NCBI RefSeq assembly: GCF_000018105.1
Contig: NC_009925.1
Location: 4,050,001 to 4,082,000 of the forward strand
Source of the DNA: Acaryochloris marina MBIC11017
GTDB lineage: Bacteria; Cyanobacteriota; Cyanobacteriia; Thermosynechococcales; Thermosynechococcaceae
Direction: 5' to 3'
Length of the DNA stretch: 32,000 nucleotides
Of the stretch, positions 1-32,000 are shown piece by piece. A program made the translations under genes and the position numbers. Numbering within the stretch: the first letter of the stretch is position 1; the number at the start of each line of letters is the position of its first letter. The notes beneath the pieces were generated by a model. That model saw only the letters and a list, made by a program, of their open reading frames with translations, was not told the DNA's origin and searched no databases.

Positions 1-317
1 CATTTCATCATATCCACTAGACGGTATTTAATGCGGCGATGGTGGATGACTTCGTACTGAAACAGGCTCAAATCTTCAGGAGTGGGCAGATGGCCCCAAA
101 TTAACAAGAATGCGGTTTCCAGAAAATTGCTGTGTTCTGCTAGCTCGGTAATGGGAATGCCGCGATATTCCAGTTGCCCCGCCTGACCATCCACATAGCT
201 GACTCGGGACTGGGCGGCTGGAATTCCACCTAAGCCAGGCACATAATCACAAGTTGTCATCTGCTTTGCTCCGGTGGGAATAGTATCGTCCTGCTGTCGA
301 TAAAATCGTTCTCTCAT
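1..317 (-). CDS. gltA: citrate synthase, N-terminal part (gene runs off the left edge)
   Basis: Reverse-strand translation from ATG at 260 (an in-frame ATG also exists at 317) reads MTTCDYVPGLGGIPAAQSRVSYVDGQAGQLEYRGIPITELAEHSNFLETAFLLIWGHLPTPEDLSLFQYEVIHHRRIKYRLVDMMK. This matches the conserved N-terminal block of bacterial/cyanobacterial citrate synthases (PGLxGxPAxxSxxSxxDGxxGxLxYRGxxIxELAExSxFxETAxLLxxGxLP). The frame is open to the window edge and is absent from the ORF track only because it is truncated. Confidence 0.85.
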   Translation of the reverse strand, partial: MRERFYRQQDDTIPTGAKQMTTCDYVPGLGGIPAAQSRVSYVDGQAGQLEYRGIPITELAEHSNFLETAFLLIWGHLPTPEDLSLFQYEVIHHRRIKYRLVDMMK

Positions 318-416
318 CCATTGGACAGGCTCTGTTTGTACCTGTCAATTAGAGGATCTGGCCGTTATCCAGATAGGAGAAAACACGGCACAACTTTGAC
401 TAATGATGGCGATCAG

Positions 417-490
417 GGCGGACGATGGGAATCGAACCCACGAATGGTGGAACCACAATCCACTGCCTTAACCACTTGGCTACGCCCGCC
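417..490 (-). tRNA. tRNA-His (anticodon GTG)
   Basis: Reverse complement of 417-490 is GGCGGGCGTAGCCAAGTGGTTAAGGCAGTGGATTGTGGTTCCACCATTCGTGGGTTCGATTCCCATCGTCCGCC (74 nt). It folds as a cloverleaf: acceptor stem with an encoded extra 5' G (G-1, the His hallmark) opposite C73, anticodon stem GTGGA/TCCAC around loop TTGTGGT, and T-arm GTGGG-TTCGATT-CCCAT. No CCA is encoded. Confidence 0.9.
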
Positions 491-1103
491 ATTGCGTATT
501 TGAATATAGCATTTAGACCTTAGATCGATCCAGGTTTCTGGCAATCGATGTAAAAATTCCCCATTATGACGATGAACCTGATGGTAATTGGTAATCGACT
601 CCTAGAGGAGATTGGCTTGATATGAAGGAATGGTGTAGTTCTTCCTGGTTCTATTGGACTAACCTTGTAGCAGAAACTGGCCGACGGGGCTTAAAGTGCT
701 TGGTCGGGTCCATCAAATATGCTTCGCCATGTAATGCTGCGTATATGTGAGTTCCACCTCCAGGGTTTTGAGAGGTTAACTGCGTTGATCCAAACTATGA
801 ATCGCAACGCAGTCTAATGATGAGCTAAACGTATGGTTGGCAATGACTGATTTTAATCTTTACCAAATGTGTGCCATAACATTTTGCGATGAACAACAAG
901 ACAGCAAGGCATTCTGAATGTTGTATGACGGTGTCAAAATATTTATGCCAATTTGGCAACATGATTTTATTCTTCCTTCCTATAGTAATTTCAGTAACGA
1001 GCTAATCAAGGTTTTCTCCTTCAGCTTGAAATAAGCATGAAACTGTTAATTTATTGCTCAGGATTTTTGGATATATGCCACAGATTTCAGCAATAAAATT
1101 AGG

Positions 1104-1127
1104 TTTTAAGTTTGATTTTAAGTTTTA
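1104..1127 (+). repeat. tandem 12-nt direct repeat upstream of the precursor gene
   Basis: ttttaagtttga / ttttaagtttta. The core ttttaagttt occurs at 1104-1113 and again at 1116-1125, about 80-100 nt upstream of the ATG at 1207. Confidence 0.5.
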
Positions 1128-1206
1128 GGAAAAAATTAAAGAAACTGGGTTATATATCTAGCTTTCTGATAAAGACTAGCTCAATAAATACAAGAGGAAT
1201 AGATTG

Positions 1207-1464
1207 ATGATTATCTCTGATTTGAATTACTGTGAAGCTGTTACTGAAGGTCTTGACAAAGTTGCTGGCGGGAGTTTCAGCAAAAAAGTTCACTTAAAAT
1301 TCGTAGTCATTAAAACTTTTGGTAAGCCTGTAGGTAACATCGCTAAAGCTGGTGCAACTGCAGATGCTATTGGTCCAGGCTCTTTTAGTGAGGCCACTAC
1401 TACTACTACTACTGTTGCTGGGTATGGCTCTTCATCCGCTGCTAGCTCAACTTCTGTTTCCTAG
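1207..1464 (+). CDS. double-glycine-leader secreted peptide precursor (bacteriocin-like, cyanobacterial ISDLNY..E..GG type)
   Basis: ATG at 1207 is preceded by aagagga (1192-1198). The N-terminus is MIISDLNYCEAVTEGLDKVAGG|SFSKK. Hydrophobic residues sit at -4 (V), -7 (L), -12 (A) and -15 (Y) relative to the GG, as in double-glycine leaders cut by C39 peptidase ABC exporters. The core is Ala/Ser/Thr-rich (AKAGATADAIGPGSFSEATTTTTTVAGYGSSSAASSTSVS). A C39 exporter is encoded in the same island. Confidence 0.65.
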   Translation: MIISDLNYCEAVTEGLDKVAGGSFSKKVHLKFVVIKTFGKPVGNIAKAGATADAIGPGSFSEATTTTTTVAGYGSSSAASSTSVS

Positions 1465-1511
1465 GATAAGCAAAACTTAACTATAAGTTTTGACTGACAC
1501 AGTGATCTGTG

Positions 1512-1561
1512 AAATGAGTTGCTGGAGGCTAGGCTACTAGATTACTTTCAGCAACTCATTT
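1512..1561 (+). terminator. hairpin downstream of the precursor gene (possible intrinsic terminator)
   Basis: AAATGAGTTGCTG (1512-1524) pairs perfectly with CAGCAACTCATTT (1549-1561), giving a 13-bp stem. The loop is large (24 nt), and the stem runs into TTTTC. It lies about 50 nt after the stop at 1464. Confidence 0.4.
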
Positions 1562-1851
1562 TCAATTAATTCAGTGAATAATAAGTTTTAAGATAAGTAG
1601 GTCAAGCTTGATTATAAATGGGTAAATTTATGCAGCTAAATTTCATTTCTAGATCTAATATATGTCATGCATTAGCAATGTTTATATACTGAAATATAGT
1701 TGAGCTTCCATACCCTCACCTATTTACACTTAATTGCGTAGTGAAAATTAGTATATATACTTCTGGTTAAAAGCGTCTATTTTTCATGGCTAAGTATATT
1801 GTCTAAAGTAAGTAGATTACTTTGTAAGAAATTGATTAATAGTGTTGATGT

Positions 1852-2109
1852 ATGATTAAATCTATGCAATTGCAAGAAATGTTAGAGAGCATGAGTAACA
1901 GCTCTAGTATTTCTTCCTCAACAGCTGAGTCAAAAAGCAATGGTGTTGTTAGCCGTGCGTCTGCTAAAGCCACTTCATTTAAAGCAGGAAGTAAGCCTAG
2001 TTGCTCAGAATCGTTTAGTGAAAAAAATTCTCAATCTAGTTGTGCTAGTGCGTCTTCAACAACAAAAATCTCTGAAATTAATGTCCAAACAGATACTTTG
2101 TGCTCATAG
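1852..2109 (+). CDS. Ser/Thr/Cys-rich small protein, possible divergent paralog of the 1207-1464 precursor
   Basis: 85-aa ORF in the same orientation, 390 nt downstream of the precursor. It shares AKA...SFSE followed by a Ser-rich tail (SSCASASSTT versus SSSAASSTS). It has no GG motif and no clear ribosome-binding site, so it may not be expressed. Confidence 0.35.
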   Translation: MIKSMQLQEMLESMSNSSSISSSTAESKSNGVVSRASAKATSFKAGSKPSCSESFSEKNSQSSCASASSTTKISEINVQTDTLCS

Positions 2110-2691
2110 GTATTTTTGTGATTTAAAATTGTAGTGCTTAAAAAAATAAAACTTGAGTTTCTAATTTAAAATATTCTTAGATAAAACTAGTAATTCATGC
2201 TCTTTGTTTGACGTTGGAGCTTATCTTATATGATACAAACTTAAGCTATAAAAAACATAGGGATTGAGAAGCATTGTTCAAAGTTTATATCTAGCTCGCT
2301 TAGATAAAGTAACTATTTTAAAATACTGAAATTGATCTCGGTTTTGAACTAAATAGCATATATAATTTTTGATCTGAGAATATCTTTATTTAAAAGATTT
2401 ATAAAAAATGTATTGTATAATATACTTGAGTTCTTAATGGCATCAAAAACTTTTGATGATAAATGTCTTGAATCTATCTAAAAGATTTTTCTTTGATGTT
2501 CTTTTTGATAGAGAGTTGATTTTTTGAGATTTTATTGAGTTGATAAAACTGAACTTGTCCGATTCTTTATCTAATATCAATTTTTTAACTTCAAATCTAT
2601 AAATATTAGATCCTTTGCAAGGATCTAATATCTGAGATAAGAACTTTTTTAAGCTGTGTTCCAAATAAAGTATTTTACATGATTTAGATTT

Positions 2692-4026
2692 ATGCGAAGA
2701 CTTAACTTAAGCAGAATTAGATTTACCAATCGTGCAGATAGAGTTGACCCTGGAGTCACGATTTTTAACCCTAAAAATTCCTTTGTTAAAACCCTAAGAG
2801 GACGTGACTCCTTGATAGGGACTTCTTCTCTAAATGGTGATTTTGGCTTTGGTGTTTTGGTTGGGGTAGGAGCGCAAGATTTTGGCTCGCTTGCTTCATC
2901 GACTGAGTTTGAGGCTAACTTTAGGCTTCGAACTCAGGGAATTAATAACAAAGGTACGATTGAAACGAATAGCGGCCAGGATGTAATCAAAGGTACTGCT
3001 TCAGCAAATCTATCCGTTTCAACCAATACAGTAGCGGAAGCAATAGCCGTTGCTAAATTTGTTGATACAAGCGTCATCACTCAAGTCCTAGCATCTTTGG
3101 GGGTTGAGGCGAGTGTTATCGGTATCAATAATTCGAAGGCAACTATTAAGACGGGCCTTGGAAGCGATGCCGTTGCTGGCCAAACTGAGGGCAGCATTTC
3201 TGCTACAGCAACAGCCTCTGTAGATGCATCAGCCATTGTCGAAGCGATTGCTGGTGCCCCTATTTCTGATGAGTTAATCGCATTTGCGAATGCCATTGCT
3301 ACAAGTTTAACGGCTGCGTCTATCACGGCCACTGGGATTAAAAACAAGAAAGGACTGCTTTCTACTGGATCAGGTAGAGATAAGCTTACTGCTACTGCAA
3401 CTACGCAATCTGGCACTTTTGCCGGTACGTCTAGTTCTACTTTTTCTAGTGCACCCCCTGAGAATCAAGCATTGGCTTTAGCCGTGGCGGAGGCGGTTGC
3501 GGTGGCTTCTGATATTGCGATCGCAATCGATAATACAGGCGGCAAAATTACCACAGGGAATGGGGCTGATACGATAATTGCCACTGCGGAAGCGACTGGT
3601 AAAGCCTTTGGAATTATCAATACTGGTGGTGTGATTAATACTGGACAAGGGGCTGATCAGATTATTGTTCAGGCTACAGGGGAAGAAGCCTATGGTCTTT
3701 ATGGTGGAAGAGTAAATTTGGGTGCAGGAAAAGATTTATTAACCGGTACCTTTGGTGGCGGTGTGGTTGTCAATGCAGGGAGAGGCAACGATTTTATTGA
3801 TGGTAGTGCTGGTGATTTTGGGAACGCCACATTAAGAGGTGGAAGAGGTCAAGACACCCTCAGTCTTGCGAGTAGCCTTGCAGATTTTTCAGATATCAGT
3901 ATTGGTGCAAATACTCAAGTTACATTCAATCTTGACGGTATGACGCTTGTTACTACGGGATTTGAAGAATTTATTTTAGCGGGTGAAACTTATACTCTCG
4001 CTGGGCTTGCAAGCAATCTGCCATAA
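2692..4026 (+). CDS. repeat protein with RTX-like GxGxDx(I/L) motifs (putative secreted calcium-binding-type protein)
   Basis: 444 aa with about nine copies of a unit such as GINNKGTIETNSGQDVIKGTA, IDNTGGKITTGNGADTIIATA, IINTGGVINTGQGADQIIVQA, LGAGKDLLTG, AGRGNDFIDG and GGRGQDTLSL. These are separated by alternating-Ala segments (AEAIAVAKF, ALALAVAEAVAVASDIAIAI). There is no signal peptide and no GG leader. A ~49-aa non-repeat C-terminal tail follows. An in-frame TGA at 2680-2682 rules out a longer N-terminus. Confidence 0.75.
   Translation: MRRLNLSRIRFTNRADRVDPGVTIFNPKNSFVKTLRGRDSLIGTSSLNGDFGFGVLVGVGAQDFGSLASSTEFEANFRLRTQGINNKGTIETNSGQDVIKGTASANLSVSTNTVAEAIAVAKFVDTSVITQVLASLGVEASVIGINNSKATIKTGLGSDAVAGQTEGSISATATASVDASAIVEAIAGAPISDELIAFANAIATSLTAASITATGIKNKKGLLSTGSGRDKLTATATTQSGTFAGTSSSTFSSAPPENQALALAVAEAVAVASDIAIAIDNTGGKITTGNGADTIIATAEATGKAFGIINTGGVINTGQGADQIIVQATGEEAYGLYGGRVNLGAGKDLLTGTFGGGVVVNAGRGNDFIDGSAGDFGNATLRGGRGQDTLSLASSLADFSDISIGANTQVTFNLDGMTLVTTGFEEFILAGETYTLAGLASNLP
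3517..3524. repeat. HIP1 palindrome GCGATCGC (the only one inside the AT-rich island)
   Basis: Exact octamer read directly. Confidence 0.95.
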
Positions 4027-4220
4027 TATTTCAAGCTAAATAGAGTAAGTGAGAACGCCAAAGATGTTGCTAGAAATGTCTTAGTCTCCTTAGCTCATAT
4101 TCTCCGCTAGAAATTTTTAATCTATTTTGGATAATCGGGTTTCAGCACAACTACCTATTCCTTTCAGATTGAAATAAGGCATAGCTTGTATTAATACTAG
4201 TGAAAACTTAGTCGTAGAAT

Positions 4221-4255
4221 ATCCAAGGGTGCTATTAACAATGGCACCCTTGGAT
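4221..4255. other. perfect 12-bp inverted repeat (hairpin) in the spacer after the repeat-protein gene
   Basis: ATCCAAGGGTGC (4221-4232), an 11-nt loop, then GCACCCTTGGAT (4244-4255). No T-tract follows, so the terminator role is uncertain. Confidence 0.3.
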
Positions 4256-4575
4256 CTAGTGTTGGGATTTGATGAATAACGCTTTCCAAGAATCTTGTTT
4301 AATAAAACAATAAGTTGTTCGCTTGATATAGATTTCGTAGACCGTTTACTGAATATAGTTTTCAGGGGACGATGCTTTCAGTAATTCTGAGAGAACTATC
4401 TTCAAATTTTTTAGCTTAAGCAAACTGATATTAGGTTAGATCAGTACATGGTATGTCCGTGAGCGATTAAGCCTTACGCATGTTTTATAGCTATGGAATA
4501 ATGGCTTTAGAGAAGATATATACAAGTATTTAGCAAAAAAATCAGAAAAATTTTCTATTTGAAATTTCCTACTGA

Positions 4576-5325
4576 ATGATGACTATAGACTTTCGCGGAA
4601 TTCCAATTGAGATAGCTGAGATGCTAGAAGCACTCAAGCAAAATATGAGTCTAGTAGAGGTCTGCGAGCAAATTCTTAAACAAAAAATTATTCTTCAAAC
4701 AGCTGATTCTCAAAATATTACGGTTACACCTGAAGAAATTCAAAATGAAGTAGATGAAATTCGCCGTAATAAGCATTTGGAGAAGGCATCTGATACGATG
4801 GCTTGGCTCAATGAGCAAATGATTACCCCAGATGAATGGGAAATTGTAATTCAGAATCATGTGCTTACCAAAAAATTGGCTAAACATCTATTTGAAGAGC
4901 AAGTAGAACCTTTTTTCGCTGAAAGACGGTTAAATTTTGATCGTTTTGTGGTCTATCAAATTAGTCTTGACTGCCAAAATCTTGCTCAAGAGCTATTTTA
5001 TCAAATTGAAGAAGAAGAAATTAGTTTTTACGAAGCTGCACGACTTTATAACCTTGATGAGAGCGCTCGCTATTTGTGTGGTTATACCGGTCAGAAAAAC
5101 CGTTTAAGTTTTTCCCCCGATATCGCTGCGGCTATCTTTCAAGATCCCTTGCCAATAGGGATTCTAATAGGCCCACTTCAGACAGAAGATGTGTATCATC
5201 TTTTAAGAATTGAGGAACATATTCCTGTAGAGTTAACGCCTGAGTTGAGGCAAGAAATACTTCATAGTTTGTTTGATGAATGGATCAATAAAGAAATTGA
5301 GTACGTTATTAATATGAAAGGATAA
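4576..5325 (+). CDS. parvulin (PpiC)-type peptidyl-prolyl isomerase-like protein, leaderless
   Basis: 249 aa. The N-terminal half resembles the SurA/PrsA-type helical chaperone region (ITVTPEEIQNEVDEIRRN...). The C-terminal half follows the parvulin layout (FVVYQISLDCQNLAQELFYQIEEEEISFYEAARLYNLDESARYLCGYTGQKNRLSFSPDIAAAIF...PIGILIGPLQTEDVYHLLRIEE). The usual first catalytic His position appears substituted. No signal peptide was seen. Confidence 0.55.
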   Translation: MMTIDFRGIPIEIAEMLEALKQNMSLVEVCEQILKQKIILQTADSQNITVTPEEIQNEVDEIRRNKHLEKASDTMAWLNEQMITPDEWEIVIQNHVLTKKLAKHLFEEQVEPFFAERRLNFDRFVVYQISLDCQNLAQELFYQIEEEEISFYEAARLYNLDESARYLCGYTGQKNRLSFSPDIAAAIFQDPLPIGILIGPLQTEDVYHLLRIEEHIPVELTPELRQEILHSLFDEWINKEIEYVINMKG

Positions 5326-5364
5326 AAATTCTGTTAGATATATCAGTTCATCTTTTTAATTCTC

Positions 5365-8300
5365 TTACAGCTCTAGTTGTTGCTGAGCTAAGTAAAAATA
5401 GAGCCCTTGCTTTTTGATTAGCTCTTCGTGAGTGCCTTTCTCAACGAGTATTCCTTTATCTAGCACAATGATGCAGTCAGCATTGCGTACAGTTGAAAGT
5501 CGGTGGGCAATAATAAAAGTTGTCCGTTCTCGCGTTAAATGCTTTAAATTTTCCTGAAATCTTCGTTCTGATTCAGTGTCCAGGGAACTGGTAGCCTCAT
5601 CAAAGATGAGTATGGGGGGCCTTTCAAGTAAGGCCCTGGCAATGGCAATCCTCTGTCTTTGCCCCCCGGAAAGATTAGTACCCCACTCACCGACTTTGGT
5701 GCTGTACCCGAGTGGAAAAGATTGAATAAAAGCATGCGCTTCTGCCAGCTTAGCAGTTTCAATAACCTGCTCTAGACTAATCTTCGGTTGATGGAGCGTG
5801 ATATTTTCTTGGATTGTTCCTGAAAATAAAAAGCATTCTTGTTGAACAACTCCAAGTTGGGAACGGAGTGATTGAAGCGATAAATGATTAAGATCGTGTC
5901 CATCTATCGAAATTTGGCCACTGGTAGGCTGGTAAAGCCCTTGAAGTAACTTGACTAAAGTACTTTTGCCAGAGCCACTACGCCCAACTATTGCTAGAGT
6001 TTGACCTTTGTTAACCTCAAAAGAGATATTTTGGATAGCATTTCGCTCTTCTTCTGACTCATAGCGGAAGGTGACATTCTCGAATCGAATATTACCCTCA
6101 ATATTGGGTAAATTAACAGAAGACTTTTGAGATGCTTCCTCTGGTTGATAATCAAAAATATCATTGAGTCTTTCGACAGATATTAAGACTTCTTGTAATT
6201 CGTCCCATAATCCGACTAAAGCAATAATAGGACTGATAACATTGCCTTTCATCATATTAAAAGCAACATATTGACCAACCGTGAGTTGATCTTGAATAAC
6301 TAAAGTTGCTCCAAACCAAAGTAGAGCAGTTCCGCCAATAGTGTTAATTAGGCTACTCAATATACCTAGATTAATAGCAAGTTTTTGCCCTTTAAATTGT
6401 ATATTGAGTTGATGAGTTAATTTATCTTCCCAACGCCACCGGAACTCTTGTTCTACAGCAACAGATTTAACAGTAGAAATACCGGAGAGCATTTCTACTA
6501 AAGTTGAGTTCTCATCGGCAGTAGCATTAAACTGCTCTCGAGATACTTTGCGAAGCAAAGGAGTTGAAACTAATGTCAGTATGATGATTGGGGGAATAAT
6601 TGCTAATACTAATAATGTAAGTTGCCAGTTATAGTACAGCATCAAGCATAAATAAATGATCCCCGTCACTACATCTAGCCAGGCTAGTAATACCTGTCCT
6701 ATTAAAAATTGCTGAATCTTTTCATTCTCTTGAACTCTTGTGATGATATCTCCGACTCTGCGTGATTCAAAAAATTTGATAGGTAAATTGAGAGTATGTC
6801 GGATTAAACCGCTAATCATTGTCAAATCTAATCGATTAGCGAAATAGTTTAAGAGATATGTGCGAACTGCACTTAGCCCCATACCTGCGATGCCGAATAG
6901 CAAAGCACCGATGATCATCACATTGAGAGTTGTTTGGCTCTTACTAACGACTATTTGGTCAAGAATTATTTGAGTAAATAGCGGTGAAATAATGCCAAAA
7001 ATTTGAATTAAGATAGACGCTAAGATGATTTGCAGTCCTAAAGAGCGATACGGTAAAAGTAGATTGAAAAATCTACCTAAAGAGCGCTTTTCACCAGGAA
7101 CTGCATATAATTGTTCAGTTGGGTCTAGAAGAAGCGCAAAACCAGTCCAGCTCGCTAAAAATTTTCGGCGTGATATTTGGTATTTACCTTTTGCTGGGTC
7201 AGCAACTAAAACCTTGTCTCCTTTAACCCAGTAAACAACAATAAAGTGGTCTCCTTCCCAATGTGCAATCCACGGATTAGCTTCATCGGCTAAACGATTT
7301 AAACTGGCTCGTACAGGTCGGGCATGGTAACCAAGAGATTCTGCGGTACCCGCTAAATTTTTAAGTGAAGTACCTGAACGCCATACACCGGTTATTTCTC
7401 GTAACCAACTGAGACTAAACCGTTTGCCCCAGTACTGACTAATCATGGCCAGACAAGCAACCCCACAGTCAGACGAACTTTGCTGCTCGATAAATGGATA
7501 TGTGTTCCATAGAGTGCGACGAGGTTTTAGCGGTTTAGGGAAATCAATCTGTTGTGGATGCTCTATGTTCTGCGAAATGGAAGATGGATTGGACTGACCC
7601 TTTCTAACTCTCTGAGGGGTAGACCGAACCAAATTTCGCTTCCAGGATTTAGTGCGTTCGGTGTTGTAAATTCTACGAGGGTTAGCATTTAGTGCTGTGG
7701 TGGGTGATGGACGGCCTTCTTGCACTAGCAAGGACAATTGAGGCGCAATGGTGGTGGCAGCCTCCCAATTTTCTTTTGGTAATTGGTATATCAATAATTC
7801 AGTTTTGCTAGAGTTACTGACCTCAGTCGTGTCAGGATACCCCCAAGTAAATCCAGGGTGAGATTCTTGATCCTGAATCTGACCTTGCAGTAGCCAAAAA
7901 CGACCCAAGTCAGCGGGCGCTAATTCAGTAACAGGTGTACCAGGGAGGATTTTCTTCTCTACGATATATACACAAAATTTTTCTAACTTATGGGTTGGCA
8001 GTCTATTTAAGCTTGTAAGGGTTTTAAAGAAAATTAGACATTGACGATCTTGAATAGTTGTAGCCAAATGACCTTGTAGACTTGGTAACTGTGCTAAAAA
8101 AGGTTGCAGTACCTTAAAAGAAATCTTTGCAATCTGTGCTTCACTCGCAGCGAATGCTTGGTAAGGTAGACTGGCCTCACGGTAATTTGAGTCACCTCCA
8201 AAAAAAACACCCTCTTCCAATAATTGAATGGATAAATTTTGAGCTTTTTCGGAGACAGCACTTACAAGCCTAATTTTCCCCTGAGTTATCAGATATAAAT

Positions 8301-8517
8301 CTTGGTAATTATCCTTTATTTGAGTAGTGAATTCATCGATGTCGTAAACAGCATCTCCAAGTTGTAGATCAAGTATCTCAAATTGAGCACTTAGTTCACT
8401 GATAACAGTATCTGAGTGCGATATGTTACATATTTTAGATAATAGACTGGGAAGCTTAGATAGTTCTACTGGAATTTGAAAAGGGTGGTTGTTATCTGAA
8501 ATTCTTAAATTATCCAT
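5365..8517 (-). CDS. peptidase C39 domain-containing ABC exporter with N-terminal cNMP-binding-like extension (HetC-like)
   Basis: 1050 aa. Residues ~1-330 carry two degenerate cyclic-nucleotide-binding-like segments (LGDAVYDIDE...LYLITQGKIRLV...EEGVFFGGDS; ILPGTPVTEL...RFWLLQGQIQ). The C39 motifs are intact: QQSSSDC351GVACLAMI, H424FIVVY and D440P (codons checked at 7465-7467 and 7246-7248). A six-helix ABC membrane domain follows. The nucleotide-binding domain has Walker A GRSGSGKST, signature LSGGQRQRIAIARAL, Walker B ILIFDEATSSLD and H-loop IIAHRLS. Confidence 0.9.
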   Translation of the reverse strand: MDNLRISDNNHPFQIPVELSKLPSLLSKICNISHSDTVISELSAQFEILDLQLGDAVYDIDEFTTQIKDNYQDLYLITQGKIRLVSAVSEKAQNLSIQLLEEGVFFGGDSNYREASLPYQAFAASEAQIAKISFKVLQPFLAQLPSLQGHLATTIQDRQCLIFFKTLTSLNRLPTHKLEKFCVYIVEKKILPGTPVTELAPADLGRFWLLQGQIQDQESHPGFTWGYPDTTEVSNSSKTELLIYQLPKENWEAATTIAPQLSLLVQEGRPSPTTALNANPRRIYNTERTKSWKRNLVRSTPQRVRKGQSNPSSISQNIEHPQQIDFPKPLKPRRTLWNTYPFIEQQSSSDCGVACLAMISQYWGKRFSLSWLREITGVWRSGTSLKNLAGTAESLGYHARPVRASLNRLADEANPWIAHWEGDHFIVVYWVKGDKVLVADPAKGKYQISRRKFLASWTGFALLLDPTEQLYAVPGEKRSLGRFFNLLLPYRSLGLQIILASILIQIFGIISPLFTQIILDQIVVSKSQTTLNVMIIGALLFGIAGMGLSAVRTYLLNYFANRLDLTMISGLIRHTLNLPIKFFESRRVGDIITRVQENEKIQQFLIGQVLLAWLDVVTGIIYLCLMLYYNWQLTLLVLAIIPPIIILTLVSTPLLRKVSREQFNATADENSTLVEMLSGISTVKSVAVEQEFRWRWEDKLTHQLNIQFKGQKLAINLGILSSLINTIGGTALLWFGATLVIQDQLTVGQYVAFNMMKGNVISPIIALVGLWDELQEVLISVERLNDIFDYQPEEASQKSSVNLPNIEGNIRFENVTFRYESEEERNAIQNISFEVNKGQTLAIVGRSGSGKSTLVKLLQGLYQPTSGQISIDGHDLNHLSLQSLRSQLGVVQQECFLFSGTIQENITLHQPKISLEQVIETAKLAEAHAFIQSFPLGYSTKVGEWGTNLSGGQRQRIAIARALLERPPILIFDEATSSLDTESERRFQENLKHLTRERTTFIIAHRLSTVRNADCIIVLDKGILVEKGTHEELIKKQGLYFYLAQQQLEL

Positions 8518-8551
8518 CTGAATTTAGATTCGTGTTATTCAGTTTTTTGTG

Positions 8552-8971
8552 CTAAAGGTTTGGATTACTGCTCTTTTTATTCCACATAGAAAGATAGTTT
8601 TTGGCTAGCCAGTTATTGCTTGTGCCACCTGTTACCTGAGTCGATTTTTCTCGAACCTCTTCTAGGTATTCGAGATCTTGCATGTATCTGGGTGAGTTTG
8701 ACGGGGTTATAAGTGAATTGGGTTCAAAGTCTTTACAGCTCGCTTTGTCTTTAGATGTTTGATAACTCAGTAGGCTTTCTTTTTTGATTAATCTGTTGTA
8801 GGTGCGATAAGGAATATAGTGAAGTGGGTTATATCCCAGAAAACGCAGCATTAAGACGCAAGCCCAAGAATATTTCCCCATTAGTATGGCTTCAATCACT
8901 TGATTGAATTGTTCGTAGGTGATTTGTTTATCAAAATCAGTCCCAGAGTGAGTAGATAAGTTATGATTCAT
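8552..8971 (-). CDS. HetP-family protein
   Basis: The N-terminal block [45 protein letters not shown] matches, from my memory of the family, the conserved HetP N-terminal domain including its Cys (Cys38 here). The C-terminal ~60 aa are not conserved-looking. The gene ends 34 nt upstream of the HetC-like exporter start. Confidence 0.7.
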
Positions 8972-9348
8972 TCTATTAATCCAATTTTTTGATAAAGCGA
9001 TGCTGTAATTAAAGCTGTATGATGCTATGCGTACTTATTCGTAGATAAGTAGTTTAATTTATGGTGCATTTTGATGGGTTATGAGCCTATTTGTTTTGCT
9101 TCTAATTTTTAAAAAGTTTATTGTTTTATATTGATGCTTTTTATGAAAAATTGAACTTGAAATAAAATAAAAACCTTTTAGCATGATTTTTTGCTTTCTC
9201 TTGATATTATTTCCTGTGATCTGTAGATGGATATTTGAATTTTATAAATTAGGATGAAAACCACTCGAAGACTGTTCAGTAGCCGGAGATGACTGAAAGA
9301 AGATGATGTATTCTATTCATTGATTAAGAGATGAGAATTCAAGCAATG

Positions 9349-10902
9349 TTATTTTTTCGTATTGCCACTCTTCAGTTGCTTGATTGGATCTAATAAAACA
9401 TCGATAATACGACGCTGACGGATAACAATATTAGCTGTTGCCGATTGGCCAGGTCTAAATTTAATTCTCTTGTTATTATCTACGATGTGATGACGCTCTA
9501 ATTCAACTTCAACTTGGTAAACATTTCCTAGCTTCGGATCATATTTTGAGTCTGATGAAATTGAAGATACCTTACCTGGTACTACCCCATAATCTTGATA
9601 TGAATAGGCATCAAATTTGACTTTCGCTGGCTGATCCTTTTTTATAAAGCCTGCTTCCTTATTGGGTAAAACTGCAGAAATTATTAAAGGAGTGTTGTGA
9701 GGTGCAATTTCAGCTACAGTTTGCCCTGAATTGACTACCTTACCTTCATTCTTTAAATTAAATGATAAAACAACACCATCAATAGGTGCTTTAAAGAGCT
9801 TTTGGTCTAGAGTCGCTTTGGCTTTGAGCATCTGATTCTTGGTTTCAGATACTTTAGTTTTTGCCTGGGTGGTTTCTAGTTTAAGCTGGTCAATTTTTTG
9901 GTATGCTTCTAGCTTTAGTCGAGTTCTTTCCGCTTTATTCCGATTTAACTCTGCCTTTAGTTGTTCAACTTGTCGATAAGCAGAATAGAGCTCTCCTTGA
10001 TCTTGTGTCATTTTTGCAGCAAGAGTTCGCATCGATTGCTCATTTTGAAAGATTTGCTGGCTGACACTAGTAATGTCTTGTAATTTACTTTCTGTGATCT
10101 GACTCTGAACTTGACTAAGATTTTGATTGGCCTGGAAGACTAACTCGCTAGAGATAGCACCTTGCTTTTTCAAAGACTTTAATTTTTTCACACGACCTTG
10201 ATTGGATTTGAGGTCTAGCTCTAATTGCTTTACTCGGGATCTTGATAAGTTTGACAAGAGTTTTAAGCGTTTATGCCTGGCATTGTAAGCATTAAGCTCT
10301 TGCTTTTGTTGTATTAGCAACTGAAGTAGAGTATCTGCCCTATCTTCAGCTGATTTTATGGCAGACTCTTGACCCAAATTCTCTGAGGTAGAAATTCGTT
10401 GATGAGTTTGAGCTTCTAAGTAAACTTTATTGAGTAGAGATTGTTTTTGCTTTAGCTCTTGTTGGTAGCTAGACAGCATTTGTTCTAATCGCTTGACTTC
10501 TTTTTTATCTAAAGAAGTATCTAGTTCAGCAATGACTTGTCCAGCCGCAACAGTTTCTCCTTCTTTAACCGCAATTCTGCTGACCTTCCCGATAGCAACA
10601 GATTCAACCTTATATGTCTCACCTTTTGGGACTAGCTTTCCTTTTGCCGTCCCTATATCTTCTATTTTTCCTAGCCAAGCCCAGCCGAGAAAAGCAAGTA
10701 AGAATACTAATCCGCTCGAAATAATTCGGAGAGGCATCTCTGCCGGAGGCTGATCTAGGAGTGATTGTAATGATGCAGACCAATCAATAATGTCATTGTT
10801 TTTATATACAAAATTTTGTATTTTAGGCTGATTTAAGCTTGATCTTTGATCGTTTTTTTTGCCTAATTCTTGATCAGAAATAGTCAAAACCTTTGCCCCC
10901 AA
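9349..10902 (-). CDS. HlyD-family periplasmic adaptor (membrane fusion protein) of a type I / bacteriocin export system
   Basis: It has a single N-terminal TM (LRIISSGLVFLLAFLGWAWLG), a lipoyl-like hairpin (GKVSRIAVKEGETVAAGQVIAELD), a ~230-aa coiled-coil, and a beta-barrel C-terminal part (PIDGVVLSFNLKNEGKVVNSGQTVAEI). The start is uncertain because the ORF opens with TTG at 10902 and no ATG lies upstream of the TM. Confidence 0.85.
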   Translation of the reverse strand: MGAKVLTISDQELGKKNDQRSSLNQPKIQNFVYKNNDIIDWSASLQSLLDQPPAEMPLRIISSGLVFLLAFLGWAWLGKIEDIGTAKGKLVPKGETYKVESVAIGKVSRIAVKEGETVAAGQVIAELDTSLDKKEVKRLEQMLSSYQQELKQKQSLLNKVYLEAQTHQRISTSENLGQESAIKSAEDRADTLLQLLIQQKQELNAYNARHKRLKLLSNLSRSRVKQLELDLKSNQGRVKKLKSLKKQGAISSELVFQANQNLSQVQSQITESKLQDITSVSQQIFQNEQSMRTLAAKMTQDQGELYSAYRQVEQLKAELNRNKAERTRLKLEAYQKIDQLKLETTQAKTKVSETKNQMLKAKATLDQKLFKAPIDGVVLSFNLKNEGKVVNSGQTVAEIAPHNTPLIISAVLPNKEAGFIKKDQPAKVKFDAYSYQDYGVVPGKVSSISSDSKYDPKLGNVYQVEVELERHHIVDNNKRIKFRPGQSATANIVIRQRRIIDVLLDPIKQLKSGNTKK

Positions 10903-12637
10903 AACCTTTTTGTAAAAAATATTCTACTTTATCGCAGATTATTGGTCAAAACATTTTTATTTTAGACAGAAAATGATTTAGATGCATCAAAAATTTAATA
11001 TTTTCTTATTTTTTGAGTGGATTTCTTTTCAAACAAAGATATTTTCATATACAAAAAACTTCTAATGAATCTGATGTGATTAGATTGAGAAGTTCGAGAT
11101 TAAGAATAGCCCTAAAATGATTCCCTTTGTTGGTTAGGGATACGTGATTACCAATAAAGGCAACCTTTTACTAGGCTTGATACTTTTGCCATCAGAGGAT
11201 GAAATGTTATTATCCACCCTTGGATATAAATAATTAGGCAGCACTATTTGACAATCCCTATAGTTTTCTGGAAAAGCCTTGGAAAACTTATAAGCACTGT
11301 CAATTCACACGTTGAATTCGATATCTCTATATTATTTAGAGCTAATGCATGTTGTAGTACCTAACTAGATGACTTAGAACAATATCCTCTAGATGCTTCA
11401 ATCAATCTTATTCACATATTCCATGGCTATACACCATTCCTATATGTCTAGAAAAGGTGGCCCTAGCCATTTATCTTTAGTTCTGAACACTTCCATCTCT
11501 CTTCACTATTTTTGTGAAAAGCTGAACAAATAGTTCTTTGGCCGTTGGCTTGGGGAATTTATTCGAATGTAGTAGACGTAGAAAATCTATAAGTTTAAGA
11601 ATAGTCTAATGTAGAAAATTCTTGGTTCATATATCAAACAAACTAAAAAAACATTCTATCTAGATTGCTTGTGAACTTATAGATTAACCATATTTCGACT
11701 AGATTGGATTGATTTTTTGGCGTTGGTAAACACATTTTGAATTTACCTTTTGTTTGAGCAATTGAATAGTTTTTCTTTACAAAAGTTATCTAGGTTATTT
11801 TATGTTTTATTGATGTCATATATTTTTTTATGACTTTAAATGACAGGTAGTTATTATTCTTTTTTTAACGTATATTGAAAAATATTTATACCTTTTGTAT
11901 CGTAAAATAAGAATTTTGTAAAATGAAATTGATGAAGCCTGGCAACTTCTTGACTACTCAGCGCTTAGATTCTATAGGTGACAGTAGTTTTAGGAGATTA
12001 AAAAAAATTGTATGAGGTAATAGTTTAAAGCTAAAGCCATTATTTTAAGAGGATTATTTTATCGAAGCCCATACTGATTTAAATCAAATGCTTCATAAAG
12101 AAGAGTGCAAATAACGTAATGTTCAACCTCAAAAAGGAATAAAAGGATATAGGCTGATTCGTTGTATCAGATTAGCTAAACTGTTGATTTTGCCATGAGA
12201 TTATAATTTTATCGATAAATAATTCTCAATGGTAACTCTTGTGAAGACTATATAAATTAAGCTAGGTGTATTGATAACTATGGATGATGCGTTTACTTCA
12301 TGCAGCCATGATAAATAGACGCTTGGCGGTAGATTGATCATTTATCTAATTATTGATTAAGGCTCTCTTAGACAGGCTTCAACTGAAGAGAGCATTTTAA
12401 TATCAGTAATATTGGATGCTTGAACTAAAGAAAGGGTAGATTCAATATATATTTAACTCTTACTGATACTAGTCTTGATTTTAGTAGTAAAAACTATCTC
12501 TATTATTTATGCCCACTTAAGGCCAATAATTCAGTAGATAACTTAAAATATTGCTTGGCTCTGTTGGCTATAAACTTTATTCGCTTGATGCTTGCTTCAG
12601 TAAATAAATCTGGATAATGGAATTATGTAATCCTGTC

Positions 12638-13414
12638 TCAGTTTGCTTTTTGAGTATTATAACCTCTGGTTAAAAAATGAGTTAAGACTAGTAAGAATGA
12701 ATTTTTTTTCTCCCAGGGAACACGATGCCCAGCATTTAAAATAATGCGATGATTGATTGATAAACAATGACGATCTAGCTTTTGGCCAATTTGGCAATAA
12801 TGCATGTCTTCTGACCCTGATATATACAAAATTGGTGCGTTGAGAGTTTGTAAATTTGGGAGGAGATTGCTTTGGTGTCCCTTGGAGAAGATCTGAAATA
12901 TCTGTGAGAGTTTAATGCGAGAAAAATCTTTTTCTAAGACTGAATAGGTAGGCTGGCGTCCACAGAATACGGAGAGTGAATTCCACTCCTGCATCAGGTT
13001 TTCCCACTTATCATGCAGAAATTTGTTGCTCCAAGCTTTATCTCTTTGGAGACAGCGGTTGCGATCGCACTCTGATTCCAACCCCGAGTCAGCACTGATA
13101 ATGATCGCTCCTTGCCATAATTCAGGTCGATGTAGCAGCGCATGAAAAGCTAACCGACCGCCCAAGGAATAACCCAGTAAGAAACGAGACTTAAAGTGAT
13201 GGGTGTGAACGCGTTGACAAAATAGAGCTGCCCATTCCTCTAAAGAGTCTCCTGGACTGGTCCATAGATCTTCCAAGAAAATGGATAGGTTGAGCTTGGG
13301 CCTGACCGCTTGATGAAGTTGCGTTGTGATGGGGTGCCATACTTTAGGGGTTTGGAGATTGCCATGAATCATCCATAACCCAACATCAGACGGCACAATA
13401 GATTTTGGTGACAT
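12638..13414 (-). CDS. alpha/beta-fold hydrolase (MenH-like, assignment tentative)
   Basis: Contains an HG oxyanion motif (WMIHGN), nucleophile elbow GYSLGG and a C-terminal catalytic His (NAGHRVPWE). Length 258 aa, core-type composition. Confidence 0.7.
   Translation of the reverse strand: MSPKSIVPSDVGLWMIHGNLQTPKVWHPITTQLHQAVRPKLNLSIFLEDLWTSPGDSLEEWAALFCQRVHTHHFKSRFLLGYSLGGRLAFHALLHRPELWQGAIIISADSGLESECDRNRCLQRDKAWSNKFLHDKWENLMQEWNSLSVFCGRQPTYSVLEKDFSRIKLSQIFQIFSKGHQSNLLPNLQTLNAPILYISGSEDMHYCQIGQKLDRHCLSINHRIILNAGHRVPWEKKNSFLLVLTHFLTRGYNTQKAN
13061..13068. repeat. HIP1 palindrome GCGATCGC
   Basis: Exact octamer read directly. Confidence 0.95.
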
Positions 13415-13487
13415 GATGCTCAGTATATGATTTCACTTAGCTAATAGAAGGGGCGCTGTCAAGACGCACAGGCTGGCCCTAGGATAG

Positions 13488-15773
13488 ATGCTCGATTCAA
13501 TGTCTACACTGCACCTGTTTGGAATTCGCCATCATGGACCTGGTTCAGCTCGGAGTTTGCGACAGAGCTTAGAAAACCTAGAGCCTGATTTGATTTTGGT
13601 AGAGGGGCCACCGGATGCGGCTGGCGTGATTGAGCAGGTCGTTAGCCCGGACATGAGTCCTCCTGTGGCTATTTTGATTTATGCACCGGAGCAACCTCAA
13701 CAGGCCGTTTATTATCCCTTTGCGGTTTTTTCACCCGAATGGCAGGCGTTAGATTATGGTTTCCAACACCAGGTCCCGGTGCAGTGGATGGACTTGCCCC
13801 AGACGCATCAACTGGCCTTGCGACAGCAGCTCGATCAACAGTATGAACCGCCTGAGGTAGAGGGCGATGCTGGGAATGTGTCTCCTGAATCGTCTCTACC
13901 CGAAATTCGGCAGGATCCGCTGTTTTGGTTAGCCCAAGCGGCTGGATTTAATGATAGTGAACGCTGGTGGGAGCGGATGGTAGAACAGAGATCTGAAACC
14001 ACCGATCTATTTCCTGCCATTGTAGAAGCGATGTCAGCACTGCGATTAGAGATGGAAAAGGATCATCCGCTAGATCTCAACAACAATCGGGATTATCGAG
14101 AAGCCTTACGAGAAGCCTACATGCGGCAAACCATCCGCAAAGCGAAGAAGGCAGGGTATGAAAAAATAGCGATTGTTTGTGGGGCTTGGCATACGCCTGC
14201 TTTAGTGGAACCTTTCCCGCCTGCTAAGCAGGATGCAGCTTTACTAAAAGGCTTACCTAAACTGAAAGTAACTTCAACCTGGATTCCCTGGACCTATGAG
14301 CGGCTGGCAGATCGCAGCGGCTATGGAGCAGGGATTGCTTCGCCGGGCTGGTATCACCACCTATGGACGGCATTGGATCAACCCACGGTTCGCTGGCTCA
14401 CCCATGTTGCCCGCTTGTTGCGGCAGGCGGATGTCGATGCCTCTTCGGCTAGTGTGATTGAAGCGGTGCGGCTGGCCAATTCCCTAGCTGCACTGCGAGA
14501 TTGTCCGACCCCCGGATTGTCTGAATTAAACGAAGCGGCCAAGACGGTCCTCTGCTTTGGGGAGGAACTGCCGTTGCAGCTGATTCATGAACGATTGATA
14601 ATTAGCGATCGCATGGGGCAAGTTCCAGACGATACGCCGATGGTGCCTTTGCAGGTGGATTTGCAGCGTTGGCAGAAGAAGCTGCGCCTTAAACCTTCGG
14701 TTACGCCCAAAGAGCTGTCTCTGGATTTGCGAAAGCCGAATGATTTGTTGCGATCGCAACTTTTGCATCGCCTCAATTTATTAGGGATTCCCTGGGGCCG
14801 CCCTACCTTTAGTCGAGGTAAAGGAACTTTTAAAGAAGCCTGGATATTGGAGTGGCAGCCTGAGTTTGAAATTGCCTTGATTGAAGCGGGTCAGTGGGGC
14901 AATACGATTGAGGCTGCCACGACCGCCTATACCTGTGATCTGGCGAATAATGCCGCAAATCTGCCGATACTAACCGAGCTATTGGATCAGGTTCTCTTGG
15001 CCGATCTCCCGGACGCGATTACCCAACTCATGGCTCGTTTGCAGGCAGAAGCAGCGGTTGCCAGTGATGTGGTGCATCTGATGTCGGCCTTACCGCCCTT
15101 GGCCCAAATCTTGCGGTATCGGGATGTGCGTCAAACGGATACAGAGGTTGTCGCCCATGTGGTGGATGGCCTAGTCACTCGCATCTGTATTGGCTTACCA
15201 GGGGCTTGCGCGTCTCTGGATGATGACGCGGCAGCCATGATGGATAAACAAATTATGGCGACCCATAGTGCCATTAATTTGTTGCAAAATCAGGACCATC
15301 AACAGATGTGGTGGATGGTGTTAAAACAACTGGTGAATCGAGAAAGTTTACATGGATTGCTGAGTGGTCGTTCCTGTCGGTTATTGCTGGATGGAGGACA
15401 GTTTGAACCATCAAGAGCGGCCCAACAGTTGAGTTTGGCGTTATCCCTAGCGACGGACCCGACCCAAGCTGCTGCCTGGATTGAAGGCTTCCTCAAGGGT
15501 AGTGGCCTGTTGTTACTCCACGATCAGGAGATTTGGCAGGTCCTGGATCAGTGGGTTTGCGAATTGGCACCAGATACCTTTGTGACGCTGTTACCGTTGT
15601 TGCGGCGGACCTTCTCAACTTTTCCGGTAGCAGAACGGCGGCAGATGGGCGAGCGAGTCACGCAAGGAGTTGTGGAGACTGGCTTACAGGGCTGGGACTC
15701 GGAGGTATTGGATTGCGATCTCGCTGAAACGGTTTTGCCACTTGTAGCAAAGCTCTTGGGGTTTTCGTTGTAA
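13488..15773 (+). CDS. large conserved hypothetical protein, DUF5682-like
   Basis: 761-aa ORF with clean coding composition. The N-terminus LHLFGIRHHGPGSARSLRQSLENLEPDLILVEGPPD resembles, from memory, the conserved start of DUF5682-family proteins. An alternative start exists at Met5 (13500). Confidence 0.6.
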   Translation: MLDSMSTLHLFGIRHHGPGSARSLRQSLENLEPDLILVEGPPDAAGVIEQVVSPDMSPPVAILIYAPEQPQQAVYYPFAVFSPEWQALDYGFQHQVPVQWMDLPQTHQLALRQQLDQQYEPPEVEGDAGNVSPESSLPEIRQDPLFWLAQAAGFNDSERWWERMVEQRSETTDLFPAIVEAMSALRLEMEKDHPLDLNNNRDYREALREAYMRQTIRKAKKAGYEKIAIVCGAWHTPALVEPFPPAKQDAALLKGLPKLKVTSTWIPWTYERLADRSGYGAGIASPGWYHHLWTALDQPTVRWLTHVARLLRQADVDASSASVIEAVRLANSLAALRDCPTPGLSELNEAAKTVLCFGEELPLQLIHERLIISDRMGQVPDDTPMVPLQVDLQRWQKKLRLKPSVTPKELSLDLRKPNDLLRSQLLHRLNLLGIPWGRPTFSRGKGTFKEAWILEWQPEFEIALIEAGQWGNTIEAATTAYTCDLANNAANLPILTELLDQVLLADLPDAITQLMARLQAEAAVASDVVHLMSALPPLAQILRYRDVRQTDTEVVAHVVDGLVTRICIGLPGACASLDDDAAAMMDKQIMATHSAINLLQNQDHQQMWWMVLKQLVNRESLHGLLSGRSCRLLLDGGQFEPSRAAQQLSLALSLATDPTQAAAWIEGFLKGSGLLLLHDQEIWQVLDQWVCELAPDTFVTLLPLLRRTFSTFPVAERRQMGERVTQGVVETGLQGWDSEVLDCDLAETVLPLVAKLLGFSL
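14605..14612. repeat. HIP1 palindrome GCGATCGC
   Basis: Exact octamer read directly. Confidence 0.95.
14750..14757. repeat. HIP1 palindrome GCGATCGC
   Basis: Exact octamer read directly. Confidence 0.95.
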
Positions 15774-15944
15774 CTTTTTATATTGATTGAATAAAAGTAG
15801 CCTTCAAATATTTAACGAAAATCAATGTCGTGGTATAGAAAATATCTTTAATAAGATAAACCATGATAATTTCTAAGGCATTAGCATGGTTTGGTTTTTT
15901 GGGTGATTCATCACCTTATATGCGTGTTAACTATTTTTAGCATA

Positions 15945-16862
15945 ATGAAAAAAAATAAAAGCACTTCTCTCTCTAGCAATCCTCGCGAAGGATCTCTCAG
16001 GAAAAAATTACAACATAAGATAATTCTCAATCTTATGCAATTACCAGCATATGAGTTTAGTAAAGAACAAAAAGAGATTTTTAAGCAGAGTTTATGTTTT
16101 GATATTCAACAGAATATAAAAGACTCTGACGAGAGAGAGGATTGGCATCCTTATAACGATGAATTTCAGGATCTACCTACTTTAGAATCTAATAGACAAC
16201 AGAAGTTCGTAAAAATAATACTCACTATGATGCCTAAGAAGGATTTATTCATACTACTAGTATCGTGTGTATCTTTTGTTGGTGTTTTATTAAAAAAAGT
16301 AACTCCTGTTATTCCTAATCAAATTATTGCCATTTTTCTTATTTCTTTTTATGCTTCATATCCTTTTGCTGTTGATAGGATAATATCTTTTCGACGAAAA
16401 TATATTAATACAAATCGAAAAAGAAAAAAGATATTGGAAAAAGTAGATGGCTATATATATTTATCCGAAAATTATCTACATGGAGACGAAATTAACAAAA
16501 AAGCTAATTTAATTTCCGAAAAAATTATTAAAGATGACATTGCAGATTTGGATTATCGATTGAAAGAATTTAATATTCTTCGAGTTTTTATGCCCAGCTT
16601 TTTATGTATATTATTTTTGTATTTTATAGATGATAATAGTTGGAGTCATATTTTGAAATTCATAGAGGTGATTGTAGAATTTGTAGGTGCTGGCAACTTT
16701 TCTGTTGTCAGTGACTTGAATAAAGAACGTTTATTAATATTTTTCTTGTTTCCAATTCTTACAGCACTTTTAAGGGATTTATTTATTTCATCTTTGCGGA
16801 AAGATAATCGAATTTTTCGACAGTCTTTAGTAATCCTGAAGATGTGTAGACCTATTGCATAA
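15945..16862 (+). CDS. hypothetical multi-pass membrane protein in an AT-rich islet
   Basis: The ORF track opens at a TTG (15891); the first ATG is at 15945 (MKKNKSTS...). Several hydrophobic segments are present (LFILLVSCVSFVGVLL, IIAIFLISFYASYPFAV, VFMPSFLCILFLYFI, LLIFFLFPILTALL). I recognise no family. Codon usage is very AT-rich, unlike the neighbours. Confidence 0.5.
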   Translation: MKKNKSTSLSSNPREGSLRKKLQHKIILNLMQLPAYEFSKEQKEIFKQSLCFDIQQNIKDSDEREDWHPYNDEFQDLPTLESNRQQKFVKIILTMMPKKDLFILLVSCVSFVGVLLKKVTPVIPNQIIAIFLISFYASYPFAVDRIISFRRKYINTNRKRKKILEKVDGYIYLSENYLHGDEINKKANLISEKIIKDDIADLDYRLKEFNILRVFMPSFLCILFLYFIDDNSWSHILKFIEVIVEFVGAGNFSVVSDLNKERLLIFFLFPILTALLRDLFISSLRKDNRIFRQSLVILKMCRPIA

Positions 16863-16934
16863 TACAGTTGCCGATATGGTGGATGACTAAAAAATTAAGT
16901 TAGATCTCGGCATAAATTGAGTGAGTAACACATC

Positions 16935-17126
16935 ATGAAACAAATATTGCAAGAGGCGGATGAGATTGTCTTTAAAACAGTGAACTTATCTCCTATTCAT
17001 AAAGATCCCTTTGATCGACTCATTATTGCCACTGCCCTTGTATGTAATGCAAAATTGGCAAGTATTGATAGTTACTTCTCAAAGTATCCTGAATTAACAG
17101 AACTTCTAATAGCAAAAGAGATTTGA
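16935..17126 (+). pseudogene. C-terminal remnant of a PIN-domain (VapC-type) toxin
   Basis: The 63-aa ORF ends with DPFDRLIIATALVCNAKLASIDSYFSKYPEL, the typical C-terminal DPFDR(L/I)(L/I)xAxA...L(I/V)(S/T)xD block of PIN nucleases. The N-terminal half with the first acidic residues is missing, and no antitoxin ORF lies upstream. Confidence 0.5.
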
Positions 17127-17154
17127 TCGATCTTGTTCGCAGGAATTCTACTTT

Positions 17155-17946
17155 ATGATTACTTTGAGAATTCTGTATCCCTGCAACCCTCTTGAACCCC
17201 AAGAACCCGATCAGCCATTCAAAGATGAATTTCTGGCTGTCCAACAGTTGGGAATCCCTGTTTCGCTATTTGCCTATGATGATTTGAGTTTTGGAGACTT
17301 TAAGCCTCGGCCCCGTATTGATTCTGGTGAAACAGTTTTATATCGCGGCTGGATGTTTAATCTCACTGCCTATCAGATCTTTACAGACTTTATCGGTAAG
17401 AGCGCTGGGATTCCAGTGACCTCAGCCGCAGATTATGCCCTTTGCCACCATCTCAATCAGTGGTATTCAGCCTGTGCTGATCTCACCCCGGAAACCGTGT
17501 TTCTGGAAACAGGCTCCAACTATCTGGAGCAAATTTCAAATTTGAACTGGGACGCTTACTTAATCAAAGACTTTGTAAAATCCAACACCGATGCCCAAGG
17601 GTCCATTGCTCGTACCCCTAAACAAGCCGTCAACATTATCAACCTGATTGAACAGTATCGGGGCGAACTGGAAGGAGGGGTTGCTGTTCGCAGAGTTGAG
17701 CAATTTCAGCCCCAATCAGAGCAGAGATATTTTGTGGTCCATGGCACTGCTTATTCCCCAACTGCGGCTGTAACAGCCATCGTTGAAACCGTAAATCAAA
17801 GAATAGAGGCCCCTTTCTACTCTGTTGATGTTGCTCAAACGTTAACTGGCCAAGAGCGGATCGTAGAGCTAGGAGATGGCCAAGTCTCAGAATGCAAAAC
17901 ATGGCCCCTCGACCGATTTGTCAAAATGCTTACGCAGCTAGCCTAG
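17155..17946 (+). CDS. ATP-grasp-like protein (tentative)
   Basis: 263 aa. The opening PDQPFKDEFLAVQQLGIPVSLFAYDDL...VLYRGWM and the later YLIKDFVKS...GGVAVRRVEQF...RYFVVHG resemble small stand-alone ATP-grasp (R2K-type) proteins as I recall them. Not verified. Confidence 0.4.
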   Translation: MITLRILYPCNPLEPQEPDQPFKDEFLAVQQLGIPVSLFAYDDLSFGDFKPRPRIDSGETVLYRGWMFNLTAYQIFTDFIGKSAGIPVTSAADYALCHHLNQWYSACADLTPETVFLETGSNYLEQISNLNWDAYLIKDFVKSNTDAQGSIARTPKQAVNIINLIEQYRGELEGGVAVRRVEQFQPQSEQRYFVVHGTAYSPTAAVTAIVETVNQRIEAPFYSVDVAQTLTGQERIVELGDGQVSECKTWPLDRFVKMLTQLA

Positions 17947-18021
17947 CGAAACACGATTGGCTTGCTTTTTCGTCTTCACTTAAGCGATTCTCTGCTCTTA
18001 CCCACCCTAGGATTCAAACTG

Positions 18022-18858
18022 ATGCCTGACTCCTCACTACACCTACTTTCTGCTTTTACCACTGATCCAAAAGGGGGGAACCCTGCCGGGGTGTGGATTG
18101 GCGATACTCTGCCATCCCCAGAAACCATGCAGCGCATCGCGGCGGAAGTAGGCTTCTCTGAGACAGCATTTGTAGCGCCACAAACTGGGTTTGAGCGAAC
18201 AGTTCGTTATTACAGCCCGGAAGTCGAAGTGCCCTTTTGTGGACATGCCACAGTGGCGACTGGAGTGGTTCTAGGTGAATTGAGTGGTGAGGGAACGTAT
18301 AAATTAGCAACGACTGTGGGGGAAGTCCCTGTGGCTGTTAGTGTCCAAGAGGGGCAATGGCAAGCGGCTTTAACGTCCGTAGAACCCACCCATACCCTAG
18401 CCTCGGATGCATTAGTGTCTAATGTTTTGTCTGCATTAGATTGGCAGTTGGATGAGCTAGATCTATCTATCCCACCGGCTCGGGCTTATGCCGGGGCATG
18501 GCATTTGGTCTTGGCAGTCTCCAAGTCTGAGCGACTGGCTCATTTGGATTACGATTTTGACCAACTCAAAGCCTTAATGCAGCAGGATGGCCTGTTAACG
18601 TTACAGCTAATTTGGCGAGAAAGTCCTAGCGTTTTTCATTCCCGTAATCCCTTTCCGGTGGGTGGTGTGGTGGAAGATCCGGCAACGGGAGCTGCAGCCG
18701 CCGCTTTAGGAGGATATCTACGAGATGCCCAGTTAAATTCTGTCCCCCATCAGATTATGATTCGCCAAGGAGAAGCGATGGGTCGATCCAGTCGGCTGAT
18801 GGTAGATATTCCCGTGAGTGGTGGGATTGTTGTGAGCGGAATGGCAGTACGCCTTTAA
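18022..18858 (+). CDS. PhzF-family isomerase-like protein
   Basis: AFTTDPKGGNPAGVW, FSETAFV and RYYSPEVEVPFCGHATVATG are PhzF-family hallmarks. I prefer the ATG at 18022 (MPDSS...) over the upstream TTG at 17962 used by the ORF track. Confidence 0.8.
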   Translation: MPDSSLHLLSAFTTDPKGGNPAGVWIGDTLPSPETMQRIAAEVGFSETAFVAPQTGFERTVRYYSPEVEVPFCGHATVATGVVLGELSGEGTYKLATTVGEVPVAVSVQEGQWQAALTSVEPTHTLASDALVSNVLSALDWQLDELDLSIPPARAYAGAWHLVLAVSKSERLAHLDYDFDQLKALMQQDGLLTLQLIWRESPSVFHSRNPFPVGGVVEDPATGAAAAALGGYLRDAQLNSVPHQIMIRQGEAMGRSSRLMVDIPVSGGIVVSGMAVRL

Positions 18859-18893
18859 GTTAGCCCCGTTTGAAGAGAAGGCGTAGCGGTTCC

Positions 18894-18955
18894 AAAGGTT
18901 GCACAGCAACACGGTGACTCAGTCGAACATCATTGATTTGTAAAGGTTGCACAGC
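18894..18955. repeat. 14-bp direct repeat (aaaggttgcacagc) in a convergent intergenic region
   Basis: Copies at 18894-18907 and 18942-18955, read directly. Confidence 0.6.
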
Positions 18956-19094
18956 CTGAAATATCTGCTGTTACCATCCCTGATGTTGGAGGCTATGGGG
19001 TTGATGACGATACCCACCTTTTTGAATCGGCTGTTGTTACTCACCAGGCTTGAGCGCCTAATCAGCAAACTGGCGAAATTGTGTTGAAAGTTCA

Positions 19095-20339
19095 TTAGCG
19101 ATAGAGCACTGGAGGTACGGTTTGGGTTACCTGCTGTAGAACCTCAATATATTGTCCGCAAACCCTTGACCAAGTATATTGTTCAGTCACCCAGGCATAA
19201 GCACTGTTCGAGAGACTGGGCAGCTTACTGACTAGAACGTCATCAATGGTCTGGGCAAACTGGTGGGCATTGAGGGGCGCTACCTTAAATCCATTGCAAC
19301 CGTTTTGCACCACATCTTGTAGTCCTTCTAGATCAGAGGCAACGATGGGGGTTCTGGCTTCATTAGCCTCTAATATAACGACTCCAAACCCTTCCATATC
19401 CCCTGCAACTGGGATATTGGGCATGACGAACAAATCGGCTGCATCATAGGCATGCTGCAATATCTCCGCTGACGTTTGCCCTGCGATGATGATCTGTTCA
19501 GGGTAGGGAGACTGGGCGCGGAGGTGTTGTAATCGCTGAGTTTCTGGCCCTTGACCAATCATTAAGTAAACAATGGGCTGTTGAATTTTGGGTAATACAT
19601 GCTGCAAAAACCAGGCATGTCCCTTGCGTTTGACTTGCCGCCCCACACTGAGCAATAACTTTTTGCCCTCTAAGTGGATCTGAAAAACGGATTCCAGTAC
19701 TTCCCGAGACCCTGGTTGGTGGTAGGCACGAGGTTGGATATTCAGGGCATTTGGCAAAACGTAGCTTTTGGTGGGATGTAAGCCTCGCTCTAGGCTGGCG
19801 ACCTGAGTGGCTGCAGACACCGAAATCACCCCTTGCAAATGATGAAAGACCTTAGGTACCCATTGCTGATAAAGACGAACGGGTAAAGTCACGTCTTGGC
19901 CATGGTTAATGGTCACCATCGGTACAGCTACCCTGGATCTCATCAAGGGGGCCAGGGCTGCTGTCACCATCGAAGAGAACAAGACCACATCCGCATGCTG
20001 CTCCTGAATAATGCGGGGCAAGGTCCCCAATAGCTTGATCAAAAAGCCCAAGGTTCTCAGTTCTGTCCCCTGCCAAGGCGACTCCACTACCAAGGGAAAT
20101 ACGGAGATATCCGTTCGCCTTTGCAGATGCTCTAACAACTGCAAACTGACGGTCTGCATTCCCCCAATATTTTCCAAGTTGGCATGGGCGGGTGGATGGA
20201 GATGAGAGATATAGATAATGTTGAGGGATGTGTTTGCTGATCCAGGAATAGGAGCAGTCAGTGCAGGTCCCAAGGACGGTCTTTGGGGTTTAATCACACA
20301 CATCGAACAGCGGACAGCGTATTCAGCAATACCATCCAC
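19095..20339 (-). CDS. glycosyltransferase, GT4 (group 1) family
   Basis: N-terminal IIYISHL...GGMQ and a C-terminal GT-B block (LLLSVGRQVKRKGH, FVMPNIPVAGDMEGFGVVILEANEARTPIVASDLEGLQDVVQNGCNGF) containing the EX7E motif. The start is uncertain (GTG at 20339 or a downstream ATG). Confidence 0.8.
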   Translation of the reverse strand: MDGIAEYAVRCSMCVIKPQRPSLGPALTAPIPGSANTSLNIIYISHLHPPAHANLENIGGMQTVSLQLLEHLQRRTDISVFPLVVESPWQGTELRTLGFLIKLLGTLPRIIQEQHADVVLFSSMVTAALAPLMRSRVAVPMVTINHGQDVTLPVRLYQQWVPKVFHHLQGVISVSAATQVASLERGLHPTKSYVLPNALNIQPRAYHQPGSREVLESVFQIHLEGKKLLLSVGRQVKRKGHAWFLQHVLPKIQQPIVYLMIGQGPETQRLQHLRAQSPYPEQIIIAGQTSAEILQHAYDAADLFVMPNIPVAGDMEGFGVVILEANEARTPIVASDLEGLQDVVQNGCNGFKVAPLNAHQFAQTIDDVLVSKLPSLSNSAYAWVTEQYTWSRVCGQYIEVLQQVTQTVPPVLYR

Positions 20340-20544
20340 GGATAATACTATGGATTGTCATGACTGATGTGGTAACCATTTTGGCCGTAAAAATTTCAGT
20401 TTTCTTGAAAATCTTGTGGAGACAGCGATTGTGTGAATATTACACAGACCAAGCTAAGCAGAGCTTAACCTCAACCCATCGCAAACCTTAATCTTGATTC
20501 GGTATTGGTTTTAAGTAGTCCTCATTGCTCAAAGCCCTACCAGC

Positions 20545-21837
20545 ATGAAAATTGCGATTATTGCGTCTGGTTTCCTACCCGTTGTCGACGGGGTTACGGT
20601 CAGTGGTTTTCATCGCTTACAGAAGCTGAGTGATTGGGGGCATCAGGTGAAGCTGTTTTGCCCTGATTACAGTGCATTAGCCAGTGTGTATCCGAACTGG
20701 CAAGACTATATTGGCCCCATTCTGCCAAATGTAGAAGTTATTCCTCTCCCTAGCAGTGCGTTTATGGGCCTCGACTTCGAGCGTAACGTTAACTGGCAAG
20801 CCCGCCATCATCTGCAGACAGCCTTAGAAGACTTCCAGCCTGATATTGTCCATGTGGATGAGCCGGAACGCTTATCGGTGGGGTTGTGGCAAATCCCCGG
20901 TATTAAATATGCTCAGCGAGCCAATATCCCCTGCGTTGGTTTTTTTCGCACCAATTTTATTGAGTATGCCGAGGACTATTTCAACTGGCCCCCACGAGCC
21001 CTGTCTGCCCTCAAGTACTGCTTTACGCTGTTATTACGCCGCGTTTACAACGCCTATGACACCACTTTGGTCACCAGTCCCATTACCCATCAAAAAATTA
21101 CCGACTTAGGTATTACCAATACGCGCTATGCCAGTTTGGTGGGGTTTGACGCGGACCACTTCAGCCCAGAGCTCAAGTGCCCCGGCTACTTTGCCCAAAC
21201 CTATGGGCTGCCCCAGGTGGATCGCCAGGTCAAGCTTGTATTTGTTGGCCGCCTGACTCCCGATAAGGGATGGGGGTTTACGTTCAAAGCTTTACAAGAC
21301 TTTTTTAACCGTGTTAAGCCTGATCGGGTTGCCCTCTTAGTGGCGGGAGATGGCCCCATGCACTCAGAAATTGAAGATGCTCTTCAGCCACTGACTAACC
21401 AGGTGCATATGTTAGGTCGGGTCGCCCCGCATCAAGTCCCTGCCCTTTTAGCGAATAGCGATATTCATGTTACGACTTCGGAAAAAGAAGCGAGAGGACT
21501 AACCGTTTTAGAGGCCTTTGCTTCAGGCATTCCTGTCCTAGCACCGAGAGCTGGTGGCGTTGTGGAAAACATTGTGGATGGCTGGAATGGGTTCTTGTAT
21601 ACCCCACAATCCGTTGCTGATTTTGCTGATAAACTTCAACAGTTGGTCACCGACTCTAATCTTCGGCGGCATATGGGCGAACGGGCGCAATCCAGTCTTG
21701 ACCAATATAGTTGGGACAATACGGTTCATACCCTAGTCACCCTTTGGCAAGAGCTGATTCGGAAGCGACAGCCTGTTCCTCAGGCCACCTTGCCCCTCAA
21801 ACCGTTGGTTAACTCCACTGCAGATGCCCAATCCTAG
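20545..21837 (+). CDS. glycosyltransferase, GT4 (group 1) family
   Basis: MKIAIIASGFLPVVDGVTV (SqdX/GT4-like start), FVGRLTPDKG, and HVTTSEKEARGLTVLEAFASGIPVLAPRAGGVVENIVDGWNGF (EX7E). Confidence 0.85.
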   Translation: MKIAIIASGFLPVVDGVTVSGFHRLQKLSDWGHQVKLFCPDYSALASVYPNWQDYIGPILPNVEVIPLPSSAFMGLDFERNVNWQARHHLQTALEDFQPDIVHVDEPERLSVGLWQIPGIKYAQRANIPCVGFFRTNFIEYAEDYFNWPPRALSALKYCFTLLLRRVYNAYDTTLVTSPITHQKITDLGITNTRYASLVGFDADHFSPELKCPGYFAQTYGLPQVDRQVKLVFVGRLTPDKGWGFTFKALQDFFNRVKPDRVALLVAGDGPMHSEIEDALQPLTNQVHMLGRVAPHQVPALLANSDIHVTTSEKEARGLTVLEAFASGIPVLAPRAGGVVENIVDGWNGFLYTPQSVADFADKLQQLVTDSNLRRHMGERAQSSLDQYSWDNTVHTLVTLWQELIRKRQPVPQATLPLKPLVNSTADAQS

Positions 21838-21933
21838 TGGGTTGATTCTGCCTGGCAGCTTTTGCACCCTCCTAAGACCAATCAACGTTACTCTCAAAAG
21901 AGAGTTTGCCGTCTAAAGAGGAGTCCAGTTTAC

Positions 21934-22428
21934 ATGCCCCTGAATCGTATTGAGCCAGGTCCAGGTCAAGAATCGGTATGGGATTATCCTCGTCCTCCTC
22001 GGTTGGAAGATTCCTCAAAACATATCCAGATCACTTTCAATGGTGTTACCTTAGCCGATACTCACCAAGCCAAGCGAGTCTTAGAAACCAGTCATCCGCC
22101 GGTCTACTATATTCCGCCTACAGATATTCAAATGGACTATTTGCAGCTCACGCGACGATCTACCTTTTGTGAGTGGAAAGGCTCAGCAGGATATTACACG
22201 GTAACGGTGTGCGATCGCACCGAAAAGAACGTCGCCTGGTTTTACGCCAATCCCACCCCTCGATTTGCGGATCTCAAAGATTATGTTGCCTTCTATCCCA
22301 GCCGTATGGACGTTTGCACCCTCGATGGAGAAGTGGTGCAGGCCCAAGCTGGTGATTTTTACGGTGGTTGGATTACTCCTGATATTGTGGGTCCCTTCAA
22401 AGGCGGTGCCGGAACTTGGGGATGGTAA
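21934..22428 (+). CDS. DUF427 domain protein
   Basis: ESVWDYPRPP, RVLETSHPPVYYIP, FCEWKGSAGYY and VAFYP match the DUF427 pattern. The ATG at 21934 is preceded by aagaggag (21916-21923), so it is preferred over the CTG/TTG-type start at 21862. Confidence 0.8.
   Translation: MPLNRIEPGPGQESVWDYPRPPRLEDSSKHIQITFNGVTLADTHQAKRVLETSHPPVYYIPPTDIQMDYLQLTRRSTFCEWKGSAGYYTVTVCDRTEKNVAWFYANPTPRFADLKDYVAFYPSRMDVCTLDGEVVQAQAGDFYGGWITPDIVGPFKGGAGTWGW
22211..22218. repeat. HIP1 palindrome GCGATCGC
   Basis: Exact octamer read directly. Confidence 0.95.
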
Positions 22429-22433
22429 ATACC

Positions 22434-22458
22434 CTCAGGTTTCTGCAAACAACCTGAG
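22434..22458. terminator. short hairpin between convergent genes (possible bidirectional terminator)
   Basis: CTCAGGTT (22434-22441), a 9-nt loop, then AACCTGAG (22451-22458). It lies between the DUF427 stop (22428) and the stop of the minus-strand gene (22478). Confidence 0.3.
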
Positions 22459-22477
22459 CAATGCTCTCAAAGTCTAC

Positions 22478-23041
22478 TTACTGCACTGCAACCTCATAGA
22501 CTGCTTGCACAGAAGCCATTGGCTTTAAAGACTCACTATAATCCCATTGTACGTGGGTATAAGCGTCAGCTGGTGCAGGCTCCAGCTTGACCGTTCCATC
22601 CGGCTGGGTGACCTCCAGCATGGGTTGTGTAGAATAGGTCTGCCCTCCATCAATACTGTAGGTAAGGGTGGCACCGTTGGCCCGAGCAGAATCCAAAACG
22701 TAAGCTGTTTGGTTCGGAATAGGTTGGTTAATTTTTAGCTCCGAAGCTGGCTTATCTCCAGCATTCTCGCTCAGCAAGGTGTAGCGCAAGACATCACCGG
22801 GACGGACCGTGACATTGCCTTCAACCGCTTCCCAGGAAATCTCTGGCTCACCGTTAGCATTAGTGGTAGTGACTTTTTTCTCTGCAGATAGCACCAGCTT
22901 CACTTCTGGTTGCAAGATTTTGTTCACCAGCTCAGTGCCGGCCTTTTGCAAATTAGCAAAGACCGGAGTACCACTGACAAAAGGAACCGCTGCAGCAACC
23001 GCTAAAATACCCAGACCAATGGATAAGCGACGTTTCATCAT
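22478..23041 (-). CDS. secreted DUF11-type (conserved repeat domain) protein
   Basis: Signal peptide MMKRRLSIGLGILAVAAAVPFVSGTPVFA. The DUF11-like core is VRPGDVLRYTLLSENAGDKPASELKINQPIPNQTAYVLDS. Confidence 0.7.
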   Translation of the reverse strand: MMKRRLSIGLGILAVAAAVPFVSGTPVFANLQKAGTELVNKILQPEVKLVLSAEKKVTTTNANGEPEISWEAVEGNVTVRPGDVLRYTLLSENAGDKPASELKINQPIPNQTAYVLDSARANGATLTYSIDGGQTYSTQPMLEVTQPDGTVKLEPAPADAYTHVQWDYSESLKPMASVQAVYEVAVQ

Positions 23042-23137
23042 GAGAAGACCTTTGAAATTTAACAGCGGGAGGATCGATAATGATTCGACCTTCGGCTAAA
23101 CAGATAACCTGTTGACAGGGTGCCCACCCAACCCTCA

Positions 23138-25681
23138 TTACTTAATACGACGACGGAAAAGGAATTGCCCTCGCTGGCCTGGATCGACTTGTCCGACCTC
23201 ATTTTCGTATTTCTGGACTTTGGTATCATCGACCGGATCCGATGTGGTCAAAGGATTGGGATCGTCACTATTCGTGAAGTATCTCACCACCCCTTGATCC
23301 GCACTCGTATTTTGCTGATGGTTCGAGAAACTCGCCCAGTTATTCGTTGTACCACCTACAGTGGCCGTCCCATCTTCCACCAAGGTTAAGTCAGGAATCG
23401 TCAGACCGATATTGCCATTCCCCACCACCGGAGTCGAGATATTCTCGTAAGTAATTCGGTACTCAAGCTGATAATCTAGCTGGATATTAACACCATCCAA
23501 AATAGTTTGGTCAGAGGTCCAGGCTTGAATAACCTCCCCATTGGCATCCAAGACTTGGACTTCTTTGATGACTTGTAGAAAGCCGGTATACAGGCGGTCA
23601 ATCGTCACGTTATTGGTGGTTTCCCCTGTGAAACCTGGATTATTGATCGGATCGTCATCCGGAAACGCCACGATTGGAATAGGAATCTCGTCATTGACTC
23701 CTACACCATCGGGTAGATCCACCGTCACGGAATAGTTAATTGTTCGCCCTGCAGGTAAATCACCCGCATTGACATGCCTGGGTGTACCATCAGCAATGCC
23801 TCCAGTTGTACTAGAGAGCAACTCAAAAGTATTGGTGGTACTATTCCATTGATAGGTCGCGGTTCGCTCATCGCCATTCCCCGGATTGCCATCTGGATCG
23901 TAGGCAATGGTTACGACCGTACCATTAGGAATATCGGCATCTGTACCATATTGCCCCGTCAATGTACTGTCATCAGCTCCCTCCGCCTGAGTGGGCGAAA
24001 TCGGCTGAATCGTAACATCAGCAATAAACCCGGTACTAGCCGGATTTTGAACGGAATTGTTAAAGGTAGATGGAGCTGGATCGAACGTGTCCGTAGGACC
24101 TAAATTGGGAGGAATATCAGTGGATTGGTTTGTAAAATCATCATCGTCATCTGATGGCCCCCCTGCCCCAGGCACCCCATCAGGACCGTTGAGAATATCG
24201 TCGCTAGCCGCCACTTCTCCTAAGCGGATCACATTGACTTCACCATTCGGGCCTGTCCCAGTATTTCCATTGCCTGCGTCAGTGCCCTGCGTTACTGGAT
24301 TAGCGACTCCAGTATCAGTTGTAGGGTTGTAGTTACTGCCAGTTGGGCTAGGAGGCGTTTGATTATCGTTGAAATTATTGGGATGAGAATCCCCCGATTC
24401 ATCATAAATAACTTGGTTAGATGAATCGCCAACTGTTTCTCCAAACACCTGCGCTAGATTATTCACCTGTCCACCTAGGGGTGGCAATCCAGATGTAACT
24501 ACGGTGAAGCGAAATGGCGTTACGGTTGTCCCTCTACCCAGAACAGGTCCACCCACAAAAATAAAACCAAGCCGTGTCACTGAGGTCAGAGGAGGTGGCG
24601 TTGTGACCCAAGCTGCAGCTGTTGCTGGTGTACTGGTTGGTGTAGTGGTATAAACAGCTTGCCAATTTGCTGGAATGGTATCAATTGAAGAAAGCTTTGT
24701 CCCTACCGGAATAGCATCAGAGACTAAAATTCTGGGAGTCGATATACCGTTCAAATTAATCGGCGTTCCCTCTAAATTAGCAGGAACAAAAGCGGCATTC
24801 GGTGAGGTATTCTCAACGGTTAGGGCTAAATCATAGGTGATTAAATCATCGTTAGCTGTCGGCGTAGGTCCTGGGTTGAGATTAGACGCGGTCTTAGCTA
24901 TCGTTGCCAATGCAATCGGTCTAAGTGAGCTTCCAAAAGGAATACTATTAGTCGCACTGGCTTCCCGCTCACCATTTTCTGGGGCACCATTGCTTGGATT
25001 AGCATCAACGGTACGAAGGTCATCTGCTCTAGCACCATCTGAGTTATCGGGTTGGTTTTGAGTACTTGCACTATTGTTATTGGGGCCTGTGTTCCCTAGT
25101 GTGACGCCTACATCAGCACCAGCTGGTATATTCGGAGCTGGGGTCCCAGTTACACGAACCTTTAATACCTGATCAGGATCTAGATCTGCTAAACCGGGTA
25201 TCGACAAGGCACTCAAGTTAGAACCACTTGCAGGTACAGTTGCCAGTACTGTCCCAGATGCATTCACAATCTGCACTGTACTGGGAACAAAATTCTCAGC
25301 ATTTAGGTTGTTCGTACCAGGGATAAATAAATTAGTAGGGGCATTACCAATATTGGTGACATCAAAGGTAAAGGTTAAAGTATCCCCAGCATCAACAGAG
25401 CCACCATCTAAATCAGCAAATCCGGATGGCACTGCCGATAAGCCTGCTACTTCAGCAACGGTAACTGTAATTGTATTTGACGTTGCATCAATGGTTGTTG
25501 AGGAAGCAGGATCCTCCTTGTAGGTGCCTGTTGCTGTATTGGTAATCTGCTCCCCTGCAGCAGTTCCTAAAGCTAAGGCAGGGAAAAGAGGCTGAAGAAG
25601 GCTACTAGCCAAAATGGCGGCAATGGCGAGAGGGCTAATTTTACGTGGAGAAGTATAAGACTGAGGTCTATCGTCATTCAT
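23138..25681 (-). CDS. large secreted DUF11-type repeat protein
   Basis: Preferred ATG at 25681 (MNDDRPQSYTSPRKISPLAIAAILASSLLQPLFPALALG, signal-peptide-like); the ORF track extends to 25756. DUF11-like units are present (ITNTATGTY...TSNTITVTV, VDAGDTLTFTFDVTNIGNAPT). Long Thr/Pro/Asn/Gly-rich stretches and an acidic DDDDD run follow. The C-terminal end is basic (FLFRRRIK). Confidence 0.75.
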   Translation of the reverse strand: MNDDRPQSYTSPRKISPLAIAAILASSLLQPLFPALALGTAAGEQITNTATGTYKEDPASSTTIDATSNTITVTVAEVAGLSAVPSGFADLDGGSVDAGDTLTFTFDVTNIGNAPTNLFIPGTNNLNAENFVPSTVQIVNASGTVLATVPASGSNLSALSIPGLADLDPDQVLKVRVTGTPAPNIPAGADVGVTLGNTGPNNNSASTQNQPDNSDGARADDLRTVDANPSNGAPENGEREASATNSIPFGSSLRPIALATIAKTASNLNPGPTPTANDDLITYDLALTVENTSPNAAFVPANLEGTPINLNGISTPRILVSDAIPVGTKLSSIDTIPANWQAVYTTTPTSTPATAAAWVTTPPPLTSVTRLGFIFVGGPVLGRGTTVTPFRFTVVTSGLPPLGGQVNNLAQVFGETVGDSSNQVIYDESGDSHPNNFNDNQTPPSPTGSNYNPTTDTGVANPVTQGTDAGNGNTGTGPNGEVNVIRLGEVAASDDILNGPDGVPGAGGPSDDDDDFTNQSTDIPPNLGPTDTFDPAPSTFNNSVQNPASTGFIADVTIQPISPTQAEGADDSTLTGQYGTDADIPNGTVVTIAYDPDGNPGNGDERTATYQWNSTTNTFELLSSTTGGIADGTPRHVNAGDLPAGRTINYSVTVDLPDGVGVNDEIPIPIVAFPDDDPINNPGFTGETTNNVTIDRLYTGFLQVIKEVQVLDANGEVIQAWTSDQTILDGVNIQLDYQLEYRITYENISTPVVGNGNIGLTIPDLTLVEDGTATVGGTTNNWASFSNHQQNTSADQGVVRYFTNSDDPNPLTTSDPVDDTKVQKYENEVGQVDPGQRGQFLFRRRIK

Positions 25682-26758
25682 GTCGTCTTGGAGTTCTTGG
25701 TAATGGGGAAAACAGAAAATCAGGATCTGCAGCAAGGAATCACCGTTAACTTGCAATCAGGTAATATTGATCACTTCAAGTACGAGCTGGACCCTTGCAC
25801 TTGAGTTTTAGAGTGCCGTTTTTCTCAATTTCATAACGAAATCAGAAAGTCAGGTTACTTTCCCTGGCCTATTAGACATTCAGGGCCAATATGGTCTTGC
25901 AACGTTAGTGCTAATGATGCATATGAGTTGTCAGATCTACACAGATCTAGGGTTCCCATTGAGAAAAATTAAAATGACATTTCAATACTGACACTTCATT
26001 TATTTAGATATAGTTAGCTTTTTCTAGCTGTTCAAGAAGATCATAATATTGTTGAATATTGAATATTTCTTGATATGATATCTCACTCAAAAAAATTAAA
26101 TTATTGTCTAATTGATATGAGTAATATGTGATTGCATTGTAATTCAAAATTATTTTTAATGAGGATCGATTTTTGAAATATCTATTCTATCTAATTATAT
26201 TGTTCAACGACTTCTGATAGAGATATGAGTTTGGATTCTCCTCTTGTAGATTCGACTCAGAAGATTATTCAGACTTGACCAGGGAAACCAGCAGGTTTGC
26301 AACTTAATGCTGACTATATATGCTATGAAACAGATTCTCAAAGTCTTATGTAGACAGGAGTATAAACTTATAATAGAAAGTGTTTTAGTTGCAAGTTCTG
26401 CTATGAAAGTTGCAGGAAATCATAGGGCACTATGTTTAGAGTTAAAATAAGACAGGTTATTTGATTTATCCATCTTTATTTCTAGTTTATGTAGGTATTT
26501 TATTTAAAGATTTCCTTTTCTTGTAAAAATATTTTTTAGATTTTACTGCAATATTTGGTCTGTTTATAAAATGTTGATATTGTAAATGAATGACATGTTG
26601 AATCTGCCTTGTAAGGAAAAATGATCAATATATTGTATCGAAATATTGTTTAGATAGAGTTGGCGAATTGTGTAGTGTATAGCTAAGATAGCCATGCCTG
26701 CTACTCAATAAAGAAATTATAAATTTGTCTCGAGCTCAAGTGAAGTATTGAGGAGAAC

Positions 26759-27028
26759 TTATACTTCTGAACTTGTAAACTGAGCAAGGAGCTGTGCCCC
26801 TGTCATGCCATGAATTTTATTGGCTAAGCTGTAGAGTGCAGGTTTCTCATCAATAAAAACTTGATGATCAAACAGAAATTCTTTGCTGTTAGTAAACCAG
26901 CTCACAGGGACAAAGTATTGCTGTTTCTCCTTCAAACGATAAAGCAGGTGTATGCCACAGGTCTGATAAGATCCTCGTTCAGCCCAATCAGAAGGCTTTA
27001 AAAATAGAAATTTTCGCTGGGTTTTCAA
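26759..27028 (-). CDS. hypothetical protein (possibly N-terminally truncated)
   Basis: 89-aa ORF opening with TTG directly after an in-frame TGA. No family recognised. It sits at the edge of an AT-rich block. Confidence 0.3.
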   Translation of the reverse strand: MKTQRKFLFLKPSDWAERGSYQTCGIHLLYRLKEKQQYFVPVSWFTNSKEFLFDHQVFIDEKPALYSLANKIHGMTGAQLLAQFTSSEV

Positions 27029-27225
27029 ATGTCATTTCTGTACCACACTCTGTTGAAAAAAATTGTCCTCCAGACCATTGATGACAGGCTGAACAATGAC
27101 ATGCCCCTACCTGTCTTAGCAACTAAATGAATTGCTCCATAAAGACGACTGAGCTTCCCGCAAGTTTGACCTATGGACGCCCATGGAAATACTTGGACAT
27201 TATAGGGATGTTTATTCCCTGAACA

Positions 27226-28398
27226 TTATAAATTTGAGTACGATAAACCTTTCTGTAGGCTTCGAAGAGCGTTTCCTGGTCGCAGTAGTAAACTTACCCC
27301 AATGAGGCCAGTCACAAGATTGGGGGTCCAAGCTCCAAACCACGGTGAAATAATGCCTAATTGGCCCCAGGCATCGGCGATGAAAATTAGGATATATTGC
27401 CCCAATACCAATATCAGGCTTATACCAAAGCCATTGCTAACAGCTAATCGACGCTGACTGATGCCTAAAGTACTCCCGACTAGCCCAAAGATGATAACTG
27501 TAAATGGGAGTGCAATTTTGCGGTGAATTTGGATTGCTAAGGCCCTGATTTGAGTTGGACGACCTGTTTGTCGGAGTTTTGTGAGTAGCTGCTGTGACTG
27601 GGCTAGGGTCACCCCATTGGGGTTGATGTCAGAATCAGTGAGAGACAATTGGGGCGGCAGCTGAAGTTCCTGTTTTGAAAACTCAATGATATGTTTTTCA
27701 GCTCCATCAGTCCCTATGGCATAGATAGAGCCATCCTTAAATATCCAGATATTGCGCTCTGCATTCCATGTGGCTGATTGAGCGATTAAGACCTGCTGAT
27801 TGTTGGGCAGAGTCCAATCGATGACGGTGATGCCAGATAAGGTTTGCCCCTGGCCAGTTTGAGCATAAAAAAGGCGGCGCAGCTCTTGATTGGGACCAAT
27901 ATCTGGATAGACGATGTGGCGGCCTTGGAGTGAAAATTGACCTGCTTGTAATGTTTGGCGTAGTAGATGGTGTGAGTGAGCTTGACTCACAGGAACGAGA
28001 CTTTCGGTCAGTCCGAACATGAATAGGCAGGCCAATAGTGAAAAACCTAGACAAGAGCCAATCAAGCGGTTTAAGTGCAGCCCTGCGGATTGGAGAGCCA
28101 GCAATTCACCATCACTCTGCAACCGAGATAAGGTCAGCAAACAAGCCAATAATACCGACATGGGAATGGCAAGACTGACAAAGTAAGGCAGTTGTAAGGT
28201 GAGGATTGATAGTGCGATCGCAATCGGTAACCGTGCTTCTGACACCTGCCCTAACAGATCAAACAAGACCGCCGCTGAAACACCAATAGATGAGAAAGCC
28301 ACCATGCCCCATAAAAAAGGTGGCAGCAATTGTCGAAACAGATAGCGATCGACTAGAGCCAATCTTGACCACCCTACAAACCTGCTCACTCTAAACAT
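27226..28398 (-). CDS. LptF/LptG-family LPS export permease
   Basis: VDRYLFRQLLPPFLWG is the typical YjgP/YjgQ start. There are six hydrophobic segments and a large periplasmic loop. The gene lies directly downstream of lptB. ATG at 28398 is preferred; the track's TTG at 28425 would overlap lptB by 4 nt. Confidence 0.8.
   Translation of the reverse strand: MFRVSRFVGWSRLALVDRYLFRQLLPPFLWGMVAFSSIGVSAAVLFDLLGQVSEARLPIAIALSILTLQLPYFVSLAIPMSVLLACLLTLSRLQSDGELLALQSAGLHLNRLIGSCLGFSLLACLFMFGLTESLVPVSQAHSHHLLRQTLQAGQFSLQGRHIVYPDIGPNQELRRLFYAQTGQGQTLSGITVIDWTLPNNQQVLIAQSATWNAERNIWIFKDGSIYAIGTDGAEKHIIEFSKQELQLPPQLSLTDSDINPNGVTLAQSQQLLTKLRQTGRPTQIRALAIQIHRKIALPFTVIIFGLVGSTLGISQRRLAVSNGFGISLILVLGQYILIFIADAWGQLGIISPWFGAWTPNLVTGLIGVSLLLRPGNALRSLQKGLSYSNL
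28214..28221. repeat. HIP1 palindrome GCGATCGC
   Basis: Exact octamer read directly. Confidence 0.95.
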
Positions 28399-28421
28399 AG
28401 GATTTGGGCCTAGGGTAACGA

Positions 28422-29150
28422 TCAACGTTGAAATTGATTTCCCAAGTAATACTGACGAACATAGGGATCATCATAAAGCTCTGCAGGAGTGCCTGCAGCC
28501 AGGATACTCCCTTCCCTTAAGATATAAGCCCGATGGGTGATCGCCAGGGTTTCGCGGACATTATGGTCTGTGATCAAGATACCTAAGTTGCGATCGCATA
28601 ATCGACCAATCATGGTTTGCATCCCTGAGACAGCAATGGGATCAATGCCCGCAAAGGGTTCATCCAAGAGGAGAAATCTTGGCCCCTCTTTGCCCATAGC
28701 TAACACCCGTGCTAATTCTGTCCGGCGACGCTCCCCTCCAGACACTTGCATCCCCAGCGTATTCGCCACATGCTCCAGCTGAAATTCTGCGAGTAAACGG
28801 TCTAACCGAGAGGACCATTGTGGGCGGGGCACCCCCGACTGTTCCATGACCATCAATAAATTGTCTCGTATACTCAGATGACGAAAAATACTTGGCTCTT
28901 GGGCAAGATAGCCAATTCCTAACCGGGCTCGCTGATGCAACGGTAATGTTGTGATCTCTTGACTGCCCAACCATACGGTTCCATGGGTTGGCCTTTCTAA
29001 TCCCACCGCAATATAAAAGGAGGTGGTTTTGCCTGCGCCATTGGGCCCCAGTAGCCCTACAATCTCGCCCTGACCTGCAGACAGAGAGACATTCTGCAAG
29101 ACGCTACGGCGGCGATAAGATTTGCTAATGTCTTGTAGGCGAATACGCAA
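28422..29150 (-). CDS. lptB: LPS export ABC transporter ATP-binding protein LptB
   Basis: GEIVGLLGPNGAGKTTSFY, GIGYLAQEPSIFRHLSIRDNL, VSGGERRRTELARVL, LLLDEPFAGIDP, ITDHNVRETL and the C-terminal VRQYYLG are LptB hallmarks. The TTG start is preceded by gaggag. Confidence 0.9.
   Translation of the reverse strand: MRIRLQDISKSYRRRSVLQNVSLSAGQGEIVGLLGPNGAGKTTSFYIAVGLERPTHGTVWLGSQEITTLPLHQRARLGIGYLAQEPSIFRHLSIRDNLLMVMEQSGVPRPQWSSRLDRLLAEFQLEHVANTLGMQVSGGERRRTELARVLAMGKEGPRFLLLDEPFAGIDPIAVSGMQTMIGRLCDRNLGILITDHNVRETLAITHRAYILREGSILAAGTPAELYDDPYVRQYYLGNQFQR
28590..28597. repeat. HIP1 palindrome GCGATCGC
   Basis: Exact octamer read directly. Confidence 0.95.
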
Positions 29151-29194
29151 GGGGACTCCTCGTAGATTGTCAGAAAAGTCCTCAGATAATCAGG

Positions 29195-29605
29195 CTACTG
29201 AGATAGGTTTACGTTCGTCTCCACCGCCTCAGATGATTCAGTCTCAGCCTCAAATCGGCCTTCATCAATCACATAGGTAATCTTATCTGCTTGGATATTA
29301 TTGCCCTCATGCTCGATTAGCACATCTCCTTCCATGAGGATGCGGCGTTCTCGGCTAAAGTACTGAGCCTTAGCAGCCGTCGCTTTCAACTTATGTTGAG
29401 GATAAAGAATTTGAACATTACCGGCTGCCGTTACAATACCGGTTTTAGCATTGGCTTTTTGGACATCTGCTCTTAGGGTCAACGATCGCCGCTGATCCTG
29501 GGCTTGAATCGGATTAAAAAAAATCGCCCCTAGCCCTAAGAGGATGATGCATACTAGATTGACTCTGAGTCTAAAAATGGGCGCTCGCATTTGCAAATTG
29601 CTCAT
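29195..29605 (-). CDS. OstA-like (LptA/LptC-type) periplasmic LPS transport protein
   Basis: An N-terminal hydrophobic anchor/signal (VNLVCIILLGLGAIFF) is followed by an OstA_N-like beta-jellyroll pattern (LTLRADVQKANAKTGIVTAAGNVQI...LKATAAKAQYF...ILMEGDVLIEHEGNNIQADKITY). It lies upstream of lptB in the same operon. Confidence 0.6.
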   Translation of the reverse strand: MSNLQMRAPIFRLRVNLVCIILLGLGAIFFNPIQAQDQRRSLTLRADVQKANAKTGIVTAAGNVQILYPQHKLKATAAKAQYFSRERRILMEGDVLIEHEGNNIQADKITYVIDEGRFEAETESSEAVETNVNLSQ

Positions 29606-29677
29606 CGGTTACCTGTTTAAAGCTCGATGGTTCTTTCTTTCAGTCATTCAGCCACTCTAGTGTTCTGTAATTAGGCT

Positions 29678-30115
29678 TTATTCTACCGTGGTGATTTTGG
29701 GTAATAAAGTTAAGCGATTCATAAGGCTAACATCTTGGGACGCAGACTCAGACTGCTGATGAGCCGGTAAGACGAGTTGACTGAATATTGCCACTTGCTC
29801 CGGTCCATGTTTCTGCAAGCATTCTAGTAGGTTTGCACTGACATCAACAAATGTTTCAATATCCAAGCCTGCAAATTCTGGTTCATAGGACTGCAAACGA
29901 CCGATACCTTCACCTAAAAGAATGACAGCACCTTGCCAGTTTTTGTTGCCTAGATGATAACAAGCGACTGCAACTTGTAAAAAACCTTGGTAAAGACTTT
30001 TCGGTGGATCAGTCGCTTCCATCCACAAGGCCTCAAGGGTGTCGTGACAAGCATAATATTGGCCTTGATTGAACTCCTCAACCCCTTGCCAAAAAGCGGG
30101 AGGTAGTTCATCCAT
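29678..30115 (-). CDS. DUF309 domain protein
   Basis: FNQGQYYACHDTLEALW...YQGFLQVAVACYHLGNKNWQGA matches the DUF309 pattern. The start ATG shares one nucleotide with the ftrC stop (TAATG). Confidence 0.75.
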   Translation of the reverse strand: MDELPPAFWQGVEEFNQGQYYACHDTLEALWMEATDPPKSLYQGFLQVAVACYHLGNKNWQGAVILLGEGIGRLQSYEPEFAGLDIETFVDVSANLLECLQKHGPEQVAIFSQLVLPAHQQSESASQDVSLMNRLTLLPKITTVE

Positions 30116-30477
30116 TAAAACTTGTCTGTCTCAGTTCGGATTTGATCAACAGTGATGGTTTGTTGGTCCCCAGCAAAAGGATTATCAGGGGTTAGGAACA
30201 ACATGCAGTGGCATTCTTTGCGTTCTCGCATGGGTACACAAGGACAATTCCAATAGGCAGCTGCCACTTCCGCTTCTTTATCTTCGTAATAACGGCAAGG
30301 GCACAATGGAGCCCCTAAGTCATCTTTATGCTTAGCGAGACCTTCAATGACAACAGCTGTTGTTCCTAGATCCGAGCAAAAATACGTTCCAGTACGCTGA
30401 GCATAGGTCTCAGAAAACTTGCGCATCGCCTCCAGGCTTTTTTCCGTGGCTTGTTGGGCACCGCTAGCTTGTGTCAT
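30115..30477 (-). CDS. ftrC: ferredoxin-thioredoxin reductase, catalytic subunit
   Basis: CPCRYYEDKEAE...WNCPCVPMRERKECHCMLFL is the FtrC 4Fe-4S/redox-disulfide cysteine signature. 120 aa. Confidence 0.9.
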   Translation of the reverse strand: MTQASGAQQATEKSLEAMRKFSETYAQRTGTYFCSDLGTTAVVIEGLAKHKDDLGAPLCPCRYYEDKEAEVAAAYWNCPCVPMRERKECHCMLFLTPDNPFAGDQQTITVDQIRTETDKF

Positions 30478-30708
30478 AGGATCCTTGGGGTCAAAAACTT
30501 GGGGACAGAATATTGGCTACTTTTGGTTTAAAGCCTACCACTATTGGTTTGTGTTTATGGGCCGCAATCCTTCTGAGTAGGAAAAATCTCAAAGGACATC
30601 TCACCTGACCGTTGTTGCTCTGTGAACGCTCAATCCTAGAAGCCTCCAGTTGCCTACCGTTCAAAAAACAGGCAACAATGAAAGATGTATTACACTCTTT
30701 CTCATTCC

Positions 30709-32000
30709 ATGGCTTCAGTTCAACCCACCACGAAACATACTGCTGTCGCGGAAGTTAATGCCCCGTCTTCCACCAGCTTTGACTATGACGTCGCCATCGT
30801 CGGGGGTGGAATCGTTGGCGCAACTCTCGCTGCAGCCCTCAAAGATACAAACTTGCGGGTGGTCGTGATTGAAGCACAACCCCGCTCAGTGGCCGTCGCG
30901 AAAGGACAAGCCTATGCGATTCACCTCAGTTCTAGTCGAATTTATCAGGGAATTGGCGTTTGGGAGGCTATTGCTCCTCAAGTCGAATATTTTTCCCAGG
31001 TGCATCTCTCGGATGGCAATTGTCCCAGTGTCGTCAAATTTAAGCCGAGAGATTTGGGGACGCCTGTTTTAGGTTATGTTGCCGAACATCGAGTGTTACT
31101 CAAAGAGCTACTTCAGTTTCTGGAAACGTGTGAGCATGTTGACTGGTGCTGTCCTGCTCAAGTAACAACCACCCATTACCATCCTCATGGTGTAGAGGTT
31201 CAATTGGCACCCAGCTCTGCTGGAGTAGAAGCAGCCCATCGGCATGAGGTCGAGTCTCTTCCCCAAACTTTAAACGTCAGAATGTTGGTGGCGGCAGATG
31301 GATCCCGATCTCAAGTTCGTCAGCAGGCTGGTATTACCACTCAAGGCTGGGATTATTGGCAATCCTGTCTTGTGGCGACCATTGCTCCCGAGAAGTTTCA
31401 TAACCATATTGCCTATGAGCGGTTTTGGCCCAGTGGTCCTTTTGCTATTTTGCCGATTGCAAATCGCCAATGTCGAATTGTGTGGACGGCTCCCCATGCT
31501 CAAGCCCAAGCATTATTAGAATTAGAAGAAGATCAGTTTCTAGACTTACTTCAGCAGCGATACGGATCGCAAATGGGCAAACTTTCTCTAGTGGGACACC
31601 GTTTCCTATTTCCAGCGAAATGGATGCATTCCACTCAATATACGGGGCACCGACTTGCTTTGGTCGGTGATGCTGCCCATACCTGCCATCCGGTCGGAGG
31701 CCAAGGATTAAACTTAGGCATTCGGGATGCAGCAGCCTTAGCCCAAGTCCTGCATGTCGCTCATCAAGCCGGTCAAGATATCGGGAGTGTTCAGGTACTG
31801 CGGCAATATCAGCGTTGGCGTCGCCGCCAAAATTGGCTAGCCCTCGGTTTTACCGACATTCTCAATCGAGTCTTTTCCAATCGGTGGTTCTTAGTGGTTC
31901 AAGGACGGCGCTTGGGCTTGCGTATATTGCAATGGATTGCTCCCCTGCGGATCCTGGCGCTCCGCTTTATGGCTGGTTTGAGTGGCCGTTTGCCGAACCT
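30709..32000 (+). CDS. FAD-dependent monooxygenase, UbiH/UbiF/VisC/COQ6 family (runs off the right edge)
   Basis: I translated this frame by hand from the ATG at 30709 to the window end and found no stop. It contains YDVAIVGGGIVGATLA (dinucleotide-binding fold), VAADGSRSQVR and LVGDAAHTCHPVGGQGLNLGIRDAAAL (family signature). It is absent from the ORF track only because it lacks a stop in the window. Confidence 0.85.
   Translation, partial: MASVQPTTKHTAVAEVNAPSSTSFDYDVAIVGGGIVGATLAAALKDTNLRVVVIEAQPRSVAVAKGQAYAIHLSSSRIYQGIGVWEAIAPQVEYFSQVHLSDGNCPSVVKFKPRDLGTPVLGYVAEHRVLLKELLQFLETCEHVDWCCPAQVTTTHYHPHGVEVQLAPSSAGVEAAHRHEVESLPQTLNVRMLVAADGSRSQVRQQAGITTQGWDYWQSCLVATIAPEKFHNHIAYERFWPSGPFAILPIANRQCRIVWTAPHAQAQALLELEEDQFLDLLQQRYGSQMGKLSLVGHRFLFPAKWMHSTQYTGHRLALVGDAAHTCHPVGGQGLNLGIRDAAALAQVLHVAHQAGQDIGSVQVLRQYQRWRRRQNWLALGFTDILNRVFSNRWFLVVQGRRLGLRILQWIAPLRILALRFMAGLSGRLPN

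Follow-up and report, generated by a model that had tools for sequence, protein, structure and literature searches.

This locus raises the question of how a large repeat protein without a leader might be exported when the transporter encoded beside it looks like one that cuts leaders. The protein, here called REP444 (444 aa in the open reading frame list), is encoded at positions 2692 to 4026, stop codon included, on the plus strand of the window, by which we mean the whole 32,000-nucleotide stretch of Acaryochloris marina MBIC11017 DNA that was analyzed. On the minus strand, Pfam domains delineate a HetC-like long-type exporter (5365 to 8517) with cNMP-binding, C39 peptidase, and ABC transporter regions, and an HlyD-family type I membrane fusion protein is encoded at 9349 to 10902 (minus strand; TIGR01843, 225.7 bits with a cutoff of 208.65). 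RTX cargo is described as pairing with a dead or absent C39 domain, and an active C39 domain with small leader peptides (PMC8277102). Compared with PCAT1 (4RY2; E value of 5e-22), the C39 domain of the window exporter has its Cys (SDCGVACL), His (HFIVVY), and Asp (VADP) in place, and the view of the first-pass annotation that this exporter looks active is borne out at the level of the catalytic triad. With that triad intact, the exporter departs from the usual type I arrangement, in which the cognate ABC protein has no peptidase domain or a dead one. The textbook pairing on which the annotation relied stands, yet it is not absolute, CyaB being a named exception (PMC8277102).

Upstream of the repeat gene and on the same strand, we observe a GG-leader peptide gene (1204 to 1464; likely true start at ATG 1207), whose product consists of the leader MMIISDLNYCEAVTEGLDKVAGG followed by a core, and a small Ser-rich open reading frame without a GG leader (1852 to 2109), which has an ortholog in Acaryochloris sp. 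“Moss Beach.” Compared with the same organism, the leader of the 1204 to 1464 peptide is conserved and its core is divergent. Downstream, positions 4576 to 5325 of the plus strand encode a PpiC/SurA-N-like protein that lacks a signal peptide and is recognized by Pfam Rotamase and SurA_N_3 and, weakly, by TIGR04500, and the minus strand carries, between the exporter and HlyD genes, the HetP-family protein AM1_4010 (8552 to 8971; NF037966, 116 bits), which contains an internal DLEYLEEV...VTGG sequence. A promoter and terminator scan of positions 900 to 5400 was uninformative, giving counts equal to those of shuffles, and no relevant literature was found for the neighboring locus tags AM1_4005-4011.

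The absence of a leader from REP444 is not an artifact of gene calling. Read directly from the sequence, ATG 2692 is the first start codon past an in-frame stop (TGA, 2680 to 2682), which excludes a missed N terminus, as had been claimed. Both a signal peptide and a double-glycine leader were said to be absent, and we agree: the N terminus (MRRLNLSRIRFTNRADRVDPG) lacks both a GG and the hydrophobic core of a signal peptide, and a PG that does occur, at residues 20 and 21, is not conserved, other members of the alignment having SD, SN, or LG at this position. GG-leader cargo carries a leader of 15 to 30 residues ending in GG, GA, or GS and is limited to about 10 kDa or less when mature (PMC8277102); REP444, at 444 aa, has neither property. 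It does have the features of a type I substrate, being without an N-terminal Sec/Tat signal, acidic (39 D+E versus 29 K+R), and Cys-poor (0 Cys, and also no Trp and no His).

The first 39 residues (2692 to 2808, plus strand) are nevertheless strongly conserved in the alignment as M..LNLS.V.FTN..D.V, ending in a degenerate first repeat unit (NPxxSxVxTLxGxD; pLDDT, 79 to 94), and a similar NLS motif occurs in the distant relatives P0113 and P0119. One might read the segment M..LNLS.V.FT as a degenerate, uncleaved leader that is bound by the C39 domain and targets export from the N terminus, and its first 13 residues do align to the MxRLEIxDLSFCE leader found in the second GG-peptide family (hhalign P = 0.008). 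However, the hhalign probability is just 5% over these 13 columns, in a comparison for which a control pair of two real leaders reached P = 9e-6; there is no GG, GA, or GS site and no conserved PG; the hydrophobic register, read directly, does not fit positions -4, -7, -12, and -15; the segment is modeled as part of the fold; and relatives also adjoin PrtD-type exporters, in which a C39 domain is lacking altogether. We therefore consider such an N-terminal targeting very unlikely. As a candidate feature, a GG-like leader in REP444 was rejected, with P values of 0.065 and 0.008 against the two local leader families and probabilities of 5% or less.

The body of the protein is built from repeats. 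We counted nine units that close with GxDx[ILVMF], their Asp residues being at positions 39, 97, 159, 230, 293, 322, 348, 367, and 388, whereas 2,000 residue shuffles averaged 0.8 such units and never exceeded 5; the “about nine” units of the first-pass annotation are thus confirmed. The fuller pattern N-x-G-x-I-x-T-G-x-G-x-D-x-I is matched by five units (shuffle mean, 0.0025), the first and the last three being degenerate. Alternating-Ala stretches are present as described (AEAIAVAK, ATATAS, AFANAIAT, and ALALAVAEAVAVAS), but the implied regular interleaving is not, since the units are unevenly spaced at 60, 61, 71, 63, 29, 29, 19, and 21 residues. The AlphaFold2 model of full-length REP444 is all-beta (pLDDT 91.5, pTM 0.88) and is predicted to form a single tapering beta-solenoid whose coils shorten from 60 to 71 residues, through 29, to about 19. 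Four wide coils (aa 40 to 280; 2809 to 3531, plus strand; pLDDT mostly >90) each comprise, in the modeled secondary structure, two Ala-rich strands of 20 to 24 residues with an NxG turn between them, a 3-residue strand, and a GxGxD turn. Two 29-residue coils of the AIAIDNTGGKITTGNGADTIIATAEATGK type follow (aa 281 to 338; 3532 to 3705, plus strand), delimited from the alignment and the models; their copy number varies, extra 29-aa units being inserted in the aligned sequences P0008-P0010, P0036, and P0041. Next come three narrow RTX-like coils of about 19 to 21 residues (aa 339 to 392; 3706 to 3867, plus strand) bearing the turns LGAGKDLLT, AGRGNDFID, and GGRGQDTLS. In the model, which like all AlphaFold models contains no ions, there is a single RTX-like xGxGxD turn per coil, its Asp being invariant, and these turns would be stacked along one edge of the solenoid.

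The protein ends in a cap (aa 393 to 444; 3868 to 4023, plus strand; pLDDT 90 to 96), modeled as small strands plus a helix, which is presumed to hold the type I secretion signal, although no recognizable type I signal motif is present at the C terminus. The tail had been described as about 49 residues of nonrepeat sequence (396 to 444), and it is indeed free of repeats; rather than being loose, it is conserved across the family, with F400, I402, F412, F424, E425, F429, and L439 invariant or nearly so, and is modeled as folded.

We searched for structural relatives with Foldseek. The full-length model found no match at E < 1e-3, and two thirds of REP444 appear to constitute a different, wide-coil solenoid without a structural match. 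The C-terminal model (aa 275 to 444, 170 aa; pLDDT 95.6), in contrast, found, as far as about rank 36, almost exclusively proteins with beta-rolls of the RTX type or of a related Ca2+-dependent kind, among them an A. hydrophila RTX-like domain (E value of 3.7e-4), CyaA block V as the closest (TM scores of 0.58 and 0.61 over 171 columns), and, in turn, serralysins, lipases, AlgE R-modules, and the MpAFP antifreeze protein. The narrow coils at aa 339 to 392 account for matches of both kinds, to RTX beta-rolls by Foldseek and, by tblastn, from the true RTX proteins of related loci. Judged from the model, this region would be a parallel beta-roll with a C-terminal cap, the three narrow coils and the conserved cap resembling the C-terminal folding nucleus of the CyaA RTX block V. 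The beta-roll or beta-solenoid question posed by the first-pass annotation receives a divided answer, in that the last 170 aa model as an RTX beta-roll while the rest is wide-coiled and PF00353 remains below threshold.

By sequence, REP444 falls outside the RTX family, taken as tandem GGxGxDxUx repeats above the Pfam threshold. PF00353 scores 16.2 bits (E value of 0.01; aa 360 to 375) against a cutoff of 23 and reaches E < 0.01 in just 3 of 37 family members; the true RTX proteins of the related loci L037 and L001, the two that were scanned, score 154 and 179 bits. A comparison of the family profile with a true RTX protein covered 18 columns (P = 0.0015; probability, 17%). The label “RTX-like” accordingly holds for the C-terminal beta-roll model and the conserved turn Asp and does not extend to Pfam membership. 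That Asp, at position 6 as for an RTX calcium ligand, is conserved throughout: D39, D97, D159, D230, D322, D348, D367, and D388 are invariant in the 37-sequence alignment and D293 in a 13-sequence subset, as are the Asn residues of the NxG turns (N86, N147, and N218; 37 sequences).

The REP444 family is previously undescribed, unannotated, and mainly cyanobacterial. All 101 homologs are “hypothetical,” none has a Pfam domain, and every named one is cyanobacterial. Searched against 1.84 billion proteins, the family profile matches 563 representative clusters, none of them annotated, and most match only profile positions ~280 to 439, that is, the narrow coils and cap, at their own C terminus. 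Pfam and NCBIfam gave nothing above threshold for REP444 and eight long distant relatives, and no sequence relative with a solved structure was found at E ≤ 1.

Related loci were collected with the 13-sequence subset, the 37-sequence alignment being too divergent for this purpose, and they place REP444 in a recurrent context. As in the window, the gene is linked to exporter genes (ABC plus HlyD adaptor) in 10 of the 21 related loci with full flanks, within 10 kb. Adjacency to ABC/HlyD genes is thus conserved in about half of the loci, and homologs are therefore not consistently found away from such genes, an outcome that the first-pass annotation had named as counting against it; by the same figures, about half of the loci lack one within this distance, and a cis-encoded exporter is therefore not required. 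The recurring single-strand order, shown by about half of the related loci, is HetC-like ABC, HlyD, PpiC, GG peptides, sometimes a Ser-rich gene, and the repeat gene, with “GGpepA,” the family of the 1204 to 1464 peptide, being present in 19 loci and the PpiC/SurA-N-like gene in 18. The C39 Cys motif is kept in 9/9 adjacent ABC open reading frames that cover it, with the His and Asp positions compared in the window, L003, and L027. The mismatch between a leaderless RTX-like cargo and an active-type C39 exporter is real at this level and conserved, not peculiar to the window.

Distant relatives of REP444 occur beside exporters of other types. Two long proteins, P0134 (1,355 aa) and P0127 (1,819 aa), end in the REP444-type C-terminal module and are directly followed by a PrtD-type type I ABC protein (567 and 597 bits; cutoff, 510) and an HlyD-type membrane fusion protein, so that these relatives sit directly upstream of TIGR01842 plus TIGR01843 pairs. 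Relatives in L047 and L050 are divergent to HlyD and to a long-type, HetC-like ABC gene whose C39 triad has degenerated (in L047, Cys to Ser, His to Gln, and Asp to Ile; in L050, His to Gln and Asp to Leu). A regex scan of L047 found no open reading frame with a DLNYLE-type GG leader, and in the gene list of L050 no small open reading frame separates the ABC gene from the REP-like one. Exporters near relatives in L047, L050, L056, and L057 thus show the missing or dead peptidase domain expected for type I cargo. The loci of P0115, P0139, P0119, and P0118 have no nearby exporter or lie on contigs that are too short. Because relatives adjoin PrtD-type operons and degenerate-C39 exporters, REP444 is well supported as a type I substrate, its secretion being predicted from sequence context and models, and the layout of a C-terminally targeted substrate that was proposed at the outset is upheld by the RTX-type beta-roll with its cap and by the type I ABC/MFP pairs beside its relatives.

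Which exporter would serve REP444 is less certain. It could be a different type I system, encoded at another site of the genome, with the adjacency to the HetC-like gene reflecting coregulation or a shared extracellular function; this would respect the pairing of active C39 domains with leader peptides and of dead or absent ones with RTX cargo (PMC8277102), it would match a superfamily in which PrtD-type and degenerate-C39 exporters adjoin relatives without GG peptides, and it would explain why half of the repeat loci lack a nearby exporter. However, the order and strand of PpiC, GG peptides, and the repeat gene are strictly conserved, and true RTX proteins without GG leaders fill the same “cargo” slot at seven loci. 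In L034, L035, and L040, moreover, the gene just upstream ends 18 to 20 bp before the repeat gene, a spacing that is suggestive of cotranscription with the cargo genes and also speaks against a separate exporter. The upstream genes in these three loci are Ser-rich and equivalent in position to the 1852 to 2109 open reading frame of the window, although an HMM search of the window with this Nostocales Ser-rich family gave no match. Finally, a further type I system is not apparent within the 32,000 nucleotides. We regard export by a distant system as possible but rather unlikely, and on balance favor the reading that REP444 belongs to an undescribed superfamily of type I repeat-protein cargo and probably leaves the cell through the adjacent HetC-like exporter and HlyD.

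In a third reading, REP444 would stay intracellular and serve the not yet exported GG-leader peptides or Ser-rich protein as a chaperone, scaffold, or immunity factor. A signal peptide is indeed absent, small-peptide genes are constant neighbors, and the ENQALAxAVAxA motif of REP444 weakly resembles the GNxAxAxxxAxA of the peptide cores. The first-pass annotation had likewise seen an echo of the core of cargo 1 in the inter-repeat segments, which does not hold up: in profile-profile comparison, peptide cores against the repeat family gave P = 0.09 (13 columns) and 0.31, and the echo was rejected as not significant. Many repeat loci, in addition, have no nearby GG peptide, and canonical type I operons encode proteins with the same C-terminal module. 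Calcium-dependent folding is also suggested by the RTX-like roll and the invariant GxGxD turns, and in RTX proteins such folding does not occur at cytoplasmic calcium levels. An intracellular role therefore seems improbable to us.

For REP444 as cargo of the adjacent exporter, the following sequence of events can be proposed. The chain would be held unfolded in the low-calcium cytoplasm, possibly with the help of the coencoded, signal-less PpiC/SurA-N-like protein, and would be exported C terminus first and uncleaved through an ABC/HlyD/TolC-type channel, most probably that of the HetC-like transporter and HlyD. Two classes of cargo, namely GG-leader peptides that C39 cuts and a leaderless solenoid, would then pass through this one transporter, against the usual view that such pumps handle small leader-bearing peptides only. 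Outside the cell, folding of REP444 would start at its C-terminal cap as the stacked turns take up calcium, and the broad, flat, Ala-lined solenoid would probably become part of the surface or matrix alongside the small peptides that are also secreted. Should this reading be true, the family would be a new one of type I secreted calcium-type solenoids, and its variable-pitch architecture would widen what RTX-like repeats can build. The occurrence of the same module beside PrtD-type, dead-C39, and active-C39 exporters would also offer a natural series for examining the C39-cargo rule.

Comparison with known systems places REP444 close to RTX substrates. Like CyaA block V, serralysin/alkaline proteases, family I.3 lipases, and AlgE R-modules, it has xGxGxDxUx turns with an invariant Asp, is acidic, Cys-free, and without an N-terminal signal, and is encoded near ABC and HlyD genes; its C-terminal 170-aa model superposes on CyaA block V, cap included. 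Unlike them, it falls below the PF00353 threshold, is predicted to have one calcium-type turn per coil instead of two, varies in coil length from ~19 to 29 to 60 to 71 residues, has long Ala-rich hairpin strands without a structural match, and neighbors an exporter whose C39 domain appears catalytically intact. The Marinomonas primoryensis ice-binding adhesin is a type I secreted surface protein, and its region IV (3P4G), a Ca2+-dependent one-sided beta-solenoid, has a single column of calcium-type turns and ~19-residue coils. Residues 339 to 392 of REP444 fit such one-turn coils, the Foldseek match to 3P4G being weak (TMq of 0.41 to 0.50, E values of 0.1 to 0.4), but REP444 differs in its wide coils and its cap.

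Among cyanobacterial systems, Sll1180 of Synechocystis PCC 6803 is presumably a long-type transporter with an active C39 domain. According to PMC11594277, which cites Agarwal 2018, it acts as the ABC component together with Sll1181 (MFP) and Slr1270 (TolC) in exporting Sll1951, a leaderless RTX-type S-layer protein; the likeness to REP444 lies in the predicted export of a leaderless cyanobacterial protein by an ABC/HlyD/TolC system. As in the window, the EbfG1-4/PteB system of Synechococcus elongatus PCC 7942 has small GG-motif proteins encoded beside a C39 ABC protein and HlyD, and the secreted EbfG peptides are described as forming an amyloid-like biofilm matrix (PMC12267927; PMC4997328). 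In the accessible part of PMC12267927, the EbfG cluster is presented without mention of a large leaderless solenoid protein. By analogy with this precedent, the locus may have a bearing on cyanobacterial surface and biofilm biology.

A more far-reaching idea is that one active-C39 HetC-like exporter releases both cargoes, the GG-leader peptides after cleavage and REP444 by a C-terminal route of the RTX type, and that the calcium-folded solenoid, with its broad Ala-lined sheets, templates the secreted Ala/Ser/Thr-rich peptides into an amyloid-like surface or matrix layer. Such templating would parallel the CsgB-CsgA relation in curli or, by analogy, extend the EbfG biofilm system; we rate it a long shot.

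Acaryochloris is not known to form heterocysts. With the groups I and II of Wang et al. (2011) and with Nostoc HetC/HetP, the window shares, as far as the available sections describe them, a long-type ABC protein (CAP_ED and C39), HlyD, and a SurA-like PPIase; PteB-type transporters correspond to Wang's short type, whereas the window exporter is of the long type with a cNMP domain. Nostoc HetC is needed for heterocyst maturation, and since the substrates of HetC-like transporters are still unknown (PMC10986499), leaderless proteins may merit a place on lists of candidate substrates. The window cluster itself is the group I “bacteriocin” cluster of Acaryochloris marina in the same sections of Wang et al. 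(2011), which make no mention of the repeat family and list AM1_4010 (HetP) as the precursor, and the product of positions 8552 to 8971 is identical to the AM1_4010 entry in the supplement.

REP444, the 444-residue repeat protein encoded at 2692–4026 (+), was described in the first-pass annotation as a repeat protein with a nonrepeat tail, lacking a signal peptide or double-glycine (GG) leader, and preceded by an upstream stop, and this description is borne out. Nine units end in GxDx(I/L/V/M/F), with Asp at residues 39, 97, 159, 230, 293, 322, 348, 367, and 388, compared to an average of 0.8 and at most 5 units in 2,000 residue shuffles, and the final 49 residues carry no repeat. The fuller pattern N-x-G-x-I-x-T-G-x-G-x-D-x-I is matched by five of the nine units. 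Their spacing is uneven (60, 61, 71, 63, 29, 29, 19, and 21 residues), with alternating-Ala stretches between the widely spaced units, and the protein is acidic and free of Cys, Trp, and His. The N terminus (MRRLNLSRIRFTNRADRVDPG) lacks both a hydrophobic signal core and a GG site, and since no start codon lies between an in-frame TGA at 2680–2682 and the ATG, a longer N terminus is excluded.

A search of 5.8 billion protein clusters recovered 101 relatives, all annotated as “hypothetical” and without a Pfam domain. Named relatives are all cyanobacterial (Acaryochloris at 86% identity; many Nostocales, Okeania, and Dapis at 40 to 55%). Across an alignment of 37 sequences, each NxG turn keeps its Asn and each GxGxD turn its Asp in every member, and the N-terminal 40 and C-terminal 50 residues are strongly conserved; the copy number of 29-residue units differs among family members. 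Judged by sequence criteria, REP444 does not qualify as an RTX family member; it scores 16 bits against the Pfam RTX model (PF00353), below the cutoff of 23, and only 3 of the 37 sequences reach an E value of <0.01. No solved structure related to REP444 by sequence was found. This undescribed family has an unusual, variable-pitch architecture whose constituents (RTX-like turns, cap, and type I linkage) are already of a known kind.

The full-length AlphaFold2 model built with the family alignment is confident and all-beta (pLDDT, 91.5; pTM, 0.88). Eight strands of 20 to 24 residues pair as hairpins connected by an NxG turn, a 3-residue strand, and a GxGxD turn, followed by two 29-residue coils, three coils of ~19 to 21 residues, and a small cap built from strands and one helix. 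Read from the secondary-structure string, REP444 would form one continuous, tapering solenoid, with very wide, flat coils lined by Ala giving way to narrow, RTX-like ones. A PDB comparison of the full model gave no match with an E value of <1e-3. For the C-terminal 170 residues modeled alone (pLDDT, 95.6), nearly all matches through about rank 36 are beta-roll proteins of the RTX type or related Ca2+-dependent kinds, including an Aeromonas RTX-like domain (E value, 3.7e-4) and CyaA block V (TM, 0.58/0.61 over 171 columns); further matches are serralysins, lipases, AlgE R-modules, and the Ca-dependent antifreeze protein 3P4G. The beta-roll anticipated earlier is thus upheld for the C-terminal third; the other two thirds appear in the model as a new elaboration of the same repeat unit.

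Among 1.84 billion representative proteins, 563 clusters match the REP family profile at an E value of ≤1e-3, most of them only over profile positions ~280 to 439 and at their own C terminus. Distant relatives share the variable-length GxxNxGxIxTGxGxDxI units and the terminal module of REP444. Exporter partners in this superfamily are of three types: without a peptidase domain, with a dead one, and with an active one plus GG peptides. The first is seen behind the relatives P0134 (1,355 aa) and P0127 (1,819 aa), each directly followed by an ABC protein that lacks the N-terminal peptidase domain and scores above the 510-bit cutoff of the curated PrtD-type type I model (567 and 597 bits), with an HlyD-type adaptor next; both loci are canonical type I secretion operons. 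The second is seen in loci L047 and L050, where relatives of 911 aa and 778 aa (P0113), respectively, are encoded divergently beside HlyD and a long-type ABC that carries cNMP and C39 domains. Both ABCs have a degenerate C39 triad (L047, 4594–7623 [−], Cys→Ser, His→Gln, Asp→Ile; L050, 6158–9139 [−], Cys retained, His→Gln, Asp→Leu), and the L050 protein falls just below the HlyB-type type I model (721.5 versus 725.55). These ABCs may be intermediate, in evolutionary terms, between exporters that cleave peptides and RTX-type ones. A regex scan of L047 found no DLNYLE-type GG-leader ORF, and the L050 gene list holds no small ORF beside the ABC/REP-like pair. Both types fit the published rule that RTX cargo pairs with a dead or absent C39 domain and leader peptides with an active one (PMC8277102), and the REP family is therefore likely to be type I cargo.

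The window belongs to the third type, in which the mismatch between leaderless RTX-like cargo and a GG-specific exporter, proposed from the first reading, is real. Its ABC exporter (5365–8517 [−]; cNMP-binding, C39 peptidase, and ABC domains) aligns to PCAT1 through the C39 domain (E value, 5e-22) with the catalytic Cys, His, and Asp in place; it is of the active peptidase type, in agreement with the early impression of an active enzyme. Domain models also identify an HlyD adaptor (9349–10902 [−]) and a PpiC/SurA-N-like protein without a signal peptide (4576–5325 [+]). Acaryochloris is not known to form heterocysts. A HetP-family ORF (8552–8971 [−]) lies here, with an internal leader-like motif followed by a 23-residue tail; it is identical to AM1_4010 of Acaryochloris marina MBIC11017 (CP000828, 4058552-4058971, reverse), which places the window at ~4.050 to 4.082 Mb of that chromosome. 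Wang et al. 2011 (PMC3140520), whose supplement prints the AM1_4010 sequence, name it as the putative precursor of this cluster, a long-type cluster of their “group I.” A GG-leader peptide (1204–1464 [+]; leader MIISDLNYCEAVTEGLDKVAGG; probable true start, ATG at 1207) was not found by term searches of the precursors in Table S3 of that paper. Between the window and Acaryochloris sp. “Moss Beach,” this gene hardly differs in its ribosome-binding region and leader, whereas its core is strongly diverged. The window layout recurs in that strain, including a small Ser-rich ORF that lacks a GG leader (1852–2109 [+]) between the peptide gene and REP444. That REP444 acts inside the cell as a chaperone or scaffold is improbable; the similarity between peptide cores and REP reaches only P = 0.09. 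Targeting through a leader-like N terminus is more doubtful still, with a similarity to leaders of P = 0.008 at best versus 9e-6 for the control.

Mapping the window's neighbors onto 47 related loci (one genome per species), we observe a recurrent one-strand order of HetC-like ABC, HlyD, PpiC, GG peptide A, GG peptide B, Ser-rich protein, and REP, with only 18 to 20 bp from the Ser-rich gene end to REP in L034, L035, and L040. Flanks of at least 8 kb on each side are available for 21 loci; exporter genes lie within 10 kb of REP in 10 of them, and GG peptides lie within that distance in 10. Since Table 1 of Wang et al. 2011 (PMC3140520) lists a handful of such clusters per 7- to 9-Mb genome, chance adjacency is roughly estimated at a few percent. 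The catalytic Cys is kept in 9/9 adjacent ABC ORFs covering the motif; His and Asp were checked by alignment in the window, L003, and L027. No exporter lies near REP in the remaining half of the loci, many of which carry REP paralogs in tandem or TPR/GT41 glycosyltransferase-like genes.

Taken as a whole, the reading of REP444 as a secreted RTX-like type I cargo is modestly favored. The adjacent HetC-like exporter is its most economical transporter candidate because of the operon-like gene order, and export by this particular machinery is a tentative proposal, only slightly more probable than export of this cargo by another type I system. Seven loci place a true RTX protein lacking a GG leader between the GG peptide and REP (PF00353 scores of 154 and 179 bits for the two scanned, in L037 and L001), in a cargo position equivalent to that of REP444. 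Cytoplasmic REP444 would be kept unfolded, exported uncleaved and C terminus first via an ABC/HlyD/TolC-type channel, and would fold outside the cell starting at the cap, with calcium filling a single column of GxGxD turns. Such cap-first, calcium-driven extracellular folding was reportedly described by Bumba et al. 2016 for CyaA block V. Sll1180 of Synechocystis is presumably a long-type transporter. Together with Sll1181 and Slr1270, it is described as exporting the RTX S-layer protein (PMC11594277, citing Agarwal 2018). CyaB keeps an intact C39-type site (PMC8277102), so the rule is not absolute. The pairing of REP and active-C39 exporters is conserved, a real and testable departure from the textbook correlation, and it bears on the cargo of HetC-like transporters (PMC10986499). 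A surface or matrix role outside the cell, of low probability, is suggested by the flat Ala-lined solenoid, the constant company of secreted Ala/Ser/Thr-rich peptides, and the precedent of the amyloid-forming EbfG of Synechococcus (PMC12267927).

A small Ser-rich ORF lies at 8423–8656 in L048, and Nostocales loci carry, in the position of the window ORF, a different Ser-rich gene (M..YRVITKRIVSPDGKVISEAKS...SSSSSS), for which no HMM similarity to the window ORF was found. L043 encodes four identical tandem copies (1515–3113) of a 102-aa GG-leader peptide with a core rich in alternating Asp/Val (DVNIDVELDLDFDADVDIDVNKDIDVDL), followed by a 763-aa RTX-type protein related to those of L037 and L001. 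Large TPR proteins adjoin REP in L001, L004, L006, L019, L021, L030, L031, L036, L038, and L043 to L046, including exporter-less loci; the L043 protein, the only one scanned, carries a GT41 O-GlcNAc-transferase-like domain (PF13844, 90 bits), and a REP neighbor in L051 (7668–11453) combines GT41 and GT2 domains. These TPR/GT41 proteins could glycosylate Ser/Thr-rich neighbors. Downstream of REP in Rivularia/Calothrix-type loci (L011, L015, L019 to L021, L025, L031, and L035) lies a microviridin-type cluster comprising a precursor with PFFARYL...QGG and TxKYPSD motifs (PF12559), two MvdD-type ATP-grasp ligases (PF21068), a PEP-CTERM-like protein, and two ORFs resembling M16 peptidases in sequence, an arrangement matching group II as presented by Wang et al. 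2011 (PMC3140520). Finally, a tRNA-His gene (416–489 [−]) borders a low-GC stretch (~1000–12600) containing the whole exporter cluster, at 30 to 37% per 1-kb window except for the REP444 and ABC gene windows (41 to 46%); past ~13 kb, GC is mostly 44 to 52%, with low-GC windows at 16 to 17 kb and 26 to 27 kb. The stretch may be a horizontally acquired island.

Follow-up and report, generated by a model that had tools for sequence, protein, structure and literature searches.

Gene organization of the locus

The window analyzed here is a 32,000-nucleotide stretch of DNA from Acaryochloris marina MBIC11017, as identified by exact matches of two of its ORFs to ABW28993.1 (AM1_4010) and ABW28988.1 (AM1_4005). 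To our knowledge, this host is unicellular and does not form heterocysts. Three ORFs in the order hlyD-hetP-abc, all on the minus strand, encode an HlyD-family adaptor, a HetP-family protein, and a HetC-like, peptidase-containing ABC transporter (PCAT) (Table 1), each located where the first-pass annotation had placed it. The region is the export cluster that Wang et al. (2011) classed as "group I" bacteriocin type. The hlyD and hetP-like genes are separated by an intergenic gap of 377 bp, and their co-transcription is therefore only putative; a promoter scan of the locus returned nothing above chance. A gene encoding a SurA-like isomerase, outside positions 5365 to 10902, is convergent with the ABC gene. 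Two genes and about 3.9 kb separate the ABC gene from the small gene AM1_4005, which is encoded on the opposite strand.

Table 1. Genes and features of the export locus (positions in the window)
Feature	Positions	Strand	Basis
HlyD-family membrane-fusion (periplasmic adaptor) protein, 517 aa, TTG start	9349-10902	minus	TIGR01843, Pfam HlyD_3
HetP-family protein, 139 aa (AM1_4010)	8552-8971	minus	NF037966, PF28069
Internal double-glycine motif of the HetP-like protein (residues 99-116, 18 aa)	8624-8677	minus	KIxDLxYLEx10GG match
23-residue tail of the HetP-like protein, downstream of Gly-Gly	8555-8623	minus	Translation
Long-type peptidase-containing ABC transporter (HetC-like), 1050 aa	5365-8517	minus	Pfam domains
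First CNB-like domain (about residues 40-145)	8083-8400	minus	Pfam cNMP_binding, AF2, Foldseek
Second, more degenerate CNB-like domain (about residues 165-262)	7732-8025	minus	AF2, Foldseek
Variable, probably disordered linker (residues 269-321)	7555-7713	minus	pLDDT, alignment
C39 cysteine-protease domain (residues 340-468)	7114-7500	minus	Pfam, alignment, Foldseek
SurA-like/PpiC-type peptidyl-prolyl isomerase, 249 aa	4576-5325	plus	Pfam Rotamase, SurA_N_3
Small candidate cargo gene, 85 aa (AM1_4005)	1207-1464	plus	Leader motif, Shine-Dalgarno, homologues

The exporter has an intact C39 protease and ABC core

The ABC protein is composed of two cyclic-nucleotide-binding (CNB) folds, a linker, a C39 protease, a transmembrane domain of the six-helix type, and a nucleotide-binding domain. 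A Pfam search, suggested by the first-pass annotation as a check on this layout, matched Peptidase_C39 (residues 340 to 468; E = 9.5e-39), ABC_membrane (residues 497 to 756; E = 8.7e-49), and ABC_tran (residues 829 to 977; E = 1.1e-38), as well as HlyD_3 in the adaptor, whereas the match to cNMP_binding was sub-threshold (see below). Translation of the ABC gene revealed intact Walker A (GRSGSGKST), signature (LSGGQRQR), and Walker B (ILIFDEATS) motifs.

Residue-level alignment to PCAT1, LahT, and ComA showed that Cys351 (in QQSSSDCG, beginning at residue 345), His424 (in DHFIVV, beginning at residue 423), and Asp440 (in VADP, beginning at residue 438) align with the catalytic residues of PCAT1. 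In the engineered PCAT1 chains 7n87 and 6v9z, an Ala takes the place of the Cys in the column of Cys351. Gln345, which we take to be the oxyanion-hole residue, aligns with the conserved Gln of PCAT1 located six residues ahead of the Cys. All four residues were invariant in an alignment of relatives (78/78). The modeled C39 domain superposed on PCAT1, ComA, and LahT with Foldseek rmsd values of 1.3 to 1.9 Å, and these structural matches displayed 36 to 40% identity to the protease domain for PCAT1 and LahT and 26 to 28% for ComA. The complete catalytic set claimed by the first-pass annotation is thus present, with the Cys, His, and Asp residues all at C39 catalytic positions. Because Gln345, Cys351, His424, and Asp440 are canonical and invariant in a matching fold, the protein is best described, as initially proposed, as a cleaving PCAT rather than as a transporter with an HlyB-type C39-like domain. 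Assignment to the latter type was rejected, Cys351 being present and aligned with the catalytic Cys of PCAT1.

Sequence comparisons of the exporter with full-length PCAT1 and with HlyB chains gave E values of about 1e-138 and 2e-144, respectively. The best NCBIfam model, TIGR01846 (type_I_sec_HlyB), scored 666.2 bits, under its cutoff of 725.55, and TIGR01193 (bacteriocin_ABC) scored 508.7 bits, under its cutoff of 523.85. Thus, neither curated model claims the protein. Full-length homologues with 59 to 68% identity were found in many non-heterocystous cyanobacteria. By sequence, the locus combines the features of the PCAT class, namely, the C39 catalytic set, an intact type I exporter core, and a neighboring candidate substrate gene with a GG leader.

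Two degenerate CNB folds precede the protease

Structure prediction and Foldseek analyses assigned residues 40 to 262, approximately, to two degenerate CNB folds in tandem; downstream of these are a disordered linker and the C39 fold. The model of residues 1 to 480 aligned over about 270 columns with the tandem-CNB regulatory subunits of PKA (E about 1e-10), bearing out the earlier description of two degenerate CNB-like segments ahead of the protease. AF2 confidence was mostly high over the first domain, for which Pfam cNMP_binding (PF00027) matched residues 68 to 142 with 21.6 to 22.8 bits, under the gathering score of 27.5; the same profile matched 9 of the 9 family members tested (best E = 1.5e-12). 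Inspection of the N terminus, also suggested at first pass, confirmed the folds but not the phosphate-binding cassette: the conserved phosphate-holding Arg is absent from the window protein, which has Gln120 at this position, as assigned from the sequence. Across the family, this position is occupied by R in 38/78, Q in 20/78, and K in 12/78 sequences.

The second domain had no match in the Pfam search. Modeled alone (residues 150 to 270), it gave a pLDDT of 87, and essentially all of the best 50 Foldseek matches were CNB or CNB-homology domains; matches to this domain included HCN2, MloK1, PKA CNB-B, and PKG (E from 2.6e-4; TM 0.43 to 0.69). Residues W208, L209, and G212 were invariant in all 78 relatives. 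The linker (pLDDT < 50) was unconserved in the alignment of relatives, and remote homologues matched the N-terminal region only to about residue 262.

Adaptor, isomerase, and outer membrane partner

The 517-aa adaptor matched the NCBIfam model TIGR01843 (type_I_hlyD) with 225.7 bits versus a cutoff of 208.65 and Pfam HlyD_3 with an E value of 1.7e-22. Its start is uncertain, gene callers giving 512 or 517 aa, and a hydrophobic N-terminal segment (about residues 60 to 80) reads as a putative membrane anchor. The 249-aa protein matched Pfam Rotamase (24.7 bits versus a gathering score of 21.7) as well as SurA_N_3, and scored 59 bits with TIGR04500 ("putative peptide maturation system protein"), under the cutoff of 180. 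No match to the TolC/OEP outer-membrane-factor families was detected among the non-overlapping window ORFs of at least 100 aa and the partial ORFs at the window ends, in agreement with the first-pass statement that the window has no TolC-type component.

The HetP-like protein and a small precursor have a common leader motif

The 139-aa protein matched NF037966 (HetP_family) with 116 bits versus a cutoff of 45 over its N-terminal HetP domain (residues 8 to 64), and PF28069 (HetP) is on record for the identical gene, AM1_4010. This gene appears in Table S3 and Figure S1 of Wang et al. as a group I HetP-type precursor (CP000828, 4058552-4058971), and the internal motif of its product fits KIxDLxYLEx10GG, described in the same work as the HetP-type precursor motif (PMC3140520). 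For comparison, 80 cyanobacterial loci were recovered with the N-terminal region of the exporter. Of the 72 HetP-like ORFs that these loci contain, 54 have the Gly-Gly motif internally. The remaining 18 did not fit the pattern, about three of these being near-variants and the rest mostly short forms; HetP-like proteins are therefore not always cargo.

The same motif, DLxYxEx10GG, serves small stand-alone ORFs as an N-terminal leader, both in the window and in 33/80 loci. The 85-aa ORF of the window (AM1_4005, annotated "hypothetical protein") is absent from the supplementary files of PMC3140520. It combines a leader of 22 residues, MIISDLNYCEAVTEGLDKVAGG, which fits this pattern, with a core of 63 residues rich in Ala, Ser, Thr, and Gly, and its ATG is preceded at 7 nt by a GAGGA Shine-Dalgarno sequence. 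AM1_4005 is 48% and 39% identical to leader-bearing small ORFs of Kastovskya and Oscillatoria PCC 10802, respectively, which adjoin hetP/hlyD and have an ADAIG core motif in common with it. The strict leader pattern occurred 60 times in the window and the 80 loci, versus 0 times in reversed sequences and 0.1 times on average in shuffles. The hydrophobic residue found at position -7 of classical GG leaders is absent from the motif.

The ABC, hlyD, and hetP genes were found together in 67/80 loci, with hetP directly after hlyD on the same strand in 64 of these 67. An hlyD gene accompanied the ABC gene in 68/80 loci, and SurA-like homologues were detected in 30/80, including the Anabaena hetC-hetP locus.

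Comparison with known export systems

The long-type architecture consisting of a CAP_ED-C39-ABC exporter with HlyD and SurA was described in 2011 (PMC3140520). In the group I and II clusters of Wang, Fewer, and Sivonen, the same C39 ABC protein with CAP_ED is found with HlyD, a SurA rotamase (given as a component in groups I, II, and VI), and a HetP-type KIxDLxYLEx10GG protein (PMC3140520). This set is complete in the window, and AM1_4010 is listed as group I. The first-pass reading was accurate, since every statement that could be checked held, and the recognition of a HetC-like exporter cluster is correct but already known: both the architecture and the AM1_4010 locus had been published before this analysis, the locus having been catalogued in 2011 (PMC3140520), and the design is that of HetC. 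Our additions are modest. They comprise the recurrence of the ABC/HlyD/HetP trio in about 67 of the 80 loci, the occurrence of the leader motif in stand-alone precursors (33/80 loci and AM1_4005), and the second CNB fold. The available part of the 2011 description contains one CAP_ED domain, whereas the window exporter has a second, degenerate CNB fold after it, of which no mention was found in the cited literature on the architecture, as far as it was available.

HetC (alr2817), found with HetP (alr2818) in Nostoc/Anabaena sp. PCC 7120, has the same cNMP-C39-ABC layout as the window exporter (PMC10986499). The two proteins are of like length (about 1040 to 1050 aa), and both are encoded beside a hetP-family gene with a Gly-Gly motif. 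The resemblance to HetC proposed at first pass is further supported by 47% identity over 1027 aligned positions to an Anabaena minutissima protein encoded beside a hetP orthologue, although the window exporter is closer to its hlyD-linked relatives (53 to 66% pairwise identity). The loci differ in that hlyD is present in the window but absent from the vicinity of hetC in Nostoc, and in gene order, which is hlyD-hetP-abc in the former and hetC-hetP in the latter. HetC acts in heterocyst differentiation, whereas the unicellular host of the window exporter is not known to form heterocysts.

A 2024 study established that HetC of Nostoc is an active Cys protease, with proteolysis demonstrated for its N-terminal domain and both protease and ATPase residues required in vivo; its cNMP domain binds ppGpp (Kd of 59 µM) and not cAMP (PMC10986499). 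The HetC domain bound ppGpp rather than cAMP in vitro, and the cassette Arg is replaced by Gln120 in the window protein; ligand-gated export through the CNB-like region, as suggested at first pass, is retained here as an inference.

PteB (Synpcc7942_1133) of Synechococcus elongatus PCC 7942 is a PCAT from a unicellular cyanobacterium, described as similar to HetC in domain organization, and its catalytic Cys is needed to secrete the small GG-motif proteins EbfG1-4 (PMC4997328). No HetP-family gene is reported for that system, in contrast to the window locus. PCAT1 of Clostridium thermocellum, ComA, and LahT match the window exporter in C39 fold, catalytic residues, and ABC core, but they have no N-terminal CNB domains, whereas the window exporter has two, and their substrates carry short classical leaders. 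HlyD and TolC partners are lacking for PCAT1 and ComA, both of which come from Gram-positive bacteria. The HlyB/HlyD/TolC system has an HlyD-type adaptor and a similar ABC core in common with the window locus, and in both cases the outer membrane partner is presumed to be encoded elsewhere. Unlike the window protease, whose residues are intact, the C39-like domain of HlyB has no catalytic activity, and HlyB substrates have their signals at the C terminus.

Proposed mechanism and alternatives

Based on gene content, domain folds, catalytic residues, motif conservation, and synteny, we consider it likely that a HetC-like PCAT cuts DLxYLEx10GG leaders and exports the resulting fragments via HlyD. 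The cytoplasmic C39 domain would bind proteins bearing this motif and cut after Gly-Gly, the ATP-driven membrane domain would hand the C-terminal fragment to the HlyD adaptor, and the fragment would exit via a TolC-type outer membrane channel encoded elsewhere in the genome. The window encodes two candidate cargos. The AM1_4005 precursor has a classical leader at its N terminus. In the HetP-like protein, the second candidate, a cut at Gly-Gly (residues 115-116) would free the last 23 residues, and the HetP domain would stay intracellular. The two CNB-fold domains probably modulate proteolysis or transport in response to a small ligand, for which ppGpp or another guanine nucleotide is a likelier candidate than cAMP. 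The SurA-like isomerase is probably a maturation or chaperone factor.

The HetP-like protein might instead be a cytoplasmic regulator co-inherited with the exporter, e.g., a DNA-binding protein controlling or responding to export, with only the small leader-bearing precursors being cut and exported. This explanation, which we regard as rather unlikely, would account for the HetP-like ORFs that do not fit the Gly-Gly pattern (18/72), most of which still follow hlyD, and for the finding that, among the 9 loci with a single HetP-like gene and no motif in it, 7 have stand-alone leader ORFs. Anabaena HetP is described as a cytoplasmic protein that binds DNA non-specifically and enhances sigma-HetZ-dependent transcription (PMC13342950), a role that needs no export. 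The internal motif and the precursor leader nonetheless agree in residues and spacing (I-20, Y-15, L-14, E-13, V/I-11, V/I-4, GG), and unless the same protease recognizes both, conservation of the motif across distant genera would be difficult to account for. The roles of cargo and regulator are also compatible, since cleavage could release the HetP regulator.

A different protease might cut the HetP motif; Wang et al. suggested the M16 peptidase of group II clusters for this task (PMC3140520), in which case the C39 exporter would handle other substrates. We find this very unlikely: no M16 peptidase family was matched among the window ORFs scanned, the linked transporters show no variation at the C39 catalytic positions, and a motif that ends in Gly-Gly and also serves as the N-terminal leader of small precursors is a hallmark of C39 substrates. 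Because the motif is common to HetP-like proteins and stand-alone precursors, comparison of the sequences favors the C39 domain as the HetP-processing enzyme. HlyB/HlyD-type secretion of a 444-aa repeat protein (positions 2692-4026) via a C-terminal signal, with C39 as a docking module only, appears still more improbable. This protein has glycine/aspartate-rich repeats and a faint HemolysinCabind match (E = 0.01), HlyD belongs to the type I secretion class, and type_I_sec_HlyB is the best NCBIfam model for the exporter (666 bits), but the score is under the cutoff and a relative of the 444-aa gene was detectable in only 1 of the 80 loci. In addition, HlyB-type C39-like domains have no catalytic Cys (PMC10986499), whereas the Cys, His, Asp, and Gln residues are all invariant in the window exporter family.

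Cleavage by the C39 domain followed by export is our preferred reading of the locus. A broader proposal, to which we give slightly less than even chances, is that HetP-family proteins are physiological substrates of HetC-type exporters and that DLxYLEx10GG is the dedicated leader of this transporter clade. If so, the same leader would stand either at the N terminus of small secreted proteins or downstream of a HetP domain; in the latter arrangement, a single cleavage would yield both an intracellular regulator and an exported peptide. The presence of this coupled "cut, keep and send" module in the unicellular Acaryochloris would then mean that it arose before heterocysts and was co-opted for heterocyst commitment at a later time.

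Gene content of the export module

Three consecutive minus-strand ORFs of the window encode an HlyD protein, a HetP-like protein and an ABC exporter (see the table). Among the NCBIfam models, type_I_hlyD matched the 517-aa protein at 225.7 bits (cutoff 208.65) and HetP_family matched the 139-aa protein at 116 bits (cutoff 45), while the 1050-aa ABC protein scored under the cutoffs of the HlyB and bacteriocin_ABC models alike. Exact look-ups identified the 85-aa protein of 1207-1464 as AM1_4005, the 139-aa protein as AM1_4010 and the 249-aa SurA-like protein as a peptidylprolyl isomerase, all of A. marina MBIC11017. For the HetP-like protein, no meaningful counterpart was found among PDB sequences.

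Features of the window and precursor arrays of related loci (L numbers)
Feature	Position	Strand	Assignment or remark
hlyD ORF, 517 aa	9349-10902	minus	HlyD_3 (Pfam)
HetP-like ORF, 139 aa	8552-8971	minus	HetP_family (NCBIfam)
ABC exporter ORF, 1050 aa	5365-8517	minus	Pfam domains, next three rows
Peptidase_C39	residues 340-468 of 1050-aa protein		Pfam, E 9.5e-39
ABC_membrane	residues 497-756 of 1050-aa protein		Pfam
ABC_tran	residues 829-977 of 1050-aa protein		Pfam
SurA-like isomerase	4576-5325	plus	Homologues in 30/80 related loci
AM1_4005, 85 aa, "hypothetical protein"	1207-1464	plus	N-terminal DLxYxEx10GG leader; start MIISDLNYCEAVTEGLDKVAGG
Second small ORF, 85 aa, putative	1852-2109	plus	Ser-rich; no Gly-Gly leader, no family match
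444-aa protein	2692-4026	plus	Ala/Gly/Thr-rich, C-terminal GxGxD-type repeats
Large DUF5682 protein	13488-15773	plus	E 2e-296
Large protein with DUF7925	23138-25756	minus	
LptF/G-LptB-LptA-like LPS transport set	27226-29605		
tRNA-His	416-489		Rfam
Precursor arrays (Stenomitos, Leptolyngbyaceae MAG, Okeania)	L037 8825-9900, L043 7064-8640, L073 9668-11000		

The C39 protease domain

The first-pass annotation, made from the sequence by a model, attributed to the ABC protein an intact C39 cysteine-protease domain preceded by two degenerate cyclic-nucleotide-binding-like segments. Its observation was confirmed and its interpretation supported overall; the motifs and residue numbers were exact, QQSSSDCG starting at residue 345 (Cys351), DHFIVV at 423 (His424) and VADP at 438 (Asp440). 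When residues 327-476 were searched against solved structures, Cys351, His424 and Asp440 aligned with their counterparts in PCAT1, a peptidase-containing ABC transporter (PCAT); the Cys351 column is the one that holds Ala in 7n87 and 6v9z, two engineered chains of PCAT1. Gln345 pairs with the Gln conserved in PCAT1 six residues ahead of the Cys and is taken from this alignment to be the oxyanion-hole residue. These four residues were invariant in 78/78 family members drawn from 80 genomes. Residues 1-480 were modelled with AlphaFold2 (mean pLDDT of 79), and the protease domain of this model superposed on those of PCAT1, ComA and LahT at 1.3-1.9 Å. The PCAT1 alignment, the invariance and the superposition place the C39 set at the canonical positions. 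The 1050-aa protein is predicted by sequence and model to be a cleaving PCAT and not an HlyB-type transporter with a C39-like domain.

The N-terminal extension

Used as a query, the N-terminal 336 residues of the exporter gave only 3 matches in a word-indexed database and 111 representative clusters, mostly fragments, in an exhaustive profile-free search, which found residues about 20-262 conserved only inside one cyanobacterial family. By these searches, the region is confined to the cyanobacterial family of this exporter. Pfam cNMP_binding was matched by 9/9 family members tested (best E of 1.5e-12), but the window's copy was weak, its match at residues 68-142 falling below threshold (21.6 bits versus a gathering score of 27.5). 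Since the best PDB matches by sequence, to CRP/FNR proteins, reached an E of only about 1, structure prediction was needed. The model aligned over about 270 columns (E of about 1e-10) to the regulatory subunits of PKA and PKG, which contain tandem cyclic-nucleotide-binding (CNB) folds. When residues 150-270 were modelled separately (pLDDT of 87), essentially every one of the 50 best matches was a CNB or CNB-homology domain, with E values from 2.6e-4. Together, these results indicate that the extension consists of two predicted CNB folds (residues about 40-145 and 165-262) and, after them, a predicted disordered linker (269-321). The description as two degenerate segments was thus right, the domains being degenerate in sequence and matched as a tandem in structure. 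At the position of the phosphate-binding cassette arginine, assigned from the sequence, the window's protein has Gln120; in the family this residue is R in 38/78 members, Q in 20/78 and K in 12/78.

Conservation of the gene trio

Full-length homologues of the exporter with 59-68% identity were found in Pleurocapsa, Xenococcus, Myxosarcina, Hydrococcus, Crocosphaera and Cyanothece. Scanning of the N-terminal alignment against one genome per species recovered at least 594 loci; 80 of them were retained for comparison. The ABC, hlyD and hetP-like genes occurred together in 67 of these 80 loci, and hetP directly followed hlyD on the same strand in 64 of the 67. The position of the ABC gene varied among the 80 loci: it preceded the hlyD-hetP pair, followed it, which is the order in the window, or was divergent from it. 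The locus of Anabaena minutissima has abc-hetP without hlyD, i.e., the published hetC-hetP arrangement, and its HetP is very similar to the alr2818 sequence given in the supplement of the 2011 paper (PMC3140520).

In most related loci the hlyD and hetP-like genes abut or overlap; in the window they are separated by a 377-bp gap (8972-9348), inside which nothing was found. In four Moorena loci (L012, L014, L022 and L023), each transporter is accompanied by two hetP-like genes: a 144-aa copy bearing the Gly-Gly motif follows hlyD, and a short, 101-aa copy that lacks the motif lies upstream of the ABC gene.

Leader motif and candidate cargos

The motif DL-x-[YC]-x-E-x10-G-G was present in 54/72 HetP-like ORFs of the related loci, about 35 residues past the HetP domain, with 6-64 residues of tail behind it. 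In the window, the HetP-like protein also carries it, and its tail has 23 residues. A six-frame scan of the window revealed a second match, outside the interval covered by the first-pass annotation, in AM1_4005. This ORF has a GAGGA ribosome-binding site, its leader pattern is identical to the internal motif of the HetP-like proteins, and in its core it shares 48% and 39% identity with comparable small ORFs of Kastovskya and Oscillatoria, respectively. Small ORFs with the leader, often in tandem copies, were found in 33/80 loci. The strict motif occurred 60 times in 1.2 million translated residues, compared to 0 times in reversed sequences and a mean of 0.1 in shuffled ones. The small precursors matched no Pfam or NCBIfam family, AM1_4005 is absent from the 2011 precursor list (PMC3140520), and literature searches on leader strings and locus tags returned nothing relevant.

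One motif is thus used in two settings, at the N-terminus of small precursors in the manner of a classical leader and internally in HetP-like proteins, which makes the linked C39 domain the likely enzyme for processing the motif-bearing proteins. An M16 peptidase was previously suggested as the enzyme for the HetP motif (PMC3140520). The leader lacks the hydrophobic residue found at -7 in classical double-glycine (GG) leaders. HetP as a cargo is subject to two further caveats, namely, that 18/72 HetP-like ORFs of the related loci fall outside the motif pattern and that HetP is described as a cytoplasmic DNA-binding factor (PMC13342950).

In three related loci, 3-5 nearly identical genes for small precursors with the leader MIISDLxxLE...GG are arrayed in tandem just downstream of hetP. 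The 444-aa protein of the window was rejected as a cargo because it is not conserved (relative in only 1/80 related loci). With a faint HemolysinCabind match (E of 0.01) and no leader motif, it resembles a secreted repeat protein and is probably outside the export module.

Remainder of the window

The Rfam scan of the window detected only tRNA-His, promoter and terminator signals did not exceed those in shuffled sequence, and repeat scans gave nothing relevant. Neither an Rfam match nor a leader motif occurs in the 1.7 kb of AT-rich DNA upstream of hlyD (10903-12637; about 31-33% GC), and no ORF there exceeds 46 aa; a scan of this stretch and of the hlyD/hetP-like gap found no leader peptides. 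The window has other long AT-rich gaps of this kind, at 500-2690 and 25757-27225. The second small ORF shares its gene-poor AT-rich stretch with AM1_4005. Coding GC of the export genes (34-44%) is below that of most other window genes (45-52%). The DUF5682 and DUF7925 proteins, the Lpt-like set, tRNA-His and the two glycosyltransferases also present in the window are not linked to the export module.

Proposed mechanism and significance

From the observed folds, residues, motifs and synteny, we infer a tripartite processing exporter in which the PCAT and the HlyD protein encoded in the window would act with a TolC-type channel encoded elsewhere. The exporter would recognize DLxYLEx10GG and cut after Gly-Gly, the C-terminal fragment would be exported, and the tandem CNB domains would probably regulate the exporter by sensing a ligand.

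Earlier publications already cover the system, including this very locus. AM1_4010 (CP000828, 4058552-4058971) was listed as a group I HetP-type precursor and included in the alignment of Wang, Fewer and Sivonen (2011, PMC3140520), who also described the long-type transporter with an N-terminal CAP_ED domain, its HlyD and SurA partners and the motif KIxDLxYLEx10GG. From the coordinates given there for AM1_4010, the window spans 4,050,001-4,082,000. [quoted passage not shown] 2024, PMC10986499). The same study reported that the protease residues, the ATPase residues and the cNMP domain are required in vivo, that this cNMP domain binds ppGpp (Kd of 59 µM) and not cAMP, and that there is no membrane-fusion gene and no GG-leader gene near hetC. 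PteB, whose domain organization was called HetC-like, requires its catalytic Cys for secretion of GG-motif proteins (Parnasa et al. 2016, PMC4997328), and a hetC peptidase mutant was compensated by overexpression of hetP (Corrales-Guerrero et al. 2014).

The finding in the window is therefore of little import in itself, since a 2011 paper had already reported the locus, its architecture and the Gly-Gly motif of HetP, and the biochemistry of the homologous HetC followed in 2024. The breadth of the three-gene synteny, the second predicted CNB fold and the shared leader, which would link HetP to C39 and adds AM1_4005 as an unlisted candidate precursor, are incremental additions. The comparative data bear on the substrate of HetC: because the trio is found in about 67/80 loci and an identical leader occurs in stand-alone precursors and inside HetP, HetP and AM1_4005-type proteins are concrete substrates to test.

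Follow-up and report, generated by a model that had tools for sequence, protein, structure and literature searches.

We have found that the HetP-family protein AM1_4010 of Acaryochloris marina MBIC11017 carries, in its C-terminal part, a conserved block that has the form of a double-glycine leader-type motif, of the same kind as the leader of a cargo peptide encoded in the same locus and with identical spacing. Judged from its sequence, HetP is most likely recognised through the cargo leader code by the HetC-type exporter encoded next to it, namely by its C39 peptidase domain, and it is probably cut after the GG dipeptide. We put the probability of this reading at about one half. The evidence comes from a window of 32,000 nucleotides, i.e., the whole stretch of DNA analysed here, and from related loci in other cyanobacteria.

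The hetP gene and its genomic neighbours

The module is made up of the following genes and exporter domains.

1204..1464, plus strand: cargo precursor with the N-terminal double-glycine leader MIISDLNYCEAVTEGLDKVAGG, recognised from its sequence; the start is probably the ATG at 1207
1852..2109, plus strand: second small peptide, Ser-rich, a called gene conserved in the related loci L083 and L085
4576..5325, plus strand: PpiC/SurA-like rotamase (Rotamase E=4.9e-5; TIGR04500, a peptide-maturation relative, E=4e-16, below cutoff)
5365..8517, minus strand: HetC-orthologous peptidase-containing ABC exporter (PCAT), 1050 aa (Pfam C39, ABC_membrane and ABC_tran)
7114..7500, minus strand: exporter residues 340-468, the C39 peptidase domain (PF03412, E=9.5e-39)
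8092..8316, minus strand: cNMP-binding-like N-terminal domain of the exporter, residues 68-142 (PF00027, 21.6 bits against a cutoff of 27.5)
8552..8971, minus strand: hetP-family gene AM1_4010, 139 aa, with an ATG start (open reading frame list and NF037966)
9349..10902, minus strand: HlyD-type membrane-fusion adaptor, 517 aa (TIGR01843, 225.7 bits against a cutoff of 208.65; HlyD_3, E=1.7e-22)

The open reading frame at 8552..8971 is AM1_4010, with coordinates and sequence identical to CP000828 4058552-4058971 (Table S3 and Fig S1 of PMC3140520), which places the window at about 4,050,001 to 4,082,000 of CP000828. It includes the N-domain peptide given in a preliminary description of this DNA. 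The assignment to the HetP family made in that description is borne out by the profile search. The NCBIfam model NF037966 ("HetP family heterocyst commitment protein", cutoff 45) matches the protein with 116 bits and E=4e-34, and the match places residues 8-64 on profile positions 6-62 of 63. A Pfam-A scan, with a copy evidently lacking PF28069, returned no match for this ORF; PF28069 HetP is the precomputed annotation for AM1_4010 and for all 120 homologs among the matches listed. In addition, the protein keeps all 24 columns that are invariant over 121 sequences in the HetP core (GKYSWAC...). The best named homolog among the matches listed comes from Acaryochloris sp. CCMEE 5410 (94% identity), and identity to the Nostocales orthologs is ~46-51%.

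AM1_4010 lies upstream of the exporter gene, with a gap of 34 nt between its stop and the exporter start codon, in agreement with the placement described earlier, and it lies downstream of hlyD, 377 nt past the hlyD stop. A promoter and terminator scan of 4000-12700 stayed at background level: it gave 33 promoter-like sites where 27.8 were expected and 4 terminator-like sites where 5.2 were, none of the latter between hetP and the exporter gene.

The exporter has retained the catalytic peptidase residues Q345/C351/H424/D440 as well as Walker A, the signature and Walker B. Its cNMP-binding domain is sub-threshold in the window and clear in the orthologs of L086, L088 and L090. We have built a neighbour-joining (NJ) tree of 58 exporters, midpoint rooted, which splits into two clades. 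The first holds 27 copies located upstream of hetP together with the Xenococcus copy and the window exporter, and the second holds 29 second PCATs (PCAT2), which lie further downstream in Nostocales. Since the window exporter falls within the clade of hetP-adjoining PCATs, apart from PCAT2, it is a HetC ortholog, which upholds the HetC-like exporter of the preliminary description.

AM1_4010 is a genuine member of the HetP family and a hetC-linked ortholog of the Alr2818 type. This type follows from the DLxYLE-x10-GG block described below and from the adjoining HetC-clade exporter, the motif being absent from the paralogs; that is, the class is assigned by motif and neighbour rather than by a tree with asl1930, alr3234 and alr2902.

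HetP consists of two conserved blocks

We have aligned 23 and 121 members of the HetP family, respectively, and have taken the mean majority-residue frequency as the measure of conservation. Three parts of AM1_4010 are referred to below.

8780..8929, minus strand: HetP core domain, three helices, residues 15-64 (frequency 0.88 over 121 sequences)
8624..8686, minus strand: internal double-glycine leader-like motif, residues 96-116 (second conserved block, frequency 0.66)
8555..8623, minus strand: post-GG tail, residues 117-139 (frequency 0.33, weakly conserved except W121/L122)

The linker between the two blocks (residues 65-95) has a frequency of 0.38. In the alignment of 121 sequences, the motif columns reach 0.96 for D99, 0.94 for L100, 0.98 for Y102, 0.94 for L103, 0.97 for E104, 0.98 for G115 and 0.84 for G116. 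Past the GG, W121 (0.82) and L122 (0.75) are the conserved columns. The preliminary description had regarded the last 60 residues as a tail unrelated to the conserved domain, a view that has to be given up, as this region holds the second conserved block, DLxYLE-x10-GG, and this block matches the cargo leader.

The DLxYLE core is present in 185 of 192 unique HetP sequences, and 175 of these 185 have a dipeptide exactly 10 residues past it, which is GG in 150, GS in 23 and GA in 2. The tail that follows the dipeptide varies from 1 to 43 aa over the 185 proteins, and it is of 10 aa or less in 23 of them.

An AlphaFold2 model made with the 121-sequence alignment places helices at residues 19-30, 34-44 and 55-76, with a pLDDT of 87-94 for the block at residues 21-60. 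The linker and motif region (75-113) is mostly below a pLDDT of 50, i.e., predicted to be disordered, and such predicted disorder of the motif region is as expected for a leader. A Foldseek search of this model against the PDB gave nothing significant (best E=2.9), so that the fold of the N-domain provides no functional lead.

The second block resembles the cargo leader

The peptide cargo that the preliminary description had seen in this locus can be named as the double-glycine-leader peptide at 1204..1464 on the plus strand. Its leader MIISDLNYCEAVTEGLDKVAGG aligns to HetP residues 96-117 in an ungapped manner. Both sequences share D, L, Y, E, V, E, V, G and G, and in both, ten residues separate DLxYxE from GG. 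We have slid this leader ungapped over the 419 ORFs of the window (13,891 positions, BLOSUM62), with 300 shuffled leaders as control. The top match is HetP residues 96-117 with a score of 41, and the next one scores 25. None of the 300 shuffles reaches 41 (mean 23.1, standard deviation 3.8).

We have also searched an HMM of the HetP motif alone against ~20,350 ORFs from 80 related loci (the best of >571) plus the window. The top 11 matches outside HetP are N-terminal leaders of 70-128-aa ORFs located just downstream of hetP on the same strand. These matches have weak E-values (0.017-0.84), owing to the small size of the motif and to the shorter spacer of most cargo leaders. A profile-profile comparison of the HetP motif with the cargo leaders (hhalign) gives a probability of 94% with GG placed on GG, but it is partly circular and only supportive, since related regular expressions chose both input sets; the HMM search and the window slide with shuffles are the non-circular tests.

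The leader at 1204..1464 falls into one family with the leaders of the cargo arrays found beside hetP elsewhere. We found canonical cargo ORFs (M-I-I-S-D-L-N-Y-L-E...GG) in 13 sources, and in many cases they form arrays right after hetP. In the Acaryochloris lineage L085, whose HetP is 76% identical to AM1_4010, the cargo leader is identical at 22/22 positions and the cargo core has diverged. In the HetP of this lineage, 2 of the 21 motif positions are changed, and the tail is largely different. NCBIfam scans of the cargo peptides at E up to 10 recognised no family. The second small peptide (1852..2109), which may also be cargo, has no recognisable GG leader and no NCBIfam match.

Overall, the C-terminal block of HetP appears, from these sequence comparisons, to be a double-glycine leader-type motif of the cargo-leader kind, with identical spacing. 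The putative scissile dipeptide in AM1_4010 is G115-G116, and GG, GS and GA are the dipeptides accepted at PCAT cleavage sites (PMC6363468). The rule for double-glycine leaders asks for hydrophobic residues at -4, -7 and -12, with the consensus Leu-12 x3 Glu-8 Leu-7 (PMC6363468). HetP has V at -4, where I prevails among the members, S or K at -7, E or V at -12 and V at -11, and the cargo leader of the window has V-4 and L-7.

As to its place in the protein, the motif of AM1_4010 is not an N-terminal leader; it is internal (residues 96-116), past a folded domain and a linker. An internal position of this kind speaks against cleavage.

Linkage of hetP and hetC across cyanobacteria

A pattern scan with one genome per species gave >571 HetP-encoding stretches, and the best 80 of these loci were fetched. 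These are the most query-like ones, with hetC-linked orthologs and Nostocales over-represented, so the linkage frequencies are skewed toward the query and are not representative of the whole HetP family. Within this sample (best 80 of >571), a HetC-type PCAT is found on the same strand within the fetched flanks in 67 loci, a same-strand HetC-like exporter lies no more than 2.5 kb upstream of hetP in 50, and a PpiC/SurA-like rotamase homolog lies within the fetched flanks in 48. In eight of the 80 loci, a full-length HlyD gene ends 45-186 nt before hetP. The named taxa among these eight are Xenococcus, Kastovskya and Leptolyngbyaceae, all of them non-heterocystous, and the rest are MAGs.

We further looked up the genomic context for seven cases, i.e., the window protein, the second Acaryochloris lineage, Pleurocapsa PCC 7319, a Kastovskya-like genome and three more lineages. 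The HetP gene adjoins a HetC-type exporter in 7/7, and all seven have a rotamase-type gene and an HlyD gene, the latter split into two ORFs in L085. The clusters continue with small ORFs, most of which, among those inspected, bear a GG leader. The gene order hlyD-hetP-hetC of the window recurs in L092. In L047, L049, L051, L067, L088, L090 and L091, hetP stands at the head of cargo arrays straight after hlyD. In addition, HetP paralogs of 117-131 aa located past a second exporter cluster (L052, L059 and L080) have kept the N-domain, and the motif is absent from them.

These observations establish that the linkage of hetP and hetC is conserved and old, and that non-heterocystous lineages keep hetC, hlyD, hetP, cargo arrays and the rotamase gene. 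The conserved linkage together with precursors, proposed in the preliminary description, is therefore upheld by the 67 of 80 loci (best of >571) and by the full hlyD and cargo arrays of non-heterocystous lineages. Given the score against the HetP profile and the conserved linkage with cargo, neither a protein that fails against HetP profiles nor a linkage confined to a few genomes without precursor genes was found.

Integrity of the GG dipeptide and presence of hetC

We have compared HetPs with and without hetC at loci with enough upstream sequence, where the absence of hetC is judged within ~10 kb and the gene may lie elsewhere. Strict GG at the fixed position occurs in 53 of 55 HetPs that have an intact HetC-type exporter beside them versus 7 of 21 without one (Fisher p=1.6e-8, by statistics that ignore phylogeny). 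The two exceptions beside hetC are one GS and one spacer shifted by a single residue. The non-GG proteins lacking an adjacent exporter have GS (6), GA (2), SG (2) or AN (1), and in 3 the motif has been lost or is truncated. Degenerate motifs come from at least five lineages, namely the Anabaena/Trichormus group, the Brasilonema/Scytonema group, Mastigocoleus, Aulosira and a Nostocaceae MAG. An intact GG in HetP thus goes together with the presence of hetC, and we regard this as suggestive, not decisive.

Against a strict coupling, it has to be said that GS and GA, frequent as they are at loci lacking hetC, are dipeptides that can still be cut.

A proposed mechanism and its alternatives

The proposal combines our observations with earlier results. 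HetC of Anabaena is a PCAT in which the C39 residues C347 and H420 and the ATPase glutamate are essential for differentiation, and its N-terminal cNMP-like domain binds ppGpp in vitro (PMC10986499). HetP of Anabaena is described as a nonspecific DNA-binding protein that opens sigma-HetZ target sites and enhances sigma-HetZ-dependent transcription (PMC13342950); for the HetP family, such functions are known from Anabaena only. The statement of the preliminary description that HetP acts by an unknown mechanism is outdated, because Anabaena HetP is now described as an enhancer of transcription by sigma-HetZ that binds DNA nonspecifically (PMC13342950).

The N-terminal part of HetP is a three-helix domain of ~50 aa, which in Anabaena belongs to the sigma-HetZ-boosting nonspecific DNA-binding protein, and the C-terminal part, past a variable linker, presents the leader-type motif DLEYLE-x10-GG (residues 99-116). 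In the proposed mechanism, the C39 domain of the HetC-type exporter would bind this motif and cut after G116, so that the N-domain with its regulatory role would be parted from a tail that is short and dispensable. This would make HetP a substrate or a substrate mimic of its neighbour, and it would link the activity of the exporter to the state of a small regulator in the cytoplasm. This activity may in turn be gated by the cNMP-like, ppGpp-binding N-domain of the exporter. The observed basis of the proposal lies in the family, the two blocks, the leader homology, the intact peptidase residues, the synteny and the co-variation of GG with hetC; physical binding, cleavage and a regulatory consequence for HetP are what we infer.

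Experiments in Anabaena bear on this proposal. HetC-GFP and HetP-GFP both concentrate near the heterocyst poles, and an extra copy of hetP restores the heterocyst frequency in a hetC peptidase-domain mutant (PMC4133259). By analogy with Anabaena, the polar co-localisation and the rescue are consistent with HetC acting on or through HetP. HetP-GFP is found in soluble and membrane fractions, and the localisation of HetP-sfGFP was reported as unchanged in the hetC peptidase-domain mutant (PMC4133259). The latter speaks against the proposal, in that docking to C39 cannot be the sole determinant of localisation. Our literature search found no demonstration of HetP cleavage or export.

The preliminary description had proposed that HetP may sense or regulate export, and the alternative closest to it, which we consider unlikely, takes HetP as an uncleaved regulator or gatekeeper whose motif is a pseudo-substrate or a tether for C39. 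HetP would sense or throttle export, or it would be sequestered at the membrane away from DNA. The synteny and the motif count for it as they do for the main reading; with its polar residues at -7 and -12, HetP could be a poor substrate yet a ligand, its GFP fusion is found in both fractions and at the poles where HetC sits, and a tail past the GG as short as 1-8 aa leaves little to export. On the other hand, a near-invariant G115 and GG, GS or GA at a fixed distance (175/185) suit a scissile site more than a docking helix, the catalytic residues of C39 are intact, and essential in Anabaena, and the polar localisation persists without the peptidase domain. Control of export by HetP is accordingly less well supported than the converse, an exporter that recognises HetP by a leader-type signal. 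Another idea is that the linkage is historical only. HetP would work independently of the exporter, and its motif would be a relic of a cargo-gene fusion or would serve an M16 peptidase or contacts between HetP paralogs. That an extra hetP copy bypasses the hetC peptidase-domain mutant and that several lineages keep hetP without an adjacent hetC agree with this idea, as does the assignment of the motif to an M16 peptidase by Wang et al. (PMC3140520). However, no M16 peptidase gene was seen in the cluster of the window, and a relic would not be expected to keep D99, L100, Y102, L103, E104 and G115 at 94-98% over >120 sequences of both unicellular and heterocystous lineages, or to decay mainly in the lineages that have lost hetC. 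We therefore find this idea very doubtful.

The reading of Wang et al. (2011), with HetP as a long-leader precursor similar to NHLP/Nif11 whose C-terminal peptide is exported as a bacteriocin or a signal, seems to us the least probable. These authors list HetP among the precursors (PMC3140520), and the position of hetP at the head of cargo arrays after hlyD (in the loci named above) and the conservation of W121 (0.82) and L122 (0.75) past the GG point in their direction. But the presumed product would be the least conserved part of the protein (0.33), with a length of 1-43 aa and of 10 aa or less in 23/185, whereas the most conserved part is the N-domain, which has a cytoplasmic, DNA-related role in Anabaena and is all that the motif-less paralogs keep.

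Recognition of HetP by the C39 domain can be carried one step further, and here we can only be tentative. It is possible that HetP is the physiological substrate of HetC, and that the C39 cut at GG releases or activates the DNA-binding N-domain as the switch for heterocyst commitment, gated by the nucleotide-binding N-domain of the exporter. If this is true, the Acaryochloris locus would be the ancestral form, in which an export machine reports its activity to the chromosome by means of the cargo leader code.

Significance and relation to earlier work

The gene, its family, its clustering with the exporter and its motif are already known, including AM1_4010 itself (2011, PMC3140520). Wang, Fewer and Sivonen counted AM1_4010 among the "HetP precursors" of group I/II cyanobacterial bacteriocin clusters (Table S3, and Fig S1A, where it is aligned with alr2818), reported that HetP-like genes often adjoin bacteriocin clusters with PCAT, HlyD and SurA, described the HetP-like motif KIxDLxYLEx10GG, assigned it to an M16 peptidase, and stated that such proteins "may serve as precursors"; they also noted one Acaryochloris group I exporter that clusters with group II (PMC3140520). 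On the other hand, we have found no earlier statement in the literature of four points: that the motif corresponds to the leaders which genuine cargo has in the same clusters, that its GG stays intact in step with the presence of hetC, that there are HetP paralogs without the motif, and that the "missing" HlyD and cargo genes are present in loci of the ancestral type such as this one.

Ever since the description of hetC, it has been asked what the substrate of HetC is. As of 2024, it was reported as unknown, and genomics was held unable to indicate it, as there is no double-glycine-leader gene near hetC (PMC10986499). Our results suggest that the HetP next door is a candidate in plain sight, and because the substrate is still reported as unknown, the idea of HetP as the substrate is worth testing. 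The four points turn this question into a one-week experiment, which is the main value of the locus. They also offer an evolutionary account, in which a peptide-secretion module of unicellular cyanobacteria would have been recruited into heterocyst development.

Comparison with known systems

HetP shares several features with the canonical leaders recognised by C39 domains (ComA/ComC, LahT150/ProcA and PCAT1), namely a GG, GS or GA dipeptide, a hydrophobic residue at -4, an upstream stretch predicted to be disordered, and linkage to a catalytically intact C39 PCAT. It differs from them in its polar residues at -7 and -12, in the DLxYLE at -18 to -13 and in the internal position of the motif. 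HetP resembles double-glycine substrates but is not a typical member, since the leader is not N-terminal and the hydrophobic register is only partly kept.

The long-leader precursors of the NHLP/Nif11 type, like HetP, have a folded or formerly independent domain before the GG and cluster with PCAT and HlyD, and their GG is processed by the PCAT (PMC3140520). In HetP, by contrast, the N-domain is the conserved and active part, and the peptide past the GG is short, variable and sometimes near absent. With respect to the survey by Wang et al. (2011), the cargo at 1204..1464 is absent from their list, which has a single AM1_40xx entry, and the motif was neither compared with cargo leaders nor related to the presence of hetC there.

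The closest comparison is with HetP (Alr2818) of Anabaena/Nostoc sp. PCC 7120, which has the same family model and the same two-block architecture, with the N-domain and the motif KIKDLAYLEVVGKQ..E.HGG (Fig S1, PMC3140520). In both genomes, the neighbour of hetP is a HetC-clade PCAT with cNMP-like, C39 and ABC domains, encoded in PCC 7120 by hetC (alr2817). Unlike PCC 7120, the Acaryochloris host is unicellular and forms no heterocysts, and its gene order is hlyD-hetP-hetC rather than hetC-hetP. PCC 7120 has been reported to be without a membrane-fusion or GG-leader gene near hetC, whereas the window has both a full-length HlyD gene and a canonical cargo gene.

Co-occurrence of the HetP motif GG with hetC

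Among the 80 related HetP-encoding loci fetched for comparison (L001-L080), we have found that the strict GG of the C-terminal HetP motif (DLxYLE-x10-GG) is present in 53 of the 55 cases with an adjacent intact hetC, whereas this proportion drops to 7 of 21 without one (Fisher p=1.6e-8, kinship ignored). In addition, the motif GG and hetC have decayed jointly in at least five lineages of this set.

We have also observed HetP paralogs of 117-131 aa, located downstream of hetP and past a second PCAT-HlyD-PpiC cluster. In the three listed here, the N-domain is retained and the DLxYLE-GG motif is absent.

HetP paralogs
L052 18887-19240 (-)
L059 19242-19637 (-)
L080 18905-19261 (-)

Gene content and edges of the Acaryochloris cluster

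Features of the window
416..489 (-), tRNA-His (GTG), cluster edge, ~0.7 kb from the cargo gene
1852..2109 (+), Ser-rich peptide, 85 aa, adjoining the cargo gene
2692..4026 (+), Gly/Ala/Thr-rich repeat protein, 444 aa
12638..13414 (-), alpha/beta hydrolase, 258 aa, flanking gene
13488..15773 (+), DUF5682 protein, 761 aa, flanking gene

The repeat protein has GxGxD-like repeats close to its C-terminus, matches neither Pfam nor NCBIfam, and is kept across Acaryochloris, being split into two ORFs in the Acaryochloris contig L085; it may be an additional secreted product of the cluster. The Ser-rich peptide, which begins with MIKSMQLQEML and is conserved in L083 and L085, shows no double-glycine motif in its sequence, and may represent a degenerate paralog of the cargo.

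Judging by L083, a citrate synthase gene has its 5' end beyond the tRNA gene. On the other side, the DUF5682 and alpha/beta hydrolase genes adjoin the cluster in every Acaryochloris contig examined; they probably bear no relation to the export module.

Variation and possible reduction of HlyD

Within Acaryochloris, hlyD itself varies. In one lineage (L085), it is split into two ORFs (8130-9128 and 9283-9669) and may be a pseudogene. Strain AP026075 carries an IS with a DDE_3 transposase upstream of hlyD (L083 5441-6496), where the window has no IS.

In many heterocystous taxa, including Stigonema, Fischerella, Chlorogloeopsis and Scytonema, intact "mini-HlyD" ORFs of 212-337 aa are located between hetC and hetP.

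Mini-HlyD ORFs compared with Pfam
L008 9114-9917
L010 8996-9928
L040 9053-9937
L001 8857-9858

The first three all score above the Pfam cutoff for HlyD_3 (35.6-50.2 bits vs 22.2), and the fourth has no Pfam match. Such ORFs occur in about 25 loci besides L008, L010 and L040, and many of them keep the N- and C-terminal barrel parts of HlyD without the central coiled-coil hairpin (~250 aa).

Comparison with PCC 7120

In Nostocales, a conserved small ORF of 40-74 aa (consensus M[ND]SI..SID....LIE.L..CHA...) either starts at the stop codon of hetP or overlaps it. Its position is +7 after the stop in L001 (10457-), L013, L022 and L043, and at -13 relative to it in L012, L036, L041, L046, L066, L075 and L076. 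This ORF has no GG leader, and may be the counterpart of patC (asr2819) of PCC 7120.

As for the exporter, the literature reports the absence of a membrane-fusion gene near hetC in PCC 7120. Taken with the mini-HlyDs of heterocystous taxa, this suggests a series from full HlyD, through truncated HlyD, to loss.
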